64,000 nucleotides of DNA, from positions 4,687 to 68,686 of the forward strand of contig SHLP01000005.1 in the NCBI GenBank assembly GCA_004283055.1, in the 5' to 3' direction. The stretch's first letter is position 1. The number at the start of each line of letters is the position of its first letter. The translations under genes were made by a program, and so were the position numbers. This document shows positions 1-64,000 of the stretch, in pieces. The notes under the pieces were generated by a model. That model was not told the origin of the DNA, did not search any database, and worked only from the letters and a program-made list of their open reading frames with translations. The DNA comes from Deltaproteobacteria bacterium (GTDB taxonomy: Bacteria > Myxococcota_A > Polyangia > Polyangiales > Houyiibacteriaceae).

Positions 1-2367
1 AGGCGTGGTCTCGGCAAAGCTCGGATACGCCTTGCGCTGGTCGAGCTGCTTTTGAAAGACATTCGGCTTCGACGTTGGCAACTCGCAACGTCCACGCTCA
101 CATACGTACGCCGTGCTTTTCCCGCTCATCGCTCGCTTCGCTTCGAGCCAAGGAAGCATTGCTTCTTGTTGGCTCACTTCGGCATTGCTTAGCACGGTGA
201 AGACCTTGTTCGGCACGAACGACCTCCGAAGGCGTTCGCTCAGCTCAGCGGCCTCTTCTCGGCTCACTGGGGCGATCACCGCAACCTCCAGAGCGCTGTC
301 GTAATAGCGATCGAGCGCCACCAGGAGCAACGGGAAGCCCATCGGTGAGCGGGTGACCTGAAAGGCGAGCGATGCGAACAGGCGCTCGGCCCGGCGCCTC
401 CACTTCGGGTCTCCGGTGAAATCATGCAGGCGGAGGAGGTTGTTTGCCGAAACGGAATTCCCTGACGGAACGGCCCGGTCATAAACCGGCTTCTCCCGGA
501 CCAGCAGCGCTTCACCACCGGCGGCGGTCAAGTAGTAGCCGCCGGCTTGCTCGTCGAGGTAGCGCAGATCTTGATCGGTTTGCAGCTCGACCGCGCGTTC
601 GATCCAAGCGGCGTCGCCGCTCGCCTGGTAGAGGTCGAGGCAGGCGGCCACCATGAACGCGTAGTCATCGAGAAACGACGCGCTGCCTTTGTTGCCCGCG
701 CGATAGGTCCGTACCAACGCTCCGTCTTCGTCGCGCATCTTCTCGAGAACGAATCGGGCCGAGCGCGCTGCGCTCTCGAAATAGCGCGGCTCTGCCAAGA
801 TCCATCCTGCCTTGGCAAAGGCAACGGCCATCATGCCGTTCCATGCGGCGATGATCTTCTCGTCGCGGATTGGCGGCGGACGAGATGCTCTGGCCTCGTA
901 AAGGATGGATCGCGCGCTGCCGATCACCTGGGCGACTCGCTTGGGGGAGAGGCCGAGCTCCGAGGCAAGCCTCTGGTCGGACTTGGCGCGATGGAGGATG
1001 TTTCGGCCCTCGAAGTTCCCGCGCTCGGTCACCCCATAGGCCGACGAAACCAGCGCTGCATCGCTCGTGCCGAGCAATTGCTCGAGCTCGTCAGGGCGCC
1101 AGGTGAAGAACCAGCCTTCTTCGTCGTGGCCGCTCGGCGTCGGGCTATCGGCGTCGGTCGCCGAGTAGAAGCCGCCGTCGGGCGAGGTCATTTCCCGGCT
1201 GACGTACTCCAAAATCTCTCGAGCAACCCTCTGATACGCCGGATCGCCCGTGTGCTGCCAGGCTTCGAGGTAGACCACGGCTAGCTGTGCGTTGTCGTAG
1301 AGCATCTTCTCGAAGTGAGGCACCAGCCAGCGAGCGTCGGTCGAGTAGCGGTGAAAGCCCCCGCCAATCTGATCGTAGATTCCGCCAGCCGCCATCCTGT
1401 CGAGCGTCGTCGCGACCATCGCCGTTGCGCCGGCGTCGCGCGTTCGACGCGCGTAGCGCAAAAGCAATGAGAGCCGAGAAGGCTGCGGGAACTTGGGCGC
1501 GCCGCCAAAGCCGCCGTCTACCGGATCGAACATCCGGCCCAGGTTCTGCGCGGCCACGGCGATGACCTTGTCGCTTGGAACGCCGGGCCCGGGCTGAATG
1601 GCTGCCGCTTGCTCTACGCGTTGGCTGAGCTCCTGGGCGCGCGCGACGACTTGTACGGGCTCGTCGCGGTACAGGCTGACCATCTCGTCGAGGATGTCGA
1701 TCAGCCCTGCTCGATTGCCGCGAACCCCTTTTCTCGGAGGGAAATACGTGCCGCCGAAAAAAGGCTCCTTGTCGGGGGTCATGATGACCGTCATCGGCCA
1801 TCCACCGCGACCGGTGAGAATGGTGACCGCCGTCATGTACACGCTGTCGATGTCGGGCCGCTCCTCACGGTCGACCTTGATCGCGATGAAGTGACCGTTG
1901 AGGTAGGCTGCAATTTCCTCGTCCTCGAAGGACTCGCGCTCCATCACGTGGCACCAGTGGCAGGTCGAATAGCCCACCGATAGGAAAACCGGCTTGTTCT
2001 CGCGCTTGGCGCGCTCGAACGCTTCGTCCGACCAGGCGTACCAGTTGACTGGATTGTGGGCGTGCTGGAGCAGATACGGGCTCGACTCCCGGATCAGGCG
2101 ATTGGTGAATCGCGGCGAGCCGTCCTCGTTGAGATGATGAGTACGAGGGGCGTAGGCCGGCCCCTGAGCTGCGAGAGCTCGGTCGAGCCTCTCCTGAAGC
2201 GCCTCGTCGACGAAGGCCACACCGGGCAGGTCGGGATCGGGTTCAGCGCCCGGCTCCGGGCTCGGCTTCGGCTCGCGCGGCGGGACCGGTTCGCAGGCGA
2301 ACGCCGACAACGCCGAGACGGCGACTAGGAGGAGAGCTCCAGAACGCGCTGCTGAAAATTGGTTCAT
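1..2367 (-). CDS. thioredoxin-domain protein, YyaL/DUF255 family (C-terminal end runs off the left edge)
   Basis: Absent from the ORF track because there is no stop inside the window. My reverse-strand translation from ATG (cat at 2365-2367) gives [25 protein letters not shown], a lipoprotein-type signal. It continues ...[51 protein letters not shown]..., a thioredoxin-fold CxxC domain, followed by a long alpha-helical body typical of this family. The frame stays open to position 1. Confidence 0.85.
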
Positions 2368-2533
2368 GTTGCCCAAACTCCAATGAGATCGGGAGCTTGC
2401 AGAAGGTGGCTCCGAGGGCTACATCGTGCCGATTGCAAGCGGATGCAAGCCCAGGGCGTCCGTGATACACGACGGGCTGCTTTTTCCGGTCCGCGGGGCT
2501 GGCTTTCACACGATTTTCGAGGAACTGTCATCG

Positions 2534-3496
2534 ATGGCTGAGTCTACACCCTCCGTAATCCCCAGAGTTTTCGAGCACGTCAGCAGGAAGGACTGGGGCC
2601 GCTCCGTGCTCGTCCTCGAGATCCCGGACAAGCGAACCTTCCTCTTCGAAGATGGAGCGGAGCGCAGCTTCCGGCCCGACTACTGGCACAAGATGGAAAT
2701 CATCGAAGTGATGGGCAACGAGGCGGTGCGTATCGACCGAATCGCGCGTCGCAATCAGGCGCCGGCACCCGGCTCGACCCGCAAGTCCAAGGCCCCACCA
2801 AAGAAGCCTGACATCACCTTCGAGCAGCAGGTGGCCCACTTCATGACCCTCTACCCGGTTGGTTTCGAGGATGAGACGTTCATCAAAGCAGAGCGTGGCG
2901 TGCCCGGCGGCAAGGGCAGCGAAAAGCTCAAGGATGCGGCGATCGAGCGTGCCGAAGATCTCCTCAGCCAGAAAAACCTGGACGAGCTGACCGGCAACAG
3001 GAGCTACGAAGAGATCCACCAGATGATCTACGAGTTCCTGACGGGCACCAAGAGCACGACACAGAAGGCCGAAGCAACTCGGTTCAAGAACCTACCCGAA
3101 GACAGCCGTGAGACAGTGGCGTTGTCGCTTCGGGAGCTGCTCTACGGCGAGCGGACGTATGCGATTCGCTTCGACTCGTTTGTCGCGGCGCTCGACGTCG
3201 AAGACGGCGCGACTTGGCCGCTCGCGACCTTGCTCCCCGCGCTGGTTTATCCCAACGACCATCTGTTCGTGAAGCCGACCTTTCTCAAGAAGCAGGCACT
3301 CATCTTGGATATCGACCCCAAGTACGACACGACGCCGAACTCGACTACGTACAATCAGTTCTTGGAGGCCGCTAAAAAGACGATGGAGCTTCTGCAGGAA
3401 GCGGGACAGCGGCCGCGCGACCTCTGGGACGTGCACGTATTCATTTGTAAGACGCTGAGCCCAAAGGCGATCAAAGAAGCTACCGGCATCGCGTAG
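2534..3496 (+). CDS. hypothetical protein (320 aa)
   Basis: ORF 2426..3496. ATG at 2534 (MAESTPS...) is the first ATG after the divergent intergenic region. GC3-rich codons and non-repetitive composition. I recognise no family. Confidence 0.6.
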   Translation: MAESTPSVIPRVFEHVSRKDWGRSVLVLEIPDKRTFLFEDGAERSFRPDYWHKMEIIEVMGNEAVRIDRIARRNQAPAPGSTRKSKAPPKKPDITFEQQVAHFMTLYPVGFEDETFIKAERGVPGGKGSEKLKDAAIERAEDLLSQKNLDELTGNRSYEEIHQMIYEFLTGTKSTTQKAEATRFKNLPEDSRETVALSLRELLYGERTYAIRFDSFVAALDVEDGATWPLATLLPALVYPNDHLFVKPTFLKKQALILDIDPKYDTTPNSTTYNQFLEAAKKTMELLQEAGQRPRDLWDVHVFICKTLSPKAIKEATGIA

Positions 3497-3505
3497 CGCT
3501 TGCCT

Positions 3506-4489
3506 ATGAAGGCCTTGGTCCGAGCGGAATCCTGGCCGATTCGAGGTGGGTTCCGGATCGCGCGCGGTCGTCGGGCATCGGCCGAGGTCGTGGTGCTCGA
3601 GCTCGTTGACGGCGCCGATACGGGGCGAGGGGAATGCGTTCCCTACGACCGATACGGAGAATCGATCGACTCGGTGCGCGCGGAAATCGAGGCCGCATGC
3701 CAAGACCTGCAAGAGTCGAACGGCCTAGAGCGCTTGGCCGCGCTTCGGCCAGGAGCCGCCCGCAACGCGATCGACTGTTCGCTCTGGGAGCTGAAGGCCA
3801 AGCGGGCGCGGACAGATGTTTGGCGGCTGGCAGGCCTCGAGTCCGCGCCGCAGCCGGTCCAAAGCATGCGCACGGTCAGCGTCGACAGCGCCGCGAATAT
3901 GGCGACTGCAGCAGCAGAGCTCGCCCGGGCGCCGGTGATCAAGGTAAAGGTGGACGGCGGCAAGGATCTGGAGCGTATCGCGGCGGTGCACGGAGCTGCG
4001 CCCGACTCCGGGCTCGTCGTCGATGCCAACGAGGCCTGGTCGGAGCAGCAGCTCGAAGCTTGGCTGCCTCGACTCCCGCAGCTAGGCGTGGTCTTGCTCG
4101 AGCAGCCTCTTGCAGCAGGCGAGGATTCAGCGCTCGAGGGACTCGACCGAGTCGTGCCGATCTGCGCCGACGAGTCGTTTCACGATCGAAGCTCTTTTTT
4201 GGAGGTCCTGGATCGCTACGACGTGGTCAACATCAAGCTCGACAAGACCGGTGGGCTCAGCGAAGCGCTTCACTGCCAGCGAGAGGCAAAGCGCCTCGGG
4301 CTGCAGATCATGCTGGGGTGCATGGTCAGCACCTCTCTTGCGATCGAGCCAGCGCTGCTGCTGGCGTCGAACGCCGATTACATCGACCTCGACGGCCCTC
4401 TGCTCTTGGAGCGGGATCGAGAGGGCGCGCTCCACGAGCGTGACGCCGGCCTCTTGCGACCTTCAGGCTCGATCTGGGGTGCCCGCTAG
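3506..4489 (+). CDS. dipeptide epimerase (L-Ala-D/L-Glu epimerase-like), enolase superfamily
   Basis: The track start at 3500 is TTG; the first ATG is at 3506 (MKALVRAESWPIRGGFRIARG...). The protein has the layout of the mandelate racemase/muconate lactonising enzyme family (...VIKVKVDG..., ...VVDANEAW..., ...LLEQPL..., ...ICADES..., ...VNIKLDKTGG...). Confidence 0.8.
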   Translation: MKALVRAESWPIRGGFRIARGRRASAEVVVLELVDGADTGRGECVPYDRYGESIDSVRAEIEAACQDLQESNGLERLAALRPGAARNAIDCSLWELKAKRARTDVWRLAGLESAPQPVQSMRTVSVDSAANMATAAAELARAPVIKVKVDGGKDLERIAAVHGAAPDSGLVVDANEAWSEQQLEAWLPRLPQLGVVLLEQPLAAGEDSALEGLDRVVPICADESFHDRSSFLEVLDRYDVVNIKLDKTGGLSEALHCQREAKRLGLQIMLGCMVSTSLAIEPALLLASNADYIDLDGPLLLERDREGALHERDAGLLRPSGSIWGAR

Positions 4490-5251
4490 AAACGAGACCG
4501 CGGCGCGAATGACGTCCGGATGGTTCATCACGAAGGTGTGGATCGCCGGGACGACGTGATGTTCGCTCACGCCCTCGAGGCGAGTCTCGTCGACGGTGAC
4601 CAAGCCATCTCCTGGCACCCCGGGGGCATCCCCCGCAAAGATCGCGACTGGAACCTCGGGCACAGGAAGCGTCGATGCAAAGCCTTCGGCGATCTGTCCG
4701 TACGAAGGGCCGAGGATCCCGCGCATCACGCCGCCCTGATCGAGAGCGCCGGCCAGTGACGCGCCCCGATTCGGCGGGGCAATCATCACGATGCGATCGA
4801 TAGCCGAGCGCCAAGGTGCGTCGTAGCGAAGGAGCTGGCGAACGAGCAAGCCACCGAGGCTGTGCGACACGAACGAGAGCTTGTTTGGAGTGGGGACGTG
4901 GTCGAGTAGGTCCGCGATGGTTGCGGCGTGATCCTGGATCGACCTCCGAGTGCTCGGGTAATCGAGACGAGCCGTGGTGAAGCCTGCTTCTTGAAGAGCC
5001 TGGTCCAACCTCGCGAGCGAGCGACGCGTACGACCGAGGCCGTGCAGCAGGACGACCAGGCGATCGACCGAAGCCTGGGTCGGCCGCACCTCTTGAAGGG
5101 CCTCGGTGCATTGCTCCCATGAGCCGCGGCGGACGACCCGACCCTCTGGATTGAGCAGTCTGCAGGACTGGCCCTCCCAACGGCGCTGCAGTCTCCAACC
5201 GTCGCGCCATCGAGCGTCGGCCCAAAGCTGCGTGCCGGGCGGCTCGATCAT
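4463..5251 (-). CDS. alpha/beta hydrolase (PGAP1/DUF676-like lipase/esterase fold)
   Basis: The track ORF 4463..5878 is over-extended; its N-terminal part is R/G/A-rich junk that overlaps the upstream gene. ATG at 5251 (MIEPPGTQLW...) overlaps the upstream stop as ATGA (5248-5251). Motifs are LVVLLHGLGR (oxyanion region) and FVSHSLGG (nucleophile elbow). Confidence 0.75.
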   Translation of the reverse strand: MIEPPGTQLWADARWRDGWRLQRRWEGQSCRLLNPEGRVVRRGSWEQCTEALQEVRPTQASVDRLVVLLHGLGRTRRSLARLDQALQEAGFTTARLDYPSTRRSIQDHAATIADLLDHVPTPNKLSFVSHSLGGLLVRQLLRYDAPWRSAIDRIVMIAPPNRGASLAGALDQGGVMRGILGPSYGQIAEGFASTLPVPEVPVAIFAGDAPGVPGDGLVTVDETRLEGVSEHHVVPAIHTFVMNHPDVIRAAVSFLAGTPDRA

Positions 5252-6453
5252 CCCCCGAGATCTTCTTTGAGCCTGTCCTGGATTTGGTCGTCGGTCGGAT
5301 AGATCTCTTCGACGTGCTCCGAATCGACCAGGGTCGAGGTCAGCTTCTTGAGCATGTGCTTGACCGAGCGTGCGTCCGAACCCGCCGTGACGAGCTCGAT
5401 GAGCAGCGCTTCCTTGCGGTCCGGGTCGAGCTCGAGCTCGCCCTGCTCCACCATGCGATCGAGCGAACCGGACAAGGCTTGCAGCAGCTTCCGCGTGAAC
5501 GGGGTGTGCTGAAACGGCGGCGGCTCCTCGGCAAAGTCGTCCTGCTCCTCGGGCGCCGGTACACTTGCCGCCGTCCGCCAGCTGTCGTGCCGGTCGATCC
5601 ATTCCAAAGCCAGCCGCGCGAGCGTCGGGTCGTCCCCGGCTGCGCTCTGGTCGATGATTCTCGGCACGTCGCCAGCATGGATCGCCTGCTCGAAATCGAT
5701 GAGGTGATCGACGAGCGCTCGATGAACCGCGTCCATGTCGGAGACACCAATTTCTTCCGGAAGCTCGAGCGAGCGAGTCGCGAGGAACCTTCGCGTGAGC
5801 CAAAGCGAAAGGCGCCGCTGCCAGCCGTCTTCGCGATCGACGGATGCGTCGGTCCCATCGGATTCCACCAGAGGCCATTGGCCGCGAGAGATCGCATCCC
5901 AGGCCTCGAACAGCGGCGTATCGAGCAGCTCTTCGACGATGTACAGAGCGGACGTCGGTCCTTTCTCCCAGTCATCATCGAGCAAGGCGGAGGCCTCACT
6001 TTGGATGTCTTGAAGCTGCGCATCGTCGAGCTCGCCCTTGGCGCGCTGCACCTGCGCGGTCATCCAGCGAAGAGCGTTCGTCAGATCCGCAAATTCGAGA
6101 TCGCCGCGCATCCCGTCTTTGAGCGTGTAGACCCGGTGCATGCCCTCGGGATCGGCAATGGTATCGGCGAGAAAGATCAGGCCCTCGAGGTCGGCGGCCA
6201 CGAAGGGCTCCACCTCGCCAACTTGGAGCGCCCAGTGAAGGCGCCACGGCTGGGACGAGTCTCCAACGGCCATTGCTGCGTAGGTCGACTCCAGGGTTTC
6301 CAAGAGTCGAAACCCGTGTGCTGCGGTCGAGGTCACGTGCAAGAGATCCACGAACGCGTCGATTCGAGACTCGCCAAGCTCAGGCGGCTGTCCCGGCTGG
6401 CCAAGGGCATCCCAGTACGCCTGGATCCCCTGCAGAAACGGCTGGTGAGGCAT
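5248..6453 (-). CDS. hypothetical acidic protein (401 aa)
   Basis: ORF with ATG at 6453 and high GC3. It is D/E-rich, has no TM segment and belongs to no family I recognise. It is coupled by ATGA to the downstream hydrolase. Confidence 0.6.
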   Translation of the reverse strand: MPHQPFLQGIQAYWDALGQPGQPPELGESRIDAFVDLLHVTSTAAHGFRLLETLESTYAAMAVGDSSQPWRLHWALQVGEVEPFVAADLEGLIFLADTIADPEGMHRVYTLKDGMRGDLEFADLTNALRWMTAQVQRAKGELDDAQLQDIQSEASALLDDDWEKGPTSALYIVEELLDTPLFEAWDAISRGQWPLVESDGTDASVDREDGWQRRLSLWLTRRFLATRSLELPEEIGVSDMDAVHRALVDHLIDFEQAIHAGDVPRIIDQSAAGDDPTLARLALEWIDRHDSWRTAASVPAPEEQDDFAEEPPPFQHTPFTRKLLQALSGSLDRMVEQGELELDPDRKEALLIELVTAGSDARSVKHMLKKLTSTLVDSEHVEEIYPTDDQIQDRLKEDLGG

Positions 6454-6605
6454 AGGGGGCGGAAACTAGCCCAATTTCGGAAAGGTGAAAGCCCGCCGTC
6501 CACTTGAAACACGTTCTATCTTTGCCTAGACCCCGTGGAGCCTGGTGCAGCCCGCCCTTGGCCGGACGGGCGTCATGCGGGAGATGGAGCTGAGGGAGCC
6601 AAACG

Positions 6606-7091
6606 ATGCCGATTGATGAGGACGCTTTCAAAGAGGCGCTTCGTGGCTGGGCCAGCGGGGTCACGGTCGTGACCGCGCGGAGCGGGGACCAGGTCCACGG
6701 GATGACGGTCTCGGCATTTTCGAGCGTTTCGGCGAATCCACCGCTGGTCCTGGTCTGCGCCAATCGAGCCTCGACTACGCACGGTGTCATCGAAGCGGGC
6801 GGCGTTTTTGCAGTGAACATTCTGGCGTCGCACCAGCAGGATGTGTCGAACATTTTCGCGTCTTCCGAAGACGAGGATTCTCGTCTGCAGAAGGTGAGAT
6901 GGAGCGAAGGAGCAACGGGAGCGCCGCTGATCGACGAAGCCTCGGTCTCGCTGGAATGCCAGGTGGCGAGCTCGCATCGGGAGGGAAGCCACACGATCTA
7001 CGTTGGCCGGGTAGAAGCGGTGAAATCGACCAATGCCAAGCCGCTGCTCTATTACAACGGCGGGTACGGGTCCCTTCACTGCGGCGACTAG
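6606..7091 (+). CDS. flavin reductase domain protein (NAD(P)H:FMN oxidoreductase family)
   Basis: MPIDEDAFKEALRGWASGVTVVTARSGDQVHGMTVSAFSSVSANPPLVLVC... is the typical flavin-reductase-like FMN-binding split-barrel domain. Confidence 0.85.
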   Translation: MPIDEDAFKEALRGWASGVTVVTARSGDQVHGMTVSAFSSVSANPPLVLVCANRASTTHGVIEAGGVFAVNILASHQQDVSNIFASSEDEDSRLQKVRWSEGATGAPLIDEASVSLECQVASSHREGSHTIYVGRVEAVKSTNAKPLLYYNGGYGSLHCGD

Positions 7092-7774
7092 TCGGCGGTG
7101 AACTGCCGCCAGAGCGTCTCCAGGGTGGTTTCGAGCATGCCCTCCTTGGCGGCATTGTACGGGGTGAAGTTCATCAGACGAACGTAGTCGACGCGCGCGT
7201 TCGGTCCTTCCCCCTCGATGTCCAAGACATTGACACAGCCGGGGTCCTGCTCGATCCGCCGATAGATTTGCGGACCCGTGCCGAGAGCCTGCGCGAGGAT
7301 CGTCCGGTTCACGACGCCGTGGCAGGCGACAAACGCACAGGTCCAGTCGCTCCGGCCGAGCAGGCCAGCCCACGCCGCGGCGACGCGATCCCAGAGCGCA
7401 GAATAAGACTCTCCCGTGAGAAACCGCGCATCGGGCTCCTCGGCGTGGTCGAAGGCCCGAGTGACGAGAGCTTCCATCTCGGCAAAGCTCTCGATGCCCT
7501 CGAAGCTGCCCGTTTTGGCCTCCGACAGGCCTTCGATGGTCCCGATCGGCAGGTCGCGCCCAGCAATCGCGAGGCGAGCCGTCTGCTCGGTCCGACGGAG
7601 CCCGGTGCAAACGGCGAGGTCGATCGGGGCCTCGGCCAAGAGCTGCCCCAGCGCTCGAGCCTGAGCGACTCCGGCCTGGGTGAGCGCCGGATCGTGGTCC
7701 CCGGGGTCTCGTCCCGGTTCGAAATAGGACACCTCACCGTGCCGCACCAGGTACACTCTGCGTCGGTTCTTCAC
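7088..7774 (-). CDS. histidine phosphatase family protein (phosphoglycerate mutase-like)
   Basis: Contains the RHGE catalytic motif (VYLVRHGEV). The track start at 7945 would run into the divergent peroxidase gene. An in-frame GTG at 7774 (VKNRRRVYLVRHGE) is the plausible start. Confidence 0.7.
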   Translation of the reverse strand: MKNRRRVYLVRHGEVSYFEPGRDPGDHDPALTQAGVAQARALGQLLAEAPIDLAVCTGLRRTEQTARLAIAGRDLPIGTIEGLSEAKTGSFEGIESFAEMEALVTRAFDHAEEPDARFLTGESYSALWDRVAAAWAGLLGRSDWTCAFVACHGVVNRTILAQALGTGPQIYRRIEQDPGCVNVLDIEGEGPNARVDYVRLMNFTPYNAAKEGMLETTLETLWRQFTAD

Positions 7775-7831
7775 TGGGGCGCAGCATAGCAGGGGGTGCC
7801 CGGCAGCGCTTTGACTGCTACCGTTCGCCGC

Positions 7832-8857
7832 ATGTCTGAGATGAAGTGGGCGCTCGTCATCCTTGCCGCCGTGGCGGTTACGGGCTGCACAAAAAAGAAC
7901 CCCCCCGCTCCCGCCGCGGAACAAACAGACGCGGTGCAGGAGCAAAAGCCAGCCGTGGCCGCGGTGGAGCCGATTTTACCGCTCCCGAGCTCGGTCGACG
8001 TCGATATGGACAAGGTCATCCTCGGCCGAAGCCTCTACCACGACACGATGCTCTCAGGCGACGGAACCGTTGCATGCGTCACCTGCCATTCGCTCGATCA
8101 CGGAGGTGCCGAGCCGCGCAAGACCTCAAAAGGGATTCGCGGCCAGATCGGACCGATCAACTCCCCGACGGTCTTGAACTCCGGGTACAATTTCGTTCAA
8201 TTTTGGGACGGTCGCGCAAAGGATCTGCAAGAGCAGGCCGCTGGGCCCGTCGCGAACCCCATCGAAATGGGTGCGAACTGGGATGAGGTCGTAGAGCGTC
8301 TAGAACAGAACAAAGAGTACGCGGCGACCTTTGCAAAGCTCTACGACGACGGCGTCACCCAAGCGAATGCGACCGACGCCATCGCGGAGTACGAGAAATC
8401 GCTGATCACTCCCTCGCGCTTCGACAAGTTCTTGCTCGGTGACCAGGACGCAATCACCGACGCGGAGAAGAAAGGCTACGCGACGTTCAAAGAGGTCGGC
8501 TGCACCGCATGTCATGCCGGCATCAACGTGGGGGGGACGATGTTCCAGAAGATGGGCCTCGTGAAAGACTATTTCGCCGAGCGCGGCACGCAGCTCACCG
8601 ATGCCGACTTGGGGCGCTTCAACGTCAGCAAGAACGCCGCAGAGAAGCACTTTTTCAAGGTGCCAAGCCTTCGCAACATCGAGCTCACCCCGCCCTATCT
8701 CCACGACGGCTCGCAGGAAACGCTAGAGAGCACCGTGAAGATCATGGGCACCTACCAGCTCGGCAGGGAGCTGACCGACGCTCAGGTCAACAGCATCGTG
8801 ACCTTCCTCAAGAGCCTGACCGGCGAGCTGCCCGCGCACGCGAAGCCGGCAAGCTAG
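7832..8857 (+). CDS. di-haem cytochrome c peroxidase (CcpA/MauG family), lipoprotein signal
   Basis: Two CxxCH haem motifs (CVTCH, CTACH), plus ...FWDGRA... and ...PSLRNIELTPPYLHDGS.... Signal peptide MSEMKWALVILAAVAVTGC. ATG at 7832, with an alternative at 7841. Confidence 0.9.
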   Translation: MSEMKWALVILAAVAVTGCTKKNPPAPAAEQTDAVQEQKPAVAAVEPILPLPSSVDVDMDKVILGRSLYHDTMLSGDGTVACVTCHSLDHGGAEPRKTSKGIRGQIGPINSPTVLNSGYNFVQFWDGRAKDLQEQAAGPVANPIEMGANWDEVVERLEQNKEYAATFAKLYDDGVTQANATDAIAEYEKSLITPSRFDKFLLGDQDAITDAEKKGYATFKEVGCTACHAGINVGGTMFQKMGLVKDYFAERGTQLTDADLGRFNVSKNAAEKHFFKVPSLRNIELTPPYLHDGSQETLESTVKIMGTYQLGRELTDAQVNSIVTFLKSLTGELPAHAKPAS

Positions 8858-8888
8858 TGGGGCTCGGGCAGTCGGGCGGAAGGCTCAG

Positions 8889-10790
8889 TCAGCCCACGAC
8901 CTGAAGACGAACAGTGTCAGAACCGAGCTCTTCGGGTGGAGCGGCCGCAGGAATGTGCTCGTGGCCTGTCGGGATTTCTGCGTCAGCGCTGCCATCGGAT
9001 TTGGGGACCACGCGGCGCATGAGATTTTGCCATGCCGCCTTGGGCGTCGGAAGTTTCTCTTTGAGCTCGACGTAGATGAGCCGGCCGAGCGAGGGCAGGT
9101 AAGGGGCCATCTTGCCGAAGGTCTGACGCGCGTGCGGCAAGTCTTTGGTTACCAAGGACTTGCTCCGAACAGCCGCCCGCCGCGCATGAACCTTGGCTCG
9201 GCCGAGCGGACCCTTACCGACGAGCGGACCGATCTGGTGAATGAGGTCGGCGCTCGTTCCGGCAACGACGTGCGGAGCCTTGTAGAAGGTTCTGGCGTAG
9301 CGGCTGCCCTCCAAGAACTCGCGCGCCTGTTCCTCGGTGATGCCGTACTCGTCGAGAGCTGCCCGATGCTCCTGGCGGGCGCGCTCGCGTGCCTTGAACA
9401 TGTACATTTGGACGCGCGAGTAGAAGTTCACAGCGCCATCTCCGCTCGTCTCGACCGGGCAGTAGATCGCATCGGGATGAAGCTCCGTGATCACGGTTTG
9501 GATGCCATCGGAGACACCAGAGCTCGGCATGCAGCCAAACGGCTTCACGCTTAGCGTCATGTTCGCCTTCTGCTTGGCCACGTTGAGAACGAGCTTGGCG
9601 ACCTCCATGTGACCCTCTCCGCCTCGGAGCTCGTTGTTGTAGAAGCTGTGCCCGACCTTGGCGATTTCGTCCATGTCAGGAAGGCTGTTGCGCTTGAGGC
9701 CCGCGGCTGCACTAAAGGTGGCGAAGGTCGCGCGAAGCGCCAACTCACCGAGCCAGACGCCTGCCATTTTGTAACCGACGTCGGAGCCTTCGAGTCCGTA
9801 GTACGACTCGTCGGTTCCGCGGAGAGTCATGCGCCGTTCGGTGTCGTGCCGCATCTCCCACAGGGTGTAGAGCAGCCAGTTGACCAAGGTCTGAATGTCG
9901 TTTTCGCCGCCCTCCGATTCGACGAATCGCTGAAGGTGATAGTTCCCGTCTCCCTCGGTCGTCATCGCCCAAAACTCGCCGATGATGGCAACCTTCGGTT
10001 TGGCGCGGAGGCGATCGACCTCGACGTCTGCGAGGTGCTTCCGACCGCGCCAAAGCGCGCGAAGAACACTTCTGTTTTGCTCGAGCGCTTCACAGACCTC
10101 GCGCTTCACCTGGGCGAGCGCGAGGTCGGTGGCGCCCTCGACGAGCTCGTAGGGGCGAATGCGATAGCTCAGCACGTTGAGCACATCGCCGGCAAACAGG
10201 CCCCGGGCGAGCGCCATGAAGAACGTCGGGTTGAGCGCGAGGCCGACCTCTTCGCCGGTGGCCTGTTTGAAGCCAGACTGCTGTTGAAAGAGTACGACGC
10301 GGAACCCATCGAAACCTGCGTCGCGAAGCGCTTTGCGATACTCGGTGACGTACATTCCGAACCGGCATGGGCCGCACGCGCCGGCGGTCATGAAGATGTA
10401 CTTGTCGATGATCTCTTGGGCCGACATCCCCTCTTGATCACGCAGGCGGGAGAGCTCTTTGACGAGGTTTCCAACCGTGAAATAGGTGGGATTGCACTGC
10501 GCCTTGTTGCCGAACTCTTTACCGTACCGGAGCGACGCCACATCCGCGCATTCCATCGAGCGGGTGTTGTAGCCAATGCCCTGGAGCGCCGCAGCAACGA
10601 ACTCGTCGTGTGCGATCGTCAGGCCTCCGTTGAGAATCGTGACGGTCTCACGCTCTTTGGCCGAGAAGAAGGGATCGATCATCGAGTCGGTCCACTGCTC
10701 CCGGTCGTCATCGAGCCCTAGTCGCGCCCGCTCTTCGGCTTCAAATGCGGCAAGCTCTTTGTCGATATCGACTTCAAAACCATCAGCCAT
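8889..10790 (-). CDS. 2-hydroxyacyl-CoA dehydratase-related / activase-associated protein of unknown substrate
   Basis: A 634-638 aa protein immediately downstream of the BcrAD/BadFG activase gene. Conserved Cys-containing patches: AQCNPTYF, GACGPCRFG, KPFGCMPSSG, IYCPVETSGDG. Start is either ATG at 10790 (MADGFEV, AAAGGG 9 nt upstream) or GTG at 10805 (GTGA overlap with the upstream stop). Confidence 0.7.
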   Translation of the reverse strand: MADGFEVDIDKELAAFEAEERARLGLDDDREQWTDSMIDPFFSAKERETVTILNGGLTIAHDEFVAAALQGIGYNTRSMECADVASLRYGKEFGNKAQCNPTYFTVGNLVKELSRLRDQEGMSAQEIIDKYIFMTAGACGPCRFGMYVTEYRKALRDAGFDGFRVVLFQQQSGFKQATGEEVGLALNPTFFMALARGLFAGDVLNVLSYRIRPYELVEGATDLALAQVKREVCEALEQNRSVLRALWRGRKHLADVEVDRLRAKPKVAIIGEFWAMTTEGDGNYHLQRFVESEGGENDIQTLVNWLLYTLWEMRHDTERRMTLRGTDESYYGLEGSDVGYKMAGVWLGELALRATFATFSAAAGLKRNSLPDMDEIAKVGHSFYNNELRGGEGHMEVAKLVLNVAKQKANMTLSVKPFGCMPSSGVSDGIQTVITELHPDAIYCPVETSGDGAVNFYSRVQMYMFKARERARQEHRAALDEYGITEEQAREFLEGSRYARTFYKAPHVVAGTSADLIHQIGPLVGKGPLGRAKVHARRAAVRSKSLVTKDLPHARQTFGKMAPYLPSLGRLIYVELKEKLPTPKAAWQNLMRRVVPKSDGSADAEIPTGHEHIPAAAPPEELGSDTVRLQVVG

Positions 10791-10801
10791 GACTAACCCT
10801 T

Positions 10802-14395
<3,594 letters not shown>

Positions 14396-14544
14396 CAGAA
14401 CGGCTTTACCCTTCCCTAGACAGGTGGCTGAGGTAAACACAAGGATCCTCGAAAGTCACGCGGCTTGGCTTGCAAATCGCGTACGTCGACGTCACACCTC
14501 GAATCGCGGAAGGCAAGGCCTTTGGGCCCGTTGCGGAGGATTCC

Positions 14545-15732
14545 ATGAGCAAGGTCTTGATCATTGGTGCAGGTGGAGTTGGCGGCGTCGTCACCCACAA
14601 GTGCGCGGAAGACCGCGACACGTTCTCCGAGATCGTGCTGGCAAGCCGCACCCTTTCGCGCTGCGAAGGAATTCAGAAGCAAGTCCGAGACATGCGCGGA
14701 CGTGAAATCGAAATCGCTCAGGTCGATGCCGACGACGTCGCACAAACGGTCGCGCTGATCAAACGAGTGCAGCCGGAGCTTCTGATCAACGTTGCCCTTC
14801 CATACCAGGACCTGCCATTGATGGATGCCTGCCTCGAAGCCGGCGTGGACTATCTCGACACCGCCAACTACGAGCCGCCCGACGAGGCGAAATTCGAATA
14901 CAAATGGCAGTGGGATTATCACGAGCGATTCGAATCCGCCGGAATCATGGCGCTGCTGGGTTCAGGCTTCGACCCGGGTGTAACCAACACCTTTTGCGCT
15001 TACGCTCAGAAGAAGCTTTTCGACGAGATCGACTACATCGACATCTTGGACTGCAACGGCGGAGACCACGGGCACCCGTTCGCCACCAATTTCAACCCGG
15101 AGATCAACATTCGCGAGATCACCCAGCGGGGCCGGTACTGGGAGAACGGAAGCTGGGTCGAAATCGATGCGATGTCGCAGTCGCGAGTGTTCGATTTCCC
15201 GGCTGTCGGCGAGCGGAAGGCCTACTTGCTCTACCACGAAGAGCTCGAGTCGCTGGTCAAGCACATCGATGGGCTCAAGCGCATTCGTTTCTGGATGACC
15301 TTCGGCGACGAGTACATCACGCACCTTCGCGTGCTTCAAAACGTGGGCATGACCAGCATCGAACCCCTCGAGTACGAAGGCCGGGAGATCGTACCGATTC
15401 AGTTTTTGAAAGCCCTGCTGCCCGATCCATCGACCCTGGGTGAGAACTACACGGGGAAGACGAGCATCGGCTGCTTGATCGAAGGCCGTAAGAACGGCGA
15501 GCCCAAAAAGGTGTTCATCTACAACGTCTGCGACCATCAGGAATCCTGGAAAGAGGTTCGGGCGCAGGCGGTCTCGTACACGACCGGCGTCCCGACGATG
15601 GTCGGCGCAAAGATGCTGCTGACCGGCCAGTGGCAGGGCAAGGGTGTGTTCAATGTCGAGCAGTTCGATCCTGAGCCTTTTCTCGATGAGCTGGGCCGGC
15701 GCGGGCTCCCTTGGCACGTGAAGGAGATGTAG
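14545..15732 (+). CDS. carboxynorspermidine/carboxyspermidine dehydrogenase (saccharopine dehydrogenase family)
   Basis: MSKVLIIGAGGVGGVVTHKC Rossmann start, ...GFDPGVTN..., and a full-length match to the family layout. It is directly followed by the decarboxylase gene. Confidence 0.85.
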   Translation: MSKVLIIGAGGVGGVVTHKCAEDRDTFSEIVLASRTLSRCEGIQKQVRDMRGREIEIAQVDADDVAQTVALIKRVQPELLINVALPYQDLPLMDACLEAGVDYLDTANYEPPDEAKFEYKWQWDYHERFESAGIMALLGSGFDPGVTNTFCAYAQKKLFDEIDYIDILDCNGGDHGHPFATNFNPEINIREITQRGRYWENGSWVEIDAMSQSRVFDFPAVGERKAYLLYHEELESLVKHIDGLKRIRFWMTFGDEYITHLRVLQNVGMTSIEPLEYEGREIVPIQFLKALLPDPSTLGENYTGKTSIGCLIEGRKNGEPKKVFIYNVCDHQESWKEVRAQAVSYTTGVPTMVGAKMLLTGQWQGKGVFNVEQFDPEPFLDELGRRGLPWHVKEM

Positions 15733-16883
15733 TGCTCCCCTGCGCCAACCTCGACCTAGGCCGCGTCGATTCACCTTCCTACGTGATCGACCTCGCTGCC
15801 CTGGAAAGCAACCTGGAGCTCTTGGCGCACGCCCAGCGCGCAGCAGACTGCACGATCTTGCTTGCTCTGAAGGGCTTCGCCGCCTGGGCGACCTTTCCAC
15901 TGCTGCGCAAGTACCTTGAGGGCGTTTCGGCGAGCGGCCCGGACGAGGCGAGACTCGGTCGCGAAGAGCTCGGCAAGCAGGTGCACACCTACTGTCCGGC
16001 GTTTGACGAGGGCTCCCTTCGCACGTCGATTCGATACTCCGACCACGTCATCTTCAACTCGCCGTCTCAGATCGATCGGTTCCGTGCAATCATCGACGAA
16101 CACGCCTCAGACACGAGCTTCGGGCTGAGGATCAATCCGGAGCACTCCGAAGTCGACGTCGCCATCTATGATCCGTGCGCCGCCGGGTCACGCCTGGGCG
16201 CCACCAAGCATGCTCTGATGAAAGCCAACCTTCGCGGAATCGAAGGCCTGCACTTCCACACGCTCTGCGAGCACGGCGCAGACGCGCTCAAACGAACGCT
16301 CGCCGTCATCGAAGACCGCTTTTCGTCTTGGCTCGACGACGCGAAATGGGTGAACCTCGGCGGCGGCCATCACATCACCAGGCCCGACTACGACGTGGGT
16401 ATGCTCATCGACATGATTCGGGAGCTCAGGCGAGAGCGCCGGGTCGATGTCTTTCTAGAGCCTGGGGAAGCGGTTGGGCTGAACGCCGGCGTGCTCGTCG
16501 CGACGGTCCTGGACGTCATCGACAACGACGGACGAATTGCAATCCTAGACACCTCGGCAACCGCGCACATGCCCGATGTGCTCGAGATGCCGTACCGCCC
16601 GGCGATTCGAAACGCGGCAGAGCCGGGGAAGCTCCCGCACAGCTACCGGCTCGGTGGCCTGAGCTGTTTGGCCGGCGACGTCATCGGGGAGTACTCGTTC
16701 GCTGAGCCGCTGGATGTCGGCGACCGGCTCGTCTTCGAGGACATGGCTCACTACACGATGGTCAAGACCACGACCTTCAACGGGGTTAGGCTGCCGTCCA
16801 TTGCGCTCTACGACCCGCGGGACGACTCCTACCGGGTCCAGCGTCGCTTTGGGTACGAAGACTACCGGAACAGGCTCTCTTGA
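15732..16883 (+). CDS. nspC: carboxynorspermidine/carboxyspermidine decarboxylase
   Basis: PLP-dependent decarboxylase of the alanine-racemase fold (...SPSYVIDLAALESNLELL..., ...LLALKGFA..., ...NLGGGH...). An in-frame GTG at 15732 overlaps the upstream TAG by 1 nt, and AAGGAG lies at 15721-15726. Confidence 0.85.
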   Translation: MLPCANLDLGRVDSPSYVIDLAALESNLELLAHAQRAADCTILLALKGFAAWATFPLLRKYLEGVSASGPDEARLGREELGKQVHTYCPAFDEGSLRTSIRYSDHVIFNSPSQIDRFRAIIDEHASDTSFGLRINPEHSEVDVAIYDPCAAGSRLGATKHALMKANLRGIEGLHFHTLCEHGADALKRTLAVIEDRFSSWLDDAKWVNLGGGHHITRPDYDVGMLIDMIRELRRERRVDVFLEPGEAVGLNAGVLVATVLDVIDNDGRIAILDTSATAHMPDVLEMPYRPAIRNAAEPGKLPHSYRLGGLSCLAGDVIGEYSFAEPLDVGDRLVFEDMAHYTMVKTTTFNGVRLPSIALYDPRDDSYRVQRRFGYEDYRNRLS

Positions 16884-16920
16884 GCCTTGAACTTCGACCT
16901 GGAGCGGTAAGACTCGCGTG

Positions 16921-17433
16921 ATGGCTGCTTTGTCGGACTTCACCACCTACGCCAAGGAGACAGGCGCACGCCTCAGCAATCAGCCGCTCGTGTACGAAAC
17001 GACGCAGCGACTCGAGGTCACGCAACAGGAGCTCTTCAACTACGTGAGCGACTTCGAGCGATCGAGCGAATGGATCGTCGGCGCCAAGAAGAGCTGGACC
17101 GACAACAGCGAGGCCGAGGCACCGGGCCAGGTCGGGGCGGTTCGCGTCATCGAGAGCGGAGGCCCGATGCTCGTTCGGGAAAAAGTGAAGGCGTACGAGG
17201 CACCCCGCATGCTCGCTTATTCGGCCAACGACGGAGCGTTCTTGGGGACGTGCTTCGACCACCTCGGCGTGATGACCTGCGAGCCGCATCCCGATGGGGG
17301 AACGGTGATTTGCTGGTTGGCGTACGGCCGGCTCGCGAACAACCCTCTCAAAGCGTGGGCGGGCGCGAAGCTGTTCCAAGTTGCGCTGGGCCGAGGTATG
17401 AAGAACTTGCGACGAAAGTTTGCACCTCGTTGA
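16921..17433 (+). CDS. SRPBCC-superfamily protein (START/polyketide-cyclase-like)
   Basis: About 170 aa with a helix-grip-fold-like pattern (...LFNYVSDFERSSEWIVG...GAVRVIE...). ATG at 16921 directly follows the track's GTG at 16918. Confidence 0.6.
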   Translation: MAALSDFTTYAKETGARLSNQPLVYETTQRLEVTQQELFNYVSDFERSSEWIVGAKKSWTDNSEAEAPGQVGAVRVIESGGPMLVREKVKAYEAPRMLAYSANDGAFLGTCFDHLGVMTCEPHPDGGTVICWLAYGRLANNPLKAWAGAKLFQVALGRGMKNLRRKFAPR

Positions 17434-17437
17434 GCGC

Positions 17438-20400
17438 ATGGAGCTCATCCGCAGCAACCGAACGGAAAACCTCGCGGACGCGCTTGCTTCGCTGATTCGC
17501 CGCGAGCCCCTGGGCGCGTTCCAGAACGAAGTCATCGTGGTTTCGAGTCGCGGCATGGAGCGCTGGCTGACGCTCGCGCTCGCCGAGCGGCTAGGGGTTT
17601 GGGGGAATCCTTCGTTTCCGTTCCCGCGAGCCGTGATCGAAGAAGTCCTCGAACGCGCGCTCGGGGCGTCGGAAAAGGCGTCCGCATATTCGCCGGACCG
17701 ACTGAAATGGACGATCGCGCGCCTGCTTGAAGAATCCGCGCCGCAAAAGCTGCGTGTTTACTTGGGTGCCGAACCCGACCCCGACCGCGTGCTGCGCTTC
17801 GCGGACGGCCTCTCCGCGGTGTACGACGACTACGTCGTGTATCGGCCGGAGATGCTGGCCGATTGGGCAAAGAGGCCATCGGCGAGCTGGCAGAGTGAGC
17901 TCTGGCATCGTGTTGCGCAGGCACTCGGGCCGCAGGACCTCGCCTCCCGTATTCGGCAAGCGCTGCCCAGGCTCCGAAGCGACCAGCGCATCGACGATCT
18001 CAGCTTTGAACGGCTTCACGTGTTTGCGCTCGAAACCGTTCCGCCTCTGTTCGTCGAGCTCTTCGATGCGCTCTCGCACTCGGTTCCGACGACGCTCTAT
18101 GTGCTGGAACCCTCGCGCGAATACCTTGGGGACGTGCTGCCCTCTGCGGAAGGACCCGCTTCGAGCGACGGCCATACATTTCTATCGAGCGTCGGACGTC
18201 TGAGCCACGACTTCCAGCAAGTCCTGCTCTCCGTCGACCGGAGCCTGGGCCGCCAGGTGGAGGTCTATGAGGCGCCGAAACGAACGAGCCTGCTGAGCTC
18301 GCTCCAGGCCGACATGTTCGAGTTCAGGAGCACGCCGGCGCCGGCGGATCGGCCTGTCCAGAGCCCTTTGGATTCGTCGATGACCGTCCACGCGTGCGCC
18401 GGCCCGATGCGGGAGGCACAGGTCGTCTATGAAGCCGTTCAGAGCGCTCTCGAGGAGGACTCGACCCTTCTGCCCGAAGACATCCTCGTCATGGCGCCGA
18501 ACCTCGAGGCCTACGCGCCGGTTTTTCGAGCGGTGTTCGGCCAGGAAGGGCGCCACCGCATTCCCTATGAAGTTCACGACCGCCTGACGCGCGAAGACGC
18601 GCGTTTCTACGACGACTTCGTCGCGGTGCTGGAGGTGCTCGGCTCGCGGTTCTCGGTGCTCGACCTGCTGCGGCTGATCGACGCAGACTCGATGCGCGCG
18701 GACTTCCGCTTCAGCCCAGAGGAACGAGCGAGGCTGACGGAGCTCCTCGCAGCGGCCGGCGTCCGCTGGGGCATCGACGCAGCGCACCGCACCGAGCTGG
18801 AGTTCCCCGCCGAGCCCATGCACACCTGGAAGGCGGGTTTTGGCAGGCTGTTCTTGGGATTCGCCTCGTCAACGCAGGACAGCGCTGTCTTCAACGGCCT
18901 GCTCCCGCGGGGGGCGCCATCGCTCGAAGACGCCGCTCTCGTGGCGCGCTTGTCACGGCTGGGCGAGACGCTGTTCGAGGCGCAGCGCCAGGCGCGCGAG
19001 CCGCAGACGATGGGCGACTGGACCGAGCTCCTCGTGCAGCTTTGCAGATCGCTCTTCTCGGAGGACGATGAGTGGAGCCCTGCGGTGCGGGTCATCCGCG
19101 AAGCGCTCGGCAGCTTGAAAGAGTCGGCCGAGCAGAGCGAATACAGCGGCTCCCTGTCGCTCAAAACCATTCGCCGAGAGCTTGCCGGGCTTCTGCAGCG
19201 GGAAACCCCCGCGGTTGGATTCCTGCGACGTGGCGTGACCATCGCCGAGCTCGTACCTCTGCGGCCGGTGCCGTTTCGGCTCGTATGTCTCGTCGGAATG
19301 GACGAAGCTTCATTTCCGCGGGCGGACAGGCGTCTGAGCTTTGACGTGACGCGGGATTCGCCGCGACCAGGCGACCGGAACCAGCGCCACGACGATCGTC
19401 ATGCGTTCCTGCAGGCCATCCTTTGCGCGCGCGACAGGCTCATCGTCACCTATGGAACGCCTTCATCGGGCTCGCGACAGAGCGCTAGCCCCTCGCCACT
19501 GCTGTGGGAGCTTCGCGACGCGGTCAATCGCTACTACCAAGGTCCTGATGGCGCGCCGCTGCTCGAACCAGTCGTGCACCCGCGGCACGCGTTTGATGCT
19601 ACTTATTTCGACGGCAGCGCGACGTTTCAGAGCAGCTCGCGGCGGCATCTGCAAATCGCCGAAGCGCTGCGCCAGCCGCCTGACGAACGCACGCGCGTCG
19701 AGCTCCTGGCCGAGACGGGCGAGCAGGCCCCCGTCGTATCGACGGGCGAGCTCGCCTCTTGGCTTTGGAACCCGATCGCTTCGTTCATCGATCGGGTCCT
19801 GTTGGCGCGATTCGATGAGTCAGAGCTCTACGAGCCGACGATGGCGGTCACGCAGGCCAGCCCGCTCGACAAATCGCTGCTTGGGAATGCCGCCCTTCGA
19901 GCCGGTCTTCGTGACGACGCTCTTCGGGAATTCCTCGAGGCCGCGCCCGAATTCCCGGATGGAACCTGGGGTGCTCTCGAACGGCAAGCCCTCGCGCAGG
20001 AGCTCGCCGACCTCAACTGGCGGGCCGACGAACTACAGACGCATCCGACGGCCGAGTCAGAGCTGCTTTCGGTGGAGCTCGACGGGCTCGTCTTGGAGGG
20101 CCGCGTGGACGGTTTGTTTCCGGAGCAGCGGCTCGTGAAGCGCTTCACGAAGGCCGGGCGCAGAGCGGAGCTGGCGGCCTGGGTCGAGCACCTGCTGTTG
20201 CAGGCGGCCACCGGGACGAGGCGCCGGACGAATCTCGTCCTGCGAGGCGAACGCCAGCGGGCGAGCCTGATCTCATTCGCGCCGCCCGAGGACCCTTGGC
20301 AGCTGCTCGGCACGCTGCTCGAAATCTACGGCGAGTGCGTCGAAAAGCCTGTGCCCCTTCTGGAAAGCGCGTCGCGGCTCTTCGCTCAGCACTACCGTCC

Positions 20401-20587
20401 CGAGGATCGACGCAAGGCCGAGAAATCGGCGAGGACTGAATTGCGAAGCCTGTGCGGCAGAGATGCGCGCCTCGCATATGCCCTGGGGTCGTTCGACGCA
20501 TTTGGGGATGAACGCTGGATGGAGGCCTTCGAGCAAGCGGCGCTCGCGGTCTACAGACCGCTCTTCGAGCATCGGAGCGAGCCATGA
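17438..20587 (+). CDS. recC: exodeoxyribonuclease V gamma subunit
   Basis: MELIRSNRTENLADALASLIR...VIVVSSRGMERWL... is the canonical RecC N-terminus. About 1050 aa. ATGA overlap with recB at 20584-20587. Confidence 0.9.
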   Translation: MELIRSNRTENLADALASLIRREPLGAFQNEVIVVSSRGMERWLTLALAERLGVWGNPSFPFPRAVIEEVLERALGASEKASAYSPDRLKWTIARLLEESAPQKLRVYLGAEPDPDRVLRFADGLSAVYDDYVVYRPEMLADWAKRPSASWQSELWHRVAQALGPQDLASRIRQALPRLRSDQRIDDLSFERLHVFALETVPPLFVELFDALSHSVPTTLYVLEPSREYLGDVLPSAEGPASSDGHTFLSSVGRLSHDFQQVLLSVDRSLGRQVEVYEAPKRTSLLSSLQADMFEFRSTPAPADRPVQSPLDSSMTVHACAGPMREAQVVYEAVQSALEEDSTLLPEDILVMAPNLEAYAPVFRAVFGQEGRHRIPYEVHDRLTREDARFYDDFVAVLEVLGSRFSVLDLLRLIDADSMRADFRFSPEERARLTELLAAAGVRWGIDAAHRTELEFPAEPMHTWKAGFGRLFLGFASSTQDSAVFNGLLPRGAPSLEDAALVARLSRLGETLFEAQRQAREPQTMGDWTELLVQLCRSLFSEDDEWSPAVRVIREALGSLKESAEQSEYSGSLSLKTIRRELAGLLQRETPAVGFLRRGVTIAELVPLRPVPFRLVCLVGMDEASFPRADRRLSFDVTRDSPRPGDRNQRHDDRHAFLQAILCARDRLIVTYGTPSSGSRQSASPSPLLWELRDAVNRYYQGPDGAPLLEPVVHPRHAFDATYFDGSATFQSSSRRHLQIAEALRQPPDERTRVELLAETGEQAPVVSTGELASWLWNPIASFIDRVLLARFDESELYEPTMAVTQASPLDKSLLGNAALRAGLRDDALREFLEAAPEFPDGTWGALERQALAQELADLNWRADELQTHPTAESELLSVELDGLVLEGRVDGLFPEQRLVKRFTKAGRRAELAAWVEHLLLQAATGTRRRTNLVLRGERQRASLISFAPPEDPWQLLGTLLEIYGECVEKPVPLLESASRLFAQHYRPEDRRKAEKSARTELRSLCGRDARLAYALGSFDAFGDERWMEAFEQAALAVYRPLFEHRSEP

Positions 20588-23500
20588 GCGCCATGCATCC
20601 GGAGCTGGTGCCGCTCGATGCGCCGACGCTCGTCGAAGCAAGCGCCGGCACCGGCAAGACCCACGCGATCACGACCTACTTCGTTCGCGGGCTCCTGGAG
20701 CTCGGCTTGCAGCCGGAGCAGATCCTGGTCGTCACCTATACGAACGCGGCGACGGCGGAGCTCCGGATCCGAGCGCGCGACCGAATCGCTCAGGCACTCG
20801 TCATGCTGGACTCGTCCAACGGGCGAGGCGACGCGCTCCGCGAGGTCGTCGACGCCGCAGCCGAACGCCTCGGCCGAAGCGAAGTCGAACGTCGGCTCAG
20901 AAACGCGATCGGCAAGATGGATCAGGCTGCCATCCTGACGATCCACGGCTTCTGTCAGCGGCTCCTGCTGGAGTATCCGCTCGAGCTTGGAATCGACTTC
21001 GACCTCGAAGTTGCCGAGGATGTGGAGTCCGTGCACGCCGAGCTTGCGGTCGATTTCTGGGTGAGCGAGCTCTACGACCAGGGCGAATGGCTGCTCGAAG
21101 CGCTGAAGAAGGCCAAGGTCGGGCCCGAGCACCTGGCAACGCTGGCCAGCGTCGCCTCGATGCGGGCCACCGAGCTCCTTGGTCCGGAACGGCACGATGC
21201 GAACGACAACCTCGTCGCGGACTGGCTGGAGGAACATCGACGGGCCGGGGAGCTCTGGAACCGGGAGCGAGCGCAAGTCTGCGAGATTCTCGTGCGCAAC
21301 CCGGACTTCAACCGAAATCGGTACAATCTCAAGAGCATCCCGAAGACCTGGATGCCCGCGCTGGACGCCTTTTTCGAGCAGCCGCGTTTTGCGTACCCCC
21401 CGGCGTGCCTGCCGCTTCTCGCCGAGGGCAGGATGGCGATGAAGAAAGGCCGGGATGAGCCCGAGCACGCTTTTTTCAGAGCGTGCCGCAGCCTGTTGGA
21501 TGCCCATGAAACACTGCAACCGATGCTCGACTATGCGGTGTTCGACGTGCAGCAGCGGTTCATCGAGCATGCCCGGAGCGTTTCGCGCAAGCGCCGCCAC
21601 GAAACCTCCGTGTTCACGTTCGACGACTTGTTGACAGCCGTCTACGCGGCGTTGGATCCCTCGATGGCCGGTGCCGCGGCGTCGAGCCGGGACGAGCTCA
21701 TCGCGACGATCGCAAGGTCGTATCCTCTGGCGCTCATCGATGAGTTTCAGGACACCGATTCGGTGCAGTATGGGATTTTTCGAGCAATCTACGGCGAGGG
21801 TGCAGCGGTCTACGTCGGCGACCCGAAGCAAGCGATCTACTCGTTTCGCGGAGCGGACGTCTTTTCGTACATGGGTGCCGCGGCGGACGTTGGTCAGCGC
21901 AAGCATGCACTTGGAACCAACTGGCGCTCCGACCCGGCCGTCGTCGAAGGGGTCAACGCCCTGTTCTCCCGCAGAGAGCCTGCGTTCGCGCTCGACGGCA
22001 TCGACTTCGAGCCGGCTGTCGCGCAAGCCGACGGGAACCGTTCGAGCCTCGACGCGGGCTTGGAGCTGATCTTCATCGAAGAAGAGCAGCTCGAGGGTCC
22101 GCTCGCCGAGGCGGTCGCGCCGATTGTCGCCAATGAAATCGCGCTCCTGCTCGATTCCGAGGCTCGGATCAATGGGCGCCCAGTGGTGCCCGACGACGTG
22201 GCCGTGCTGTGCCGCAGCAACACGCAGGCAGAGGAAGTGACGGCCGCTCTGCGGGCCCTGCGGATTCCGACCTCACTCGACGGCGGCTCGACCGTGCTCG
22301 GGACCGAGATCGCTTCGGAGCTTGGAGCCGTCCTCGAGGCGGCCTTGATGCCAGGCGACGCTGGCGCAGTCCGGCGCGCGCTCCTGACGAGGCTGTTCGG
22401 AGTCAGCCCGTACGCGCTCTCTTCGATGAGCGATGAAACCTGGACCAGCTGGGTGACTCGGTTCCGAGAATGGAACGAGACCTGGCACAGCTACGGCGTG
22501 CTTCGCTTCCTCGAAGACATGCTCCGGGTCTCGGAGGCCGAGAAGCGAATCGCGCGTCAGCCGGCAGCGCGACGAGAGCTCACCGACCTTTCGCACATCG
22601 AAGAGCTCCTTCTTCGCGGAGAACGGGAGCAAGGCCGAAACCCCGTCTCTCTGATGCAGTGGCTTCGGCGCGCGAGTAACGGCTCCGCAGCCGGCGGGGT
22701 GGCGCGCGAGGAGCTCCAGCAACGGCCGGACGCCGAGTCGGGCGCGGTTCGTGTCGCGACGATTCACAAGAGCAAAGGCCTCGAGTACGGGATCGTCTAT
22801 TGCCCGTTCACGTGGAACGACGCCGGCCTTCGAGGCTTCGCGGCTAAGGCCCTGAAGTTCCACGACGCAGAGCGCGACATCAAGCTCGACCTTCGCCTCA
22901 CGCTCCCCGATGCTCGGAACAGGTTTGCAAATCAGCCCGAGCTCGCCGAACATCGGAGGCTTGCAGAGCTCGAAGCGCAGTCCGATGCGCTTCGGCTGCT
23001 TTATGTGGCGGTCACACGCGCCAAGCATCGGTGCACGCTTTTTTGGGGGCGTGGTGCGGGTTGGAAGACGTCGGCGCTTCGCTACCTGTTGCACGGGGAC
23101 GACGGGTTCGACGAGCTCGACGAACCGCAAATGCGCCAGGCTGTCGAGGCGCTCGCGGCTGCGTCCTCGGGCACGATCGGCTGCCGTCCGCCTCACGGAG
23201 AGGCGGCGGCCCCGATGCAGCCCGAGGCGCCCAAAGCGAACCTGGCCGCGAAAGCGCAGAGCCGCACTTTCGACCAAGCACCCACAATGGCGAGCTTCAC
23301 GAGCCTGAGCGGCCACGACGAAAAAGCGCCCGTCGAACGAAGCGACGGCGCGCCCACGGAACACGATCGTGCTCTCTTTGGGAACTTGGCGCCGGGAGCG
23401 CGGACGGGCCTGTTGCTCCATTCGATTTTGGAACAGGCGAATTTCGCAGAGCTCGGTGGAGGGGCAACGGAGACCTTGATCGAGCGCGAGCTAGGGGCGT

Positions 23501-24114
23501 GGGGATTCGATCGCGCCCTTGCGGGAGAGGTGCAGCAGGATCTCGTCACGGTGGCCAGCACGCCGCTCACCCACGAGCCCGGAGCACCCCGCCTGCGCGA
23601 GCTCGATCCGCGGCGCCAGCTGCGCGAGCTCGAGTTCACACTTCGGGTCGACGAGCCGAGCCTCGATGGCCTGGCAGCGGTGCTCAAAGAGCATGGAGCG
23701 CCGAAGGCGGCGCCCGGCTATCCAGCACGCCTGAGCGAGCTGGGCTCTCAAGCGTTGCATCGCTATCTCCGCGGCTACATCGATTTGCTCTTCGAGTGGG
23801 AGCACCGCTGGTATGTCGCGGATTACAAGTCGAACAGCCTGCGCGCCTATGACGCAGACACGGTCACCGAGGCGGTTCAACGCGAGCACTATCTCTTGCA
23901 AGCGCAGCTCTACACCGCCGCGGTGCATAGGTATCTGACGCAGCGCGTCCGAGGCTACGACCCGGAAGCGCACTGGGGCGGCGCGCTCTTCGTCTTCATG
24001 CGGGGGATGACGGGTCCGGAGGGCGCAGGGTCGAGTGTGTTCTTCGATCGCGGATCTGCGGAGCTGCTCAAAGCAGTCGACCGGTGGCTGGGAGGAGGCG
24101 CAGATGCTCGCTGA
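20584..24114 (+). CDS. recB: exodeoxyribonuclease V beta subunit (UvrD-type helicase plus PD-(D/E)XK nuclease)
   Basis: Walker A LVEASAGTGKTH, helicase motif LIDEFQDTD, and the C-terminal nuclease motif GYIDLLFEWEHRWYVADYKSN. Confidence 0.92.
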   Translation: MSAMHPELVPLDAPTLVEASAGTGKTHAITTYFVRGLLELGLQPEQILVVTYTNAATAELRIRARDRIAQALVMLDSSNGRGDALREVVDAAAERLGRSEVERRLRNAIGKMDQAAILTIHGFCQRLLLEYPLELGIDFDLEVAEDVESVHAELAVDFWVSELYDQGEWLLEALKKAKVGPEHLATLASVASMRATELLGPERHDANDNLVADWLEEHRRAGELWNRERAQVCEILVRNPDFNRNRYNLKSIPKTWMPALDAFFEQPRFAYPPACLPLLAEGRMAMKKGRDEPEHAFFRACRSLLDAHETLQPMLDYAVFDVQQRFIEHARSVSRKRRHETSVFTFDDLLTAVYAALDPSMAGAAASSRDELIATIARSYPLALIDEFQDTDSVQYGIFRAIYGEGAAVYVGDPKQAIYSFRGADVFSYMGAAADVGQRKHALGTNWRSDPAVVEGVNALFSRREPAFALDGIDFEPAVAQADGNRSSLDAGLELIFIEEEQLEGPLAEAVAPIVANEIALLLDSEARINGRPVVPDDVAVLCRSNTQAEEVTAALRALRIPTSLDGGSTVLGTEIASELGAVLEAALMPGDAGAVRRALLTRLFGVSPYALSSMSDETWTSWVTRFREWNETWHSYGVLRFLEDMLRVSEAEKRIARQPAARRELTDLSHIEELLLRGEREQGRNPVSLMQWLRRASNGSAAGGVAREELQQRPDAESGAVRVATIHKSKGLEYGIVYCPFTWNDAGLRGFAAKALKFHDAERDIKLDLRLTLPDARNRFANQPELAEHRRLAELEAQSDALRLLYVAVTRAKHRCTLFWGRGAGWKTSALRYLLHGDDGFDELDEPQMRQAVEALAAASSGTIGCRPPHGEAAAPMQPEAPKANLAAKAQSRTFDQAPTMASFTSLSGHDEKAPVERSDGAPTEHDRALFGNLAPGARTGLLLHSILEQANFAELGGGATETLIERELGAWGFDRALAGEVQQDLVTVASTPLTHEPGAPRLRELDPRRQLRELEFTLRVDEPSLDGLAAVLKEHGAPKAAPGYPARLSELGSQALHRYLRGYIDLLFEWEHRWYVADYKSNSLRAYDADTVTEAVQREHYLLQAQLYTAAVHRYLTQRVRGYDPEAHWGGALFVFMRGMTGPEGAGSSVFFDRGSAELLKAVDRWLGGGADAR

Positions 24115-25807
24115 GCTTCGAGCAGGGGGACTTCTCGAGCTGCTCGACGTCGAGTTGGCCCGGGTCCTCGGCCGAATGGTCGAACCCGCGAGCCCCGAGG
24201 TCGAGCTCGCGATTGCGCTCACGAGCCGCAGCGTCCGCCGCGGACATAGCTGCTTTCCGATGGACATGTCGGTGGCGGAAATCTGGCCAGGAGAGGCCGG
24301 ACGACCAGGCAAGTTGCCGGCTAGAGGGCGCTGGAAAAGTCAGATCGAGGAAAGCCCATTGAGCGTTGACGGTCCCCTCGTGCTCGACGACGCCGGCCGT
24401 CTTTACCTGCGACGGTACTGGCAGCTCGAGCGTGACATTGCTCTGGAGCTTGCGCGGCGATCCTCTCGCCGGCCTGCCACGACGACCGAGACCAGCTGGC
24501 TCGAAGCGTCACTCGAACGCCTGTTCCCCGGCGCAGCTGACTCTCCGCAGCGCCGCGCCGCACAGAACGCTCTTCGGCACCCGGTATCGCTGCTCTGCGG
24601 CGGGCCGGGGACCGGGAAAACAACCACAGTGGCAGCGATCGTGACGCTGCTCATCGAAGGCCGCCTACGAGAGACCGAGAAAGCGCCCCGCGTAATGCTT
24701 CTCGCCCCGACGGGGAAGTCCGCTGCTCGCTTGGGAGAGGCGGTGCGCCAGGCGAAATCAAGCATCGAAGCTTCGTCCGAGGTGCTCTCGGTGATCCCCG
24801 AGCAAGCCACCACCTTGCAGCGGGCGCTCGGGATGCAGCGTGAAGGGTCGCGCTTCGCGCGGAACGCCGACCGGCCCCTCGAAGCTGACCTGATCGTCGT
24901 GGACGAAGCTTCGATGATCGACCTCGGCTTGATGCGGCAATTGCTCGATGCCACGCGGCGGGACGCCACTTTGCTGATCGTCGGGGACCCCGACCAGCTC
25001 ACCTCGGTGGAGGCGGGCTCGGTGCTTAGGGACCTGGTGACCGCGAGCGCCCAGACCGCTTGGAAAGGCAGAGTGACGCAGCTGACCAAGACCTATCGAT
25101 ACGACGAGACGCAGCCGCTCGGCCAGCTGATTGCGGCGATCCGCGAAGGGGACGCACGAGCCGTTCAAGGCCTGCTCGACCTCCGCGATGCAACGGACCT
25201 GGCCTGGGTCTCTTCGGCGGGCTTGCCTGCAGAGCTCGATCGCGCCGCGTCCCACTGGTCGGTCGCCCTGAGCTCAACGGACGCTCGCCGCCACTTCGAG
25301 CTTCGAAGCCGCTACGTGATGCTGAGCCCGTTTCGCAGAGGGATGGTGGGCACGCGCAGGCTCGGCGCCGCCCTGGTCGACCGGCTCTATCAAAACGAAG
25401 GGCGCGAGCCCGCGGTGACACCGATCATCATCGAAGAGAACAGCCACGAGCTGAAAGTGTACAACGGAGACTTCGCTATGCTGATCGAAGGCGCGCCAAC
25501 GGTCGCTATCGTGCAGAGCGATTCCGAAGCCTTTCGCGAGATCGCCGAGGCGAGGTTGCCGCGCTACTCCGACGCGTTCGCACTGAGTGTGCACAAGGCA
25601 CAGGGCTCGGAGTTCGACGAAGTTCTATTCGTTCTCCCGGACGAGGACGCACCGATGCTGAGCCGCGAGTTGCTCTACACCGCAGTCAGCCGTGCACGCA
25701 GCGCGGTTCGACTCGTCGGCCCGAAGGAGGTCGTGCTCGCCGCGCTCGGCCGGAGCGCTAAGCGCTACTCGGGTCTCGTCGACGCGATCGACGAGGCGAT
25801 CGATTGA
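24104..25807 (+). CDS. recD: exodeoxyribonuclease V alpha subunit
   Basis: Walker A GGPGTGKTT, Walker B LIVVDEASMID, and C-terminal SVHKAQGSEFD. ATG at 24104 overlaps the recB end by 11 nt. Confidence 0.9.
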   Translation: MLAELRAGGLLELLDVELARVLGRMVEPASPEVELAIALTSRSVRRGHSCFPMDMSVAEIWPGEAGRPGKLPARGRWKSQIEESPLSVDGPLVLDDAGRLYLRRYWQLERDIALELARRSSRRPATTTETSWLEASLERLFPGAADSPQRRAAQNALRHPVSLLCGGPGTGKTTTVAAIVTLLIEGRLRETEKAPRVMLLAPTGKSAARLGEAVRQAKSSIEASSEVLSVIPEQATTLQRALGMQREGSRFARNADRPLEADLIVVDEASMIDLGLMRQLLDATRRDATLLIVGDPDQLTSVEAGSVLRDLVTASAQTAWKGRVTQLTKTYRYDETQPLGQLIAAIREGDARAVQGLLDLRDATDLAWVSSAGLPAELDRAASHWSVALSSTDARRHFELRSRYVMLSPFRRGMVGTRRLGAALVDRLYQNEGREPAVTPIIIEENSHELKVYNGDFAMLIEGAPTVAIVQSDSEAFREIAEARLPRYSDAFALSVHKAQGSEFDEVLFVLPDEDAPMLSRELLYTAVSRARSAVRLVGPKEVVLAALGRSAKRYSGLVDAIDEAID

Positions 25808-25834
25808 GGGGAAGCGGGAGCGGGGAAGCCGGGG

Positions 25835-26014
25835 TCAGGCAGCCTGAGGCGGCCACTGACGTCGAATCTTATGGGCGACCCTCGCGGCCGTCTCCTCATC
25901 GATGGGCTGCGTCGGGTCCGCGCCCAGCTGCTTGAGGATCACCTTGCAGTGAGCGGGGTTCCAGTTGAGGAGCTTGGCTAGCTCCCTGAGCTCGTAGGAC
26001 TCTGTGACGACCAT
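25835..26014 (-). CDS. small hypothetical protein (59 aa), possible helix-turn-helix
   Basis: Below the track's size cut-off; translated by hand as MVVTESYELRELAKLLNWNPAHCKVILKQLGADPTQPIDEETAARVAHKIRRQWPPQAA. ATG is cat at 26012-26014, with AAAGGAAG 7-8 nt upstream, and the stop is tca at 25835-25837. Mostly GC3 codons. Confidence 0.4.
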   Translation of the reverse strand: MVVTESYELRELAKLLNWNPAHCKVILKQLGADPTQPIDEETAARVAHKIRRQWPPQAA

Positions 26015-26025
26015 CGTGCGCTTCC

Positions 26026-26069
26026 TTTACTAACAGTAAATTTATAGCGCAGATTGGGACGCGATCCAA
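26026..26069 (-). promoter_or_regulatory. sigma-70-like promoter (TTGGAT-N17-TATAAA) with an abutting 15-bp palindrome TTTACTgttAGTAAA
   Basis: Read on the minus strand: aacTTGGATcgcgtcccaatctgcgcTATAAAtttactgttagtaaaggaagcgcacgATG. The -35 element is at 26064-26069, the -10 at 26041-26046 and the palindrome at 26026-26040. A further GTTAGTAAA copy lies at 26084-26092. This is a conspicuously AT-rich patch in a GC-rich genome. Confidence 0.35.
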
Positions 26070-26073
26070 GTTC

Positions 26074-26430
26074 TTAATTGCCAGTTAGTAAATAAGCGAC
26101 GACACCCAATAAGGCTAGTAATGACAGGGTGATAATCAGCGAGCTGGGTCCACGAACGCCCGGAGCCGGCCTCGAGTCGGGGGGCGGCGCGATGGGTGGC
26201 CCTTCGACGGGCTGGGCGGCTAGGAACTCCTCGATGAGCTGAGTCGCTTGGGCGACCTGGTCCGTTTCGACACGAATTTCGGTCCCGTGCCGCTGCCGGT
26301 CGGTGATGCCCGGGTAGGCGGTGTCACGGTGATTGACCAGGACAGCGGCGATGCCGTCAGCCTCCAGGGCCTCCTGGAGCGCCAGTGCCTGCACCTCGTC
26401 GTCGGTCTCGTAGACGCTTCGTGTCTCCAT
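26074..26430 (-). CDS. DUF2007-like (putative signal-transducing) domain protein with C-terminal TM anchor
   Basis: The N-terminal approx. 75 aa (METRSVYETDDEVQALALQEALEADGIAAVLVN...IRVETDQVAQATQLIEEF) look DUF2007-like. A proline-rich linker follows, then the TM segment LIITLSLLALLGVVAYLL. It lies 3 nt downstream of the M48 gene. Confidence 0.6.
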   Translation of the reverse strand: METRSVYETDDEVQALALQEALEADGIAAVLVNHRDTAYPGITDRQRHGTEIRVETDQVAQATQLIEEFLAAQPVEGPPIAPPPDSRPAPGVRGPSSLIITLSLLALLGVVAYLLTGN

Positions 26431-26433
26431 GGG

Positions 26434-28386
26434 TTACTCCGATTGCACAAAAGGCGGGACGGGACAATCGACCGCATCGCCGATCGCGCGGATGAGCTCG
26501 GCCTCTCGGTCGGTAATCCTGTCGTCGGCCATGACGGTTGCGGCGCAGCCCAACATGAGGCCCTGCTTGAGCGCGGGCGACGCCGCATCGTAACGGTTGA
26601 GCGCGCGGTCGACTGCAGCGAGCGTGCATTCGCTCTCGGCTAGGATCGAACCTCCTGCCTCCCCGAGGTGAAGCGCCTGTGCGCCGTGCCGAAACGCACG
26701 CTCCGCTTCTTCGTCATTTCGGCTCCCTACCCGGGCCAAGGTGGCGAGCAGAACGCGCGTATCGGGCACGAGCACCCGAAGCGTTCGGAACCGAAGAGGC
26801 GCCGGGCCCGCACCTTCGAAGTGCCGCGCGAGGTGACGCTGGATCATGCGACTCAGAGTGTACTCGAACAAATCGATACGCCGGTCGCTCTCCATCAGCG
26901 CGTGGACGACCTGGCGAAAGCGCTCGTACTCGTCGACGGATAGGTTGCGCAAGGTCGGAAGCGCAATGTCGACGAGCGCGATCTTTTCCGCCGAGGAGCG
27001 ATCGACGGCCTCGGAGTGAAACCGAAGCGTGAGGTCCGCGGTGGGCGCGTCGGTCAGCTCCGCGACGCGAGTCAGCTCGGTCCCGCGGAGCACCTCGTCC
27101 TGCGCCAGCAGGATACCGAACAGCATGGCCTGGGCCATCGGGGCCTGATGAACGGCATGAAGCCAGAAGTCGGGAAGCGACGCGTGGAGCGAGCGTGCAA
27201 AGGCGACCTGTTCGGGGCGGGGGCTCCCGATGTGTTCGAGGGCTTGGCCCACCGAGAGCTCGGTCGGGGCGTCCGAGAACGCGTAGACCTCGCCGCCTGG
27301 CGGCCCCGGCGGCGTGCTCATGCCCTCTGCGATCCGCGGCACCGTCACTTCCGGGAACTCCCCATCCCAGCTCGGCTCGAGCTTGCGAATGCGCTCGCCG
27401 AGCGGGGGGTGGGTTCGGAACAAGCCGGCGAAAAGCCGGAGCCTGCGAATCGCATCGGAGAAAAAGATGTGGCTCGCTTCGTCGGCCTTGGGGGTTTGAA
27501 GGTGCGAGCTTGGCGACGCGCCGCCGATCTTCTTGAGGGCTCCGACCAAGCCGTTGCTGTCCCGCGTGAACTGCACCGCAGAAGCATCGGCCAACATCTC
27601 TCGCTGTCGGGAGATCGAGCTCTGAATCATGCGTCCGAAGAACACACCGATCGAGCCGATCGCGAGAAGACCAATGCCGATGACGGCTACGCCGCCGCCT
27701 TCCTTCTTGCCGCTGTGCATCGAGCCGCGAATCAGAAAGCGACCGATGAGCGCGAGAAGGAAGATCCCGTGCAGGAGACCGATGGCGCGCAGGTTGATGC
27801 GCGAGTCTCCGTTGAGGATGTGACTGAACTCGTGGGCGATGACGCCTTGCAGCTCGTCTCGCCTCAGAAGCTGAAGAGTGCCCTGTGTGACGCCGATCAC
27901 CGCGTCGCTCGTGGTGTTTCCGGCGGCGAATGCATTGATGCCCGGTTCGCGGTCGAGTACGTAGACCTCGGGGGCAGGGATGCCCGAGGCGATGGCCATC
28001 TCTTCGACGACATTCAAGAGACGTCGCTCGTCGAGTCTGGTCGAATCCGGGTCGACCCGGCGCCCGCCGAGTCCGTGGGCCACCGCGGGGCCGCCCGCGC
28101 GAAGCTGCGCGATTTTGTAAAGCGACCCGAGGCCGACCACCGCAGCCGTGCTCCCGAGCGCAAAAACGAACACGCGAGGATTCCACATCGCGAGGGCGAG
28201 CTGAGCGACGTTCTCGTAGTCGCCCGTCATGTAGCGTACGCCCGCCGCGTCGACGGAGATGACGCCCGAGACGAGCATGGCAAGGATGTAGACCGCGGCG
28301 ATGACGCCGAGGACAGCCAGCGTGAACAGCAAGGCCAGTCGCCGGGTCCGCTTGCGCGCGAGGACCTGCTCCTCGAAGAAGTCCAT
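26434..28386 (-). CDS. M48-family (HtpX/Ste24-like) zinc metallopeptidase with long C-terminal extension
   Basis: N-terminal TM helices, HExxH as AHEFSHILNGD, and a downstream ...EMLADASAV... glutamate. The C-terminal approx. 330 aa extension ends ...MADDRITDREAELIRAIGDAVDCP, which looks TerB-like (inference). Confidence 0.85.
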   Translation of the reverse strand: MDFFEEQVLARKRTRRLALLFTLAVLGVIAAVYILAMLVSGVISVDAAGVRYMTGDYENVAQLALAMWNPRVFVFALGSTAAVVGLGSLYKIAQLRAGGPAVAHGLGGRRVDPDSTRLDERRLLNVVEEMAIASGIPAPEVYVLDREPGINAFAAGNTTSDAVIGVTQGTLQLLRRDELQGVIAHEFSHILNGDSRINLRAIGLLHGIFLLALIGRFLIRGSMHSGKKEGGGVAVIGIGLLAIGSIGVFFGRMIQSSISRQREMLADASAVQFTRDSNGLVGALKKIGGASPSSHLQTPKADEASHIFFSDAIRRLRLFAGLFRTHPPLGERIRKLEPSWDGEFPEVTVPRIAEGMSTPPGPPGGEVYAFSDAPTELSVGQALEHIGSPRPEQVAFARSLHASLPDFWLHAVHQAPMAQAMLFGILLAQDEVLRGTELTRVAELTDAPTADLTLRFHSEAVDRSSAEKIALVDIALPTLRNLSVDEYERFRQVVHALMESDRRIDLFEYTLSRMIQRHLARHFEGAGPAPLRFRTLRVLVPDTRVLLATLARVGSRNDEEAERAFRHGAQALHLGEAGGSILAESECTLAAVDRALNRYDAASPALKQGLMLGCAATVMADDRITDREAELIRAIGDAVDCPVPPFVQSE

Positions 28387-28389
28387 GGC

Positions 28390-28977
28390 TCAGAACTGGA
28401 CTTTGACGGGCGCGCGCTCGGCTTCGTCTTCGACCTCGAAGAACTCCGCGCGCTCGAACCCGAACATGCCGGCAACGAGGTTGGACGGCACCATCTCGCA
28501 CTTGTTGTTGTACCGCATCACGGCATCGTTGAAGGCTTGCCGTGCGAACGAGATCTTGTTCTCGGTCGTCGAGAGCTCTTCAGATAGCTGCATCATGGTC
28601 TTGTCCGACTTCAGGTCGGGGTACGCCTCCGAGAGCGCAAAGAGCCGGCCGAGCACACCGCTCAGGCCTGCTTCGGCGCTTGCGAGCCCCTGCATCGCCT
28701 GCGGGTCTCCCGGCTTGGCTGCGGCCCGAGTTCGAGCTCCCTCCGCCGAATTGCGGGCGGCGATCACGGCCTCCAGCGTCTCGCGCTCGTGGGCTAGGAA
28801 GCCCTTGGCGGTTTCGACGAGGTTTGGAATCAAGTCGTGGCGCCGCTTGAGCTGCACGTCTATCTGGGCGAACGCGTTCCGGAAGCGGTTCCGGAGATTG
28901 ACGAGGCCGTTGTACATGCCGGCAAACCAGGCGACCAGCGCAACAGCGAGCACCAACGTAGCAATCAGCCAGATCAT
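28390..28977 (-). CDS. lemA: LemA family protein
   Basis: N-terminal TM segment, then YNGLVNLRNRFRNAFAQIDVQLKRRHDLIPNLVETAKGF..., the hallmark LemA sequence. GGGGAGGA Shine-Dalgarno upstream. Confidence 0.9.
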   Translation of the reverse strand: MIWLIATLVLAVALVAWFAGMYNGLVNLRNRFRNAFAQIDVQLKRRHDLIPNLVETAKGFLAHERETLEAVIAARNSAEGARTRAAAKPGDPQAMQGLASAEAGLSGVLGRLFALSEAYPDLKSDKTMMQLSEELSTTENKISFARQAFNDAVMRYNNKCEMVPSNLVAGMFGFERAEFFEVEDEAERAPVKVQF

Positions 28978-29097
28978 GGCGTCCTCCCCTGCCCGTAAAA
29001 GGCGCTTTCAGTGTAGGTGCCGCTCCTTATAAACTCAAATCCTGATGCAATCCGGCAAGACGGTGTTGATCACGGAGGCCAAGCGACCGCTTCGCGC

Positions 29098-29613
29098 TCA
29101 TCCGGTCGCCTTTCTCGCTTCGAGCATCATCTCGGCCAACTTCGTGAACACCTGACTGACGCTGTCTCCCGTCTTCGCGCTCGCTTGGACGAGCTGCCAT
29201 TCGAGCTTGCTCGCCGCGTCGATTTGAGCCCTGCTGAGTGCGAAGTCTCCGGTCCGATCGGACTTGTTCACGACGAGGATTGCCGGCCGCGAGCCAATGA
29301 ACCCGCGCTCCTTGGAGTGCGCCTCGAGCAGGTGGTCCAGCGTCTGCGGCTTGGTGGCGTCCACCACGAAGATGAGGCCCGATGCCCCGGAAATGAACGA
29401 GCGGTTGTATTGGCCCCCCGCGTCGACCCCTGCCGGATCCCAGAGCATCATCTCGAGCGTGACGTCGCCCAGCTCGACGGTGCCCGAGAAAATCGACATC
29501 GCGATCGACGAGTTGTGCTCTGGTTCGAAGCGGTCCTCGACGAATCGCTGAACGAGGCTCGATTTCCCAACCCCCGAAGCACCTAAAACACACACTTTCC
29601 GCTTCAGCCGCAC
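29098..29613 (-). CDS. Ras-superfamily small GTPase
   Basis: G1 GASGVGKS, G3 WDPAG, G4 NKSD, G5 SAK. 171 aa. GTG start at 29613. Confidence 0.8.
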   Translation of the reverse strand: MRLKRKVCVLGASGVGKSSLVQRFVEDRFEPEHNSSIAMSIFSGTVELGDVTLEMMLWDPAGVDAGGQYNRSFISGASGLIFVVDATKPQTLDHLLEAHSKERGFIGSRPAILVVNKSDRTGDFALSRAQIDAASKLEWQLVQASAKTGDSVSQVFTKLAEMMLEARKATG

Positions 29614-29700
29614 AGCTCTTTAGTACGCCAAGTCCGGTGCGCCGCAAAGCCCCGCGCAGGGGGTGGCGGCCACATACCTTCTTGTCCTAGAGTCCCGCCG

Positions 29701-30966
29701 ATGAGCGAGCACAAAGAGAAGCTGGAGTTCGGCGGGGTCCCTGGGAACTTCGCCATGATTTTCGGCCTCCCCGTTTTCACGGCGTATCTCTTCTTCGCGG
29801 TGCGTTTCAACGACGGCGCCGTGCTTCCGGGGCCCAACGCCGACTGGGAGGGTTTCAGGCAGGCCATGATGCCGACGGGACGGGCGGCGATCATCTACGG
29901 TCTGTGGTTCGCGCTTCAGGCTCTCCTGCAACGGTACGCGCCCGGTCGGGAGGTCCTCGGCGCCGAGCTGCCCGACGGCAGCCGACTGCCTTATCGAATG
30001 AACGGACTGTTCTCGCTCCTCGTGAGCTTCATCGTAGTGGCTACTGCGCACTGGTCCGGTCTGTTCTCGATTCGCGAGCTCTACGACCAGTTCGGCGCGC
30101 TGATCAGCGTGATGACGATCTTCGTGTTCTTCTTCAGCGCCTATCTCTACTGGTATGGCAAGCAGCACGGGCAAGCGCGGCACCTCAGCGGCAAGCTCAT
30201 CCACGATTTTTGGATGGGGACGGGCCACAACCCGCGCATTCCAGCGGGCCGCGATGGCCTGGATCTGAAAATATTTTGCGAAGCGCGGCCGGGGCTCATC
30301 TTGTGGGTGCTGATCAACACCTCGTTCGCCTACGTTCAGTACGAAAAGTACGGCTTCGTATCGACGTCGATGATCCTCGTTTGGCTCTTCCAAATGTTTT
30401 ACATCGTCGACTACTTCTGGAACGAAGAGGCCATCCTCACCACGATGGACATCAAGCACGAGAACTTCGGCTACATGCTGGCGTTCGGCGACTTGGTCTG
30501 GGTGCCGATGACCTACTCCCTGCAAGCGCACTACCTCATCGACCGCGTGCACTCCTTGCCCTGGTGGGGAGCGCTCCTGATCGTCGCCGTCAACATGCTC
30601 GGCCTTTACATCTTCCGCGTCGTGAATCTGCAGAAGCACAAGTTCCGAAAAGACCCGGACAACGCCCGCATTTGGGGCAAGAAGGTCGAGTACCTTCAAA
30701 CCGAGCAGGGCGGTAAGCTCCTGCTGTCGGGATTTTGGGGTTGGTCCCGTCACTTCAACTACGTCGGGGACATATTGATGGCGCTGTCCTGGTCCCTCCC
30801 CTGCCTGTTCGGGTCGGCCCTCCCCTATTTCTACCCAATCTACTTCGCGATCCTGCTGATCCACCGCGAGCGCCGAGACCACAAGTTCTGCTCGAAGAAG
30901 TACGGCGAAGACTGGAAGCGGTACTGCGAACGAGTTCGCTGGCGAATCATCCCCGGCGTCTACTAA
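29701..30966 (+). CDS. delta(14)-sterol reductase-like protein (ERG4/ERG24 / TM7SF2 family)
   Basis: A polytopic membrane protein. From memory it aligns over its whole length with eukaryotic C-14 sterol reductases: LEFGG near the N-terminus, FCEARPGLILWVLIN, EEAILTTMDIKHENFGYMLAFGDLVWVPMTYSLQA, KLLLSGFWGWSRHFNYVGDILMALSWSLPC, and C-terminal LLIHRERRDHKFCSKKYGEDWKRYCERVRWRIIPGVY. Confidence 0.85.
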   Translation: MSEHKEKLEFGGVPGNFAMIFGLPVFTAYLFFAVRFNDGAVLPGPNADWEGFRQAMMPTGRAAIIYGLWFALQALLQRYAPGREVLGAELPDGSRLPYRMNGLFSLLVSFIVVATAHWSGLFSIRELYDQFGALISVMTIFVFFFSAYLYWYGKQHGQARHLSGKLIHDFWMGTGHNPRIPAGRDGLDLKIFCEARPGLILWVLINTSFAYVQYEKYGFVSTSMILVWLFQMFYIVDYFWNEEAILTTMDIKHENFGYMLAFGDLVWVPMTYSLQAHYLIDRVHSLPWWGALLIVAVNMLGLYIFRVVNLQKHKFRKDPDNARIWGKKVEYLQTEQGGKLLLSGFWGWSRHFNYVGDILMALSWSLPCLFGSALPYFYPIYFAILLIHRERRDHKFCSKKYGEDWKRYCERVRWRIIPGVY

Positions 30967-30973
30967 CCCGCCT

Positions 30974-30996
30974 AAAAAGGGGACAGTCCCCTTTTT
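30974..30996 (+). terminator. rho-independent terminator hairpin (perfect 11-nt arms, T-run)
   Basis: aaaaaggggac-a-gtccccttttt, 8 nt after the sterol reductase stop. The arms are exact reverse complements and the 3' arm ends in TTTTT. Confidence 0.6.
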
Positions 30997-31029
30997 CGAG
31001 AGGTTGATGCGCAGTAGGCTTGGACGGTC

Positions 31030-31911
31030 ATGGCACGCAGCCCTGTTACTTCGATGACTGTCGAGCGCATCGAGCGCGGGCGCCGAGAGCAAGGCAGCGA
31101 CCTGGTCGCAGTGGAGGAACCGCTTCAGATTCTTCTCGAGCACGGGGATGCGCACGCGCGCAGAGAGGCTCCCTTGGCCATGACGATGCGCACCCCCGGG
31201 CAGGATCGGGATTTGGTCACCGGCTTTTTGTTTGCCGAAGGCGTCATCGACCGGGTCGACGACCTGGTCAGCGTTCGTCAGTGCAAACGCTCGCATACTC
31301 CGGACAACGTGGTGCGCGCCGTCTTGCATGAACGTGTGGTGGTGCCGTCGCGATTGCTGGAACGCGCCCTCCCGATGACCAGCGCCTGCGGGGTCTGCGG
31401 TGAGCGCACCGTCGAGGCGTTGACCAAGGCGGGCTGCGCGCCGCTTCCGGTGATACGGGACGCGTTCGACCCCTCGATGATTCGCCGCGCGCTTCTCTCT
31501 TTGGAGGAATCACAGGCCTGGTTTCGACACACCGGCGGCACGCATGGCGCAGCGCTGTTCAACGACAGCGGCGAGCTGATGCTGCAACGCGAAGACGTCG
31601 GGCGACACAACGCGCTCGACAAGTTGGTTGGCGCTTGGCTCGCGGGCCAGGCGACTGAAGCATCGCAGGCCTTCGTACTGGTGAGTAGCCGGGCGAGCTT
31701 CGAGCTGGTCCAAAAGACCGTTCGAGCGGGCTTTCCAATGTTGGTTGCCATCGGCGCAGCATCGAGCCTAGCGATCGAAACAGCGCGAAGATTCAAGCTC
31801 AGCCTGCTGGGCTTCGCGCGAGAAAACCGCTTCAACGTTTACTCGAACGGCGAGCGTGTGGCACTCGAGCCAGGCGACGCCTCCTTCGTGCACCTCGAGG
31901 CGGGTGGATGA
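31030..31911 (+). CDS. fdhD: formate dehydrogenase accessory sulfurtransferase
   Basis: ...MTMRTPGQDRDLVTGFLFAEGVI..., MTSACGVCG, and EDVGRHNALDKLVG are all FdhD hallmarks. ATGA overlap with the downstream molybdoenzyme gene at 31908-31911. Confidence 0.9.
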   Translation: MARSPVTSMTVERIERGRREQGSDLVAVEEPLQILLEHGDAHARREAPLAMTMRTPGQDRDLVTGFLFAEGVIDRVDDLVSVRQCKRSHTPDNVVRAVLHERVVVPSRLLERALPMTSACGVCGERTVEALTKAGCAPLPVIRDAFDPSMIRRALLSLEESQAWFRHTGGTHGAALFNDSGELMLQREDVGRHNALDKLVGAWLAGQATEASQAFVLVSSRASFELVQKTVRAGFPMLVAIGAASSLAIETARRFKLSLLGFARENRFNVYSNGERVALEPGDASFVHLEAGG

Positions 31912-34208
31912 CCGATCACCGACCGAGCAGCGCCGAGCCGCCCGAAACCGACGACGATTTGCGCATCGAAGCGCCCCAGAAAAAGGCCGCAGGCCTCGCA
32001 TCGGTGCGTTCCTCGTTCGCGCACATGCACCTGCACGGCCACGGACTGCCGTCGGCAATGCGCATCCTCGGAAAGATGAACCAAGTCGACGGCTTCGACT
32101 GCCCCGGCTGCGCCTGGCCCGACCCAGACGACCGCGCCGCACTCACCGAGTTTTGCGAGAACGGCGCCAAAGCGGCCGCTTGGGAAACGACGCGTCGACG
32201 AGTCGATGGGAAGTTCTTCGAGCGCCACAGCATCGATGAGCTGGCCGAACGATCGGACTACTGGCTGGGGCTTCAAGGCCGGCTGACCGAGCCGCTCCTC
32301 CTTCGCCCCGGCTCGCGTTTCTACGAGCCGATTAGCTGGGAGGAGGCGTTCAAGCGCGTGGCCGAAGCCCTAAAGGCGCTCGACTCGCCCGACGAAGCCG
32401 TGTTTTACACTTCGGGCCGGACGAGCAACGAAGCGGCGTTCCTCTATCAGCTCTTCGTGCGCGCGTTCGGTACGAACAACCTGCCCGACTGCTCGAACAT
32501 GTGCCACGAATCGAGCGGCGTCGGCCTCGGGGAGACCGTGGGTATCGGCAAGGGCTCGGTCACCCTCGACGACATCCACCAGGCCGACACGATCATCGTG
32601 ATGGGCCAAAACCCCGGCACGAACCATCCACGAATGCTCACGGCGCTGCAGAAGGCAAAGAAGAACGGCGCGCAGATCATCGCGGTGAACCCGCTCCCAG
32701 AGGCGGGCCTGATGGGTTTCGTAAATCCGAAGAGCCCGGCGCAGGTGCTCAGCGGCGGAACGCAGGTCGCCGACCTCTTTCTTCAGGTTCAAATCAACGG
32801 CGACGTCGCCCTGCTCAAGGCGCTGATGTGCCTCTTGCTCGAAACCGAGTCCGAGCAGCCCGGTGAGGTGCTCGACCAAGACTTCATCGGCCTCTACACC
32901 GAGGGCTTCGAGGAGCTGCGCGCGCATCTGGACGCCCAAGACGTCGATGCGCTGATCGGGGCTGCCGGGGTCACGCGCGCCGAGCTCGAACGAGCTGTCG
33001 CCATCGTCCTCCGCAGCCGAAAGACGATTGTGTGCTGGGCGATGGGCCTGACCCAGCACCGAAACGGTGTCGGCAATGTCCGCGAGATCGTCAACTTCCT
33101 GTTGATGCGCGGCAGCCTCGGCATGCCTGGCGCGGGAACATGCCCGGTGCGAGGCCATAGCAACGTGCAGGGTGACCGCACGATGGGGATTCACGACCGG
33201 CCGTCAAAGGCGCTTCTCGACCGCATCGAGGAGGTGTTCGGGTTCGACCCGCCCCGCAGGCCTGGCTTCAACACCGTCGAAGCGATTCACGCGATGCTCG
33301 AAGGCCGTGCCAAGCTGTTCTTCGCGATGGGGGGCAACTTCCTTCAAGCGACACCGGACACCGAACGCACGGCGCGGGCTCTGCGGAGCTGCAAGATGAC
33401 CGTGTATGTGAGCACCAAGCTCAACCGCGGCCATCTGATTTGCGGCCAGTCTTCGATCATCTTGCCATGCCTCGGACGCTCCGAAGTCGACGAGCAAGCG
33501 TACGGCCCTCAGTTCGTGACGGTCGAGAACTCGATGGGCGTCGTCCATTCGTCGCATGGTCACCTGAGCCCTGCGCATCCAAAGCTCTACAGCGAATCAT
33601 CGATTGTGGCTTGGCTCGCCGAGCAAGTTCTCGGCCCGGAGACCCCGGTGAGCTGGTGCTGGCTGATCGAGAACTACGATCGAATTCGCGACTTGATCGA
33701 AAAGACGATTCCCGGTTTCGAAGACTTCAACACGCGCGTGCGCAAACCCGGCGGTTTCCACCTTTACAACAGCGCGCGCGAACGCCAGTTCGCGACCGAA
33801 AGCGGGAAAGCGCAGTTCACCATCAACCCGGCGCCCGACCTCACCCTGCCCGAGGGCTGCTTTCGGATGATGACCGTGCGCACCCACGACCAGTACAACA
33901 CTACCGTTTACGGCAAGGACGACCGCTATCGGGGGGTGCGCGGCGGCCGGCGCGTCGTCTTCATGAACGAAGCCGACATGCAGCAGGCCGGTCTGGCGCC
34001 AGGCTCCAAGGTAGACATCAGCAACGATTTTGGCGGCGAGCTCCGCGTTGCCCCGCGGTTCACGGTCGTCCCTTACCCGATCCCAAGCCGCTGCGTTGCT
34101 ACGTATTTTCCCGAAGCCAACGTGCTGGTTCCTCTCAATCGATACGCCGAGGGGAGCTTCACGCCGGCCTCGAAAGACGTCACGGTTCGGGTCGCGCCGA
34201 GCGCGTAG
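31908..34208 (+). CDS. FdhF/YdeP-family molybdopterin oxidoreductase
   Basis: 766 aa with an N-terminal Fe-S Cys cluster region (GFDCPGCAWPDP...FCENG). The molybdopterin oxidoreductase body includes ...IIVMGQNPGTNHPRM..., and there is a C-terminal molydopterin-dinucleotide-binding beta-barrel. Confidence 0.88.
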   Translation: MTDHRPSSAEPPETDDDLRIEAPQKKAAGLASVRSSFAHMHLHGHGLPSAMRILGKMNQVDGFDCPGCAWPDPDDRAALTEFCENGAKAAAWETTRRRVDGKFFERHSIDELAERSDYWLGLQGRLTEPLLLRPGSRFYEPISWEEAFKRVAEALKALDSPDEAVFYTSGRTSNEAAFLYQLFVRAFGTNNLPDCSNMCHESSGVGLGETVGIGKGSVTLDDIHQADTIIVMGQNPGTNHPRMLTALQKAKKNGAQIIAVNPLPEAGLMGFVNPKSPAQVLSGGTQVADLFLQVQINGDVALLKALMCLLLETESEQPGEVLDQDFIGLYTEGFEELRAHLDAQDVDALIGAAGVTRAELERAVAIVLRSRKTIVCWAMGLTQHRNGVGNVREIVNFLLMRGSLGMPGAGTCPVRGHSNVQGDRTMGIHDRPSKALLDRIEEVFGFDPPRRPGFNTVEAIHAMLEGRAKLFFAMGGNFLQATPDTERTARALRSCKMTVYVSTKLNRGHLICGQSSIILPCLGRSEVDEQAYGPQFVTVENSMGVVHSSHGHLSPAHPKLYSESSIVAWLAEQVLGPETPVSWCWLIENYDRIRDLIEKTIPGFEDFNTRVRKPGGFHLYNSARERQFATESGKAQFTINPAPDLTLPEGCFRMMTVRTHDQYNTTVYGKDDRYRGVRGGRRVVFMNEADMQQAGLAPGSKVDISNDFGGELRVAPRFTVVPYPIPSRCVATYFPEANVLVPLNRYAEGSFTPASKDVTVRVAPSA

Positions 34209-34214
34209 GAAACG

Positions 34215-35561
34215 CTACAGGCGACGCAGAACTTCATCCGCGGCGCGCTCGCCCGATTGAATCGCGCCCTCCATGTAGCCGATCCATTCGGTGGCTGCCT
34301 CGGTGCCAGCCCAGTGGATTCGGCCCTCGGGCTTGCGAAGATGCGCAAACGACTTGGTGAGCACGCCTGGCGGCAAGCCACCGACCGGGCCTCCGCGCGA
34401 CCAGGGCTCCGCCCCCCAGTCGAGCTCGTGGTACTCCTCGAACGATCTGGCCTCCTCGCCGAAATAGCGCGCGAGCGCGTTGGCAACGCGGCGCTTTCGA
34501 TCCGAGAGAGGTTGCGCAGACCATTGCCGCGCCTGGCTTCCAACGACGAACCCAACCAGCGCGGGCTGCTGCCCGTCATGCGACGTGTTGTCATACACGA
34601 CGCTGAGCGGACCGTCCGAGCTGACCACTTCGCCCGAGAGGCCAGCTTCACGCCAAAACGCGCGCTCGTAGGTTACGAGCACCTTCACCGCAGCGCCCAT
34701 CGCAAAGCGCTGCGTGACTTGGTCGCGGCCGACCGAGACGGGGGGCTCGTATTCAATCCGCCCGGCAAGCGGCGGCGGTACGGCAACGACGGCGAACCTC
34801 GCTGCAATCGACCGGGAGTCACAGTGCGCTTCGACCCCGTCACGATGGTGGACGATCGTGCGAACCGGGGCGCCGAGGATCAGCGCGTCACCGAGCTCTT
34901 TGGCGAGCGCATTTGAAATCGACTGCGCGCCCGGGACGAAGCGATCCTGCTGCGCGCCGCCGCGGGTCTCCGAATGGCTCAAGAGGCCGCCCCCGGCGTT
35001 GAGGTACATCAGGAAGTAGAGCGCTGAAAGCTCCCGCGCTTCAGCGCCAAAAATCGAGCGAATCGCGGCATCCATCACCGCTAAGATTTTGCCCGACTTC
35101 ACGAACCGCGCCCGCCAGGTCTCGAGCGTTTCGCCGTCGAGGTCCTCGGCGCCCTCCGCACTCATCGGGGCAGTCGGCGAAATCCGCTTCTGCACGCGGT
35201 GGAGGTAACTAAGCGCGCCCTGCATCTGAATCAGCGATGGAAGCGACATCGAGGCGACCGAGCGCTTGTAGGTCGAGACCTTCCCCTCGACTTCCAAGAC
35301 CTTCTTGCCATCGCTGTACGTGGGGAAGGTTTGGATACCGAGCTCGTTGGCAAGCGCGTGCACGCGGTCCTGGCCGGGCCCGATCCACTGGCCGCCCAGG
35401 TCGAAGGTGCCACGCCCGATCTGTTCGGTGCGCGTGCGCCCCCCTACGCGATCGCGCGCCTCGATGACGAGGACGGACTTGCCCTGCGCACGAAGCTTGC
35501 GCGCCGCGCAAAGCCCCGAGAGCCCCGCTCCAATCACAACGACGTCCGCCCGATCATCCAT
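34215..35561 (-). CDS. flavin-containing amine oxidase (monoamine oxidase family)
   Basis: FAD dinucleotide fold DVVVIGAGLSGLCAARKL...VLVIEARDRVGGR, followed by ...DLGGQWIGP.... Confidence 0.85.
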   Translation of the reverse strand: MDDRADVVVIGAGLSGLCAARKLRAQGKSVLVIEARDRVGGRTRTEQIGRGTFDLGGQWIGPGQDRVHALANELGIQTFPTYSDGKKVLEVEGKVSTYKRSVASMSLPSLIQMQGALSYLHRVQKRISPTAPMSAEGAEDLDGETLETWRARFVKSGKILAVMDAAIRSIFGAEARELSALYFLMYLNAGGGLLSHSETRGGAQQDRFVPGAQSISNALAKELGDALILGAPVRTIVHHRDGVEAHCDSRSIAARFAVVAVPPPLAGRIEYEPPVSVGRDQVTQRFAMGAAVKVLVTYERAFWREAGLSGEVVSSDGPLSVVYDNTSHDGQQPALVGFVVGSQARQWSAQPLSDRKRRVANALARYFGEEARSFEEYHELDWGAEPWSRGGPVGGLPPGVLTKSFAHLRKPEGRIHWAGTEAATEWIGYMEGAIQSGERAADEVLRRL

Positions 35562-35590
35562 TGCGAGCCTTATAGTACGCGGTTGGGGGG

Positions 35591-36259
35591 TTACTCAATT
35601 TTGGTGATTCTCGTTCGCCTTCGTTTCCGCGGAAGCGGTGCTTTTTGATGGTCGAATGACTGGTGCACGACGAAGATATCATCTGCGTCGGAGAGCATTC
35701 TCAAATGGGTTGGGTGCTGCGGGATTAGATCAGGTTGACCCTGCGTGTCGAGCTTCACTACGAAGTCGGTCCCTGGTGGAGCCGAGGCTGAGAACTGCGC
35801 CACACCCTCCGAATTGGTGTGCGCAACGGTGTGCCCGTTGAGAAGGACCGGCAGGCCAGCGCCGTTGTTCGCTCGAACGATGAAAACCGCGAGCCGCTTT
35901 TCAAGTTTGCATCTGAGGGTGACTTTCAATGCGCCTCGCTGAGACTCGCCAATTCCATCCAAGGGGCGGATCCGGAAGAACTTGGGCACGGCCCCTTCGG
36001 TGTGTCCAGGCGGACAAACGCACTCGACTCTCAGTCGTTGCCCTGGCTTGCCGTCAATTTTTGCACGCAGGACGCCGTTGGAGTTGGTCTTGCCTAGGGC
36101 TTTCCCCTCGAGCTCGACAAGCACGTTGCTGAGCCGCAGGCCTCGATCCGATGCAACTTCGAAGACGACCTCGATCGCCGACTCGGGCGACAAGCGCGCG
36201 TGACAGGATGCCAACACACCGGCCGCAACGATGAGCACGTAGGGCCGCGTCAACGGCAT
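35591..36259 (-). CDS. lipoprotein of unknown function, last gene of the Tad-like operon
   Basis: ATG at 36259 gives MPLTRPYVLIVAAGVLASC, a lipobox. There are two internal ...TNSNGV.../...TNSEGV... beta-sandwich-like repeats. The track start at 36292 is GTG and would overlap the upstream gene further. Confidence 0.5.
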   Translation of the reverse strand: MPLTRPYVLIVAAGVLASCHARLSPESAIEVVFEVASDRGLRLSNVLVELEGKALGKTNSNGVLRAKIDGKPGQRLRVECVCPPGHTEGAVPKFFRIRPLDGIGESQRGALKVTLRCKLEKRLAVFIVRANNGAGLPVLLNGHTVAHTNSEGVAQFSASAPPGTDFVVKLDTQGQPDLIPQHPTHLRMLSDADDIFVVHQSFDHQKAPLPRKRRRTRITKIE

Positions 36260-36792
36260 GCGCCACGTCCGGGGCCAGAGGATGGACCGCACCTCAGCTT
36301 TGCCCTGAGCACCATGACGAAATCGCGAAACGTACGGTCATCGGGGAAAATGCTGGCGAGGGCCTCGTACTGACGGAGAGCAGCGGGAAAGTCGTTCGAT
36401 GCGATGAGTGCAGCGGCCTGCTTTTCGAGCTTCGCCCTTTGCTCGGCACTGAGCTCATTATCCGCCGAATGACGCTCCACCCGTCGTTGTTGGGGGGATT
36501 CCGGTGGCTGTGGCGCTGAGTGAGAAAGGAGCACCGCGCTGCTCTGACGAGCAGCCCGAATCTCAGTCAGCACCTCGCGCAAAGCGTCTGCAGCCTGTTG
36601 CTGTTGATGCATCACCAAGCCAAGGCCGACGAGAAGTGTGAACGCAACGCCAACCTCGATGATCTCTCGCCTGTAGCTCGATAGCATGGCCCGAGGGGTG
36701 CTCCGTGTTCGCCTTGCTCGATGCTTGGTGCGATCGACCAAAGTGTGTTCCTCGTCGCTTTCCGGGAGAATCATCGTGGGCGGCTCGTTCAT
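36250..36792 (-). CDS. single-pass membrane protein of unknown function (Tad-like operon)
   Basis: ATG at 36792 (MNEPPTMILPE) forms an ATGA overlap with the ATPase stop (36789-36792). TM segment IIEVGVAFTLLVGLGLV, then a Q-rich/coiled region and a TPR-like tail. Confidence 0.5.
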   Translation of the reverse strand: MNEPPTMILPESDEEHTLVDRTKHRARRTRSTPRAMLSSYRREIIEVGVAFTLLVGLGLVMHQQQQAADALREVLTEIRAARQSSAVLLSHSAPQPPESPQQRRVERHSADNELSAEQRAKLEKQAAALIASNDFPAALRQYEALASIFPDDRTFRDFVMVLRAKLRCGPSSGPGRGACR

Positions 36793-37787
36793 TCGACGCC
36801 CTCGATGTCTTCCAGCCGTTCGAACAAGTGCTCTAGTTGATAGCCGCTTTCTGCATCCCAACCGTGGACCTCTGAGACGTGCGTCACGAAACGCGCGCCT
36901 TCAGGGCCGCGCGAAACCTGTACAATCGTGTCCACAGCAGAGGCGATCTGAATCCGAAGAACTGCGAGCGGCACTCCTACGTCGCTCATGAGCGCCATCG
37001 TTTCCAACCGGCTCAGAGTGTCGATAGGAAGTGTGGCGTGAACCGTGGAAAGGCAGCCTCGATGACCAGAGGTCATCGCTTGAATCAGGTCGAGAGCCTC
37101 TCCGCCACGAATCTCGCCGATGACGATACGGTCGGGGCGCAATCGAAGCGTGGCCCGGAGAAGGTCGCGAATCGTTACGCCGCCCATACCGCGGACGTTT
37201 GGCGGCTGCGACTCGAGTTGTACGACGTGGCGTAGTTGAATCTGAAGCTCTTGTGAGTCTTCAATGACCACGACCCTTTCATCATCGGAAGCGAGCGATG
37301 ACAGAGCATTGAGGAAAGATGTCTTACCGGACCCACTTCCGCCTGCGATGATCACGTTGTGTTTTCGTTCAACTACGGATCGGAGCAGGGTCGAGATCTC
37401 GCGAGGGACCGAACCCAGCTCGACCAGGCGTTGGAGCGTCGGCTGCTGCCGTCGAAAGCGCCTGATGCTGACGACGGGACCCGAGGGGGCGGCTGGTGGA
37501 ATCACCGCTTGGACCCTGGATCCGTCGGGAAGCCGGGCTTCCAAGATCGGTCGCTCAGGGTTGAGCTCACGGCCCACGAACTGCGAGAGATTTCGAAGTG
37601 CTGACATCAGATCGTGTTCTGAATCAAAGCGACTGTCGGAGAGATGGAGTCGACCCTCTGTCTCCACGTAGATCTCGTCGTGTCCATTAATCATGATCTC
37701 GCTCACCTCGTCGCCGTCGAGGTAGGGCGCTACCGGGCGAAACAGCGACGCGACCGTTTGTTCGAAGACGTAGCGAGGAATTCTCAT
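36789..37787 (-). CDS. CpaF/TadA-family (T2SS-E type) secretion ATPase, short form without N-terminal domains
   Basis: Walker A GGSGSGKTS, Asp box VVVIEDSQEL, Walker B RPDRIVIGEIRGGEA, His box SGHRGCLSTVHA. ATGA overlap with the upstream gene at 37784-37787. Confidence 0.85.
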   Translation of the reverse strand: MRIPRYVFEQTVASLFRPVAPYLDGDEVSEIMINGHDEIYVETEGRLHLSDSRFDSEHDLMSALRNLSQFVGRELNPERPILEARLPDGSRVQAVIPPAAPSGPVVSIRRFRRQQPTLQRLVELGSVPREISTLLRSVVERKHNVIIAGGSGSGKTSFLNALSSLASDDERVVVIEDSQELQIQLRHVVQLESQPPNVRGMGGVTIRDLLRATLRLRPDRIVIGEIRGGEALDLIQAMTSGHRGCLSTVHATLPIDTLSRLETMALMSDVGVPLAVLRIQIASAVDTIVQVSRGPEGARFVTHVSEVHGWDAESGYQLEHLFERLEDIEGVE

Positions 37788-38476
37788 GGCGCCTGCGCCG
37801 CGGGGCTAGCGTCGACTCGAGAGGACATACGACGGGGGCCCACGCCCGCGTGGAGGCTTTCGTCGAGAAAGGACTGCGCTTCGGGGGCGTGATGTCCGTC
37901 GGGCGCAAGCTCGAGGTACTGTTCCAGCTGCGCGTTGATTTGAGCTCGGTCGTCGCCGTTGTCGCGATAGAGCATAGCTAGCCGGTAGTGAGGCAACGCC
38001 CAGTCAGGCTCAGCTCGCACGATGTATTCGAGCTCCGATTTCGCACGTGCCGAATCTCCTAGCGCTTCGTGGAGACTGGCGACGACGAGACGAAGTGACC
38101 AGTGTCTAGGATTTTCGCGAAGGTAACGGTGCGCGTGGCGCAATGCGGACTGATAGCGGCTTGCCGCAATGCAGACCCGCACCAGCCATCGAATCGCGGA
38201 CGCCTGCTCATGCCCTCGCTGTCGCGCGGCGGCTAGATACTGCTCAGCCCGCAGGAAGTCACCGGAATGCGCGTGTGAGACGCCAAGGAGAAAGAGGTCC
38301 TCCGCCGTGACGTTGGTAAGCTCCGACTGGAGCTCCGAGCTTTGATGAAGCGTTGGGTGATTACATCCGAGAGTGACCGCAAGGCATGAGGCAAGCAAGA
38401 GCCTGTGTTCTTTGTCAGAGCGTCGTGCTTGCGCGCGCTGTGGTTCTACCGACGATTTTGTTGAGCCATTCGACAT
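37784..38476 (-). CDS. TPR-repeat lipoprotein (TadD-like candidate)
   Basis: Lipobox LAVTLGC followed by TPR-like helices. GAGGAGGG sits directly before the first ATG (38482) and 7 nt before the second ATG (38476), so I favour 38476. Either start overlaps the 3' end of the upstream gene. Confidence 0.6.
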   Translation of the reverse strand: MSNGSTKSSVEPQRAQARRSDKEHRLLLASCLAVTLGCNHPTLHQSSELQSELTNVTAEDLFLLGVSHAHSGDFLRAEQYLAAARQRGHEQASAIRWLVRVCIAASRYQSALRHAHRYLRENPRHWSLRLVVASLHEALGDSARAKSELEYIVRAEPDWALPHYRLAMLYRDNGDDRAQINAQLEQYLELAPDGHHAPEAQSFLDESLHAGVGPRRMSSRVDASPAAQAP

Positions 38477-38966
38477 ACCCATCCCTCCTCAAATGCGCGG
38501 TCAGGAGAAGCAAACGATGAATCTCGCTCAGTGCATCCGACCATCGAGCCTGGTCGAGCGCTGTGACCAGGTTTAGACGCGCCGCTGCGTAGTCCGTATT
38601 GACGCGCGCAGCGATGGCGGCGTGCAAACGGCCCGCACGAACCGCGTCATCATGCGAGCCGGCGCCTCGGTAGCACGCCTCGGCTTGCGCGAAGTGGTAT
38701 GCTGCTCGAACACCGTCGCCGGCATCGTACGGATAGCGGTCCGCAAACAGAAGACCGCGCTCCTCCAAACGTCGAGCGCTTGTCACTCCCTCGTCACGAA
38801 GCGGGCAGGGCTGCACATCGGCGAAGAGCTCCGGGTAGTCGTCGAGCGCTTGCTCGTCGACGTTGGTCGACTCCCGGCCTCGAAACCATCCGATGAGAGC
38901 CGCGAGTACGCACGCCGCAAGCAAGAGGAAGAGGCCTTGCACTCGGACTGACGGAGCACTCGTCAT
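38415..38966 (-). CDS. membrane-anchored protein of unknown function (Tad-like operon)
   Basis: ATG at 38966 (MTSAPSVRVQGLFLLLAACVLAALIGWF) forms an ATGA overlap with the tadC-like stop (38963-38966). One N-terminal TM segment and a helical C-terminal part. Confidence 0.5.
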   Translation of the reverse strand: MTSAPSVRVQGLFLLLAACVLAALIGWFRGRESTNVDEQALDDYPELFADVQPCPLRDEGVTSARRLEERGLLFADRYPYDAGDGVRAAYHFAQAEACYRGAGSHDDAVRAGRLHAAIAARVNTDYAAARLNLVTALDQARWSDALSEIHRLLLLTAHLRRDGYVEWLNKIVGRTTARASTTL

Positions 38967-39877
38967 GCCGGTCCGAGCCCTCCGGTCATGAAGCGAACGA
39001 CAACCGGGCCCAGAAGCAGAGCGATCACGCATAGAAAGATCAGCGTCATCGGACCCAGCAGCATGAGTGCAGCCTCCGACGCCGTCTCTTCGGCCGCAAC
39101 GCTTCGCCGCAAACGCTGTGTTTGTGATTGAATTCGGAGAACGCGAGCGAGGGGGCTGCCTCGTTCTTCTGCTTGAACGACGCTATTTACGAACTCCCGA
39201 ACCTGATCGGTCGGAATTCGGGATGCGAGCCCCTCCATTGCGCTTCGTCGAGTGTGACCGAGGTCGAGCTCCTGCAGGACTCTCGAGAATTCCTCGATGA
39301 TGGGGTCGCTGTCATCGGACGCGCTTTGGACGATGCGTCGGAGTGAACCGGGGAAGTCCAAGCCCGCGCTCATGCACATGGACGCGAGCTCGACCGCGGC
39401 GGGAAGCCGGCGGCCTACCATCTGTGCTCTTTGCTGAGCGACACCAACGATGCGAAACCAGGGAAGGACAGCTCCGAGGCCGAGAGCTCCGACTGAAACA
39501 AGCCAAGATACGCCCAGGAACCGGCACGCAATCAGCGTCCCGCCTCCGAGGCCGAGGCCAGAGAGAAGACAGAGCGCGATCAGCTCGTCGTCGGACAGCC
39601 CGAGGTAGTCGCCCGCATACGTCAGCAGGCGGCGTACGCGTGTACGTATCTGTTCCATCCGAATCGGTGCGAGCCATGCGGCAATCAGGCGGAGCGTTGG
39701 CTCAAGCCAGGCGAAGAAGCTGCCACGACTCAAAGCTCTGGCTCGATTTAGGCCCCGAGTACCCAGGACGGGTCGCTCCGCTGCACGGATCCTTGAGAGC
39801 TCAAATGTGAAACGGGATACGCCTCCCAGGATCAGCGCAAAAACCAGCGTGAGGAAGCTATCGAACGGACCGATCAC
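38963..39877 (-). CDS. TadC-like inner-membrane platform protein (T2SS-F domain)
   Basis: T2SSF-type domain (...LPAAVELASMCMSAGLDFPGSLRRI...) flanked by TM helices. GTG at 39877 forms a GTGA overlap with the tadB-like stop; the track start is 39925. Confidence 0.8.
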   Translation of the reverse strand: MIGPFDSFLTLVFALILGGVSRFTFELSRIRAAERPVLGTRGLNRARALSRGSFFAWLEPTLRLIAAWLAPIRMEQIRTRVRRLLTYAGDYLGLSDDELIALCLLSGLGLGGGTLIACRFLGVSWLVSVGALGLGAVLPWFRIVGVAQQRAQMVGRRLPAAVELASMCMSAGLDFPGSLRRIVQSASDDSDPIIEEFSRVLQELDLGHTRRSAMEGLASRIPTDQVREFVNSVVQAEERGSPLARVLRIQSQTQRLRRSVAAEETASEAALMLLGPMTLIFLCVIALLLGPVVVRFMTGGLGPA

Positions 39878-40730
39878 AAGTCGACCTTCGCGATGTGATG
39901 AGCCCAGACCGTAGCGAAGATCCACAGCAGGGCGCAGGTTGCGAGGAGTGCCTGACCAAGCTTCTGATTCAGCATTGGCTCGAACCAGGACCTATCGAGC
40001 CACGCGATCATGATGCAAAGAAGAAAGGGCACGGAGGCCAGGACCAGAACCTGCCCACGGCCCTCGGCTGTTCTGGACCGAAGCACGCCCTCGAGCCTCG
40101 CGGATTCCCGAAGGGCCTCCGACGCATGCTCCAAAGTCTTGGACAAGTCGCCACCGGTCTGACGTGCAACCACGATCGTCGCTAGGGCTCCAGAAATCGC
40201 GGTGCTGTCTATTCGTCGGGCGAGAGCGTTGATCGCGCGATCGAGCGGCGCACCTAATCGGATCTCTTTGACCAGTAGGTCGACCTCTGCACTAAACGGC
40301 TTGGGCATCAATGAAACGGTCGAAGCAATCGCTTCTCCAACGGAGGAGGTCGCTTTGAGCGCATTGGCCAACATGAGTAACCACGTATCGAGCTGACGTT
40401 CGAGTTGCTCGACGCGCGCGCGGTGACGCTTCCACAAAACGAACGGCGGCGCCGCCGCAGCCAAGAACATGAGAAGGGCAAACACCGAACTTCGAGTGAC
40501 CGCACTCATGCCTGCCAAAGCAGAGCAGGTGATGAGTTGTGCCAACGCGATTTGTGACCCTCGGTAGCGGAGCAAGAGAAAACTCGAGTGCCGTTCGAGT
40601 CGCTCGGCGTAGCGTCCCCATCGCCGCTGCGCGAAGTTTCCTTCGATGGAGAACGAGAGATACGTGATGGCCGCACAGCCGCAGACGAGAAAAACAGCCG
40701 ACGAAATGAGAAGCGGGAGGGCATCGAGCC

Positions 40731-40734
<4 letters not shown>
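39874..40734 (-). CDS. TadB-like inner-membrane platform protein (T2SS-F domain)
   Basis: T2SSF-type domain (...LDTWLLMLANALKATSSVGEAIASTV...) plus TM helices. GTG at 40734 forms a GTGA overlap with the ATPase stop. Confidence 0.8.
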
Positions 40735-42310
<1,576 letters not shown>

Positions 42311-42314
<4 letters not shown>

Positions 42315-43456
42315 CTCTCTCCTTCAACCGTGGAGGCGGTGGAACGCCCAACGCGAGGCTGATCCAGGAGGTGGTGGTCGTCGACATGACCCCGGAAGCT
42401 CTCGTATACACGAAGCGCCTCTTCGACTCGGTCTCTTTGACTCAAGCTGACTGGCTCGATGACCGAAGGAACCACGAACATGTACGACTGGTCGTCTTCG
42501 ATCTCGCGGGAATGCGTACCGAAGAGCGCGCCGATGAATGGAGCGAGAGCCAAGCCTGGGATTCCGCTTCTCCTTCGCCTCTCGGTGCGTGCGCGAATTC
42601 CAGCTAGGGAAACGGACTGACCCAGCTCGAGATTCACCAAGGTTTCGATGTGTGAAGTGATGCGGCCGGGAATCCCTCTCGCTCCTTTTTCCGAATCTAG
42701 GTCGGACACGTCAGCCACGATTTCAAGCTCGATGCGACCAGTCTTGGAATCGTACGTAGGGAGAACACTGACCTTCGTCCCGAACTCGATGGCCTGCACG
42801 TTCACGGTCAAATTGTTTTGGACTTGAACGTTGAACTCCCCGCCGGAGGTGAACACGGCTTCGGTGCCATTGGCAGTCACCAAGGTGGCTTGACGGTACA
42901 GCTTCGCCCACCCTTTAGCCTGTGCGAGGTCGAAGCTCGGCAGGAACGTCTGCGGCAGAATTTGAAACGCGCTCTGTGTGGCTTGTCCGCTGCCGCCCGT
43001 AATCGCGATGGCGGCCTCGGAAGGCCCGAGGGTGCTACCGATGTTCCCGGGCCAGTTGAGCCCAATTTGGTGCCCATAGCGGTCCTGGATCAGTACGAAA
43101 TACAAGTCCAATCGGATGTTCTCCCGTCCTCCAAATCCCTTTGTCGCATCTGCTGGAATGACTCGAATTGTGTACTGCAGCTGGTTGCCGTCGCTCTTGA
43201 TCAGCAGCAACGAAGTCGCGCCCTCCTGCTTGCCAACCAGCACGAAGCGACTCTGGTCGCGCGTGATTCGGATGTCGGCGAAGCCAGGTGCACCCTCGGA
43301 GTAGCTTTTGATGCCTCGCGCGGACAGGCTCTTCTGCTCACCGACTCGCAGGGTGATCGAACGCTCGGCGTCGAGATCGGCTCTAGCTTCAGCCTCGAGC
43401 GCCCCGGAAACGAGGACAAGCGTTGCGAGCGCGAACCTGTTCGCGAGGATAGTCAT
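42311..43456 (-). CDS. CpaC/RcpA-like outer-membrane secretin
   Basis: Signal peptide MTILANRFALATLVLVSGALEAEA. N-terminal BON/pilus-formation-like domain. Secretin C-domain ending ...RRSGIPGLALAPFIGALFGTHSREIEDDQSYMFVVPSVI. Confidence 0.85.
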
Positions 43457-43457
43457 C

Positions 43458-44219
43458 TTAGTCGACCCTCTCGATCCTCAATCGCCGTTGGCGACGAGCT
43501 CGCTTCTCTTGTTCGAGCACGTCGGAGTCGTCGGTCTCCGGGAGACCTTCATTGATCTCCAGATCGTTTTCGTTGCGGAGGAGGAGACTCAAGCTCGAAT
43601 CACGTCGGGCCTGGGCAAGCAGGCTAGCCTGGTCGATCGTGACCAGAAGCGTGACGGGGTCCGATCGAAGCGAGGAGTCGTGGAGGTCTGCCGCTGCGAA
43701 TCGGGCACCGACGGCGAGAACCAGAATATTCTGCAGAAGGGGGATCGTGACGACGCTTGCCTCCGAGCCTGGCTTTGCCTTGGTGAGCAGGACGTCGACC
43801 CGATCGCCGGGACGTATCAGCGGAGCCAGGTTTCGTCTTCCCGCGGCGTCGATGCTGATCGCCCGCATGCCTTTTGGGATGCGGCTCGACAGCGAGCTCC
43901 GATCGCTTGGAGTAGTCGACAGGTCGGTCCAGAGTAGAGTCTGGTTCGCCTCGAGCGCGATGGATGCGCGGACTCCCAGGACCCGTGGAAGTGCGCTGGC
44001 GAGGACTTGACGTTCCTCGACGTAACTCTCGGGCAAGGCTCTCACGAGCAACATCTCCTCGGTTAGAGGAACACCTGCCGCGACGTTCTGACTCGTAACG
44101 AGCAATGCGATGGGATCACCGCCGGTCGCATCTCGCTGAAACTCCCGCACGTAAGCAAAAAGAAGCACAAAGCCCAGGGCGGCGACGATGGCGGATGCGA
44201 GGAGGGCGGTTCGGTTCAT
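43458..44219 (-). CDS. CpaB/RcpC-like pilus assembly protein
   Basis: N-terminal TM segment, SAF-like domain (...VTSQNVAAGVPLTEEML...) and RcpC-like C-domain (...IRPGDRVDVLLT...LLQNILVLAVG...). Confidence 0.85.
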   Translation of the reverse strand: MNRTALLASAIVAALGFVLLFAYVREFQRDATGGDPIALLVTSQNVAAGVPLTEEMLLVRALPESYVEERQVLASALPRVLGVRASIALEANQTLLWTDLSTTPSDRSSLSSRIPKGMRAISIDAAGRRNLAPLIRPGDRVDVLLTKAKPGSEASVVTIPLLQNILVLAVGARFAAADLHDSSLRSDPVTLLVTIDQASLLAQARRDSSLSLLLRNENDLEINEGLPETDDSDVLEQEKRARRQRRLRIERVD

Positions 44220-44235
44220 GGACGGTGGACCCTGG

Positions 44236-45096
44236 TCACGACGGTTGAGAGATCAGTATGGAGACGACGGTGGCGGAGGCGTCGCTGGAATGGGCGAGAA
44301 CAGTGACGGTGCGATTCGCGCGCTCGGCCGAAATGGTACGGATGCCGTCGATCACGAACGCCTCGGAAGGATGCCGCTCGATGATCGTCCAGCCGTTTGC
44401 CGAGAGCTGAGTTCGGTAGAACGACTCGAGCGCAGCTGCCGACTCCTGCAGCACCCGGTACACGACGAAACCGCTGGGCGACCCCACCTCCCATGCGGAC
44501 AAGAGCCGCTGCGAGCTCTGAGGGCGGGGGACTGATTCGATGTCTTTGCCTGCTGCTTCGGCCCCGTCGAGGGCTAACATTCGAAAGACGGGAAAGGCGG
44601 AATCGGCCCAAACCGTGAGAACGAACGTCCGGTCGCCGGACGTGCCGGACACCCGGCGCGCGCGCGCGTATCGAAGCCCTCCCAGCTCGGTCAGGTTTCC
44701 GGTCTGGGAGAAGCGAACAAACCGACCTGCGAGCGCCCGCAGATTTCGCGGCGCATCGCCCATGTCGAGACACGCAACGTGACCTCCGTCTTTGCCGCGG
44801 TGCGATTGCATGGAGAGCCGCTCGGCGATTCCCGCACCAGCGCCGATGCAGAGCGACTCGTAGTGTCCAAGAACGTCCTCTAGCGGCGCTGCGACTGTTT
44901 GGGTACGAAACGAAATCGGCACGCCGTTCAACTGCAGGACCCGTGCTCTGCCCGGAGGCGTGCCGGGATAACTCATGGATTCAGCTCCCCCGCTCGATAG
45001 GAACCCCGCAACCTCGGCATCGGCCGAGCGCAGCAGGACCGCGGAGCCGAGGGCTCCGAAGGCGAGAAGGAACAGCCCAAGCCGCAGCAGCGGCAT
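44236..45096 (-). CDS. exported protein of unknown function (Tad-like operon)
   Basis: ATG at 45096 gives MPLLRLGLFLLAFGALGSAVLLRSADA, a signal peptide. The track start at 45117 is GTG and would overlap the upstream stop at 45101. I recognise no family. Confidence 0.5.
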   Translation of the reverse strand: MPLLRLGLFLLAFGALGSAVLLRSADAEVAGFLSSGGAESMSYPGTPPGRARVLQLNGVPISFRTQTVAAPLEDVLGHYESLCIGAGAGIAERLSMQSHRGKDGGHVACLDMGDAPRNLRALAGRFVRFSQTGNLTELGGLRYARARRVSGTSGDRTFVLTVWADSAFPVFRMLALDGAEAAGKDIESVPRPQSSQRLLSAWEVGSPSGFVVYRVLQESAAALESFYRTQLSANGWTIIERHPSEAFVIDGIRTISAERANRTVTVLAHSSDASATVVSILISQPS

Positions 45097-45100
45097 CGTT

Positions 45101-45634
45101 CTATCGGCACACTTCACGCGCGTACTCCGTGTTTTGCAGACCCGTGTGGCAGGCGTGCTCCAGGACGTTGCCCGCTCCTCGGGCGGTCCGAGCCGTGGTG
45201 TTGCAGAGCAGGGTCGTCACTCCATGCTGCGAGCCGATCGCGGGGCTCAGCATCGTCGGCATCGAGGATTTAGCTGAGCCCACCCCGTTCGTCGCCTGGC
45301 CCAGAAAGAAGCGGCCGAGGTTTCCGAGAAAGGAATCCAAGGACAGGCGGCCGTCGCGCACTGTGAGCAGGTCATCGAGACCACCGGCGCGAAGCTCGCC
45401 TTCGATGCGACCGCACTCCCCGCTTCGACAGCTTTGCGTGGGACATTCGCCCGAGTCGGCCTGCAGCCACGCCATTCGCCTGGCGCGAGACTTCGCTTCT
45501 AGCTTTGCTCCGTACATCCCATTGAGGCCGATCACCCCTGCCAAACAGGCTACAAACACCGGGAGACTAATCAGGGCTTCCAGCATCGCGGTTCCGCTTT
45601 CGTCGCTCAGCAATTGTCGAATGGATGCACCCAT
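45101..45634 (-). CDS. TadE-like pseudopilin
   Basis: ATG at 45634 gives MGASIRQLLSDESGTAMLEALISLPVFVACLAGV, a TadE N-terminal motif followed by a hydrophobic helix. The track start at 45868 would overlap the upstream gene by more than 200 nt. Confidence 0.65.
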   Translation of the reverse strand: MGASIRQLLSDESGTAMLEALISLPVFVACLAGVIGLNGMYGAKLEAKSRARRMAWLQADSGECPTQSCRSGECGRIEGELRAGGLDDLLTVRDGRLSLDSFLGNLGRFFLGQATNGVGSAKSSMPTMLSPAIGSQHGVTTLLCNTTARTARGAGNVLEHACHTGLQNTEYAREVCR

Positions 45635-45641
45635 GATGTCC

Positions 45642-46850
45642 TCAGTGGGCAGAGACCGCGTTGATGGAAAAATCACGGGCAACGTCACAAATACCCGAGA
45701 GCCCTTCGAGCGACCCCCGCCCTCTCGCGGCCGAACAAGCGCTGAGAATTCCGCTGGGGATCCAACTCCGCGAAATTCGAAACCTCCGAAGCCGTGCGCG
45801 CCACCTCTGTTTCCAGAGCCATTCGGCTTTGTGCTCAGTGCCGTCGAAATAGTACTCGGCCTGAGCAAACGCGAGGCGTCCTACGACGTGCGCCTCGTGG
45901 ATGGAGCTCCGTCCGTCTGTCCCACCGCCCTGTGCGATTCGAACGCCCCGCTCGCCGTTTCGCCAATGACTCCGATGGGGGTCGTGGCCGATGGCGTACG
46001 CCCGGTATTGGAATTCCTCGTGCCCAAGCCATACGGGAGTTTCATCACCTCGGGTTTCAATCACGCGGCGAGGTGACTCGACTACGTCGTCTGCACACGT
46101 TCGTCGTTTTCCAAGTCGAAGTGCCTGGCCGACTACGCCCCCGAGAAACCTGAGAAGCCAACGGGGAACCCTCGATCTCACATTCCTCAGCCTGTTGCTC
46201 AGCCCATCGGCGACTCGATCGCAGACGACGCCGAGCTCGTCCTCCTCGACGGGAAGCCCCCGACCGCCGCCCGGAAGACGCGAACCGAGAAGCGGGACGA
46301 CAAAGCCCCCCGAAACCGGGGGGTCGTAGGCAGCCTGAAAAGCCATCGCATCGACCGCCCGCGCTTCGGCAAGCAGCGGGTACGTATGCTGAACCACCTT
46401 GTGAGCGGCATTCAACGCGTGATGAGCCGTCCGAACGAACTGCTCGACCGCGTCGCCGACCCTTTCTACCGTACTCTCGACGGGGCTGAGCGCGGCGATG
46501 AGCGCGGACGCCTTCGCCGCCAGGAGGACTGTCGCGACCAAGCCGTACAGAATCCCGAGAGTGATCTCGAGCAGCACCTCGACGCTGCGAATGACGAGCA
46601 GGATGCCGGCGGTTACGGCCATCACCACATTGAGTAAGACATGAAGGTTCATCCCCTTCGCGCCCATCACTGATGCCGCGTACGCACCGGCATCGGCGCC
46701 GTCTTGCATGATGCGCCGGTACACGACGGCGTCGCCTACGCCGAGGATGTAGTAGAGAGCCCCTATGAGAAGGAGCGCCATGAAGAGGGACATCAGCATC
46801 ATGGCGCCTCGCGTATCGTCCAGAAGGCGGGCTCGATTCAAATGCCTCAT
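45642..46850 (-). CDS. TadG-like pilus assembly protein
   Basis: N-terminus ...DDTRGAMMLMSLFMALLLIGALYYILGVGDAV matches the TadE/G-like N-terminal motif. About 400 aa. ATGA overlap with the upstream gene at 46847-46850. Confidence 0.65.
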   Translation of the reverse strand: MRHLNRARLLDDTRGAMMLMSLFMALLLIGALYYILGVGDAVVYRRIMQDGADAGAYAASVMGAKGMNLHVLLNVVMAVTAGILLVIRSVEVLLEITLGILYGLVATVLLAAKASALIAALSPVESTVERVGDAVEQFVRTAHHALNAAHKVVQHTYPLLAEARAVDAMAFQAAYDPPVSGGFVVPLLGSRLPGGGRGLPVEEDELGVVCDRVADGLSNRLRNVRSRVPRWLLRFLGGVVGQALRLGKRRTCADDVVESPRRVIETRGDETPVWLGHEEFQYRAYAIGHDPHRSHWRNGERGVRIAQGGGTDGRSSIHEAHVVGRLAFAQAEYYFDGTEHKAEWLWKQRWRARLRRFRISRSWIPSGILSACSAARGRGSLEGLSGICDVARDFSINAVSAH

Positions 46851-47638
46851 GAACGCCTCGGACGATACTCGTAGGGTGCGTCATGGATGAGCAGCGTGGT
46901 TTCGTGCTGTAGACCCCGAAATCGACCCCCGACGATAGACTGCGCCAGCGGGAAGAACGCTCCGCCGATCTCTTCTCGAGCCGCGAGGTCCGCGAACGAG
47001 CGACAAAGAATTTTTCGCGCAAGGGGCACCGTGCACTGAAAGGCATAGGTCACCCTCACGGTGATCTCTGGCTGGTCGGCTACGCTTCCCTGAAGCCCCG
47101 GAAACGTCACCGCTAGGGCAAACGGCTGATAGTACAGCGCAGATAAGAGCCTACGCTGAGTTCCGATTGCCTTGGCAATACTGGGCTGCGAATCGCGACC
47201 GACATTTTCAGGTGCTAGAGGCATCAGCGGCACGTGTGCGGCCAGCCGAATCGTGTTGAGGCGCGACCTTCCAAGGTTCACCAAGGCCGCCGAGGAAAAG
47301 GCGCGGGATAGACCTGCTCCGCTCGCGCCGACCTGTGCGGCAGAACCGATTTGCTCGAGCGCGAGACCGAGATCGGCCGCCGTCACGGCGTTGCGGGCCA
47401 CGCTCATTTTCGCTTCGCCGCCGTACTCGTTGGGGTCGTCAGGCAGGACGACTGCGGCCGATCGCGCGGCTGAGTCAGCCGAGTGCTTCACGATGAGGTC
47501 CGCATGGGCAATGAAGGCGAGCTGGAGGATGCATAGGAAGAACGACCACATCGGAACGAATGCGATGAGGAGCTCGAGGAAGACGACGCCGCGCTTGTCA
47601 GCAAATAGGGAGCCAGAACTTGACGAGACCACCGTCAC
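46847..47638 (-). CDS. TadE/TadF-like pseudopilin
   Basis: ...DKRGVVFLELLIAFVPMWSFFLCIL is a TadE-like N-terminal motif. GTG at 47638 forms a GTGA overlap with the peptidase stop; the alternative GTG at 47650 is the track start. Confidence 0.65.
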   Translation of the reverse strand: MTVVSSSSGSLFADKRGVVFLELLIAFVPMWSFFLCILQLAFIAHADLIVKHSADSAARSAAVVLPDDPNEYGGEAKMSVARNAVTAADLGLALEQIGSAAQVGASGAGLSRAFSSAALVNLGRSRLNTIRLAAHVPLMPLAPENVGRDSQPSIAKAIGTQRRLLSALYYQPFALAVTFPGLQGSVADQPEITVRVTYAFQCTVPLARKILCRSFADLAAREEIGGAFFPLAQSIVGGRFRGLQHETTLLIHDAPYEYRPRRS

Positions 47639-48180
47639 AGACCCGCCCACCCAAACAGGAGATGCGGCGCGGTGAGGATCCCGGTCGCGGCGAAGACCGG
47701 AGCGCCCATGCGAATGGGCGCAACTAGCTCATCGCACGGGTCGCGACGCCAACGTTGCGGAAGCACGGGGCCCAACGCGACCGCCCAGGCGTTCCCTAGA
47801 GTTCTGGTTAACGCCCCTTTCCATGCCAGCGAGGCACTGGTGACGATCAAGGCTGCCACGAGTGCCGCGAGCTGGATTTCGACGCCGAGCAGCAGGTCGA
47901 AGCCCATCACCGCACCAAGTGCGCCAAAGAGCTTGACGTCGCCGCCCCCCATCGCGCCGCGGCGAAAGAGCAGGTACGGGACCAAGCCGGCCAAGAATGC
48001 AGCCGCGAGGCTGTGAAGTGCGTATTCGACGCCGAACGCGAGTCCGTAGCTCGCCGGCGCCAGCAGTAGGGCCGGAAGCGTCAGCCAATTCGGGATTTCA
48101 CCTCGTCGCCAATCCCAAAACGCGGCTGTTGCGGCGACAAACAAAGCGAGGCTCGCAGCGATGGTTACGCCGGTCTCCAT
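47635..48180 (-). CDS. A24-family prepilin peptidase (CpaA/TadV-like)
   Basis: ATG at 48180 (METGVTIAASLALFVAATAAFWDWRRGEIPN...). Both catalytic Asp contexts are present (DWRRGEIPN and GGGDVKL). The upstream 194 codons of the track ORF 47635..48762 read through flp in another frame and are rejected. Confidence 0.85.
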   Translation of the reverse strand: METGVTIAASLALFVAATAAFWDWRRGEIPNWLTLPALLLAPASYGLAFGVEYALHSLAAAFLAGLVPYLLFRRGAMGGGDVKLFGALGAVMGFDLLLGVEIQLAALVAALIVTSASLAWKGALTRTLGNAWAVALGPVLPQRWRRDPCDELVAPIRMGAPVFAATGILTAPHLLFGWAGL

Positions 48181-48191
48181 CCCACATTCCT

Positions 48192-48377
48192 CTACTGCAC
48201 GACGTCCGCGATGTATCCGTCGGCTGCTTCGACCTCGCCGATTAAGGTCTCGCCAAATTGCTGCCAAGCCGCGATGCCGACAACGGCGATCAAACCGAGC
48301 ACGATGATGTACTCGACTGTGGTCAGTCCCCGCTTGTCCGATAGCAACGTTTTCTCGATTTCTGCTTTGTCTTTCAT
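48192..48377 (-). CDS. flp: Flp/Fap-family type IVb prepilin
   Basis: MKDKAEIEKTLLSDKRG|LTTVEYIIVLGLIAVVGIAAW carries the G-X4-EY Flp processing motif followed by a hydrophobic helix. GAGAGGAAGG Shine-Dalgarno upstream. Confidence 0.85.
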   Translation of the reverse strand: MKDKAEIEKTLLSDKRGLTTVEYIIVLGLIAVVGIAAWQQFGETLIGEVEAADGYIADVVQ

Positions 48378-48392
48378 GACTGCCTTCCTCTC

Positions 48393-48527
48393 TCAGGGCA
48401 CCGGCAAAAGGATGAAGAGTTTCGTGATATAAAAAGCCTGGACGAGGGGTACGCCGAGGCCGTAGAGCGCGAGGCCGACCGCCAGAACGACGACCCCTGT
48501 GAGCAACGCGTATTCGGCGAACACCAT
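48393..48527 (-). CDS. candidate 44-aa leaderless Flp-like hydrophobic peptide (not in ORF track)
   Basis: Hand translation: MVFAEYALLTGVVVLAVGLALYGLGVPLVQAFYITKLFILLPVP. ATG is cat at 48525-48527, with an in-frame TGA 9 nt upstream; the stop is tca at 48393-48395, 15 nt before the flp ATG. About 35 of 44 codons end in G/C. There is no clear Shine-Dalgarno. Confidence 0.35.
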   Translation of the reverse strand: MVFAEYALLTGVVVLAVGLALYGLGVPLVQAFYITKLFILLPVP

Positions 48528-48604
48528 GACCGCTCATCGGACGGGGGCGGTGGATGTTGTGTCGAAACTCCTTCGCCCGTTCAGAACGCGGCCGGCCAAC
48601 GAAA

Positions 48605-48620
48605 TGGCACGCGACCCGCT
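48605..48620 (+). promoter_or_regulatory. candidate sigma-54 promoter (TGGCACG-N6-CGCT)
   Basis: TGGCACGCGACCCGCT has an exact -24 element (TGGCACG) and the conserved GC at the canonical GG-N10-GC spacing. The -12 element is CCGC rather than TTGC. It lies about 105 nt upstream of the SRPBCC ATG at 48726. Confidence 0.25.
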
Positions 48621-48725
48621 CCGGTTTTGCCGGACTTGGTTCAAGACTCGAATAAAGAATTGCGTATGGACGGTTGTGGCGGCCGCGCCTATACAAAGCT
48701 TCTTTCCAGCGAGCGACCCGTACCC

Positions 48726-49154
48726 ATGGCCTCCTTGAGCAAGAACGCAGTGATTCATGCACCGCCGGACCCCGTGTTCGCGTACGTCAGCGATCCTTCC
48801 AAGTTCCCCGAGTGGCTTCCGAGCATGGTCGAGGTTCGAAATGTCCTCGGTGCGGGCGCCGGGCAACAGTACGAGTGGACCTACAAAATGGCCGGAATGC
48901 TTCTTCGGGGGCAGAGCACCGTAGTCGAATACACCCCGAATCAACGCGTCGTGCTTCAGAGCATCGGCTCGATTGGCAGCGATTGGACCTTCACCGTCGA
49001 GCCGCACGAAGCAGGGGCGCTTCTGCGTATCGAGGTCGAATACAGCGTCCCCGTCCCGGTCTTAGGCAGGCTGGCCGAAAGGCTCGCGCTGAGCCGAGAC
49101 GCTCGTGAGTTCGCGGTCGGGTTTGACAATCTCAAAGAGGCTCTAGAGGGCTAG
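48726..49154 (+). CDS. SRPBCC-superfamily protein (copy 1 of tandem pair)
   Basis: MASLSKNAVIHAPPDPVFAYVSDPSKFPEWLPSMVEVRNV...QQYEWTYKMAGMLL... has a polyketide-cyclase/START-like fold pattern. ATG at 48726. Confidence 0.7.
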   Translation: MASLSKNAVIHAPPDPVFAYVSDPSKFPEWLPSMVEVRNVLGAGAGQQYEWTYKMAGMLLRGQSTVVEYTPNQRVVLQSIGSIGSDWTFTVEPHEAGALLRIEVEYSVPVPVLGRLAERLALSRDAREFAVGFDNLKEALEG

Positions 49155-49174
49155 CCGAGGAGGAGCTCGCGCGA

Positions 49175-49603
49175 GTGCCTAGTTGGAAGAACAGCATCGT
49201 GATTCAAGCGCCGCCGGACCGCGTGTTCGCCTACGTCAGCGATCCTTCCAATTTCCCTGAGTGGATCCCGAGCATGGTGGAGATTCGGGACGTGATCGGG
49301 ACAGGCGCCGGGCAGCAGTACGAGTGGACCTACAAAATGGCTGGGATTCTGCTGCATGGGGAGGGCGTCGTCGTTGAGCACGTTCCCCAGGAGCGCTCGG
49401 TGCATCAGAACATCGGCATGATCGAAGCACACGTCGCATTCAGCGTCGAGCCCCACGAGGAGGGAGCGGCGCTGACCCTCGGGGTCGACTACGGCATTCC
49501 GATTCCCGTGCTCGGCAGGCTGGCAGAACGCATCGTGACGAGGCGGAACGAGCGGGAGTTCCAGCTGGCGCTCGACAACGCCAAAGAGCTGTTCGAAGCC
49601 TGA
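49175..49603 (+). CDS. SRPBCC-superfamily protein (copy 2 of tandem pair)
   Basis: GTG start at 49175 with GAGGAGGAG 9-10 nt upstream. Collinear with copy 1 (IQAPPDRVFAYVSDPSNFPEWIPSMVEIRDV...QQYEWTYKMAGILL...PVLGRLAER...). Confidence 0.7.
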   Translation: MPSWKNSIVIQAPPDRVFAYVSDPSNFPEWIPSMVEIRDVIGTGAGQQYEWTYKMAGILLHGEGVVVEHVPQERSVHQNIGMIEAHVAFSVEPHEEGAALTLGVDYGIPIPVLGRLAERIVTRRNEREFQLALDNAKELFEA

Positions 49604-49608
49604 CGGCG

Positions 49609-50862
49609 TCAATCCCTCGCACGAACCTGCACCGTCGTCGGGCGGTCTTCGGGCATCGGGAGGATGGCGTTCCAACCGGGCGGCAGAACGGGCTGGCTGA
49701 ACTGAAAGAGGTAGCGGGCGTCTGCGGGCGAGAGGTTGATGCAGCCGTGGCTTCGGCGGCGGCCGAAGTCGTTGTGCCAGAACGCGGCGTGAAAGCCGTA
49801 GCTGCCTTTGAAGAACTGCACCCAGGGGACATCTTGAATCGAGTAGTTCTTGTCGACGTCGGTGCGCTCGATGTCATCCATGTCGGAGTACTCGAGCTTG
49901 GCCCAGATCTGAAACACACCGAGCGGGGTCTCGGATTGCTTGCTGTTGCGGCCGGTCGAAACCAGGGTCGCGAAGGTGGGCTGCCGGCCTTCGTAGGCGA
50001 CGAGAACTTGCTCGTCGATGTCGATGTCGATCCATCGGTCGGTTGCGCCAACGCCTTCGGGGGGTTCGACGAGGCCGGCGCGCGCGAGGTCGGCGTTGCG
50101 CATCCACCCTCCCCCGGCGAGTTGGCTCCACGCCCCTCTGCTCGATTCGATGCGAACGGCTTGGTGGCGGTCGAGGCGTTTGAGAGCTCGGCCGTTGGGC
50201 GTCGCGTGTAGCTTGGCGGGCCTCGGTGAAACCCATGCGACGTCGAGCAGCTCACCGTGGCGGAGCTTCTCGCCGGTGAACGGGCTCCCATCGACGAAGT
50301 GAACCGAGCCGCGCTCGATCCAAAGGTAGCGGCGCGTGCGAATGAACTCCACGCCCTCGTAGACCTGCTTGCCGGTAATCACGATGCCATAGCCCTTGCC
50401 GAGCGCCTCGCTGTAGTCGTTGCGGAAGTAGTCGCTCGGGTGCGCGTACGCGCGAGTCCCGTCGAAGCGGACGAAGGCGTAGCGCTGGGGCAGGCGCGCG
50501 CCGGGGCCGGTGAGCTCGTCGCGCGTGGCGCCCGGGGGCAAGCCCGACGGCTGCACGTGCCCTTCGCAGATGAAGAGCTCGTCGCTGGTTTCATACCAGA
50601 CTCCGGTCGAGCAACCTTCACCGAAGACCCTGCGCGTGAAGCCGAGACGCGTGCCGGCGCCGACGGTGCCGCGGCGCCGTGAGCTGGAGTCGGCCTCGAG
50701 CATCACCGGGGCGCCGTCGTTCACGACTTCAATCGACTTGGCCCAAGGAGGCGCCGGGGCCGCGGATGAGCCGACGGCTGCATCGGCGGCCACCCCCTGA
50801 GGCCAGCCGACGGCTAGCGCTGTGATGAACAGAACTGCGGCCCCAACCATGGCCTTCATCAT
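49609..50862 (-). CDS. L,D-transpeptidase (YkuD domain) with N-terminal extension, secreted
   Basis: C-terminal YkuD catalytic motif ...FHAAFWHNDFGRRRSHGCINLSPADA.... ATG ATG at 50862/50859 gives the signal peptide MMKAMVGAAVLFITALAVG. The track start at 51180 would overlap the upstream gene. Confidence 0.8.
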   Translation of the reverse strand: MMKAMVGAAVLFITALAVGWPQGVAADAAVGSSAAPAPPWAKSIEVVNDGAPVMLEADSSSRRRGTVGAGTRLGFTRRVFGEGCSTGVWYETSDELFICEGHVQPSGLPPGATRDELTGPGARLPQRYAFVRFDGTRAYAHPSDYFRNDYSEALGKGYGIVITGKQVYEGVEFIRTRRYLWIERGSVHFVDGSPFTGEKLRHGELLDVAWVSPRPAKLHATPNGRALKRLDRHQAVRIESSRGAWSQLAGGGWMRNADLARAGLVEPPEGVGATDRWIDIDIDEQVLVAYEGRQPTFATLVSTGRNSKQSETPLGVFQIWAKLEYSDMDDIERTDVDKNYSIQDVPWVQFFKGSYGFHAAFWHNDFGRRRSHGCINLSPADARYLFQFSQPVLPPGWNAILPMPEDRPTTVQVRARD

Positions 50863-50884
50863 AGGCGGGAGCAGCGCCGATCGC

Positions 50885-52282
50885 TCAATCTTCGTCGCCG
50901 GGGTCGCTGGTTTCGCCGCGCAAGCCGTAGCGCTTGGCGAGCTCGCGGAGGTGGTAGCGGGTGAGACCGGCTGCGCGCGCGCTGCGGCTGATGTTGTCGC
51001 CGTGCTTGTCGAGCACCGCTTTGAGGTACTGTGCTTCGAAGGCATCCACGATTCGCTGCTTGGCGTCTTTGAACGGGATGTCGTTGTCGACGAACTGCTC
51101 GGCGGTGCCGCCAGGAAACACGATAGGCGGGGTCTTCTGCGACGCGGGCATGAGGTCGTGCATGCCGAGCTCGGTTCCATCGGCGAGGGAGACGGCGCGC
51201 TCGATGGTGTTCTTGAGCTCGCGGACGTTTCCCGGCCAGGGGTAGGCCTGCAGCTTCGTCATGGCGTCATCGGTAATCGTGAAGCTCGCGCCCTCCTGCG
51301 GGCCACGCTTGGCCGACTCTTCGAGAAACTGGACCGCGAGCGCCGGGATGTCTTCGGTGCGTTCGCGAAGGGCCGGCAGGTCCACCTGGACGACGGTCAA
51401 GCGGTAGTAGAGGTCTTCACGAAACGTGCCTTCGTTGACCATCTGGCGGAGGTCGCGATTGGTGGCCGCGACGACGCGCACGTCGACCGGAATCATCTTG
51501 GTCCCCCCGACGCGTTGCACCTCGCGCGTCTCGAGGACGCGCAGAAGCTTCGGCTGCAGGCCGATGTCGAGCTCGCCGATTTCGTCGAGGAAAAGAGTGC
51601 CACCGTCGGCCACCTCGAAGCAGCCGCGCTTGCGGTCGGCGGCGCCGGTGAACGAGCCGCGCTCGTGGCCGAACAAGATGCTCTCGATGAGGTTGGCGGG
51701 GATCGCGCTGCAATCCTGGACGATGAGCGCGCGCTGCGCGCGCTTCGATGCACGGTGAATTGCCCGGGCAACGAGCTCTTTGCCGGTGCCTGTTTCGCCC
51801 CGAACCAAGACGGTCAAGTCGGACGCAGCCACCTTCTCGAGGACCGCGAAAATCTCTCGCATGCGGACACCATGGCCAATGAGATCGTAAAACTTCTCGC
51901 GTCGGCTGAGCTCGATTTCGATGGTGCCAGGGCCGTGCTCGAAGCGGATGACCGTACGCCCGATCCGCAGGGGCATGCCCGGCTCCAGCCAGGCTTCGCG
52001 AACACGAACACCCGCAACCCAAGTCCCGTTGGCCGAGCCGAGGTCGCGCAGCAAGAAGCCGTTCTCCTTCGCGATGATTTCGCAGTGCGTGCCGCTGACC
52101 GCGGTGTCGTTGAGCGTGAGGTCGCAGATCACGCTCTCGCCGATGGTCATGCGCTCACTGGCAATGTCGATCCGCTTGCCTTTGTCGGGCCCCTCTTCAA
52201 CGACCAACCTGCTCTTTCGAAGCTTCCGCTTGGTTACTTTGCGGTCGGCAAATTCCCTCCGGCGCGCGGCCTCGTCGTTCAC
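50885..52282 (-). CDS. FHA-domain sigma-54-dependent transcriptional activator (bacterial enhancer-binding protein)
   Basis: N-terminal FHA domain ([26 protein letters not shown]...[12 protein letters not shown]). AAA+ sigma-54 interaction domain with Walker A GETGTGKE, loop GSFTGA and Walker [11 protein letters not shown]-terminal Fis-type HTH ([24 protein letters not shown]). GTG start forms a GTGA overlap with the rpe stop. Confidence 0.9.
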
Positions 52283-52977
52283 TCGCCGTCCTTTCGGATC
52301 GCCTCGATGGCGGCGGCGTAGTCGCCCTGGTTGAAGACCGCGCTGCCGGCGACGATGACGTCGGCGCCTGCGTCGATGACTTGGCGTGCCGTGCCAGGCT
52401 TGACGCCGCCGTCGACTTCGAGGTCGATGTCGAAGCCCGATTCGTCGATCATCGCGCGAATCTGAGCGAGCTTGTCGACGGCGGAGGGGATGAAGCTCTG
52501 ACCGCCGAAACCGGGATTCACGCTCATCACGAGGATCAGGTCGACGTTGGGCAGTACGTATCGTAGGCCATCGGGAGGGGTATGGGGGTTCAACGACACG
52601 CCGGCGCGCTTCCCGAGGGCCCGGATTTGCTGAAGCGTCCGGTGCAGGTGCGTGCTGGCCTCTTCATGCACCGTGATGATGTCGGCGCCGGCCTCCGCAA
52701 ACGACTGAACATACTTCTCCGGCTCGACGATCATGAGGTGAACATCCACCACGCTCTGCGTCGCAGCGCGGATGGCTTTGACCACGGGGGGCCCGATTGT
52801 GATGTTCGGCACGAACCGGCCGTCCATGACATCGACGTGGATCCAGTTGGCGCCCGCCTGGTCGACGGCCTGAACCTCGGCCTCGAGACGGCCAAAATCC
52901 GCCGAAAGCACGGAAGGAGCGATTCGAAGGGGCTTTGGAGAGCGGGGCACGGCAGCAGTCAAGCGCCGCAGGGCCAC
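52279..52977 (-). CDS. rpe: ribulose-phosphate 3-epimerase
   Basis: ...[17 protein letters not shown]...[18 protein letters not shown]...DVHLMI...[15 protein letters not shown]...LEVDGG... are canonical Rpe motifs. The start is uncertain (GTG at 52977). Confidence 0.9.
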
Positions 52978-53062
52978 CCTGTCAATCGCATCCCTTCCTT
53001 GACCAGGCCACCGCCCGCAAAGGACAATGGAAAAGCGCCTCAGGGGGGGCGGACGAGCTGAG

Positions 53063-54547
53063 ATGACCGATCAGAGATACAACCTGATCGAAAGACTTGA
53101 AGCCGGCGGAATGGCCGAGGTTTTCCTTGCGGAAGCCACGAGTGTTCAAGGGTTCAAGAAACGCGTCGCTATCAAGCGCGTTTTGCCGCATCTCGCCTCG
53201 CACACGAACTTCATTGGCATGTTTCTCGACGAGGCACGGCTCGGTGCCCAGCTGTCGCACGCAAACATCGTCAGCGTCTTCGACATCGGGAAGTCGGACA
53301 ACAGCTTCTTCATCGTCATGGAGTTCGTCGACGGTACGAACCTCAAGAAGATCATGGAAACCCTGCGGCTCAAGCGGCAGCCCTTCCCTCTGAAGGACGT
53401 GATCTACATCGCGATGGAAGCCTGTCGCGGACTGAGCTACGCGCACGAGCTCGTGGACGACGACGGCAAGCCGGTCGAGCTGGTTCACCGGGACGTGTCG
53501 CCGCCGAACATCTTGATCAGCAAGCGCGGCGAAGTGAAGGTCACCGATTTCGGACTCGCAAAGGCTCGAACGCAGCTCGAGCGGACCGACCCCGGGGTCG
53601 TGAAGGGGAAGTTTAGCTACCTGTCGCCCGAGGTGGCCAATGGGCAGGAGGTCGACGAGAGGGCAGATATTTTTGCGCTCGGCGTCTGCGTTTGGGAGAT
53701 GCTTTCTGGCCGGCGTCTTTTCCTCGGCGAGACCGACTACGACACGGTCCAGGCGGTCTCGAGCGCGGACATTCCGAGCCTGGTGGGTGACCATGCCGAG
53801 GTCGACCCACAGTTTGAAATGCTGCTGATGAAATCGCTCGCCAGGGAGCCCGACGCCCGCTTCCAAACTGCGCGAGAGTTTGGTGACGCCTTGGCAGGCT
53901 ATCTCTTTCATCATCAAATGAAGGTCACCTCGTACGACATCGCAAATCTCGTGAAGGCCGCGCTCGAACGCCAGAAGTCGGTGCCGCCGCAGCCCTTGAT
54001 GATCGACGGCATGATCCAAGAGGAGCTCGCGAGGTTCACGTCGCTCGAGAGCTCGGTCAGCATCCCGGCCGACCCGTCTCGGCCGTTCACTCTCAACCCT
54101 GACGGCGAAGGCGCGCGGCCGCTCGTGGCTTCGGACTTCGTCGATCCCAGCAACTGGTTTGCGGGCGACTCCGAGGTCGAGACGGCGATTGAGACCGTGC
54201 GCAGCAGCGCACCGCCCGGCGCCACGATGGGCTGGTTCGAGTCCAAGTCGAGCAGGCCAGCGGCTCAGGACGCGGCGCCGGTGCCGATGGGTCCGTCTCT
54301 CATTCCGTCACCGCGCGTCCGAGGTGAAGATGGGGCGGCCGTGATGACCTTTCGCCCGCCGGGGGCGACCCCGATTTCGATCGTCGATCCGGGCTCTAAG
54401 GGGCCGGCGGAGCAGGAGCAGCCAAAGCCGAAGAGCTTAGCAGCGCCCAAAAGCAAGCCGGGCGGCTCCAAGGTCGCGCTCATCGTCGCCGCCGTCGTTG
54501 CGCTGGCCGCGCTCGGCGTCGCGCTCGGCTGGTTCCTCACGAGCTAG
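53063..54547 (+). CDS. Hanks-type Ser/Thr protein kinase with C-terminal TM anchor
   Basis: Motifs are G-loop/AIK (VAIKRV), catalytic loop [13 protein letters not shown] (VTDFGLAK) and APE-like (LSPEV). A long low-complexity linker precedes the terminal TM segment [22 protein letters not shown]. Confidence 0.9.
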
Positions 54548-56699
54548 GCGCGCGCTTCGCCTTGCTTCGAACCCCGCGGCTCACCTGGCGCAGCCGCTGG
54601 TAGTCGTGCAGGGGCAGGGGCTCCACACCAAAGCGCGCGGCAAGGTACGCGTCGGTGACCTCTCGCACTTCATCGGCCGCCGCAAACCCCGAGCGGTCGA
54701 GCTCTTCGGCGTGCTCGATCGGGGTGACGTCCGGCGGACGCGCCTGGCCGGCGCTTCGAAGGCTGCTTTCGAGCGAAAGGTAGAGCCGGACGGCGCGGTC
54801 CCGGTTGGGGTCGAGCTGCCGCCCCGCACGGGTTTGGCGACGGCGTTTGCGTCGCCATCGAACCCAGAGGACCGCAACGCCGAAGATGCTCATGACGGCG
54901 ACGAACCAGCGCCAGTCGGGCCGGAAGGGAATCGCTCCGAATTCGCTCTTTCCGCTCGAGTGCCCTTCTGCGCCGAACGGCTTTGCCCCGCGATTTCCGC
55001 GAAGGGACCGATACCAGGCGGCGAGGCCCCGCAGCGCCTTGGCCTGGTCTCGGATGTTGTACTCGACGACATACTCTGCCCAGCGAACGCGCATCGCATC
55101 GATGACCTGCCGCATCTTGACGGCGAGGCCGGAGGGCGCCGCAAATACTTGGCCGGAGGCCGGCGTCGGGTCGAATGTGACCCAGCGGCCATCGATGAAC
55201 ACCTCTACCCAGCTATGCGCGTGCCCGTTGCGAACTGCATAGTAGGCGCCGTATGGGTTGTAGTCCGCGCCCAGAAAGCCGGTGACGTTTCGGGCCGGTA
55301 GCCCGAGGGACCGCATCATGATGGCCATCGCCGTCGAGAAGTACTCGCAGTGCCCCGCCTTCGCCTCGAAAAGAAAAACCTGAAGCGGATCTCTGCCCTC
55401 GGTGTCGGGCTGGTCGAGCGTGTAGCGATAGTTGCCGCCACCGCGAAGGTGGCGCTCGATGAACTGCGCCTGAGCGTATGGGTTGGAGACCCCGCTCACG
55501 ACCTGTCGCGCCAAGCTCTCGACGCGCTCGTAGCCGGACGGGACCTCGAGGTAGCGGCGTAGAAGGCGCTTGGGGATGTCTTCCGGAAAGCCGTTTGGCT
55601 TCGGCTTGGCAAAAGCCTTGTAGGTAAGGGGACCTTGGACGCGGCCCCCGTAGCGCAGATCGAGGCCCGGCGAACGCATGATGCGCCGGTATCGGTTGCG
55701 GCCGGCGCGAACCGTGGCCGGGAGCTGCATGGAGACCGTCCCCTCGGGCAGGAACAAGACAGCCTCGTCCATGGGGTCGAGGATGATCTCGTATTCCCGG
55801 TCGCCGGGCTTCGGAGGACGAAAAACGATGTAGGCGTCTTGGAGGCGGTGAAGCTCTTCGCCGGCGATCGGCGAACGCGACCAGCGGCCCTCGCTGTAAC
55901 GGTCGAACGAGGTGCCGCGGAGGCGAAGGTCGAGCGAACGCGGCGGCGGCACAGCCTGCTCTTTGGGCTTTACCCGCATGACGACGGTGGGGTCGTCGCG
56001 AATCGTGCCAAAACCGCCGAGCTCGACGTCGTCGCCAAAGCCGGCCACCGACTGCGTTCGCACGCCGAAGTTCGAAAGGAAGCCGAAGCCCACCCGCGGA
56101 AAGGCAAAGAACATGGCCGCGGTCAAGACGAAGAGCGGCACCGCGAGGAGCGTCGTTCCGCCGAAGAAGGCCGGGGTTGCGAGCTTCGTGCTTTGGAGCT
56201 CGCCGCGCAGGACGGGGCTGTCGGCGCCGTGCGCGATCTCGAGCTCTTTTCGGAGATGCGTCAGCGCAAGCATCCAAGGCATGACGATGACGAAGCCAAA
56301 GAAGACGACCGCATAATCGAGGCCAGTCGAAAACACGGTGCCGGCGATGAGGTGCAGGAAACCGAGGATCGCGATCTGCTGGTAGTCCGCTGCCGTCTTG
56401 CGGTGCGAAAGGCGCGAAATCTGAAGGAAGGCGGCGTACTGCACGCCTACCGACAAGATGGGCTCTCCGGCCATCGCGCGGACAATTTGAACGATGAGCA
56501 CCACCACGGCGGCGATGTTCCAAAAACGCGAGTAGCCGGGGCGGTCGAGGAGGGGCGGCTCGGCAAGCCAGCTCAGAGCGAACGCCACGATGACCAGCAT
56601 GGCCTCCGGGGCGCTGAAGGTGGTGCCGAGCAAGAGCGCGATGAGGCCGAGGGCCGCAAACAGGTACGTCACGAGCTTGAGGGCGAAACCAAACCTCAT
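54537..56699 (-). CDS. transglutaminase-domain membrane protein (TgpA-like: N-terminal polytopic domain plus transglutaminase core)
   Basis: Multiple N-terminal TM helices. Transglutaminase core GHCEYFSTAMAIMMRSLGLPARNVTGF...HAHSWVEVF...WVTFDPTP carries the Cys-His-Asp triad context. ATGA overlap with the DUF58 gene. Confidence 0.85.
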   Translation of the reverse strand: MRFGFALKLVTYLFAALGLIALLLGTTFSAPEAMLVIVAFALSWLAEPPLLDRPGYSRFWNIAAVVVLIVQIVRAMAGEPILSVGVQYAAFLQISRLSHRKTAADYQQIAILGFLHLIAGTVFSTGLDYAVVFFGFVIVMPWMLALTHLRKELEIAHGADSPVLRGELQSTKLATPAFFGGTTLLAVPLFVLTAAMFFAFPRVGFGFLSNFGVRTQSVAGFGDDVELGGFGTIRDDPTVVMRVKPKEQAVPPPRSLDLRLRGTSFDRYSEGRWSRSPIAGEELHRLQDAYIVFRPPKPGDREYEIILDPMDEAVLFLPEGTVSMQLPATVRAGRNRYRRIMRSPGLDLRYGGRVQGPLTYKAFAKPKPNGFPEDIPKRLLRRYLEVPSGYERVESLARQVVSGVSNPYAQAQFIERHLRGGGNYRYTLDQPDTEGRDPLQVFLFEAKAGHCEYFSTAMAIMMRSLGLPARNVTGFLGADYNPYGAYYAVRNGHAHSWVEVFIDGRWVTFDPTPASGQVFAAPSGLAVKMRQVIDAMRVRWAEYVVEYNIRDQAKALRGLAAWYRSLRGNRGAKPFGAEGHSSGKSEFGAIPFRPDWRWFVAVMSIFGVAVLWVRWRRKRRRQTRAGRQLDPNRDRAVRLYLSLESSLRSAGQARPPDVTPIEHAEELDRSGFAAADEVREVTDAYLAARFGVEPLPLHDYQRLRQVSRGVRSKAKRAPSS

Positions 56700-57691
56700 G
56701 CCGCGTGCCTTTTGTCCTTCAGCCTGCCGCGGGAGGCTGGCGCGCGGGCAGGCATCAGCAGCGCGAGAAAGCGCCAGATCGGGTCGGGCGGGGTGCCGCC
56801 GGGGACCAAGGGCGAGACGCTGTTGCTCGACTGAACCTGAACCGAAATGCCCTGCGCGAGATAAACGGAGGCCAACGTTGCGACCTCGGACACCGATGTT
56901 TCAAAACGCTCGTACCAAACCCCTTCGTCGTCGAGGCCGGGCGGAAGGAGATTGTCGACGCTGAGTGTGACCAGCGCGCTCGAGTCCTGCTCGTGTTCGC
57001 GAACGACGAGCTCGCCTCGGCTTGCGGTTCGTTTCCAATGGATGTCCCGAGCTTCGTCGCCCTCGCGGTAGAAGCGTACGCTGCCCGCAAATTCACTGCC
57101 GCGGCCCGTCTGGTGAATGGGAGCTGCGTCCCCGTCCATCGGACGGAGGGCGGGCGCGGCCACGTGCTCGAGGAGCCTCGGATAGACGACGATCTCGTCG
57201 GGTAAAAAAGTCGTGTAGCCCTTTTCGATGAGACCAAAAGGATAGCGCGTGAGCACCCGGACGGTGCCGAGCTCGAAGAGCCCGCGACGCGCCGACTCGA
57301 AGTGATAGCTCCCGACCTCCGTCTTCCCGGGGGGAACGCGAACGAAGCGCGCGGCCTCCGAATCTGCGCCGTCGATTTCGTCGATGGCCTCGACCGAGAC
57401 GCTCGGGAGCCAACGCTTCTCGTTGAGCAAGGCGACATCGATGAGTGTTCGGCGTCCGGCAAAGAGGCGAGCCGGCAGTTTACGCTTGATTTGGAGCTTC
57501 CAGAGGGCGAGGTCGCTCAGGACACCGCTCACGAGGAGCAGGCTCAAAAGCAGGCCGAGAACTAGGTAGAGCAGGTTATTCGCCGTGTTCACGGCAGCCA
57601 GACCGACGCCGACGGTAACGAATAGAAATGCCCGCCCCTCTCGGGTCAGTCGAAACTTCCGCCTACTCCGCTTTCGCCGAAAGATCCGCAT
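56696..57691 (-). CDS. DUF58 domain protein (vWA-like, MoxR partner)
   Basis: Two N-terminal TM helices and ...FAGSVRFYREGDEARDIHWKRTASRGELVVREHE..., the DUF58 signature. It sits between MoxR and the transglutaminase, as in the common operon. Confidence 0.8.
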   Translation of the reverse strand: MRIFRRKRSRRKFRLTREGRAFLFVTVGVGLAAVNTANNLLYLVLGLLLSLLLVSGVLSDLALWKLQIKRKLPARLFAGRRTLIDVALLNEKRWLPSVSVEAIDEIDGADSEAARFVRVPPGKTEVGSYHFESARRGLFELGTVRVLTRYPFGLIEKGYTTFLPDEIVVYPRLLEHVAAPALRPMDGDAAPIHQTGRGSEFAGSVRFYREGDEARDIHWKRTASRGELVVREHEQDSSALVTLSVDNLLPPGLDDEGVWYERFETSVSEVATLASVYLAQGISVQVQSSNSVSPLVPGGTPPDPIWRFLALLMPARAPASRGRLKDKRHAA

Positions 57692-57703
57692 CGACCGGCC
57701 CGA

Positions 57704-58669
57704 TTAGAGAGGGACTGAGACGATGGTGAGGAGCTCGCGAATCACGCGCTGCGCATCGTCGCGAACCGCGGCTCCGCCCATGCCGCCGCTGACTTTCACG
57801 CGGTGAGCCAGGCACGGGCCAGCGAGCGTCTTGACGTCGTCGGGCAGCACGAAAGAGCGGCCTTCGACGAGCGCCCTAGCCCGCGCCGCGCGCTCGAAGC
57901 CAAGCGCACCTCGGGTGGACACGCCTACCGACAGAAGCGGCGTATTTCGCGTCGCGATGACGATCCGGTGCAGGTAGTCGAGGACCGCATCATCGACGCG
58001 AACCGAGTCGACCGCCTGCTGGACGTGCCGAAGCTCGTTCGCGCTCATCGCAGAGTTGAGTTGCTCGACCGGATCCGCACCGCGGCGGTTGAGGACCTCC
58101 CGCTCGACGCCAGGGGGCGGATAACCGACGCTCAGCCGAATGAGAAAGCGGTCGAGCTGCGACTCCGGCAGCGGATACGTCCCGTAGAACTCCTGCGGGT
58201 TCTGCGTGGCGACCACGAAGAAGGGCTCTTCGAGCTCATACGTTTCGCCGTCGATCGACACCTGCCGCTCGTCCATCGCTTCGAGAAGCGCGCTCTGCGT
58301 CTTAGGGGTCGTTCGGTTCACCTCGTCCGCGAGGAGAACCTGCGTGAAAATCGGACCGGGCCTGAACTCGAAGGTGCTCTTGGACTGGTTGAACACGTTG
58401 CCACCGAGGACATCGGTCGGCATGAGGTCAGAGGTGCACTGAAGGCGTCGAAACGTCACACCGACCGAGGCCGCCAAGGAGCGCGCCAAGGTCGTCTTGC
58501 CAACGCCCGGAACATCCTCGAGCAGCAGGTGCCCACGCGCCAAGAGCGAGACGACCGACAGCTTGATGACCTCTTCTTTGCCCCGAACGACCAGCGCGAT
58601 GTTTTCGACGAGGCGCTGGGACAGCTGGGTCGCGTTTTCAGAGATGTGCGCGACGCTTGGATGAGCCAC
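57704..58669 (-). CDS. MoxR-family AAA+ ATPase
   Basis: HLLLEDVPGVGKTTLARSLA (Walker A), VLLADEVNRTTPKTQSALLEAM (Walker B/sensor), ATQNPQEFYGTYPLPESQLDRF. GTG start at 58669. Confidence 0.92.
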   Translation of the reverse strand: MAHPSVAHISENATQLSQRLVENIALVVRGKEEVIKLSVVSLLARGHLLLEDVPGVGKTTLARSLAASVGVTFRRLQCTSDLMPTDVLGGNVFNQSKSTFEFRPGPIFTQVLLADEVNRTTPKTQSALLEAMDERQVSIDGETYELEEPFFVVATQNPQEFYGTYPLPESQLDRFLIRLSVGYPPPGVEREVLNRRGADPVEQLNSAMSANELRHVQQAVDSVRVDDAVLDYLHRIVIATRNTPLLSVGVSTRGALGFERAARARALVEGRSFVLPDDVKTLAGPCLAHRVKVSGGMGGAAVRDDAQRVIRELLTIVSVPL

Positions 58670-58684
58670 TTTGTGAGCCTATCA

Positions 58685-58736
58685 CACCCGACGCTATGGG
58701 TAAAATATTACAATATCACTGACGTGGGCGTCGGTG
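58685..58736. repeat. inverted repeat CACCCGACGC / GCGTCGGTG flanking an AT-rich core upstream of moxR
   Basis: Left arm 58685-58694 and right arm 58728-58736 are near-perfect reverse complements. The core is tatgggtaaaatattacaatatcactgacgtgg. A second small hairpin, cactgt-ttatcc-acagtg, follows at about 58741-58758. Confidence 0.3.
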
Positions 58737-58779
58737 TTCCACTGTTTATCCACAGTGCCCTTATCACCGAAAGCCGACG

Positions 58780-60027
58780 CTATTCCGGGGTTTTGGACGC
58801 TGAACGTGCCATCGAGTCCACAGTCGGCGGCGGGGCCAGGATCGCATTGGGGTCCTCGAAGAGAAATGCCTCGATTTGGTCCCGTTGGGCATGCGCATCG
58901 CGGCGGCCCATTTCGATCAGGGTCTGCGCAAAACCGCCGTCGAAAAGGAGGTAGCTCGCCAGGTCCGCATCGGCTCCGGCGCCGACGTCGAGCATGCTGA
59001 TGAAGGCGCGTCCGAGGCTCTTCCCGAATCGCACACGGTTGGACGCGAGGTAGTCCGACGCAACTTGTCCTATGTCGACCGTCGGCCGAAGAACCAAGGA
59101 GCTCAAAAGGCGGCGCTCTGCGAGGGCACCGCGCGCCTTGGCCGCTGCGTTGATTCGATCGACGAACTCCGGCCCGTAGGCCCGCACACCGTCATGGAGG
59201 AAGTCGTTGATGCGCTGCACTTCGAGAAGGTCGGTGTTCACATGGTCGAGAAGGAATGCGTTCAGCACCTTTCCGAGCATGAACGTCGCACCGGGGTACT
59301 TGCCGTCCTTGACGGCGCGCCGGTCGGGAGAGTGCGGCGTCGAGAGCCCAATGACGAGCAGACGGTTCATGCCAAGATGCACCGAAGGCCCCATCGGCGT
59401 GTTGAGGCGAAGGCCACCGTCGCAGTGAATCTCGTCGCCGATTTCGACCGGCGGGAAGATGAGCGGAATCGCCGCCGAGGCGAGCACGTGGTGCTGGCCG
59501 ATGCGAGCGCGGCGAACCAGCGCATGGAGACCCAGGCTTTCGGGAATTCCAAGGCCCGGGGCGGCATCGACGAAGATCACCGGCTGCCCGGTGCCGACGT
59601 GCGTGGTGCTCACAGTGAGGGCTCGAAGCGCCCCGCTCCGGATGTTCTGTCTGAGCCGCCGCCAGCGAACGTTTCGGCCGACGAGTGCGGAGAGCGGCCC
59701 CGGGTCGAAGACGCCGCGCGCTTGGCCGGAGCCGCCGAGAAGCACGCGATAGAGGCCGGCGGCTTGACGCAACCCGAAGCCAAGCACGTGCGGGAGCTCG
59801 AGGCCGGTCCAGATGGAGACGAGCTGCTTCACCCCGCTCGGCACATCACCGATGGACGATGCGACGAACGCTCCGTTGACGGCGCCGACGCTGGTGCCCG
59901 AGATCAGGTCGACCTTCGGTCCTTTTCCGTTCGAGTCCAGGAACTCGCTGAAGATGTATTGGAGCGCTCCAACCTCATACGCTCCGCGCGCACCACCTCC
60001 TGAAAGTATCAAGCCGAGACCCGCCAC
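58780..60027 (-). CDS. patatin-like phospholipase
   Basis: GGGARG oxyanion motif (LSGGGARGAYEVG) and GTSVG nucleophile motif. GTG at 60027 (VAGLGLILSGGGARG) overlaps the upstream TAG by 1 nt. The track start at 60120 would overlap the upstream ORF by 94 nt. Confidence 0.82.
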   Translation of the reverse strand: MAGLGLILSGGGARGAYEVGALQYIFSEFLDSNGKGPKVDLISGTSVGAVNGAFVASSIGDVPSGVKQLVSIWTGLELPHVLGFGLRQAAGLYRVLLGGSGQARGVFDPGPLSALVGRNVRWRRLRQNIRSGALRALTVSTTHVGTGQPVIFVDAAPGLGIPESLGLHALVRRARIGQHHVLASAAIPLIFPPVEIGDEIHCDGGLRLNTPMGPSVHLGMNRLLVIGLSTPHSPDRRAVKDGKYPGATFMLGKVLNAFLLDHVNTDLLEVQRINDFLHDGVRAYGPEFVDRINAAAKARGALAERRLLSSLVLRPTVDIGQVASDYLASNRVRFGKSLGRAFISMLDVGAGADADLASYLLFDGGFAQTLIEMGRRDAHAQRDQIEAFLFEDPNAILAPPPTVDSMARSASKTPE

Positions 60028-60371
60028 TATGACTCCTCTTCTTTCAAGCCTAACAGCCCGGGCGGCCTGCCGCAGAAATCCTCGCTCGGCAATAGACGGC
60101 GAATCTCGGGAGGAAGCCAAATGTCCTGATGGGGCAGGCGGCGAAGGGCATCGAGCAGGACCTCGGCCCTGCGCCAGGGTGGGGCGTTCGGCGTCACGTA
60201 GAGCAGCATTTCGCCCTGTACCTTGCAGAGCCCTCCGTCGAGACGGGCTTCCTCGGGGAGCTCCTCTTCGACCAGGCGGATCCCAAGACGCGTCAAAGCT
60301 CGTTCGAGGGCATCGAGCTGAAGCGCGGGTTCCACGGCGCTCAGGGTGCTCCCAGCGAACCGACCCCGCAA
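60027..60371 (-). CDS. hypothetical protein (about 100-114 aa)
   Basis: ORF with TTG start at 60371 (alternative GTG at 60335). GC3-rich. It ends exactly where the patatin GTG starts. I recognise no family. Confidence 0.4.
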   Translation of the reverse strand: MRGRFAGSTLSAVEPALQLDALERALTRLGIRLVEEELPEEARLDGGLCKVQGEMLLYVTPNAPPWRRAEVLLDALRRLPHQDIWLPPEIRRLLPSEDFCGRPPGLLGLKEEES

Positions 60372-60403
60372 TCTGGTCGTTTGGGGGTCTGATTTGGTAA
60401 GCT

Positions 60404-61480
60404 ATGCGGACCTTGATTCGCCTTGCAAAACCGTGGATCGGCGAGGACGAGCGCCGCGCCGTCGCCGATGTTTTAGAGTCGGGACAGCTCGTTCAAGGGG
60501 CGTTGGTCGAGCGCCTGGAGCAGGCCATTGCCGCCCTGGTCGGCCGTAAGCACGGGGTAGCCGTTTCGAGCGGCACCTCTGCGCTTCAGCTAGCGCTCAA
60601 AGCTCTGCAAGTTGGTCCGGGAGACGACGTCCTGTGCCCAGCCCTGAGCTGGCCGAGCCCAGCGCATGCGGTTCGGGCGGCCGGCGCGAGAGTGCGTTTC
60701 ATCGACATCGACCCGCATGAGTGGAACAGCGGTGCAGAGGCCCTTCGCGAAGCACGGACCGGCAGCACCAAGGCCGCCATCGTCATCGATCAGTTCGGAA
60801 ACCCGGCGCACGCGCAAGAGATTCGGGAGGCGCTGGGTTCTCTGCCAATCATCGAAGATGCGGCGTGCGCGCTTGGGAGCCGCTTTGTGAACGGTCCCTG
60901 TGGGAGCCTCGGCGTGGTGTCCTGCCTGAGCTTTCATCCGCGAAAGATCTTGACGACGGGCGAAGGTGGAATGTGCCTCACCGACGACGACGCCATCGCC
61001 GACAAGCTGCGAACTCTGCGCAACCACGGACAGCTCGGCGGAGAGTTCGTCGTGGCCGCTGGGAATTCGCGCATGACCGAGATCGCCGCTGCGCTTGGGC
61101 TCGCGCAGCTTCAGCGGCTCGACGAGATTCTCAGAAGAAGGCGTGAGCTGGCTGCGCTCTACGCGAAGGCGCTCGACGGGGCGCTCGAGATTCAGCTGAC
61201 GCCCGACGGTGCAGAGTCGAACTACCAGACGTTTGGGGTAATTCTTCCGCAGGGTTTCGACCGCAAGTCGGTTTGCAAGAAGCTGCACAATCGGGGCATT
61301 GAAGCCGGTGTTCTCTCTTTCGCAATTCACAAGCTTGTAAGCTTTGCGGGGAGCGATATATCCCTCCCGATCGCCGAGCACATCGCCAGCCGCGGCATCG
61401 CAGTTCCTCTTTTCCCTCAGATGCGAAACGTCGACGTCGAGGAAGTCGTTCGTGCCCTTTTGGGAGTGCTCGATGAGTGA
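60404..61480 (+). CDS. DegT/DnrJ/EryC1/StrS-family PLP-dependent sugar aminotransferase
   Basis: ...LAKPWIGEDERRAVADVLESGQLVQG...VAVSSGTSALQLAL...DAACALGS...SFHPRKILTTGEGGM... includes the PLP-lysine context SFHPRK. Confidence 0.88.
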   Translation: MRTLIRLAKPWIGEDERRAVADVLESGQLVQGALVERLEQAIAALVGRKHGVAVSSGTSALQLALKALQVGPGDDVLCPALSWPSPAHAVRAAGARVRFIDIDPHEWNSGAEALREARTGSTKAAIVIDQFGNPAHAQEIREALGSLPIIEDAACALGSRFVNGPCGSLGVVSCLSFHPRKILTTGEGGMCLTDDDAIADKLRTLRNHGQLGGEFVVAAGNSRMTEIAAALGLAQLQRLDEILRRRRELAALYAKALDGALEIQLTPDGAESNYQTFGVILPQGFDRKSVCKKLHNRGIEAGVLSFAIHKLVSFAGSDISLPIAEHIASRGIAVPLFPQMRNVDVEEVVRALLGVLDE

Positions 61481-62402
61481 CGACTTGGTGCTCGAGGTGA
61501 TCGACCTCCACAAGACCTTCCACATCGGCTTTTTCCGCAAGCGCGTGGAGGCGGTGCGCGGGACGAGCTTCTCGGTGAAGCGCGGCGAAATCTTCGGGCT
61601 GCTCGGGCCCAATGGCGCAGGCAAGACCACGACCATCAAGTCGATTCTGCGCCTCATTTTTCCCACCAAAGGCGAAATCCGTATTTTCGGTCGTCCGTCC
61701 GGTGACCGGGAGGCGGCGATGCGCGTGGGCTACATGCCGGAGAACCCGTACGTCTACCAGTATCTCAAACCGATCGAGTTTCTGGACCTCTGCGGTCGGC
61801 TGGTCGGCCTCGACAAGCGCATGCGCCGCACGCGGTCCGAGGAGATGATCGACAAGGTCGGGTTGCGGCATGCCGCCGATCGACCGATTGGGAAGTTCTC
61901 GAAGGGCATGATGCAGCGGATCGGACTCGCGCAGGCGCTCCTGCACGACCCGGAGCTCTTGGTGCTCGACGAACCGATGAGCGGACTCGACCCGATCGGC
62001 CGCAAAGAGGTGCGCGACCTCCTGGTCGAACAGCGCGAGCGGGGAAAGACGCTCCTTTTCACGAGCCACATTCTGAGTGACGTAGAGCTTCTCTGCGACC
62101 GCGTGGTGATCATGAACCGGGGCGAAATCACCTCGGAGGGCCAAGTGCACGACCTGCTCGAGTCCGCCGGTCGCCGCGTCGAGATCCGGCTGAGCAGCGC
62201 TTCCCAAAAGCTCAGGGAATCGCTCGCATCGCGGGGGACCATCGTCGAAAGCGGGGCGAGCCATCTCACGCTGCAGGTCGACGGTCAGCAGGCCGTCGAC
62301 GAGGTCCTTCGGATCTCCAGCGCAGCGGGCGCAAGGCTCGACGCGATGGTCCCGGAGCGGGAGTCGCTCGAGAATTTGTTCGTGAAGGGGGCGCGTAGCT
62401 GA
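61473..62402 (+). CDS. ABC transporter ATP-binding protein (ABC-2/DrrA-like)
   Basis: Walker A GPNGAGKTT, Q-loop, signature FSKGMMQR, Walker B LLVLDEPMSGLD, H-loop TSHIL. ATG at 61473 overlaps the DegT end by 8 nt. Confidence 0.88.
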   Translation: MSDDLVLEVIDLHKTFHIGFFRKRVEAVRGTSFSVKRGEIFGLLGPNGAGKTTTIKSILRLIFPTKGEIRIFGRPSGDREAAMRVGYMPENPYVYQYLKPIEFLDLCGRLVGLDKRMRRTRSEEMIDKVGLRHAADRPIGKFSKGMMQRIGLAQALLHDPELLVLDEPMSGLDPIGRKEVRDLLVEQRERGKTLLFTSHILSDVELLCDRVVIMNRGEITSEGQVHDLLESAGRRVEIRLSSASQKLRESLASRGTIVESGASHLTLQVDGQQAVDEVLRISSAAGARLDAMVPERESLENLFVKGARS

Positions 62403-62442
62403 ACGGCCCACTTGCTCGGCGGACGAAGTTCCCTAGAGGCAG

Positions 62443-62883
62443 ATGATGAACGTCAAAAGGGTTTCACCACTGGAGGCCGCCGCGCTCCTCGAAGACGAGG
62501 GGTACGTTTACCTGGACGTCCGGTCGATCCCCGAGTTCGACGAAGGGCATGCGGTCGGCGCGTACAACATCCCGCTGATGCACGCGACGCCCACGGGCAT
62601 GCGCCCCAACGGGGATTTCATGTCGGTGGTCGCCTCGGCATTCCCGAAAGACAGCAAGCTGGTGGTCGGCTGTCGGTCGGGCAATCGCTCGCTCCGGGCG
62701 GCCCAAGCCCTGCTAGCCGAGGGCTTCGAGCATGTCGTCGACCAGCGGGCCGGGCACGAAGGAGCGAGGGACGCGTTCGGCCAGCTCGCGGAGCCGGGTT
62801 GGCATGCCGTCGGCCTCGAGGTGGCACGCGAGGCTGAGCCCGAACGAACGTACGAGGCGCTTCTCGCGCGTCGCGACGGCTAG
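62443..62883 (+). CDS. rhodanese-domain sulfurtransferase
   Basis: ...YLDVRSIPEFDEGHAVGAYNIP... and the active-site loop CRSGNRS. Confidence 0.8.
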   Translation: MMNVKRVSPLEAAALLEDEGYVYLDVRSIPEFDEGHAVGAYNIPLMHATPTGMRPNGDFMSVVASAFPKDSKLVVGCRSGNRSLRAAQALLAEGFEHVVDQRAGHEGARDAFGQLAEPGWHAVGLEVAREAEPERTYEALLARRDG

Positions 62884-64000
62884 CCGAACGCGCTGGACCA
62901 GATCAGGCCCGGCAGCCTCGCCAACGACGGGTCGGCGTTGAAGTACGTGAGCTTCGGGCCGACGGCGAGTGCTTTATCGTTGTCGACGAACCAGGCGGGC
63001 CTCGGGAACACGCGGAAGGGGCCTCGGACCACCGACTTCTGCGGTCGGTCGAACATGAAGGTGTTGTGGACGACGCCTCGACCCGAACGAATGTCGTTAC
63101 GTTCATGCCCGGGGAACGCGCCCCAGGTGTGCGTCGGTAGGCCGAAGACGAGGCCCGCCCAATGGTTGATCGCAATCGCTCCGTACCGAAGATTAGCAAT
63201 CGCACGCTCGATCGCTTCGGCAACCGCCGGATCCTTGAGCGACTTTGGATGGACCAGGATGCTGCAGGCAAGGGTGCCCCAAATGCGCTCGTTGCAGAAG
63301 TCCACCGCCTGGCCGATGTACTGGGCAATGGACGAAGCCGAGAGCGCTACCTCGCTGGTCTGCCCGCACCAGGACTCGGTGTTGAAGCAGATCTCCGCGC
63401 TGGCGCTGGGGTCGAGGTGGTCGATCAGCGTCCAGGGAACCTGGCCTTCGCCCCTTGCGCCGAATTCCTCGGCATCGGGGTGATGCGCTAGGAATATCTT
63501 CTGGCGCTCCTCGGCGCCCGGGTAGTACGGCTTCCTGCTGGCCGCGTTTCGGAACGCTTTGCGAATCGAGTCGAGCAGGGCCTCGCGTTTGTCCCATTGC
63601 TGGTGCTGCACGATGACGCGAGTCGCAGAGCAATTGAAGCCTGCGTTGTTGACTACGGTCGATGCGATGTTCACGCCGTGGAAGTCGAGGTCGCTTTTCG
63701 ACCACGGGCCGGGAACGACGATGACCGGGCTCACATTGCCGAGCTCACAGGTGAGCGGCTTTGGGTTACGGGCTTCGTCGGCTGCTTTTCTTCGTGCCCC
63801 TTCTTCGCCGACCCCAAAGACGATCGCGTCGTGGGTCTTGTCCGAACCCGTGACGTGGATGTCCTCGACCAGAGGGTGCTTGCAGAGGTAGTCCCCCTCG
63901 GCGGCGCCTCCGTAGACGATCCGAAAAAAGCCCCGTTCACGCAGTGGCTCGAACATCTCGTCGAAGAGCGGCCCGAGGTACTCGTTGACCGGGTTCATCT
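62880..64000 (-). CDS. aldehyde dehydrogenase family protein (N-terminus beyond the right edge)
   Basis: CELGNVSP (ELGG-like catalytic Glu region) and FNCSATR (catalytic Cys region). Only the C-terminal approx. 370 aa fall in the window. The Met at 63998 is probably internal. Confidence 0.8.
   Translation of the reverse strand, partial: MNPVNEYLGPLFDEMFEPLRERGFFRIVYGGAAEGDYLCKHPLVEDIHVTGSDKTHDAIVFGVGEEGARRKAADEARNPKPLTCELGNVSPVIVVPGPWSKSDLDFHGVNIASTVVNNAGFNCSATRVIVQHQQWDKREALLDSIRKAFRNAASRKPYYPGAEERQKIFLAHHPDAEEFGARGEGQVPWTLIDHLDPSASAEICFNTESWCGQTSEVALSASSIAQYIGQAVDFCNERIWGTLACSILVHPKSLKDPAVAEAIERAIANLRYGAIAINHWAGLVFGLPTHTWGAFPGHERNDIRSGRGVVHNTFMFDRPQKSVVRGPFRVFPRPAWFVDNDKALAVGPKLTYFNADPSLARLPGLIWSSAFG

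What the first reader, a model, noticed from the sequence alone, without database searches (positions are those of the whole stretch)
29701..30966. Eukaryote-type delta(14)-sterol reductase (ERG24/TM7SF2-like) as a solitary gene
From memory, the 421-aa product aligns block for block with human TM7SF2, the LBR C-terminal domain and yeast ERG24. The shared blocks are LEFGG, FCE.RPGLI.WVLIN, EEA.LTTMDI.H..FG.MLAFGD..WVP.TYSLQA, KLL.SG.WG..RH.NY.GD..MAL.WSLPC and the C-terminal HRE.RD...C..KYG..W..YC..V.YRI.P..Y. Sterol synthesis is rare in bacteria but is known in some Myxococcota and methanotrophs, and a methanotroph homologue served as the structural model for this enzyme family. No other sterol gene (squalene epoxidase, oxidosqualene cyclase, CYP51, C-4 demethylation) is in the window. 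The gene is divergently paired with a Ras-like GTPase and is followed by a perfect hairpin terminator.
Basis: partly seen in the sequence, partly recalled or inferred. Interest (0 to 1): 0.6.

Follow-up and report, generated by a model that had tools for sequence, protein, structure and literature searches.

The report
Sterol C-14 reductase without a cyclase
This is a real sterol C-14 reductase gene in an uncultured sediment myxobacterium, and it belongs to a scattered set of sterol-tailoring genes that the whole genus keeps under strong selection even in species, like this one, that lack the genes for making the sterol skeleton.

Summary
Window 29701-30966(+) encodes a 421-aa full-length ERG4/ERG24 protein (Pfam E 6.7e-126). 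It is 50% identical to MaSR1 (PDB 4QUV), and both NADPH-pocket residues checked are conserved. On a tree it sits with MaSR1, apart from DHCR7 and ERG4, so C-14 specificity is the best reading.

It is solitary only within the window. Elsewhere the genome holds CYP51 overlapping a cycloeucalenol-cycloisomerase-like gene, a sterol methyltransferase, two EXPERA/EBP proteins and an ERG4-type paralogue.

It has no squalene epoxidase or oxidosqualene cyclase. This is not an assembly gap. In a close relative these genes lie on a 14.3-kb island, and our contig C190 joins that island's two flanks directly.

Across the genus:
- CYP51 is in 37/37 genomes.
- ERG4/ERG24 is in 36/37.
- The cyclase is in 14/37, with at least 6 gains or losses on a 20-species tree.
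- The window gene is intact in all 20 genomes sampled, with dN/dS about 0.07 in cyclase-less lineages.

Most likely it is a working C-14 reductase in a cyclase-independent toolkit that acts on imported sterol precursors. A steroid-catabolism-like cluster fits that reading. The enzyme is a known kind; the genomic pattern is the interesting part.

The parts
29701..30966 (+). Sterol C-14 reductase gene (421 aa, ERG4/ERG24 family, MaSR1-type clade)
   Evidence: ORF. PF01222, E 6.7e-126, full length; 4QUV, E 1.9e-128; tree places it with MaSR1. N353 and R389 match the MaSR1 NADPH-pocket residues N359 and R395; intact in 20 of 20 genomes of the genus, dN/dS 0.05-0.1.
29614..29700 (.). 87-nt divergent intergenic region between the Ras-like GTPase and the reductase; presumed promoter region (inferred)
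   Evidence: sequence; no sigma-70 consensus found. The promoter is inferred from the gene arrangement only.
29098..29613 (-). Ras-family small GTPase (171 aa), divergent neighbour; no functional link to the reductase is shown
   Evidence: PF00071, E 4.8e-24; adjacency kept in most genus loci, but the protein is only 56-87% identical and is missing in several loci where the reductase remains.
30974..30996 (+). Perfect 10-bp hairpin (AAAAAGGGGA / CAG loop / UCCCCUUUUU) 8 nt after the stop; intrinsic-terminator-like, could act in both directions
   Evidence: sequence; the 46-nt stretch 30960-31005 around it folds at -15.5 kcal/mol, z -2.28. The consensus scan did not list it, because the T-run is part of the stem.

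Best explanation
The gene encodes an NADPH-dependent integral-membrane sterol delta-14 reductase. It reduces the C14=C15 double bond of the delta-8,14-diene that CYP51 leaves behind after removing the 14-alpha-methyl group.

It is one member of a chromosomally dispersed, vertically inherited post-cyclisation toolkit:
- a sterol C-24 methyltransferase;
- a cycloeucalenol-cycloisomerase-like protein whose gene overlaps the CYP51 stop codon by 4 nt;
- CYP51;
- this reductase;
- two EXPERA/EBP-type candidate C-8 isomerases;
- an ERG4-type C-24(28) reductase.

The makers of the sterol skeleton are squalene epoxidase and oxidosqualene cyclase. In this genus they lie on a 14.3-kb accessory island with a second mevalonate gene set and a second CYP51. 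That island is absent from this genome. The toolkit here therefore most likely works on sterol precursors taken up from outside. Sources could be island-bearing relatives or eukaryotic (algal or plant) material, supplying cyclopropyl- or 14-methyl-sterols.

Shown: family membership, conserved cofactor residues, clade, gene inventory, the empty site, the distribution across the genus and purifying selection. Inferred: the exact substrate, sterol uptake, and what the products are used for.
For: Enzyme identity:
- PF01222 full length.
- 50% identity and E 1.9e-128 to 4QUV.
- N353 and R389 correspond to MaSR1 N359 and R395 in the NADPH pocket, the LBR Greenberg-dysplasia sites (alignment; PMC4951196).
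- Same clade as MaSR1; separated from DHCR7 at 100/99 and from ERG4 at 100/100.

Partner enzymes in the own genome:
- CYP51 at C242:2319-3698, E 5e-138 to the methanotroph CYP51 structures.
- The 269-aa gene overlapping its stop codon has close homologues that JGI names cycloeucalenol cycloisomerase. It follows the core CYP51 in 5 of 5 relatives.
- SMT, Sterol_MT_C 75.8 bits; two EXPERA proteins.
- The paralogue on C140 groups with yeast ERG4 and is 40% identical to it.

No cyclase:
- PF13243, PF13249 and PF08491 are negative. The one weak PF13249 hit is a Ser/Thr kinase.
- tblastn with same-genus OSCs finds nothing below E of about 1.
- Own contig C190 joins the two flanks of the G005 island within one contig.

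Genus pattern:
- CYP51 in 37/37 genomes.
- ERG4/ERG24 in 36/37.
- OSC in 14/37. It is absent from 7 of the 10 assemblies with 30 contigs or fewer.
- At least 6 changes of OSC state on a 20-taxon tree.

Selection and inheritance:
- Intact in 20 of 20 genomes. Median dN/dS is 0.069 among cyclase-less pairs and 0.105 among cyclase-bearing pairs.
- Synteny is conserved, and the gene is more conserved than its neighbours.

Exogenous steroids are plausible:
- The C82 cluster holds a FadD3 equivalog and Ltp3-, Ltp4- and PRK07798-type subfamily hits above cut-off, plus HsaA-like, KstR-like, CasG-like and HsaF/HsaG-type genes.

Precedents:
- Mycobacteria carry Cyp51 plus a reductase without a cyclase (PMC13277303).
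- Coxiella has orphan sterol reductases (PMC8787468).
Against: - There is no biochemical or lipid data.
- No sterol importer has been identified.
- Sterols that still carry the 14-alpha-methyl group or the cyclopropane ring are pathway intermediates and are usually minor in cells, so supply is uncertain.
- No convincing C-4 demethylase was found. SdmA is absent and the FA_hydroxylase hits are not diagnostic. The canonical CPI substrate needs one C-4 demethylation first.
- The genome is a 293-contig MAG.
- Some 'cyclase-less' calls in fragmented relatives may be false negatives.
- My tree has no plant FACKEL sequence, and the node joining the window clade to MaSR1 has only 88/87 support.
- The CPI assignment rests on automated JGI names and on the literature, not on a direct comparison with a verified plant sequence.
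Confidence: 0.55

Rival explanations
1. Same enzyme, but in ordinary de novo sterol synthesis. The organism does have a cyclase that was missed, because island-bearing and island-free strains were co-assembled, or the island was not binned, or a non-homologous cyclase or epoxidase does the job.
For: The closest relatives by CYP51 and by reductase identity (G005, G024, G017, G004, G036) carry the island. The assembly has 293 contigs, and there is a contig break about 700 nt from the junction. A toolkit this complete looks like a biosynthetic pathway. Alternative squalene epoxidases are known in some eukaryotes (my own knowledge).
Against: The two flanks are joined inside one contig. No trace of OSC, SE or HMGS from the island is found anywhere in the bin. 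The same cyclase-less state occurs in assemblies of 4 to 10 contigs that are 97-100% complete: G008, G015, G027 and G032. No second cyclase family gave a signal.
Confidence: 0.15
2. The toolkit is a catabolic funnel, not a membrane-sterol pathway. CPI, CYP51, the C-14 reductase and the C-24(28) reductase strip the cyclopropane ring, the 14-methyl group and unusual double bonds from plant and algal triterpenoid sterols, so that the steroid-degradation cluster can use them as carbon.
For: There is a steroid-catabolism-like cluster on C82: a FadD3 equivalog and Ltp3/Ltp4-type hits above cut-off, plus HsaA-like, KstR-like, CasG-like and HsaF/HsaG-type genes. A Mycobacterium fed lanosterol makes a demethylated C19 steroid, and its Cyp51 with 8,14-Bsr is read that way (PMC13277303).
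Against: The toolkit genes are not linked to the catabolic cluster. An SMT adds a carbon, which makes little sense in catabolism. Key ring-opening genes (a true KshA, KstD, HsaC, HsaD) were not identified here. HsaA, KstR and CasG are below their curated cut-offs. I did not test whether the catabolic cluster occurs across the genus.
Confidence: 0.15
3. The protein is a sterol reductase of another regiospecificity (for example delta-7, delta-8(14) or delta-24), or it acts on a non-sterol polyprenoid. The C-14 label is carried over from MaSR1 by homology only.
For: Identity to MaSR1 is only 50%. The window clade is not resolved with eukaryotic ERG24/TM7SF2. Coxiella Stmp1 shows that bacterial family members can have broad or unclear specificity (PMC8787468). 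NCBI and JGI label many orthologues merely DUF1295 or ICMT-like.
Against: The protein is clearly outside the DHCR7 and ERG4 clades. The genome already has a separate ERG4-type paralogue. It co-occurs with CYP51, whose product needs exactly this step, in 36 of 37 genomes of the genus. The ICMT model scores 23.8 bits against a cut-off of 160. The genome has no hopanoid or other cyclase product to act on.
Confidence: 0.1
4. It is a decaying relic of a lost sterol pathway with no present function.
For: The cyclase island is absent.
Against: The gene is intact in all 20 genomes sampled. dN/dS is 0.05-0.07, no higher in cyclase-less lineages than in cyclase-bearing ones. It is more conserved than the flanking genes.
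Confidence: 0.02

Closest known systems
MaSR1, delta(14)-sterol reductase of Methylotuvimicrobium (Methylomicrobium) alcaliphilum, PDB 4QUV
   Same: Same Pfam family, collinear over the full length, 50% identity, same tree clade, and the NADPH-pocket N and R conserved. Both are bacterial.
   Different: MaSR1's host makes sterols de novo with its own cyclase (PMC13277303). This genome lacks the cyclase. The window protein has a 4-residue insertion after the NPRI motif.
Eukaryotic C-14 reductases TM7SF2, LBR C-terminal domain, yeast ERG24
   Same: Same family, 37-46% identity. Same predicted reaction after CYP51.
   Different: They form a separate clade (100/99) whose relation to the window clade is unresolved. 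They are ER or nuclear-envelope enzymes of complete pathways. According to PMC2817430, myxobacterial homologues are of the plant FACKEL type, not the ERG24 type (not tested here).
Sterol pathways of cultured Myxococcota (Enhygromyxa salina, Sandaracinus amylolyticus, Minicystis rosea, Plesiocystis pacifica)
   Same: Same phylum. Eukaryote-like downstream enzymes, including C-14 demethylase and reductases. P. pacifica also has CPI1 and FK homologues (PMC10202945; 10.1101/2024.11.01.621555; PMC2817430).
   Different: Those organisms have Osc and make sterols de novo. Here the downstream toolkit is core while SE and OSC are a variable island that this genome lacks. The gene set looks like the plant-type cycloartenol route rather than the cholesterol route.
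Mycobacterial Cyp51 with the 8,14-sterol reductase 8,14-Bsr
   Same: A C-14 demethylase and a reductase for its diene product are kept in bacteria that have no cyclase, which the authors read as modification of exogenous lanosterol (PMC13277303).
   Different: 8,14-Bsr is a soluble NTF2-fold protein unrelated to ERG4/ERG24, and it yields an 8(14)-sterol. The mycobacterial pair is co-localised, whereas here the reductase is far from CYP51.
Coxiella burnetii orphan sterol reductases CBU1206 (Stmp1) and CBU1158
   Same: ERG4/ERG24-family enzymes in a bacterium without the rest of the pathway, acting on sterols made by another organism (PMC8787468).
   Different: Coxiella is an obligate intracellular pathogen with two orphan reductases (delta-24 and delta-7 types), thought to have been acquired from amoebae. 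Here a free-living sediment myxobacterium has a six- to seven-gene toolkit that is vertically inherited within its genus.

Membership tests
ERG4/ERG24 sterol reductase family (Pfam PF01222) | Full-length match to the family profile above the curated cut-off | tested here: met
   421 bits against a cut-off of 27; residues 6-421 on profile positions 3-432 of 432.
ERG4/ERG24 sterol reductase family (Pfam PF01222) | NADPH-pocket residues equivalent to MaSR1 N359 and R395 (LBR N547 and R583) | tested here: met
   N353 in RHFNYVGD and R389 in IHRERRD align to them (alignment; residue roles from PMC4951196).
ERG4/ERG24 sterol reductase family (Pfam PF01222) | Polytopic membrane protein (ten TM helices in MaSR1) | tested here: inconclusive
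   A crude Kyte-Doolittle scan gives about six strong hydrophobic segments plus weaker ones. Topology is inferred only from the near-gapless alignment (one 4-residue insertion) to 4QUV. No structure was predicted.
C-14 sterol reductase subgroup (EC 1.3.1.70) | Groups with a characterised C-14 reductase and not with DHCR7 or ERG4 | tested here: met
   Same clade as MaSR1 (88/87). Split from DHCR7 at 100/99. The ERG4 clade has 100/100 support and contains the other paralogue instead. Monophyly with ERG24/TM7SF2 is unresolved, and plant FK is not in the tree.
C-14 sterol reductase subgroup (EC 1.3.1.70) | The genome encodes CYP51, which makes the delta-8,14-diene substrate | tested here: met
   CYP51 at C242:2319-3698, E 5e-138 to 7JJ1/6MCW. 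The two co-occur in 36 of 37 genomes of the genus.
C-14 sterol reductase subgroup (EC 1.3.1.70) | NADPH-dependent reduction of the C14=C15 bond of a delta-8,14 sterol | not testable with these tools
   Needs a heterologous or in vitro assay.
De novo bacterial sterol biosynthesis pathway | Oxidosqualene cyclase and squalene epoxidase present in the genome | tested here: not met
   PF13243, PF13249 and PF08491 negative. tblastn with same-genus OSCs negative. Intact empty site on C190.
Isoprenylcysteine carboxyl methyltransferase / DUF1295 (the names some sources give orthologues) | Score above the curated cut-off of the ICMT equivalog model | tested here: not met
   NF040696 scores 23.8 bits against a cut-off of 160. 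PF06966 (DUF1295) scores 26.6 bits on residues 262-365 only, beneath the 421-bit PF01222 match.

The most novel reading that the evidence does not exclude
In this genus of free-living sediment Polyangiales, the ability to make the sterol skeleton sits on a small accessory island that is often gained or lost. The island carries a second mevalonate set, squalene epoxidase, oxidosqualene cyclase and a second CYP51. A plant-type tailoring toolkit is core instead: SMT, cyclopropyl-sterol isomerase, CYP51, C-14 reductase, EBP-like proteins and a C-24(28) reductase. Cyclase-less species would then be sterol-skeleton auxotrophs. They would salvage and finish cyclopropyl- or 14-methyl-sterol intermediates released by island-bearing relatives or by algae and plants. 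That would be a community-level division of sterol synthesis in bacteria.
Probability: 0.35. Interest if true: 0.7.

Novelty: new member of a known kind. Interest (0 to 1): 0.45.

Why it matters
Bacterial sterol synthesis bears on two things: how sterane biomarkers in rocks are read, and the debate on whether eukaryotes obtained sterol genes from myxobacteria-like ancestors.

This case shows that downstream sterol genes (CYP51, ERG24-type and ERG4-type reductases, SMT, CPI) can be conserved core genes in bacteria that cannot cyclise squalene epoxide. Counting such genes in metagenomes therefore overestimates the number of sterol producers.

It also points to sterol salvage or cross-feeding in free-living bacteria. 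So far that has mainly been discussed for host-associated sterol auxotrophs (Coxiella) and sterol degraders (mycobacteria).

The 14.3-kb island, with a defined empty site, is a natural presence/absence experiment for testing what bacterial sterols are for.

Tried and rejected
- The weak PF13249 hit on C123 might have been a divergent cyclase. It is a Ser/Thr kinase with helical repeats.
- I first suspected an assembly gap when G005's left flank mapped to the very start of C102. I rejected this once C190 was seen to span the junction.
- The 2026 paper on an 8(14)-sterol reductase looked directly relevant, but it concerns an unrelated NTF2-fold enzyme. I used it only for context and precedent.
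- My recalled Arabidopsis CPI1 (two versions) and FACKEL were not exact database sequences, so I did not use them. The FK-type affiliation and a direct CPI comparison remain untested.
- The recalled ERG24, TM7SF2, DHCR7 and ERG4 sequences were exact and were used.
- One family search was wasted on a truncated sequence.
- The hydropathy count of TM segments was inconclusive.
- FA_hydroxylase (PF04116) is too widespread in the order to identify ERG3- or ERG25-like steps.
- SdmA is absent from this genome and below cut-off wherever it occurs in the genus.
- I did not predict a structure, because 50% identity to a crystal structure made it unnecessary.
Full report
**1. The observation**

Window 29701-30966 (+) is an ATG-started ORF of 421 aa. 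It matches Pfam PF01222 (ERG4_ERG24) over its whole length, with E 6.7e-126 and residues 6-421 on profile positions 3-432 of 432. Its best solved-structure relative is 4QUV, the delta(14)-sterol reductase MaSR1 of a methanotroph (E 1.9e-128).

I recalled human TM7SF2, yeast ERG24, human DHCR7 and yeast ERG4 from memory. An exact look-up showed that all four are letter-perfect database sequences carrying those names. I therefore used them as references.

The fifth differs by one residue. Identities are 50% to MaSR1, 46% to TM7SF2, 44% to LBR, 37% to ERG24, 36-39% to DHCR7 and 30% to ERG4.

The divergent neighbour at 29098-29613 is a Ras-family GTPase. A perfect 10-bp hairpin sits at 30974-30996, 8 nt after the stop. 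The 46-nt stretch around it folds at -15.5 kcal/mol with z -2.3.

**2. Organism and inheritance**

Orthologues at 80-96% amino-acid identity occur in dozens of MAGs labelled Myxococcales, Polyangiales or Sandaracinaceae, among them 'Myxococcales bacterium SG8_38'. The arrangement M48 peptidase, LemA, Ras-like GTPase, reductase, FdhD and molybdoenzyme is kept across the genus. The reductase is more conserved than its neighbours. It is a vertically inherited core gene, not a recent import.

**3. Specificity**

I built a maximum-likelihood tree of 55 family members.
- DHCR7, including the chlamydial Waddlia enzyme, forms one clade (100/99).
- Yeast ERG4 forms another (100/100). That clade also contains this genome's second paralogue (C140:22664-24070, 468 aa, 40% identical to ERG4).
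- Animal and fungal C-14 reductases form a third clade (100/99).
- The window protein lies in a bacterial clade together with MaSR1 (88/87).

The branching order of the ERG4, ERG24/TM7SF2 and MaSR1-type clades is open. Desmond and Gribaldo report two paralogous kinds of C-14 reductase, ERG24/TM7SF2 and plant FACKEL, and place the myxobacterial homologues with FACKEL (PMC2817430). I could not test that, because my recalled FACKEL was not an exact sequence.

The NADPH-pocket residues N359 and R395 of MaSR1, equivalent to the LBR disease sites N547 and R583 (PMC4951196), are N353 and R389 here. C-14 reduction is therefore the best-supported reaction. This rests on homology, not on an assay.

**4. 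The rest of the genome**

The genome is 4.31 Mb in 293 contigs, estimated 100% complete.

Present:
- CYP51 at C242:2319-3698, E 5e-138 to the Methylococcus CYP51 structures.
- A 269-aa membrane protein whose gene overlaps the CYP51 stop by 4 nt. It has no Pfam family. JGI names about two dozen of its 69-94% identical homologues cycloeucalenol cycloisomerase. It follows the core CYP51 in five of five relatives.
- A sterol C-24 methyltransferase at C257:1381-2448 (Sterol_MT_C, 75.8 bits).
- Two small EXPERA/EBP-superfamily proteins on C107 and C207.
- The ERG4-type paralogue on C140.

Absent or unresolved:
- SdmA, the bacterial C-4 methyl oxidase, is absent.
- The seven FA_hydroxylase hits are not diagnostic.

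Taken together, this looks like the middle and late part of a plant-type cycloartenol route.

**5. The cyclase**

- The cyclase domains and squalene epoxidase give no hit. The one weak hit is a protein kinase.
- Cyclases found in relatives carry the oxidosqualene-cyclase motif SDCTAE rather than the hopene-cyclase motif DxDDTA. Motif meanings are from my own knowledge.
- tblastn with those cyclases finds nothing in our genome.
- In G003 and G005 the OSC is clustered with squalene epoxidase, HMG-CoA synthase and reductase, and mevalonate kinases and decarboxylase. In G005 there is also a second CYP51.
- In G005 (20 contigs) this island spans about C16:67251-81603.
- Our contig C190 aligns at 19505-20552 to G005's right flank and at 20528-21248 directly to its left flank. 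C102 continues 58 nt further on.

So the flanks are joined within a single contig. This is an empty site, not a gap. In G005 an imperfect 17-nt direct repeat brackets the island.

**6. The genus**

Counting the 36 relatives of the same genus plus our genome:

| Feature | Genomes with it |
|---|---|
| CYP51 | 37 of 37 |
| ERG4/ERG24 | 36 of 37 |
| EXPERA/EBP | 36 of 37 |
| SMT | 27 of 37 |
| OSC | 14 of 37 |

- Among the ten assemblies with 30 contigs or fewer, seven lack the OSC. These include G008 (4 contigs), G027 (5), G015 (6) and G032 (10).
- On a tree of the reductase gene from 20 species, OSC presence needs at least six changes. That is no more clustered than shuffled labels.
- The reductase ORF is intact in all 20 genomes.
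- Nei-Gojobori dN/dS has a median of 0.069 among cyclase-less pairs and 0.105 among cyclase-bearing pairs. It is 0.052 between our genome and G005.

The gene is therefore kept functional without a resident cyclase.

**7. Where substrates may come from**

Following two earlier unchecked notes, I located a cluster on C82.

Above the curated cut-off:
- a FadD3 acyl-CoA ligase (equivalog);
- Ltp3- and Ltp4-type thiolases (subfamily models);
- a PRK07798 acyl-CoA synthetase (subfamily model);
- two further thiolases;
- HsaF- and HsaG-type enzymes.

Below the cut-off:
- an HsaA-like oxygenase (408 bits against 450);
- a CasG-like steroid-24-oyl-CoA synthetase;
- a KstR-like regulator;
- a Rieske oxygenase.

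This suggests that the organism takes up and degrades steroids. It makes uptake of exogenous sterols plausible. It also raises the rival reading that the toolkit feeds catabolism.

**8. Comparison with what is known**

ERG4/ERG24-type C-14 reductases in bacteria are known, in Methylotuvimicrobium and in Myxococcota (PMC13277303; PMC10202945; 10.1101/2024.11.01.621555; PMC2817430). The enzyme is thus a new member of a known kind.

Sterol-modifying enzymes without a cyclase are known in mycobacteria (Cyp51 with 8,14-Bsr) and in Coxiella (orphan reductases; PMC8787468). The 2024 preprint on Myxococcota remarks on Cyp51 in MAGs of groups with no other sterol genes.

What I did not find described is a whole tailoring toolkit that is core to a free-living genus while the skeleton-making genes sit on a small, frequently gained or lost island.

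**9. Verdict**

The family and the likely specificity are right. 'Solitary' holds only for the window. The cyclase criterion fails, but that does not undermine sterol function.
- Best explanation (0.55): a working C-14 reductase in a cyclase-independent toolkit that acts on imported sterol precursors.
- Main rivals: a missed cyclase (0.15), a catabolic funnel (0.15), another specificity or substrate (0.10).

**Limits**

The tree has no verified plant FK or CPI comparison. The genome is a MAG.

Noticed in passing
Own genome contig C82, about 13-53 kb (L103 = C82:33001-53000, L104 = C82:13001-33000); outside the window: A steroid-catabolism-like cluster. Above curated cut-off: FadD3 acyl-CoA ligase (equivalog), Ltp3- and Ltp4-type thiolases and a PRK07798 synthetase (subfamily models), two further thiolases, and HsaF/HsaG-type enzymes. 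Below cut-off: an HsaA-like oxygenase (408 bits against 450), a CasG-like steroid-24-oyl-CoA synthetase, a KstR-like TetR and a Rieske oxygenase. Steroid degradation is not a trait usually credited to Myxococcota.
   Followed up: partly
G005:C16:67251-81603 (L107/L108); empty site at own C190:20528-20552: A 14.3-kb sterol-skeleton island carrying HMG-CoA synthase, squalene epoxidase, HMG-CoA reductase, OSC, mevalonate kinases and decarboxylase, and a second CYP51. It is bracketed by an imperfect direct repeat of about 17 nt (GCCGGGCGTTCYCGCT). In our genome two convergent genes abut at the site instead.
   Followed up: yes
G004:C45, G005:C16, G024:C9, G031:C94: Island-bearing species have two CYP51 copies. 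The core copy is followed by the CPI-like gene. The island copy, next to the OSC, is 80-85% identical to ours and has no CPI-like partner.
   Followed up: partly
L014 (G003) and L017 (G014) OSC, motif GH(R/G)WPVSDCTAE: The genus OSCs combine a His four residues before a Val that lies two residues ahead of the catalytic Asp. As I recall the diagnostic positions, His is typical of cycloartenol synthases and Val of lanosterol synthases, so the product may be mixed or unusual. The core CPI-like gene suggests that cyclopropyl sterols occur.
   Followed up: no
Own genome C257:1381-2448(-), C107:1911-2456(-), C207:86685-87386(+), C140:22664-24070(-): Further sterol-toolkit genes are scattered singly over the genome: a sterol C-24 methyltransferase, two EXPERA/EBP-superfamily proteins and an ERG4-type C-24(28) reductase. 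Within the order these families are almost confined to this genus. SMT and EBP each occur in 3 of 25 genera.
   Followed up: partly
L063 (CAXMND010000022.1) and L083/L090 (JACKEO/JACKEP records): A MAG labelled 'uncultured Coxiellaceae bacterium' carries an 83%-identical orthologue with most of the myxobacterial synteny (LemA, the Ras-like GTPase, FdhD and the molybdoenzyme; the M48 peptidase was not matched). MAGs named HK-STAS-MYXO-36 and -37 are labelled Alphaproteobacteria. These taxonomic labels look wrong.
   Followed up: no
G027, G032, G024, G023: Some species of the genus have four or five ERG4/ERG24 hits, including a third type (about 235-240 bits, profile positions 64-432) that our genome lacks. 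It may be a further reductase specificity, for example DHCR7-like.
   Followed up: no
Window protein, within residues 177-190 (NPRIPAGRDGLDLK): There is a four-residue insertion relative to MaSR1 (NPRIG----SLDLK) just after the conserved NPR motif. I did not check whether it is conserved in the genus or affects the substrate pocket.
   Followed up: no

Follow-up and report, generated by a model that had tools for sequence, protein, structure and literature searches.

The genes at positions 35591–48527 of the DNA analysed here (a stretch of 64,000 nucleotides, hereafter the window) may well encode, as one chromosomal operon of an uncultured myxobacterium from the Polyangiales, a Tad pilus machine (type IVc, Flp) that belongs to the Kil-like class, with the product of g14 proposed as a second motor; we regard this overall reading as having about an even chance of being correct. 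Tad pili are thought to use a single motor, which is why a second one would matter: in the textbook system, extension and retraction are both performed by one bifunctional CpaF. We found no description of a second Tad or Kil motor in the literature. The source of the locus is Polyangiales MAGs.

Operon, pilins and peptidase

An ORF check of the window shows 17 co-oriented genes, g0 to g16, all on the minus strand, to which the coordinates below refer. The original prediction spoke of sixteen genes but listed 17, and every minus-strand ORF on its list is present. All eight of the 4-nt start/stop overlaps it reported are genuine (8/8), with ATGA or GTGA as the coding-strand sequence, and the remaining junctions lie between −10 and +16 nt, except where the start of g13 is uncertain. 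Both parts list and coupling thus bear out one translationally coupled Tad/Flp-like operon. Pfam and NCBIfam profile searches recovered Flp, the A24 peptidase, CpaB, an RcpA-type secretin, FHA::CpaF, TadB, TadC, a TPR lipoprotein and a second CpaF-family ATPase, and the parts list is as non-canonical as had been claimed, with two secretion ATPases, no TadZ and several unnamed proteins. The predicted lack of a ParA/MinD-type TadZ/CpaE agrees with a scan of all six frames of the 64-kb window, which contain no TadZ-like K?GGxGK[ST] motif, and with the annotation of the flanking 10 kb on each side of the locus, where no ParA-like family is recorded among the called genes. The order cpaB-secretin-FHA::cpaF-tadB-tadC-g12-TPR lipoprotein-ATPase2 is the same in ~80 species-level Polyangia genomes.

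Just upstream of g0 lies a conserved promoter-like motif (48534–48563), delineated by information content across 47 related loci, whose intergenic DNA is otherwise unconserved. Its layout is (c)ACGCAAC at −36 to −29, a 15-nt spacer, CCGATGA at −13 to −7, G.GC and the start codon. The AAC-N16-CGA spacing resembles that of ECF-sigma promoters, suggesting recognition by an ECF sigma factor, and transcription may begin at the start codon of g0 or close to it.

The 44-aa micro-ORF g0 (48393–48527; MVFAEY...) is a real, conserved gene for a leaderless Flp-like protein: its length is 44 codons in 50/50 distinct DNA versions, among which pairwise differences by codon position amount to 0.146, 0.073 and 0.379. 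A Pfam profile search gave no match for g0, and an hhalign comparison places its E5-Y6 in register with the mature Flp encoded by g1 (E = 2.6e-5). The latter gene (48192–48377) encodes a 61-aa Flp prepilin (Flp_Fap 2e-5, under the family cut-off) with the cleavage motif G/LTTVEY; the mature protein, of 44 aa, is nearly invariant across orthologues. The product of g0 is a second Flp-like protein; its first residue falls exactly at the mature +1 position and, for that reason, it would not need the peptidase.

The peptidase itself, g2 (47635–48180), is an A24 prepilin peptidase of the TadV/CpaA/KilA type (Peptidase_A24 3e-17), with a GGGDVK motif read in the sequence and the methyltransferase domain absent; its start has been corrected to 48180 (181 aa), matching the gene callers. 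The G/xxxxE cleavage motifs present in g1, g3 and g5 fit this peptidase, as indicated by homology. The three genes that follow resemble minor pilins. The TadE-like g3 (46847–47638, 263 aa) carries the motif G/VVFLE and is KilL-like by position and size; the large g4 (45642–46850, 402 aa), with an N-terminal hydrophobic helix after RG, is TadG/KilN-like by the same two features and is 66–96% conserved across 78 metagenome loci; and the small TadE-like g5 (45101–45634, 177 aa) has the motif G/TAMLE and the position and size of KilM. For the window proteins themselves, support for the predicted family labels is weak (TadE E = 0.05 for g3 and 0.02 for g5), although the g3 orthologue in locus L061 scores above the TadE cut-off (2e-7, 31 bits), and g4 itself gives no match for its TadG-like label, although one of its orthologues weakly matches Tad PF13400 (0.014). 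Together, g3, g4 and g5 may form the pilus tip. The next gene, g6 (44236–45096), encodes an exported periplasmic protein of 286 aa with a signal peptide and invariant Cys83 and Cys109, for which the family evidence is one weak PF27226 match on record; its AF2 model (pLDDT 78, pTM 0.70) matched no solved structure in the PDB at E <= 0.001.

A Kil-like core machine

Genes g7 to g11 encode the core. CpaB/RcpC/KilB is specified by g7 (43458–44219; RcpC 3e-22; TIGR03177 1e-35, over the cut-off), and a short Tad-type secretin of 381 aa by g8 (42311–43456; Secretin 3e-25 and T2SS-T3SS_pil_N 3e-8), whose closest solved relative is RcpA 8odn (1e-19). The 525-aa product of g9 (40731–42308) is a KilF-like FHA::CpaF ATPase (FHA 6e-13 and T2SSE 3e-61), which aligns with CpaF structures at 4e-112, covering CpaF residues 87–476, and the platform proteins TadB/CpaG/KilG and TadC/CpaH/KilH are encoded by g10 (39874–40734; T2SSF 3.5e-11) and g11 (38963–39877; T2SSF 3.6e-16). 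Homology to characterised components, established at the sequence level, identifies TadB and TadC as the predicted inner-membrane platform, CpaB as the periplasmic link, the RcpA-type secretin as the outer-membrane pore and g9 as the main motor.

With canonical Tad/Cpa systems (Caulobacter cpa, Aggregatibacter tad, Pseudomonas rcp/tad), the locus shares a Flp with G/xxxxEY, the TadV-type peptidase, TadE/TadG-type pseudopilins, RcpC/CpaB, the RcpA-type secretin, the CpaF/TadA motor and the TadB/TadC pair. It differs from them in the absence of TadZ/CpaE, in the FHA domain borne by the motor, in the shorter secretin (381 aa, against 426 residues in a deposited RcpA chain) and in having two CpaF-family ATPases, where Tad pili normally have a single bifunctional motor (Ellison 2019; Hohl 2024; Yen 2025).

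Signatures of the prey-killing Kil system of Myxococcus xanthus are an ATPase with a fused FHA domain, a short secretin and the lack of TadZ (Seef et al. 2021, PMC8460266), and the locus has all three, along with CpaB, TadB, TadC, the A24 peptidase and a Flp-type pilin within the cluster, and a minor-pilin triplet of mid-size, large and small proteins like KilL-KilN-KilM. Moreover, in M. xanthus, kilH is followed by MXAN_4649 (FHA) and MXAN_4648 (FHA+TPR), and in the window's relatives, tadC is followed by FHA-bearing membrane proteins. By contrast, kil is split into two clusters (MXAN_3102-3108 and MXAN_4648-4661; Seef et al. 2021; Herrou et al. 2025), is described with a single ATPase and without TadD, and includes KilD, whereas the locus is one operon with a second CpaF-family ATPase, a TPR lipoprotein, a leaderless Flp-like gene and, within the window, no KilD-like gene; unlike in Kil, the FHA domains of g12 and g15 have been lost in the window's subclade. 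The g8 secretin shares ~26% identity with its counterpart in a kil cluster-1-type locus, and in two kil cluster-1 loci of the Myxococcia type nothing matches g6, g12, g13, g15 or g16. The original prediction left the relationship to Kil open (orthologue, variant or distinct machine); judged by its sequences, the locus is a Kil-like variant. Support for grouping g9 with Kil is weak: its ATPase core is 54.5% identical to KilF vs 58% identity to a Burkholderia homologue, and g9 groups with Bradymonadales at a bootstrap of only 68%. A role in predation could be suggested by pure analogy. The FHA domains, of the motor and, in most relatives, of g12 and g15 as well, might link assembly with signalling through phospho-threonine, an idea already put forward for Kil.

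The same core occurs in the cultured Polyangia Sandaracinus amylolyticus (gene indices 8549-8553) and Labilithrix luteola, in which contiguous KilB-KilC-KilF-KilG-KilH matches follow the order of g7–g11 (Herrou 2025, Supplementary Data 1). This table scores the known Kil and Tip profiles only, so that genes after tadC fall outside it; by the published Tip HMMs, the two Polyangia rows examined contain none of Tip1-4.

The second CpaF-family ATPase

The second ATPase, g14 (36789–37787, 332 aa; T2SSE 6e-55), consists of the N2 and C-terminal domains only: its alignment spans residues 148–444 of the 501 of CpaF, with the N1 domain missing, and it is 40% identical to g9. Walker A, Walker B and the His box are retained in the window copy and, among 86 orthologues, in 78, 81 (Walker B with its Glu) and 86, respectively. 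In the ATPase phylogeny, g14 sequences are monophyletic (99.5% bootstrap), forming a deep clade roughly equidistant from all CpaF groups. Thus, the predicted second cpaF-like ATPase has both a profile match and a clade of its own, and is, on sequence, an old separate CpaF lineage and no recent or local copy of the main motor. The possibility that the locus is an ordinary adhesion pilus, with a redundant ATPase paralogue of no special consequence, gains something from the additional tadA paralogues known elsewhere, from a duplicated rcpA2-tadA2 module that is dispensable in Bdellovibrio (2026 preprint) and from N1-less CpaF-like proteins of 330–390 aa found in other phyla as well. We nevertheless consider it quite unlikely, given the depth and monophyly of the clade and given that g14 keeps its length, its position and 52–86% identity in ~80 species-level genomes, where a redundant copy would decay or vanish. 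The order from cpaB to g14 persists even where g14 identity falls to 52–64%, g14 is present in 22/22 independent, g4-anchored metagenome contigs with room for it, and its conservation about equals that of g9, all of which marks it as an integral part of the predicted Tad machine.

As a second motor, g14 would dock on the same TadB/TadC platform alternately with FHA::CpaF, and extension and retraction, or switching between modes, would be split between the two. Such a division would parallel PilB/PilT but would have arisen independently within the CpaF family. Type IVa pili likewise combine, in one machine, a long, N-terminally extended motor with a short one made of N2 and C-terminal domains only, and g14 lacks N1 as PilT does relative to PilB; in dual-motor pili, opposite ATPase faces are used and the N1-less motor retracts (Whitfield et al. 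2026). Unlike PilT, however, g14 belongs to the CpaF/TadA lineage and lacks an AIRNLIRE-type signature; any retraction role would be putative. Membership of the PilT family itself was rejected (43.5 bits vs a cut-off of 319).

In the window's subclade, g14 is ~40 C-terminal residues shorter, having lost a region that corresponds to the CpaF C-terminal motif tied to retraction (2026 preprint). The window copy thus lacks N1 as well as the full C-terminal motif, both proposed platform-contact surfaces, and this, together with the missing TadZ and the fixed position of g14 beside the envelope proteins g12 and g13 and not beside tadB/tadC, could suggest a regulatory or assembly factor that is no motor, for example one standing in for the TadZ hub or a mixed-ring or capping partner that gates FHA::CpaF. 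This seems unlikely to us: strong purifying selection has preserved every catalytic motif, beyond the needs of a scaffold, the ancestral g14 of ~370 aa retains a CpaF-like C-terminus, and TadZ, being of the ParA/MinD type, has a different fold, so that TadZ replacement has no sequence-level support. Returning to the two-motor reading, the positions of CpaF P386/R387 vary without pattern in g9 and g14 orthologues alike, and no clean division of labour can therefore be read from the sequence.

Envelope proteins encoded around g14

After tadC, the predicted proteins form a conserved module of g12, the TPR lipoprotein g13, the catalytically intact-looking g14, g15 and the lipoprotein g16. Five proteins had originally been left unnamed, and two of them, g12 and g15, prove to be reduced FHA-transmembrane proteins. 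The membrane-anchored helical protein g12 (38415–38966) has invariant C54 and C98 in an alignment of 46 orthologues; those from more distant loci carry ~100 additional N-terminal residues, an extension that hhalign matches to the FHA domain of g9 (96%, 2.9e-9). By sequence comparison, g12 thus derives from an FHA-TM protein whose FHA domain has been lost. Similarly, g15 (36250–36792) is a bitopic membrane protein of 180 aa with one TM segment (residues 44–62). In distant loci, ATPase2 is followed by a gene for a protein of 330–766 aa, with an FHA-like N-terminus (91.6%, 8e-7) and a C-terminus homologous to g15 (98%, 1.5e-13); by the same kind of comparison, g15 is an FHA-linker-TM protein in reduced form. 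The TPR lipoprotein g13 (37784–38482), recognised by TPR families and a lipobox, is TadD-like by architecture only; it always lies directly upstream of g14, and the pair stays adjacent even in the rearranged locus L081. Finally, g16 (35591–36259) encodes a 222-aa lipoprotein (lipobox LASC) with invariant Cys82 and Cys117 among the 46 aligned orthologues and neither a Pfam nor a PDB match in profile and structure-database searches.

Taken by themselves, these genes might constitute a separate envelope module, g12–g16, which merely shares the operon and in which ATPase2 powers export or insertion of a tip protein or effector, outside pilus dynamics. The predicted envelope location of g6, g12, g13 and g16, the invariant Cys pairs of g6, g12 and g16, and the fact that the toxin-delivery step of Kil is unknown (Seef 2021) are compatible with this scenario, as is the variable position of g16. 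We judge it improbable, however, as g12–g16 include no T2SSF platform or channel of their own, whereas VirB11/CpaF-type ATPases work on such platforms, and as the Tad core accompanies these genes in every locus examined, the loci having been picked via g14 or g4. In most genomes, g16 is linked to the locus, and in some it lies upstream of flp.

The operon and its relation to Kil

The 17 open reading frames of the locus (g0–g16 in transcription order) all run in the same direction on the minus strand, from 48527 to 35591. Each of the eight 4-nt overlaps claimed in the original prediction reads as ATGA or GTGA, and the other junctions fall between −10 and +16 nt, except that of g13, the start of which is ambiguous. 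The Tad/Flp-like parts list was borne out by Pfam and NCBIfam profile searches, which recognised an A24 peptidase (g2), CpaB/RcpC (g7), an RcpA-type secretin (g8), two T2SSF platform proteins (TadB, g10, and TadC, g11), and a TPR protein carrying a lipobox (g13). The Flp-family pilin g1 has the processing motif KRG/LTTVEY and matches Flp_Fap at 2e-5, under the Pfam cut-off. The labels TadE and TadG, proposed for the minor-pilin-like products g3–g5, stand on less even ground: for the window proteins the TadE matches are weak (E = 0.02–0.05), the g3 orthologue in a related locus (L061) scores above the TadE cut-off, and g4 has a weak Tad-family match in one orthologue only. G/xxxxE sites occur in g1, g3 and g5. 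By homology, the core works as Tad pilus machinery. The predicted lack of TadZ/CpaE also held: K?GGxGK[ST] is absent from all six frames of the 64-kb window, in a motif scan blind to any atypical Walker A, and no ParA-like Pfam family was matched by the called genes within 10 kb of the operon. Rfam gave no match in the window.

The Kil system of Myxococcus xanthus has a single, FHA-fused ATPase, a short secretin without the N0 domain, many FHA accessory proteins and two gene clusters, and is devoid of TadZ, TadD, TadG and RcpB (Seef et al. 2021, PMC8460266). The window operon resembles Kil in the FHA domain on the ATPase g9, the short secretin and the absence of TadZ. The secretin g8 is 381 aa long, with pil_N at 31–99 and Secretin at 179–334 as the sole domains detected; the lack of any further domain match suggests that N0 is absent. 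By contrast, unlike Kil, the genes described here form one operon which includes a second T2SSE ATPase (g14) and a TPR lipoprotein, encodes no FHA protein besides g9, and lacks KilD, no KilD-like gene having been found when the annotated window ORFs were searched. In order and size (263, 402 and 177 aa), g3-g4-g5 fit the KilL-KilN-KilM tips described by Herrou et al. (2025), although the Tip profiles of that study have no match (NA) in two Polyangia rows of its table. In that table, Sandaracinus amylolyticus and Labilithrix luteola have KilB-C-F-G-H homologues in one contiguous run, so that the core was already on record in Polyangia, whereas the module following tadC does not figure there. 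Two Myxococcia-type, cluster-1-like loci (L165 and L166), standing in for the M. xanthus loci, carry peptidase-secretin-FHA ATPase and FHA ATPase-KilD-like genes, respectively; neither contains a second ATPase or any match to g6, g12, g13, g15 or g16. Thus, of the three possibilities previously left open, namely, an orthologue of Kil, a variant or a distinct machine, the locus turns out to be a real, conserved variant of the Kil-like Tad class. The Kil clade consists of Myxococcales, Bradymonadales and Bdellovibrionales; the class now extends past Myxococcia, Bradymonadales and Bdellovibrionales to uncultured Polyangia, where its accessory genes differ. This is relevant to the question of how widespread machinery for contact-dependent predation may be in sediments and soils.

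The second ATPase and its spread

The presence of two secretion ATPases was confirmed: a 525-aa FHA::T2SSE protein (g9; FHA at 28–88 and T2SSE at 176–452 by Pfam) and a 332-aa T2SSE protein (g14), 40% identical to each other. Because its match to Caulobacter CpaF structures (4e-112) spans CpaF residues 87–476, g9 includes the three-helix N1 region, with the FHA domain in front. The match of g14 (3e-80) covers CpaF residues 148–444 only, such that the protein begins at the N2 domain and ends before the CpaF C-terminus. In g14, the Walker A motif, the glutamate of Walker B and the His box are all intact; they are retained, respectively, in 78, 81 and 86 of 86 orthologues. Orthologues in more distant loci, such as the one at 9998–11110 of L054, reach about 370 aa and equal CpaF in the length of the C-terminus, from which the window subclade has lost about 40 residues. 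The likeness of g14 to PilT-type retraction ATPases is confined to architecture, namely, the missing N1 domain, and membership in the PilT/PilU family was rejected (TIGR01420, 43.5 bits against a cut-off of 319).

On a neighbour-joining tree of 187 shared columns, with references from the published KilF supermatrix, the two ATPases belong to separate lineages within the CpaF/TadA family. The g14 orthologues form a single clade (99.5% bootstrap) on a long stem, roughly equidistant (1.05–1.18) from g9 and from each other CpaF group. The g9 orthologues group loosely with Bradymonadales (68% bootstrap), near Myxococcia KilF and beta- and gamma-proteobacterial homologues; g9 never pairs with M. xanthus KilF alone and lies at a similar distance from the beta/gamma-proteobacterial homologues. 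Given the depth and equidistance of its clade, g14 is not a recent copy of g9 and represents a separate lineage, either old or fast-evolving, two conditions that a neighbour-joining tree cannot tell apart.

There are thousands of g14 homologues, of which the 120 best are 67–93% identical, nearly all 332 aa long and, where named, come from Polyangiales, Myxococcales or Deltaproteobacteria MAGs. A one-genome-per-species scan yielded 298 relatives, the best 80 of which are 52–86% identical and all derive from MAGs labelled Polyangiales, Polyangiaceae, Sandaracinaceae, Kofleriaceae, Myxococcales or similar. The record names of some relatives indicate estuarine or marine sediment (WOR, Guaymas), and the carriers seen here are uncultured. 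A search of representatives clustered at 50%, which shrinks the g14 family to a handful of entries, returned mostly general CpaF proteins and fused multi-ATPase proteins. As for g9, two MAGs (GCA_013001375.1 and GCA_013042225.1) and several short-read assemblies have contigs that encode exactly the same protein, with the same gene order in all of them.

When all 17 products were compared by tblastn with loci selected through g14, the order cpaB-secretin-FHA::cpaF-tadB-tadC-g12-g13-g14 was found to be kept even at 52–64% g14 identity; g16 lies close by in nearly all loci, and g15 is recognisable in the closer relatives only. Locus L081, the only one that is rearranged, still has g13 next to g14. 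Because these loci had been picked through g14, we ran an independent metagenome scan anchored on g4, the large minor pilin. The second ATPase lies about 1.2 kb downstream of tadC in all 22 of the g4-anchored contigs with at least 2.6 kb of sequence after tadC and is, therefore, a fixed component of the machine in this lineage.

Accessory genes and the micro-ORF g0

Among the five products originally left without a family, g12 and g15 can be explained as reduced FHA-transmembrane proteins, whereas g6 and g16 still lack a clear one. The 183-aa g12 (38415–38966) has a membrane helix at the N-terminus and two invariant cysteines, features that suggest a periplasmic helical domain. Its orthologues in loci with g14 identity below about 64% have some 100 additional N-terminal residues that match the g9 FHA domain in profile-profile comparison (96%, 2.9e-9). 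In the same loci, the gene after the second ATPase encodes proteins of 330–766 aa with a long linker and one membrane helix, the N-terminus of which is FHA-like (91.6%, 8e-7; Pfam FHA and YscD matches are weak), and the C-terminus is homologous to g15 (98%, 1.5e-13). Thus, g12 and g15 (36250–36792) are FHA-less remnants of longer forms, such as those at 8458–9342 and 11119–12663 of a distant locus (L054), and the ancestral locus had three FHA proteins, which fits the FHA-rich Kil. Position and domain content alone suggest that the FHA-bearing forms of g12 and g15 are equivalent to MXAN_4649 and MXAN_4648.

The TPR lipoprotein g13 resembles TadD by its architecture only. The exported protein g6 has an invariant Cys pair, a weak PF27226 match and 40 detectable homologues, each at least 46% identical; its AF2 model (pLDDT 78, pTM 0.70) retrieved nothing from the PDB with Foldseek at E ≤ 0.001 (nothing under 0.046). 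The lipoprotein g16 also has an invariant Cys pair, and no family was found for it. Profiles of g6, g12 and g16 gave no significant match to PDB sequences, and the single-sequence AF2 model of g12 is poor (pLDDT 62).

The micro-ORF g0 has 44 codons in all 50 distinct DNA versions, in most of which 15 nt separate it from the flp gene that follows. Pairs of versions differ by 0.146, 0.073 and 0.379 at the first, second and third codon positions, and codon differences comprise 16142 synonymous vs 9593 non-synonymous ones: g0 is a real gene. Its N-terminus, M/V-V-F-A/T-E-Y, aligns with mature g1 such that Glu5-Tyr6 is in register; mature g1 is also 44 aa long. In L152, the homologue that diverges most, Thr occupies +1, and the frame is open further upstream, ending in RQG/TVFTEY as in an ordinary prepilin. 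In the other homologues, +1 is a start codon, and a stop usually lies three codons before it; hence, the leader of g0 appears to have been lost. Being translated from the mature +1 residue, g0 would bypass the prepilin peptidase. The window subclade displays parallel reductions, with the FHA domains of g12 and g15, about 40 C-terminal residues of g14 and the g0 leader all gone.

No Shine-Dalgarno sequence precedes g0. The place of the ribosome-binding site is taken by a conserved promoter-like motif, ACGCAAC-N15-CCGATGA (minus strand, within 48393–48563, an interval that includes g0): upstream of g0, cACGCAAC at −36 to −29 and CCGATGA at −13 to −7 are kept, and the remaining intergenic DNA is not. 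The AAC-N16-CGA arrangement resembles ECF-sigma promoter spacing and would put the transcript start at about the g0 start codon, in which case the g0 transcript would be leaderless. A sigma-54 promoter was sought because an FHA-sigma54 activator is encoded upstream, and was rejected, there being no conserved GG-N10-GC before the operon; a sigma-70 scan gave no match. A sigma-54-like GG-N10-GC element, TGGCACGCGACCCGCT (TGGCAC-N5-CCGCT), lies at 48605–48620 on the plus strand, near the activator gene and directed towards two SRPBCC genes; it is not conserved in L090, the one comparable locus, and is probably due to chance.

A possible two-motor pilus and the flanking genes

What can be said of the function of this machine is read from sequence. 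The best-supported reading is that g14 would be a second motor on the same platform, since its catalytic motifs are intact, it is strongly conserved and transcribed with the rest of the operon, and it lacks N1, as do the retraction motors of dual-motor pili (Whitfield et al. 2026). Less likely, g14 would be a regulator, part of a separate module or a redundant copy. A more elaborate scenario, which we consider rather unlikely, is that a two-motor pilus has been independently re-invented in one branch of the Tad/CpaF lineage, where FHA::CpaF would extend the fibre, and its N1-less paralogue g14, together with g12 and g13, would perform retraction or switching, with g0, probably read from a leaderless transcript, bypassing the prepilin peptidase. 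Two observations speak against a simple retraction role: g14 has lost part of the C-terminal motif in the window subclade, and the retraction residues P386/R387 show no consistent pattern. A division of labour in which g9 would have lost these residues in correlation with g14 was considered and dropped because of this inconsistency.

What makes the locus of interest is its putative second motor, along with a leaderless gene for a pilin-like protein. In full-text literature, we found neither a second motor described for a Tad or Kil operon nor a leaderless Flp; in Bdellovibrio, tadA paralogues are dispersed, and one is dispensable (2026 preprint). The means by which a single CpaF ring drives both extension and retraction of Tad pili are under active debate in papers from 2019–2026, with allosteric reversal and physical ring inversion among the proposals. 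If true, the two-motor scenario would make this lineage a naturally occurring exception to the 'one bifunctional motor' rule of Tad pili. In pairing a CpaF that carries FHA with a minimal paralogue of the same family, this widespread and conserved lineage offers a natural dissection of the extension and retraction functions, with direct predictions about the face through which each ring contacts TadB/TadC and the half of the cycle that each mutant would lose. Likewise, a leaderless Flp-like protein would represent a new route for feeding a type IV filament machine.

Upstream of the operon, at 49610–56699, are genes for a TgpA-like transglutaminase, a Ser/Thr kinase, a ribulose-phosphate epimerase, the FHA-sigma54 activator and a YkuD L,D-transpeptidase, in an order common to about 20 related contigs, in many of which the L,D-transpeptidase gene ends about 100 nt before g0. 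The FHA domains may point to phospho-threonine control, and so may the upstream Ser/Thr kinase and FHA-sigma54 activator, which are syntenic in the subclade. The two SRPBCC (Polyketide_cyc2) genes between YkuD and g0 (48727–49604, plus strand, opposite to the operon) look like an insertion in this spacer present in some related loci only, a provisional distribution judged from spacing and from tblastn with a mis-framed query. Downstream, a flavin amine oxidase gene (34215–35561, minus strand) starts 29 nt after g16; it is operon-adjacent only in L132 among the loci with downstream sequence and, therefore, probably lies outside the system. Overall GC drops to 0.58–0.61 across the operon region, and third-position GC is 0.64–0.73 in the operon genes (0.78 in g0) vs 0.75–0.84 in the flanking housekeeping genes, a difference that might stem from lateral acquisition or from another level of expression.

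What the first reader, a model, noticed from the sequence alone, without database searches (positions are those of the whole stretch)
36789..37787. Second, N-terminally minimal CpaF/TadA-family ATPase in the same pilus operon
This 332-aa protein keeps every catalytic box: Walker A GGSGSGKTS, Asp box VVVIEDSQEL, Walker B RPDRIVIGEIRGGEA and His box SGHRGCLSTVHA. It lacks the roughly 190-aa FHA plus N-domain region of the 527-aa paralogue at 40731-42314. In the best-studied Tad systems a single CpaF/TadA motor is thought to power both extension and retraction. Two intact motors in one operon suggest three possibilities: a division of labour like PilB/PilT in type IVa pili, a dedicated motor for a second substrate, or a regulatory hetero-hexamer.
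Basis: partly seen in the sequence, partly recalled or inferred. Interest (0 to 1): 0.7.

Follow-up and report, generated by a model that had tools for sequence, protein, structure and literature searches.

The report
Conserved second, stripped-down Tad pilus ATPase
A myxobacterial Tad/Kil-type pilus operon carries, besides its normal motor ATPase, a second, strongly conserved and apparently active motor-type ATPase that lacks the N-terminal parts thought indispensable for this family, which challenges the view that Tad pili always run on one motor.

Summary
ORF 36789-37787 lies on the minus strand and encodes a 332-aa CpaF/TadA-type ATPase with every catalytic box. It sits in one translationally coupled Tad/Kil-like operon with a 527-aa FHA-CpaF.

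It is not a decaying copy.
- In 92 orthologues all catalytic residues and the trans-acting arginine are invariant.
- dN/dS is about 0.1, the same as for the long motor.
- In 61 of 63 Polyangia genomes with enough flank, the long paralogue lies about 3 kb upstream.
- Cultured Sandaracinus amylolyticus has the same gene order.

It belongs to a distinct CpaF subfamily, not a recent in-operon duplicate. This subfamily lacks the three-helix bundle and the hinge glycines. The acidic tip of its platform-facing Central Loop is replaced, mostly by Arg/Lys. The same subfamily sits at the head of two other Tad loci and also occurs as orphans.

The window has only one TadB/TadC pair. I found no paper that describes a second motor inside a Tad locus.

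The most likely reading is an accessory second motor on the same machine, analogous to PilT but not a PilT homologue. Its actual role is inferred, not shown.

Verdict: new variant of a known kind, interest about 0.62.

The parts
36789..37787 (-). Short ATPase (332 aa): a CpaF-like protein with NTD2 + C-terminal ATPase domain only, plus a one-helix remnant of the three-helix bundle at residues 5-15.
   Evidence: T2SSE E=6e-55. Aligns without gaps to Caulobacter CpaF 148-444. AF2 pLDDT 85. Best Foldseek hit is CpaF (E=4e-37). Catalytic residues are invariant in 92 orthologues.
40731..42314 (-). Long ATPase (527 aa): FHA + linker + three-helix bundle + NTD2 + ATPase domain + C-terminal tail. This is the KilF-like / class III CpaF architecture.
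   Evidence: FHA E=6e-13, T2SSE E=3e-61. Aligns to CpaF 87-476. 53% core identity to Caulobacter CpaF.
39874..40734 (-). TadB-like inner-membrane platform protein (286 aa).
   Evidence: T2SSF E=3.5e-11. It is one of only two T2SSF genes in the window.
38963..39925 (-). TadC-like inner-membrane platform protein (320 aa).
   Evidence: T2SSF E=4e-16.
38415..39032 (-). Conserved 205-aa protein with one predicted membrane helix. No family assigned.
   Evidence: no Pfam hit. Conserved in position across the Polyangia loci.
37784..38482 (-). TPR protein with a lipobox-like N-terminus (..LGC..), in the position of TadD. Its stop codon overlaps the start of the short ATPase (ATGA).
   Evidence: (several TPR families).
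36250..36792 (-). About 180-aa protein with a basic N-terminus, one membrane helix and a TPR-like C-terminal hairpin. The likely start is the ATG that overlaps the stop of the short ATPase. In more distant genomes this slot holds a 514-542-aa FHA-domain protein.
   Evidence: (the tblastn match starts at residue 24 of the longest ORF).
35591..36292 (-). Predicted lipoprotein (233 aa, lipobox ..LASC..), the last gene of the operon. It is a conserved downstream companion of the short ATPase, and also accompanies it in a locus without Tad core genes.
   Evidence: L081: 28% identity, E=7e-19; 47 of 64 loci.
42311..43456 (-). CpaC/RcpA-type secretin (381 aa).
   Evidence: Secretin E=3e-25; T2SS-T3SS_pil_N E=3e-8.
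43458..44219 (-). CpaB/RcpC (253 aa).
   Evidence: RcpC E=3e-22.
44236..47650 (-). Three conserved operon genes (293, 402 and 267 aa) with no Pfam assignment. They lie where the TadE/F/G-like minor pilins lie in related loci.
   Evidence: no hits. Related loci L086 and L089 carry Tad/TadE-annotated genes in this position.
47635..48180 (-). Prepilin peptidase (A24 family). The longest ORF runs to 48762, but the domain and the membrane part start near residue 195.
   Evidence: (Peptidase_A24 E=2e-16, residues 207-306).
48192..48377 (-). Flp-type pilin (61 aa, ...RGLTTVEYIIVLGLIAV...).
   Evidence: Flp_Fap E=2e-5, below the Pfam cut-off; the motif is visible in the sequence.

Best explanation
The 332-aa protein is a functional, ATP-hydrolysing, ring-forming ATPase of a distinct CpaF subfamily that lacks the three-helix bundle (3HB). 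[quoted passage not shown]

The proposed mechanism is inferred, not shown. It acts as a second motor on the same machine as the long FHA-CpaF. It docks, with altered contacts, to the single TadB/TadC platform or its accessory membrane proteins. There it drives a step that the long motor does not drive, most plausibly filament disassembly/retraction or a switch of direction. That would be a division of labour analogous to PilB/PilT, evolved independently inside the Tad lineage.

Shown: family identity, architecture, intact catalytic and trans-arginine residues, purifying selection, conserved synteny, a single platform pair, and altered platform-facing residues.

Inferred: hexamer formation, the docking partner, and which step it drives.
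For: (1) Family. The best solved relative is Caulobacter CpaF (273 bits, against VirB11 127 and PilT about 33). The best NCBIfam model is the TadA family. The best Foldseek hit is CpaF.

(2) Active enzyme working in a ring. In 92/92 orthologues the following are invariant: the Walker A Lys, Asp-box E/D/E, Walker B Glu, both His, and the inter-subunit Arg equivalent to CpaF R347.

(3) Selection. dN/dS is 0.09-0.13, against 0.08-0.11 for the long motor. Mean divergence across 55 genomes is identical (0.48 and 0.48).

(4) Fixed operon member. There are ATGA overlaps at both ends. In 61 of 63 loci with enough flank the FHA-CpaF lies about 3 kb upstream in the same gene order. Sandaracinus amylolyticus DSM 53668 has the same order. 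Its distance matrix tracks those of the other operon genes (r = 0.78-0.84).

(5) Two motors, one platform. Only two T2SSE genes and one TadB/TadC pair are present in 64 kb.

(6) Same subfamily in other Tad loci. Members lie at the head of two differently arranged Tad loci that also hold a full-length CpaF (L086, L088). The link to Tad machines is therefore recurrent.

(7) PilT-like reduction. The protein is NTD2 + ATPase domain only and matches the whole length of VirB11 (TMt 0.65-0.72).

(8) A conserved but re-specified docking surface. The Helix 5/Loop 8 segment is the most conserved part of NTD2, but it has its own signature. The Central-Loop position equivalent to E331 is Arg/Lys in 75/92 orthologues, against Glu in 60/63 long orthologues.
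Against: Three elements that the CpaF papers implicate in platform coupling are missing or changed. The 3HB is absent: its deletion abolished function, or gave no detectable expression, in C. crescentus (PMC12019362, PMC11300603). The Loop 8 Asp (D208) is relaxed to D35/N25/S22. The Central-Loop Glu (E331) is charge-reversed. This could mean that the protein does not dock to TadB/TadC at all.

Some subfamily members are orphans or lie in non-Tad contexts (L081, L083, L085).

A Kil-like locus with an FHA-CpaF but no short ATPase exists (L089), and the M. xanthus Kil clusters list one ATPase. The short protein is therefore not needed for every such machine.

In M. xanthus the Kil pilus extends and retracts, and the only motor assigned to it is KilF, its 'predicted polymerization / depolymerization ATPase' (PMC12075869).

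In Bdellovibrio the extra tadA2 was dispensable for predation.
Confidence: 0.4

Rival explanations
1. Separate module. The short ATPase does not act on TadB/TadC. It works with its own conserved neighbours: the TPR lipoprotein upstream, the membrane or FHA protein downstream, and the lipoprotein after that. It would energise a different step, such as effector or tip-protein delivery, secretin or envelope-complex assembly, or gating. That is a VirB11-like 'traffic ATPase' role attached to the pilus machine.
For: All three platform-coupling elements of CpaF are missing or changed: 3HB, D208 and E331.

The set TPR - short ATPase - ~200-aa protein - lipoprotein recurs in L081/L082 with no Tad core gene within 10 kb, and the lipoprotein there is homologous (E=7e-19).

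The lipoprotein follows the short gene in 47 of 64 loci.

In most Polyangia the next gene encodes an FHA protein.

Overall size and fold cover VirB11 completely.
Against: No alternative platform or substrate gene has been identified. The neighbours have no assigned function.

PilT genes are also often unlinked from their machines, so orphan locations do not exclude a Tad role.

The same subfamily sits in two other Tad loci with different neighbours.

The VirB11/TrbB models score below their cut-offs, and no T4SS genes are present.
Confidence: 0.28
2. Regulatory partner of the long motor. The short protein forms mixed rings with the FHA-CpaF, or stacks or competes with it, and so tunes its activity or direction. 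It would not be a motor in its own right.
For: The trans-acting arginine and the ring-interface architecture are retained.

The two ATPases evolve at equal rates. They show the highest partial correlation of distances among operon pairs (0.46, against 0.42 for TadB-TadC).

The short protein lacks its own FHA input, whereas the long one has it fused.
Against: Core identity between the two is only 38-40%, and they fall in different clades. That makes interchangeable subunits less likely.

A full set of invariant catalytic residues is not needed for a pure regulator.

Orphan members exist without a partner nearby.

The mirror-tree signal is weak evidence, because both proteins are slow-evolving ATPases.
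Confidence: 0.14
3. Redundant or condition-specific spare motor. It is a paralogue that can substitute for, or is used instead of, the long motor under some conditions, with no distinct mechanism. The dispensable tadA2 of Bdellovibrio would be the model.
For: The Bdellovibrio rcpA2-tadA2 module is dispensable under the tested conditions. Kil-like loci without the short gene exist.
Against: Simple redundancy does not predict strict synteny in 61/63 genomes, translational coupling, a dN/dS equal to the main motor, or a subfamily-specific conserved surface. Loss of the 3HB argues against simple substitution for the long motor.
Confidence: 0.1
4. Non-functional remnant or annotation artefact: a truncated pseudogene copy of the neighbouring ATPase.
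For: It is shorter than the family's stated minimum architecture (PMC12019362).
Against: - More than 100 clusters have the same length.
- Catalytic residues are invariant.
- dN/dS is about 0.1.
- It is not sister to the neighbour.
- The AF2 model is confident.
Confidence: 0.01

Closest known systems
CpaF/TadA, the Tad pilus motor ATPase (Caulobacter crescentus CpaF, PDB 8RKD/9E24; A. actinomycetemcomitans TadA)
   Same: It is the closest relative by sequence, profile and predicted fold. NTD2 and the ATPase domain align without gaps to CpaF 148-444. All catalytic boxes and R347 are present. It is encoded in a Tad operon.
   Different: - No disordered region and no three-helix bundle. The 3HB-NTD-CAD arrangement is described as the minimum architecture across bacteria (PMC12019362).
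- The hinge-1 G-x-G is lost.
- Central-Loop E331 is changed to Arg/Lys, and Loop 8 D208 is relaxed.
- The C-terminal tail is missing.
- It co-exists with a full-length CpaF in the same operon, whereas Tad is described as a single-motor system.
KilF and the Kil (Tad-like) predation system of Myxococcus xanthus
   Same: The LONG paralogue shares the FHA-CpaF fusion. The locus shares CpaB, a CpaC-type secretin, the TadB/C-like platform and Flp pilins. No TadZ/CpaE gene lies in the operon. The host phylum is Myxococcota.
   Different: The Kil system is split into two clusters and lists a single ATPase (PMC8460266). Here everything lies in one operon, which also carries the additional short ATPase with its TPR, membrane and lipoprotein companions. 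No KilD-like gene follows the long ATPase.
PilT/PilU (and BfpF-type) retraction ATPases of type IVa/IVb pili
   Same: The protein has two domains and lacks the N-terminal extensions of the assembly ATPase. It co-exists with a longer assembly-type paralogue and one platform. The proposed antagonistic role is the analogy.
   Different: It is not a PilT homologue in the family sense. TIGR01420 scores 43.5 bits against a cut-off of 319, and Foldseek gives about E=1e-15 against 4e-37 for CpaF. The published ATPase duplications are PilB/PilT and PilT/PilU only, none inside Tad (PMC6668835). Retraction activity is untested.
VirB11/TrbB traffic ATPases of type IV secretion
   Same: Similar size and two-domain fold, with the whole of HP0525 covered (TMt 0.65-0.72). 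These are the second-best profile matches.
   Different: Scores are below the family cut-offs (206 < 250 and 196 < 305). No T4SS genes are nearby. Sequence is clearly closer to CpaF (273 against 127 bits).
Extra TadA paralogues of Bdellovibrio bacteriovorus (tadA2, tadA3) and second tad clusters of rhizobia/Micrococcus
   Same: More than one TadA-type ATPase in one genome.
   Different: Those lie in separate loci or duplicated modules (PMC10934763, PMC4322843 were listed but not read in depth). They are not a 3HB-less protein embedded in the same operon as the main motor.

Membership tests
PilT/VirB11-like secretion ATPase superfamily (Pfam T2SSE, PF00437) | Walker A, Asp box, Walker B and His box within a T2SSE domain | tested here: met
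   (E=6e-55, 186.8 bits against a cut-off of 24.9). Motifs read. Invariant in 92 orthologues.
CpaF/TadA subfamily | Closer to CpaF/TadA than to PilB, PilT, GspE, VirB11 or FlaI by sequence and fold | tested here: met
   (CpaF 273 bits; VirB11 127; AfGspE 125; FlaI 97; PilB/PilT <= 47). (the TadA-family model scores best). (Foldseek).
CpaF/TadA subfamily | Curated NCBIfam cut-off of the TadA-family model TIGR03819 | tested here: not met
   276.7 bits against a cut-off of 373.15. The long paralogue also fails (334.9). This model is an actinobacterial 'hypoth_equivalog', so failing it says little.
CpaF/TadA subfamily | Minimum domain architecture 3HB-NTD-CAD (PMC12019362) with the hinge-1 G147/G149 | tested here: not met
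   the alignment starts at CpaF 148, and only a remnant of the last 3HB helix remains (residues 5-15). G147 becomes L/F and G149 becomes A across the family.
CpaF/TadA subfamily | Platform-facing conserved residues: Loop 8 D208 and Central Loop E331-G-x-G (PMC11300603) | tested here: not met
   D208 is D35/N25/S22 (N in the window). E331 is R49/K26 of 92 (R in the window). G332 and G334 are kept; the same holds in the wider short subfamily.
CpaF/TadA subfamily | Encoded with tadB/tadC in a Tad locus | tested here: met
   same operon, three genes downstream of tadC. Conserved in 61/63 loci.
CpaF/TadA subfamily | Hexameric ATPase that powers Flp pilus extension/retraction | not testable with these tools
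   Only indirect evidence: the invariant trans-arginine R347 equivalent implies an oligomeric active site.
PilT/PilU retraction ATPases | Membership of the PilT family by profile (TIGR01420) | tested here: not met
   43.5 bits against a cut-off of 319.1. PilT structures score about E=1e-15, far behind CpaF.
PilT/PilU retraction ATPases | Two-domain protein co-existing with a longer assembly ATPase and a single platform | tested here: met
   (two T2SSE genes, one TadB/TadC pair in 64 kb). (architecture). This is an analogy, not homology at family level.
PilT/PilU retraction ATPases | Drives pilus retraction | not testable with these tools
   Needs genetics and pilus imaging.
VirB11/TrbB (T4SS) | Curated profile cut-offs, and T4SS genes in the neighbourhood | tested here: not met
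   (205.8 < 249.95 and 196.2 < 304.55); the neighbours are Tad components, and there are no VirB/Trb genes.
Kil-type Tad-like system (M. xanthus) | FHA-fused CpaF, CpaB, secretin, TadB/C-like platform and Flp pilin; no TadZ | tested here: met
   for the locus. This applies to the long paralogue and the operon, not to the short protein.
Kil-type Tad-like system (M. xanthus) | Single ATPase (PMC8460266 discussion) | tested here: not met
   Two T2SSE genes in the operon.
Kil-type Tad-like system (M. xanthus) | Contact-dependent prey killing | not testable with these tools
   No functional data exist for Polyangia loci.

The most novel reading that the evidence does not exclude
The Tad lineage, held to be a one-motor system, has independently evolved a dedicated second motor in Polyangia and in some other bacteria. 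This is a 3HB-less CpaF subfamily that takes over retraction or direction switching on the shared TadB/TadC platform. It would be a convergent counterpart of PilT, arising from a different branch of the ATPase tree.
Probability: 0.25. Interest if true: 0.8.

Novelty: new variant of a known kind. Interest (0 to 1): 0.62.

Why it matters
Current models of Tad pili rest on one bifunctional motor, CpaF, whose three-helix bundle is considered part of the minimum architecture. How one ATPase both extends and retracts the filament is an open question.

A clade of Tad/Kil-like machines keeps a second, bundle-less but catalytically intact CpaF-type ATPase, under the same selective constraint as the main motor. 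This provides a natural comparison for three questions:
- Which features of CpaF are needed for platform coupling?
- Has division of labour evolved twice in type IV filament systems?
- How are myxobacterial predation-type pili controlled, given the FHA proteins and Ser/Thr kinases nearby?

A cultured, fully sequenced host (Sandaracinus amylolyticus DSM 53668) carries the locus, so the idea can be tested.

If the protein instead serves a separate export or assembly step, it would define a new accessory module of Tad systems.

Tried and rejected
- Mis-called start or gene fragment: rejected. The ORF starts at the first start codon after a stop, and the 332-aa length is constant in over 100 clusters.
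- Recent tandem duplicate of the long ATPase: rejected. The long clade (bootstrap 93) nests among full-length CpaFs. The long protein is 53% identical to Caulobacter CpaF but only 38% identical to the short one. The deep nodes of my neighbour-joining tree are weak, so an early burst of change after an old duplication cannot be excluded.
- PilT or VirB11 family membership: rejected by profile scores.
- Pseudo-ATPase: rejected.
- A second platform gene for the second motor: none in the window.
- Promoter/terminator scan of the operon: uninformative. It found 0 promoter-like sites, and 17 terminator-like sites against 12.8 expected.
- Pfam gave nothing for the 205-aa, 233-aa, 267-aa, 293-aa and 402-aa operon proteins.
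- Homology of the ~180-aa downstream protein to the 542-aa FHA protein of S. amylolyticus: only a weak match at the C-terminal hairpin, in the corresponding position (E about 0.3-0.4). Not established.
- Mirror-tree analysis: shows co-inheritance with the operon but cannot identify the partner.
- Complex prediction (ATPase with platform): not possible, because the structure tool takes single chains only.
- The meaning of Pfam PF27713 (UCP018868), pre-computed on many members, was not resolved.
Full report
**1. Observation**

The ORF at 36789..37787 is real but lies on the minus strand. It has an ATG start, 332 codons and a TGA stop. It matches Pfam T2SSE at E=6e-55.

The paralogue at 40731..42314 (minus strand, 527 aa) is FHA + T2SSE. 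The two are 40% identical over 321 residues, with short residue 3 aligned to long residue 165. The short protein therefore lacks about 162 N-terminal residues.

The ORF cannot be extended upstream. More than 100 homologue clusters have the same 332-aa length.

**2. The locus**

All genes from about 48.4 kb down to 35.6 kb are on the minus strand. In order they are:
- a Flp-like pilin (48192..48377);
- an A24 prepilin peptidase;
- three unassigned genes;
- CpaB/RcpC;
- a CpaC-type secretin;
- the FHA-CpaF;
- TadB and TadC;
- a 205-aa membrane protein;
- a TPR lipoprotein in the TadD position;
- the short ATPase;
- a ~180-aa membrane/TPR-like protein;
- a 233-aa lipoprotein.

An unrelated amine oxidase follows.

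The stop of the TPR gene overlaps the start of the short gene (ccATGAga). The stop of the short gene overlaps the start of the next gene (gaATGAac). The short gene is thus an integral, translationally coupled operon member.

The 64-kb window holds only these two T2SSE genes and one TadB/TadC pair. No TadZ/CpaE-like gene is in the operon.

**3. What the short protein is**

Its closest solved relative is Caulobacter CpaF: 273 bits, with a gapless alignment of residues 16-312 to CpaF 148-444. VirB11 (127 bits), archaeal GspE (125) and FlaI (97) are well behind, and PilB/PilT/GspE score 47 or less. The best NCBIfam model is the TadA family. All curated cut-offs are missed, including those of VirB11, TrbB and PilT.

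An AF2 model built from 32 family members is confident (pLDDT 85.4, pTM 0.79). Its best Foldseek hits are the CpaF structures (E=4e-37). PilT scores about E=1e-15. The model spans the whole of VirB11 (TMt 0.65-0.72).

In CpaF terms the protein is NTD2 plus the C-terminal ATPase domain. It also keeps a single N-terminal helix (residues 5-15) that aligns with the end of the third helix of the three-helix bundle.

The long paralogue aligns to CpaF 87-476, so it has the bundle and the C-terminal tail. It is the 'class III' FHA architecture of PMC12019362 and the KilF-type architecture of PMC8460266.

**4. Is it functional?**

I assembled 92 orthologues: 80 genome loci, sampled database proteins and 2 cluster representatives.

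In all 92 the following are invariant:
- the Walker A Lys;
- Asp-box E308/D309/E312;
- Walker B E357;
- R347, R349 and R359;
- both His-box histidines.

R347 acts across subunits in CpaF (PMC12019362). Its invariance therefore implies a ring-type active site.

dN/dS against six close orthologues is 0.09-0.13. The long motor gives 0.08-0.11 and TadB 0.09-0.16. Across 55 genomes the mean corrected distance is 0.48 for both ATPases, about half that of the other operon proteins.

**5. Conservation of the arrangement**

A scan of one genome per species found 298 species with a relative. The best 80 loci are all Myxococcota metagenome-assembled genomes: Polyangiales, Sandaracinaceae, Kofleriaceae and unclassified. 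Their short proteins are 52-86% identical to the window's.

In 61 of the 63 loci with at least 5.2 kb of upstream flank, the FHA-CpaF lies about 3 kb upstream. The gene order is CpaB - secretin - long - TadB - TadC - 205 aa - TPR - short. One locus (L075) has the short module moved upstream of CpaB.

The lipoprotein follows the short gene in 47 of 64 loci.

A second protein search found the orthologue in cultured Sandaracinus amylolyticus DSM 53668 (P0396, 395 aa). The gene order there is the same. The next gene encodes a 542-aa FHA protein, followed by a 239-aa lipoprotein. In the window's subclade this FHA protein is replaced by the ~180-aa protein.

The short protein's distance matrix correlates with those of the other operon proteins as well as the long motor's does (r = 0.78-0.84). 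This indicates co-inheritance rather than separate transfer.

**6. Origin and subfamily**

I built a neighbour-joining tree of 315 core domains: the short and long orthologues, 150 representatives from a 1.8-billion-protein library, Caulobacter CpaF, and archaeal GspE and FlaI as outgroup.

- The long orthologues form one clade (bootstrap 93) among full-length CpaFs.
- The short orthologues fall in a different group (bootstrap 60 for the 122-member group), together with other proteins of 330-395 aa whose alignment starts at their first residues.
- Core identities are short-long 38%, short-CpaF 39% and long-CpaF 53%.

The short gene is therefore not a recent truncated copy of its neighbour. Deep nodes are weakly supported, so an old duplication followed by a burst of change is not excluded.

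The wider short group shares three features:
- loss of the hinge-1 G-x-G;
- a Loop 8 signature AQ[FY]VG[RK];
- a non-acidic residue at the Central-Loop position of CpaF E331. It is Arg/Lys in 75 of 92 short orthologues, against Glu in 60 of 63 long orthologues.

In CpaF, the mutations D208K and E331K/G332A/S333A/G334A abolish function. These loops are modelled to contact CpaG/CpaH (PMC11300603). The bundle is modelled to contact the N-terminal helices of the platform proteins, and its deletion gave no detectable protein in vivo (PMC12019362, PMC11300603).

In the short family D208 is relaxed (D35/N25/S22). Even so, the Helix 5/Loop 8 segment is the most conserved stretch of NTD2. The surface is kept but re-specified.

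**7. Other contexts of the subfamily**

- L086: Ser/Thr kinase - short ATPase (378 aa) - three small ORFs - A24 peptidase - Tad/TadE-like genes - RcpC - CpaF (499 aa) - TadB - TadC - FHA protein.
- L088: a similar arrangement, with a truncated 285-aa copy.
- L081/L082: TPR (124 aa) - short (343 aa) - 208 aa - lipoprotein homologous to the window's (E=7e-19), with no Tad core gene within 10 kb.
- L083 (named Planctomycetaceae by one source): an orphan.
- L085: follows a DnaJ-TPR protein.
- L089: conversely, a Kil-like locus with an FHA-CpaF of 702 aa and several FHA proteins but no short ATPase.

The subfamily has therefore joined Tad loci in at least two gene orders. It is neither restricted to Tad loci nor required by all FHA-CpaF loci.

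**8. Literature**

- Tad pili are described as single-motor systems with a bifunctional CpaF (PMC6920026, PMC11300603, PMC12019362).
- The catalogue of type IV filament evolution recognises ATPase duplications only for PilB/PilT and PilT/PilU (PMC6668835).
- The M. xanthus Kil clusters list one ATPase, KilF (supplement).
- Bdellovibrio has tadA2 and tadA3 in other loci, and tadA2 is dispensable.
- A comparative study reports Tad(kil)-like genes in Sandaracinus, Chondromyces, Minicystis and Labilithrix, without mention of a second ATPase.

Searches for a second or paralogous CpaF/TadA within a locus found nothing else. Databases name the protein 'CpaF family protein'.

**9. Mechanism**

Shown: a conserved, selected, catalytically intact, ring-type CpaF-like ATPase without the bundle, co-inherited with one TadB/TadC pair and a full-length FHA-CpaF.

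Inferred, as the best reading at about 0.4: it is a second motor of the same machine. It docks with changed contacts and drives a step complementary to the long motor, most simply disassembly or direction switching, by analogy with PilT.

Rivals:
- a separate module working with its TPR, membrane/FHA and lipoprotein neighbours (about 0.28). The loss of all three platform-coupling elements and the Tad-free L081 module favour this.
- a regulatory mixed or competing ring with the long motor (about 0.14);
- a spare motor (about 0.1);
- a remnant (about 0.01).

None can be decided without genetics or complex modelling.

**10. Verdict**

It is a new variant of a known kind. Its role is open.

Noticed in passing
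window 50885..52282 (-): An FHA + sigma-54 interaction domain enhancer-binding protein (Sigma54_activat E=1.5e-69, FHA E=1.5e-14) lies about 2.5 kb upstream of the pilin end of the operon. It is a candidate regulator. Together with the FHA-CpaF it points to phospho-threonine signalling.
   Followed up: partly
window 48627..49154 (+) and 49175..49603 (+): Two tandem paralogous SRPBCC/polyketide-cyclase-like genes sit on the opposite strand, between the pilin genes and a YkuD L,D-transpeptidase gene (49609..51180, -).
   Followed up: partly
window 48393..48527 (-): A 44-aa hydrophobic ORF lies directly upstream of the Flp pilin gene. It may be a second Flp-like pilin. It has no Pfam hit and its start is uncertain.
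   Followed up: no
L048 11119..12663, L087 11242..12870, L051 11170..12762: In most of the more distant Polyangia, the gene after the short ATPase encodes a 514-542-aa protein with an N-terminal FHA domain. In the window's subclade that slot holds a ~180-aa protein. Only a weak C-terminal resemblance links the two (E about 0.3-0.4).
   Followed up: partly
L086 7584..10004 and L087 14044..17967: Large Ser/Thr protein kinase genes lie next to, or near, the short-ATPase genes in two unrelated loci. This fits the many FHA proteins in these systems.
   Followed up: no
P0121 (1156 aa), P0122 (1605 aa), P0123, P0124 in the representative library: Some proteins carry two to four consecutive CpaF-like ATPase domains in one polypeptide. 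They may be fusions, or merged gene calls from frameshifted assemblies.
   Followed up: no
L081 2931..8768: A 5.8-kb stretch upstream of the orphan short-ATPase module has no called genes and only one ORF of 150 aa or more, with no Ns. It may be an rRNA operon or other non-coding DNA.
   Followed up: no
L070 10001..10979; L001 5480..7049: The short gene in L070 and the long gene in L001 are split into two frames. These are probably indel errors in long-read metagenome assemblies rather than pseudogenes.
   Followed up: no
L075 8538..16679: One locus has a rearranged order: the TPR - short ATPase pair lies upstream of CpaB - secretin - FHA-CpaF - TadB - TadC. The short module can therefore move as a unit within the locus.
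   Followed up: no
short-family proteins: Many members carry a pre-computed hit to Pfam PF27713 (UCP018868). The Pfam copy searched here did not report it, and I could not find out what that family describes.
   Followed up: no

Follow-up and report, generated by a model that had tools for sequence, protein, structure and literature searches.

Directly upstream of the Flp pilin gene flp in the window (the whole stretch of 64,000 nucleotides that was analysed) lies a conserved gene of 44 codons, whose product appears to be a Flp-type pilin that is made without a leader peptide. A whole genus keeps this pilin homologue, with the N terminus of a processed pilin, under strong purifying selection, whereas sister genera keep the leader. 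The explanation that we favour, with a probability of about 60%, is that the micro-ORF is a genuine leaderless Flp-type gene, that it is read from a leaderless mRNA and that its product would serve as an adapter minor pilin without the action of the prepilin peptidase.

The 44-codon gene at the head of the tad operon

The original prediction had claimed an unlisted ORF of 44 amino acids upstream of flp, and this was borne out. The gene, of the Flp type with an LPxP tail, is located on the minus strand (48527..48393, 44 codons, TGA stop at 48395-48393), opens with ATG GTG TTC GCC GAA TAC and closes with CCC TGA; 35 of its 44 codons end in G or C, as had been counted. Its product, MVFAEYALLTGVVVLAVGLALYGLGVPLVQAFYITKLFILLPVP, starts with M1-V-F-A-E5-Y6, continues into a hydrophobic helix with G25-V-P-L28 and K36, and has LLPVP at the C terminus. 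The predicted distance of 15 nt between the stop codon and the ATG of flp at 48377 is exact. This spacer (48378..48392, minus strand) is kept as gagaggaaggcagtc in close relatives and contains the Shine-Dalgarno sequence of flp, AGGAAGG, at 48389-48383. The flp gene itself (48192..48377, minus strand) encodes a Flp prepilin of 61 amino acids with a Pfam Flp_Fap score of 24.6 bits, below the cut-off of 32.2. Its leader, MKDKAEIEKTLLSDKRG, leads into the cleavage site ...SDKRG/LTTVEY, in line with the cleavage at RG/LTTVEY that had been proposed, and the mature part has 44 amino acids and an acidic C terminus. Across the genus the mature part of Flp is nearly invariant, while the leader is variable.

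The micro-ORF is part of a tad locus that encodes an A24 prepilin peptidase, RcpC, a secretin, a CpaF-type ATPase and TadB/C. The micro-ORF is the first cistron at the operon head and the peptidase gene lies two genes downstream (47635..48180, minus strand); it encodes a protein of the CpaA/TadV/KilA type with 181 amino acids (PF01478, E 3e-17). The order micro-ORF, flp, A24 peptidase recurs in relatives. Three pseudopilin-like genes are found at 45101..47650 (minus strand), one TadE-like, one TadG-like with 402 amino acids and again one TadE-like; their matches to TadE are weak (E 0.05 and 0.04) and the trio has the N-terminal motif ..DKRG/VVFLEL. The core of the Tad machine, consisting of RcpC/CpaB, the secretin, an FHA-CpaF ATPase, TadB and TadC, was recognized by Pfam matches at 38963..44219 on the same strand.

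A protein search retrieved 107 database proteins that are 73-100% identical to the ORF product and almost always exactly 44 amino acids long. They are from Polyangiales or "Myxococcales" MAGs, are labelled hypothetical and have no Pfam domain. In same-genus loci fetched by DNA similarity, the 135-nt ORF was present at the same place in 20 of 20; pairwise comparison of these loci (Nei-Gojobori) gave a dN of 0.148, a dS of 1.02 and a ratio of 0.145, with a diversity of 0.18/0.09/0.44 at codon positions 1/2/3. A profile search detected the micro-ORF in 46 of the 55 genomes of the genus, and a scan of named records gave 43 loci, all from uncultured MAGs, for example Myxococcales bacterium SG8_38. 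Fourteen positions are invariant in 28 diverse members (F3, E5, L15, L24, G25, V26, P27, K36, L37, F38, L40, L41, P42 and P44). Counted from Met1, E5 is invariant in all same-genus ORFs and Y6 nearly so, with H in one locus. The micro-ORF is a genuine gene under purifying selection. The original prediction had tied the reality of the ORF to its conservation upstream of flp, to an uninterrupted frame in close relatives and to purifying selection, and the ORF survives on all three counts.

Start of translation and the upstream DNA element

Among 40 distinct sequences of the genus the first codon is GTG in 28 and ATG in 12, and no other Val codon occurs, whereas the adjacent Val codon is GTG 26 times and a different Val codon 7 times (Fisher p = 0.0125 against the first codon). 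In 20 loci this second codon was found to be GTG, GTC, GTA, GCG or AGT and would often be impossible as a start. A position +1 that is restricted to ATG and GTG while the next Val codon varies behaves as a start codon should. Moreover, an in-frame stop (TGA or TAA) is present at most 10 codons upstream in 25 of the 40 sequences, the frame upstream of the start being open in 15, and the N-terminal extensions of the database versions of 53-74 amino acids are unconserved. The codon pattern thus places the start of translation at the first (A/G)TG, which is mature position +1. In the window this is the ATG at 48525..48527 (minus strand), a position homologous to mature +1 of the leader-bearing relatives. 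The in-frame TGA that had been reported 9 nt upstream is indeed present (48536-48534), but it is not universal, as the 25 of 40 sequences with a stop indicate.

Two candidates for a different N terminus were rejected. An E4 register, suggested by database versions of 43 amino acids, arose since the DNA reads GTG GTG TTC and the gene caller took the second GTG. An ORF of 157 amino acids (48534..49007), considered as an upstream extension, is antisense to an SRPBCC gene and ends at the TGA. A divergent lineage (G008 and protein P0119) departs from this pattern: codons +1/+2 are GTT GTG, and the upstream box is followed by one additional base. The register would then shift by one, to a product M-F-S-E-Y that lacks one residue, if translation does not begin at a TTG or ATG farther upstream; such an upstream start would give a leader without Gly at -1. 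Loss of Met1 by methionine aminopeptidase, the second residue being Val, Ala or Ser, would put Glu at position 4, not 5.

The only conserved DNA upstream of the gene in the 40 distinct sequences is a block, caCGCAAC-N15-CCGAtgA-N6, that abuts the start codon. C is usually found at -1 and a purine always at +1, and nothing farther upstream is conserved. In the window, a putative -10-like box, CCGATGA (48534..48540, minus strand), is located 6 nt before the start codon, and a putative -35-like element, CACAAC (48556..48561, minus strand; genus consensus CGCAAC), 15 nt before this box. The in-frame TGA is explained as part of the conserved CCGAT(G/A)A box. GCAAC/ACAAC is invariant in the 40 sequences, including the would-be third codon positions, as expected for a DNA element and not for coding sequence. 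In the genome from which the window was taken, the strict pattern GCAAC-N15-17-CCGATRA occurs at 11 sites, compared with 1-6 for four control patterns; the site of the window itself, which has ACAAC, comes in addition to these 11. Exactly 6-7 nt beyond 4 of the 11 sites lies an ATG or GTG that opens an ORF of 40 codons or more, whereas the background after CCGATRA alone is ~3%. A scan of the intergenic region for sigma-70 promoters returned no sites, and the putative -35 and -10 elements (GCAAC, CCGATRA) differ from the sigma-70 consensus; the GCAAC / CGAT pattern presumably recalls promoters of the ECF type. Altogether, the distribution of the motif suggests that CGCAAC-N15-CCGATRA is a promoter class with leaderless transcripts and a predicted start at the first base of the start codon.

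Leaderless mRNAs, in which transcription starts at the start codon, are known in Actinobacteria. The micro-ORF has in common with them the missing Shine-Dalgarno sequence, a pyrimidine at -1, a purine at +1 and a promoter-like element 6 nt upstream. That no clear Shine-Dalgarno sequence precedes the micro-ORF had been noted from the start and holds; a leaderless mRNA would explain it and is probably the reason. Among myxobacteria, a leaderless mRNA has been proposed for the gene pexR (PMC12754779).

Descent from a leader-bearing Flp subfamily

When the subfamily of the micro-ORF was aligned with the neighbouring Flp family by hhalign, the probability was 97.5% (E 5e-12) over 43 columns that cover the end of the leader and the mature helix, and M1 was placed opposite the first mature residue of Flp. 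With a profile of the genus only, the values were 81% and E 1e-5. A search of all PDB chains matched only two Tad pilins, 8U1K (PilA, E 0.035) and 8U2B (a Flp family type IVb pilin, E 0.096), which are 45-residue chains with the same E5/Y6 register as the micro-ORF product. AlphaFold2 predicts one continuous helix from residue 2 to 40 with a mean pLDDT of 88. As judged from these profile alignments, the micro-ORF product is homologous to Flp pilins. The nearly all-hydrophobic mature sequence would equally suit a membrane-resident protein.

The match to a Flp_Fap profile that had been suggested as a check turned out negative at Pfam thresholds, the ORF of the window giving no match at E<=10. 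A scan of the ORF and 32 subfamily members against Pfam and NCBIfam yielded none at the curated thresholds; PF04964 matched only 3 of the 32 subfamily members, with a best E of 0.09, and the sub-threshold matches to Flp_Fap, TadE, DUF4244 and Class_IIIsignal were limited to some of the leader-bearing members. In a formal sense the micro-ORF product lacks two marks of the Flp family: it has no leader and it stays below the Pfam gathering score.

The relatives outside the genus do have a leader. Within the order, the genus profile has matches in 134 of 301 genomes, which represent 45 of its 117 genera. In 20 of these loci the matching frame runs upstream into a canonical Flp leader, beside an ordinary flp. 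Examples are ...LVADTRG/AVMAEY, ...LLRDTRG/AVMSEY and ...LRRDERG/VVFTEY, and with ...LLLLPFP* or ...LLTAPIP* at the C terminus these relatives share the hydrophobic tail too. When 1.84 billion representatives were searched exhaustively with a profile, the proteins retrieved had 58-100 amino acids and the arrangement ...DxRG/xVxxEY...GVPL...LLLPxP. The closest leader-bearing relative reads MNWPIKRTKKTEPSRALVRDQQG/NVFAEYIIVLG...KLFVLLPIP, its leader ending in LVRDQQG; it has its own sigma-70-like promoter and Shine-Dalgarno sequence, and flp follows 14 nt downstream. The subfamily was also found in other classes of the phylum, for example as ...MRG/QAMTEY...ATWISLPIP*. From these alignments, its members are characterized by a ...DxRG/xVxxEY leader, a hydrophobic helix, GVPL, a short amphipathic stretch and LLLPxP-COOH, and they reside in Tad/Kil loci of Myxococcota beside flp. 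The LPxP-tail Flp subfamily is unannotated but ordinary in kind, and it is widespread in such loci.

In a joint alignment, Met1 of the window gene falls on the residue right after the cleavage-site Gly of the homologues. The central claim of the original prediction, a leaderless Flp-like peptide that starts at the mature N terminus, is upheld by this coincidence of Met1 with +1 of the leader-bearing homologues, and hhalign agrees with it. The genera g21, g23, g27, g18 and g20 of the same family retain the leader, and a single loss on the stem of the genus is the simplest history. Remnants of a leader end (R-G, Q-G, G-G) are still found right before the start in some members of the genus, often behind a stop codon. 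These comparisons indicate that the micro-ORF descends from a Flp-type prepilin and that the genus lost the part coding for the leader. With the leader lost, the primary product equals a processed pilin in length and register.

Function and comparison with known pilus systems

The Tad-like Kil pilus of M. xanthus has KilP as major Flp pilin and the tip complexes KilL, KilM and KilN (PMC12075869). Two small Flp adapters, KilK (MXAN_4655) and KilO (MXAN_1150), are needed to couple the tips to the fibre and prime polymerisation; modelling buries their helices between the tip and the fibre, and both carry a leader peptide with the conserved cleavage motif (PMC12075869). As read from the primers in the supplement of that study, KilK begins with MNHPKTLR and ends with VLNLPFP*, and KilO begins with MRKSLRP and ends with VIQAPI* (PMC12075869). 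By its tail, KilK probably belongs to the LPxP-tail Flp subfamily. No match to a back-translated pattern of the KilK C terminus turned up in two other classes or among the phylum's most complete genomes, a set that apparently includes no genome of the Myxococcus type. Synthetic protein queries assembled from the KilK ends known from the primers retrieved only Flp-like proteins of MAGs.

The gene, flp, the peptidase and the pseudopilin-like trio match parts of the Kil system, and together with the tails of KilK and KilO this argues for an adapter or priming minor pilin; among the roles that had been put forward, a subunit, decoy, primer or inhibitor, we favour a primer or adapter subunit by analogy with KilK and KilO. 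A position buried between tip and fibre fits an all-hydrophobic peptide. According to the proposed mechanism, the first cistron would be transcribed from CGCAAC-N15-CCGATRA as a leaderless mRNA and the 44-aa helix would insert into the inner membrane. In the Tad/Kil pilus the protein would then be present in few copies, as a minor or adapter subunit in the manner of KilK and KilO, connecting the TadE/TadG-like tip complex with the Flp fibre and contributing to the priming of polymerisation. The A24 peptidase, on which Flp and the TadE-like proteins depend, would not be needed for its assembly.

Other explanations have to be weighed against this one. The very short frame, the missing Shine-Dalgarno sequence and the lack of matches in curated family libraries would be in keeping with an ORF that arose by chance, or with a functionless and decaying remnant of an flp duplicate, but such a reading is effectively refuted by conservation: all same-genus loci examined, 20 by codon alignment and 40 distinct sequences in total, preserve the frame and its length of exactly 44 codons at a synonymous divergence of ~1 and a dN/dS of 0.145, and there are the 14 invariant positions among 28 diverse members. 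It is also conceivable that a leader is still made, from an upstream non-canonical start or by readthrough of TGA/TAA, and then removed by the usual A24 cleavage. In 15 of 40 sequences no stop closes the upstream frame, some genus sequences keep G or RG before the start, a leader-including profile aligns a few upstream codons, gene callers produced the versions of 53-74 amino acids, and an arginine-rich upstream peptide is common to P0119 and G008. We nevertheless regard a hidden leader as very improbable. Stops interrupt the frame in 25 of 40 sequences and are TGA in some and TAA in others, so that no single recoding event could explain readthrough. Furthermore, the extensions are unconserved as protein, the conserved bases upstream do not vary at any codon position, as in a DNA element, the +1 codon is limited to ATG or GTG, and the residues before M1 in the window are A-V, not G.

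A weightier alternative, although still an unlikely one, is that the protein, a leaderless descendant of a pilin, is now a pilin mimic in the inner membrane that regulates the machine and is not a subunit. It could act, for example, as a product-like decoy on the platform (TadB/C) or on the prepilin peptidase, or as an assembly gate. Without a basic leader the only charges left are E5 near the N terminus and K36 near the C terminus. Membrane proteins follow the positive-inside rule, and with these two charges the rule would favour an orientation opposite to that of a pilin, which speaks against a subunit; at the least, the charges do not enforce the pilin topology. A mimic would also be in accordance with a mature sequence that is almost entirely hydrophobic and has no polar surface, and a first, separately initiated cistron would allow a dosage independent of flp. 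On the other hand, the leader-bearing orthologues combine the same hydrophobic tail with a normal cleavage site, which suggests that the whole subfamily is handled like pilins. E5 and Y6, which are tied to subunit docking, remained essentially invariant after the loss of the leader, and genetic data assign KilK, with its LPFP tail, the role of an adapter subunit. We prefer the adapter subunit.

To our knowledge, all type IV pilins, pseudopilins, archaellins and Flp subunits described so far are synthesized as precursors from which a peptidase of the A24 family must remove the leader before assembly, and we know of no type IV pilin-like protein for which a leaderless state fixed across a genus has been described. 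A full-text literature search for leaderless pilins found no report, which is absence of evidence only. The leader and its removal are regarded as hallmarks of the superfamily (e.g. PMC12075869). It is tempting to speculate that the micro-ORF product is the first natural type IV pilin without a class III signal peptide, made from a leaderless mRNA, inserted in its mature form and used as a peptidase-independent priming or adapter subunit; this combined proposal is tentative, and we would sooner bet slightly against it than for it. If true, leader and cleavage would be dispensable for insertion and assembly of the smallest pilins, and evolution could hard-wire a pre-processed subunit. If the protein is still a subunit, it would offer a natural system to study the role of the leader in topology, timing and the blocking of premature assembly, the question whether a free Met1 or formyl-Met N terminus can replace the processed one, and the dosing of an adapter pilin. 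Apart from the pilus, the locus points to a promoter class, apparently with leaderless transcripts, in an uncultured lineage of Polyangiales.

With the Flp/Fap pilins of Tad systems (type IVc, PF04964; Caulobacter PilA 8U1K and Flp 8U2B) the micro-ORF product has in common the mature size of 44-45 amino acids, the E5-Y6 register as counted from Met1, a single long helix with LG..L near residue 25, and the location in a tad locus with an A24 peptidase. Unlike these pilins, it has neither a class III signal peptide nor a Gly at -1, and its C terminus is a hydrophobic LPxP, whereas theirs is polar or acidic. The leader-bearing Flp paralogues with an LPxP tail in other Polyangiales and other Myxococcota, such as P0118, P0125, L034 and L114, are orthologous in sequence to the window gene, with E values down to 1e-9 against the genus profile. 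They share its tail and likewise lie beside flp. They differ from it in a basic leader of ~15-55 amino acids that ends in ..RG or ..SG, and in the case of L098, for which the upstream DNA was read, in an ordinary promoter and a Shine-Dalgarno sequence. KilK and KilO resemble the micro-ORF product as small and fully helical Flp-like proteins encoded beside tip pseudopilin genes in a myxobacterial Tad/Kil cluster, but they bear a leader and the micro-ORF product does not. Their tails, as read from the primers, match the LLLPxP and APIP tails of the subfamily, and the TadE/TadG/TadE-like trio of the window may be comparable to the tip trio KilL/N/M (PMC12075869).

Flp and the 44-aa micro-ORF

The flp gene occupies window 48192-48377 on the minus strand. 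In its product the mature portion, LTTVEYIIVLGLIAVVGIAAWQQFGETLIGEVEAADGYIADVVQ, is nearly invariant across the genus in the window and in the related loci L002-L032, whereas the Flp leader is free to vary across the same set. Mature Flp and the product of the micro-ORF (window 48527..48393, minus strand) have the same length, 44 aa. A search with the profile of the micro-ORF alone gave no match in nine same-genus genomes, including G041, G064 and G192; some of the nine are rated 100% complete. In P0120, a database protein of 717 aa, 12 separate stretches match the middle of the profile (positions 17-36). This may be a repeat protein, or an array that was mis-assembled or mis-translated.

Upstream open frame and promoter-like box

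Antisense to the SRPBCC gene (window 48726-49154, plus strand) lies a 157-aa open frame (window 48534-49007, minus strand), whose stop is the TGA immediately before the micro-ORF. This frame is almost certainly a high-GC artefact.

The motif GCAAC-N16-CCGAT(A/G)A followed by ATG is also found elsewhere in the window's own genome, on the plus strand at C80:1726, C119:7939, C149:38931 and C189:19132 and on the minus strand at C192:542. At these other genes box and ATG are 6-7 nt apart, and the ORFs preceded by the box include one of 646 aa and one of 207 aa. Its position before the ATGs of other genes suggests that this genome has a promoter class giving rise to leaderless transcripts.

Leader loss and leader-bearing paralogues

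L099, from a divergent lineage of the same genus (G008:C1:776600-777700, near nt 467, minus strand), has GTT at position +1 and GTG as the next codon. The CCGATAA box there has one additional base on its 3' side, and upstream is an arginine-rich peptide, ALWRxRQLxRxPSDKPV, shared with the database protein P0119. This lineage could represent an intermediate or an alternative state in leader loss.

The pairing of an LPxP-tail paralogue with flp extends well beyond Polyangiales. In other classes of the phylum (L112-L116, L117-L121), LPxP-tail Flp paralogues that carry a leader adjoin ordinary flp genes, for example G|QAMTEY...ATWISLPIP* and RERG|VVTLEY...WWLSIPVF*. This distribution shows the pairing of paralogue and flp to be old and widespread.
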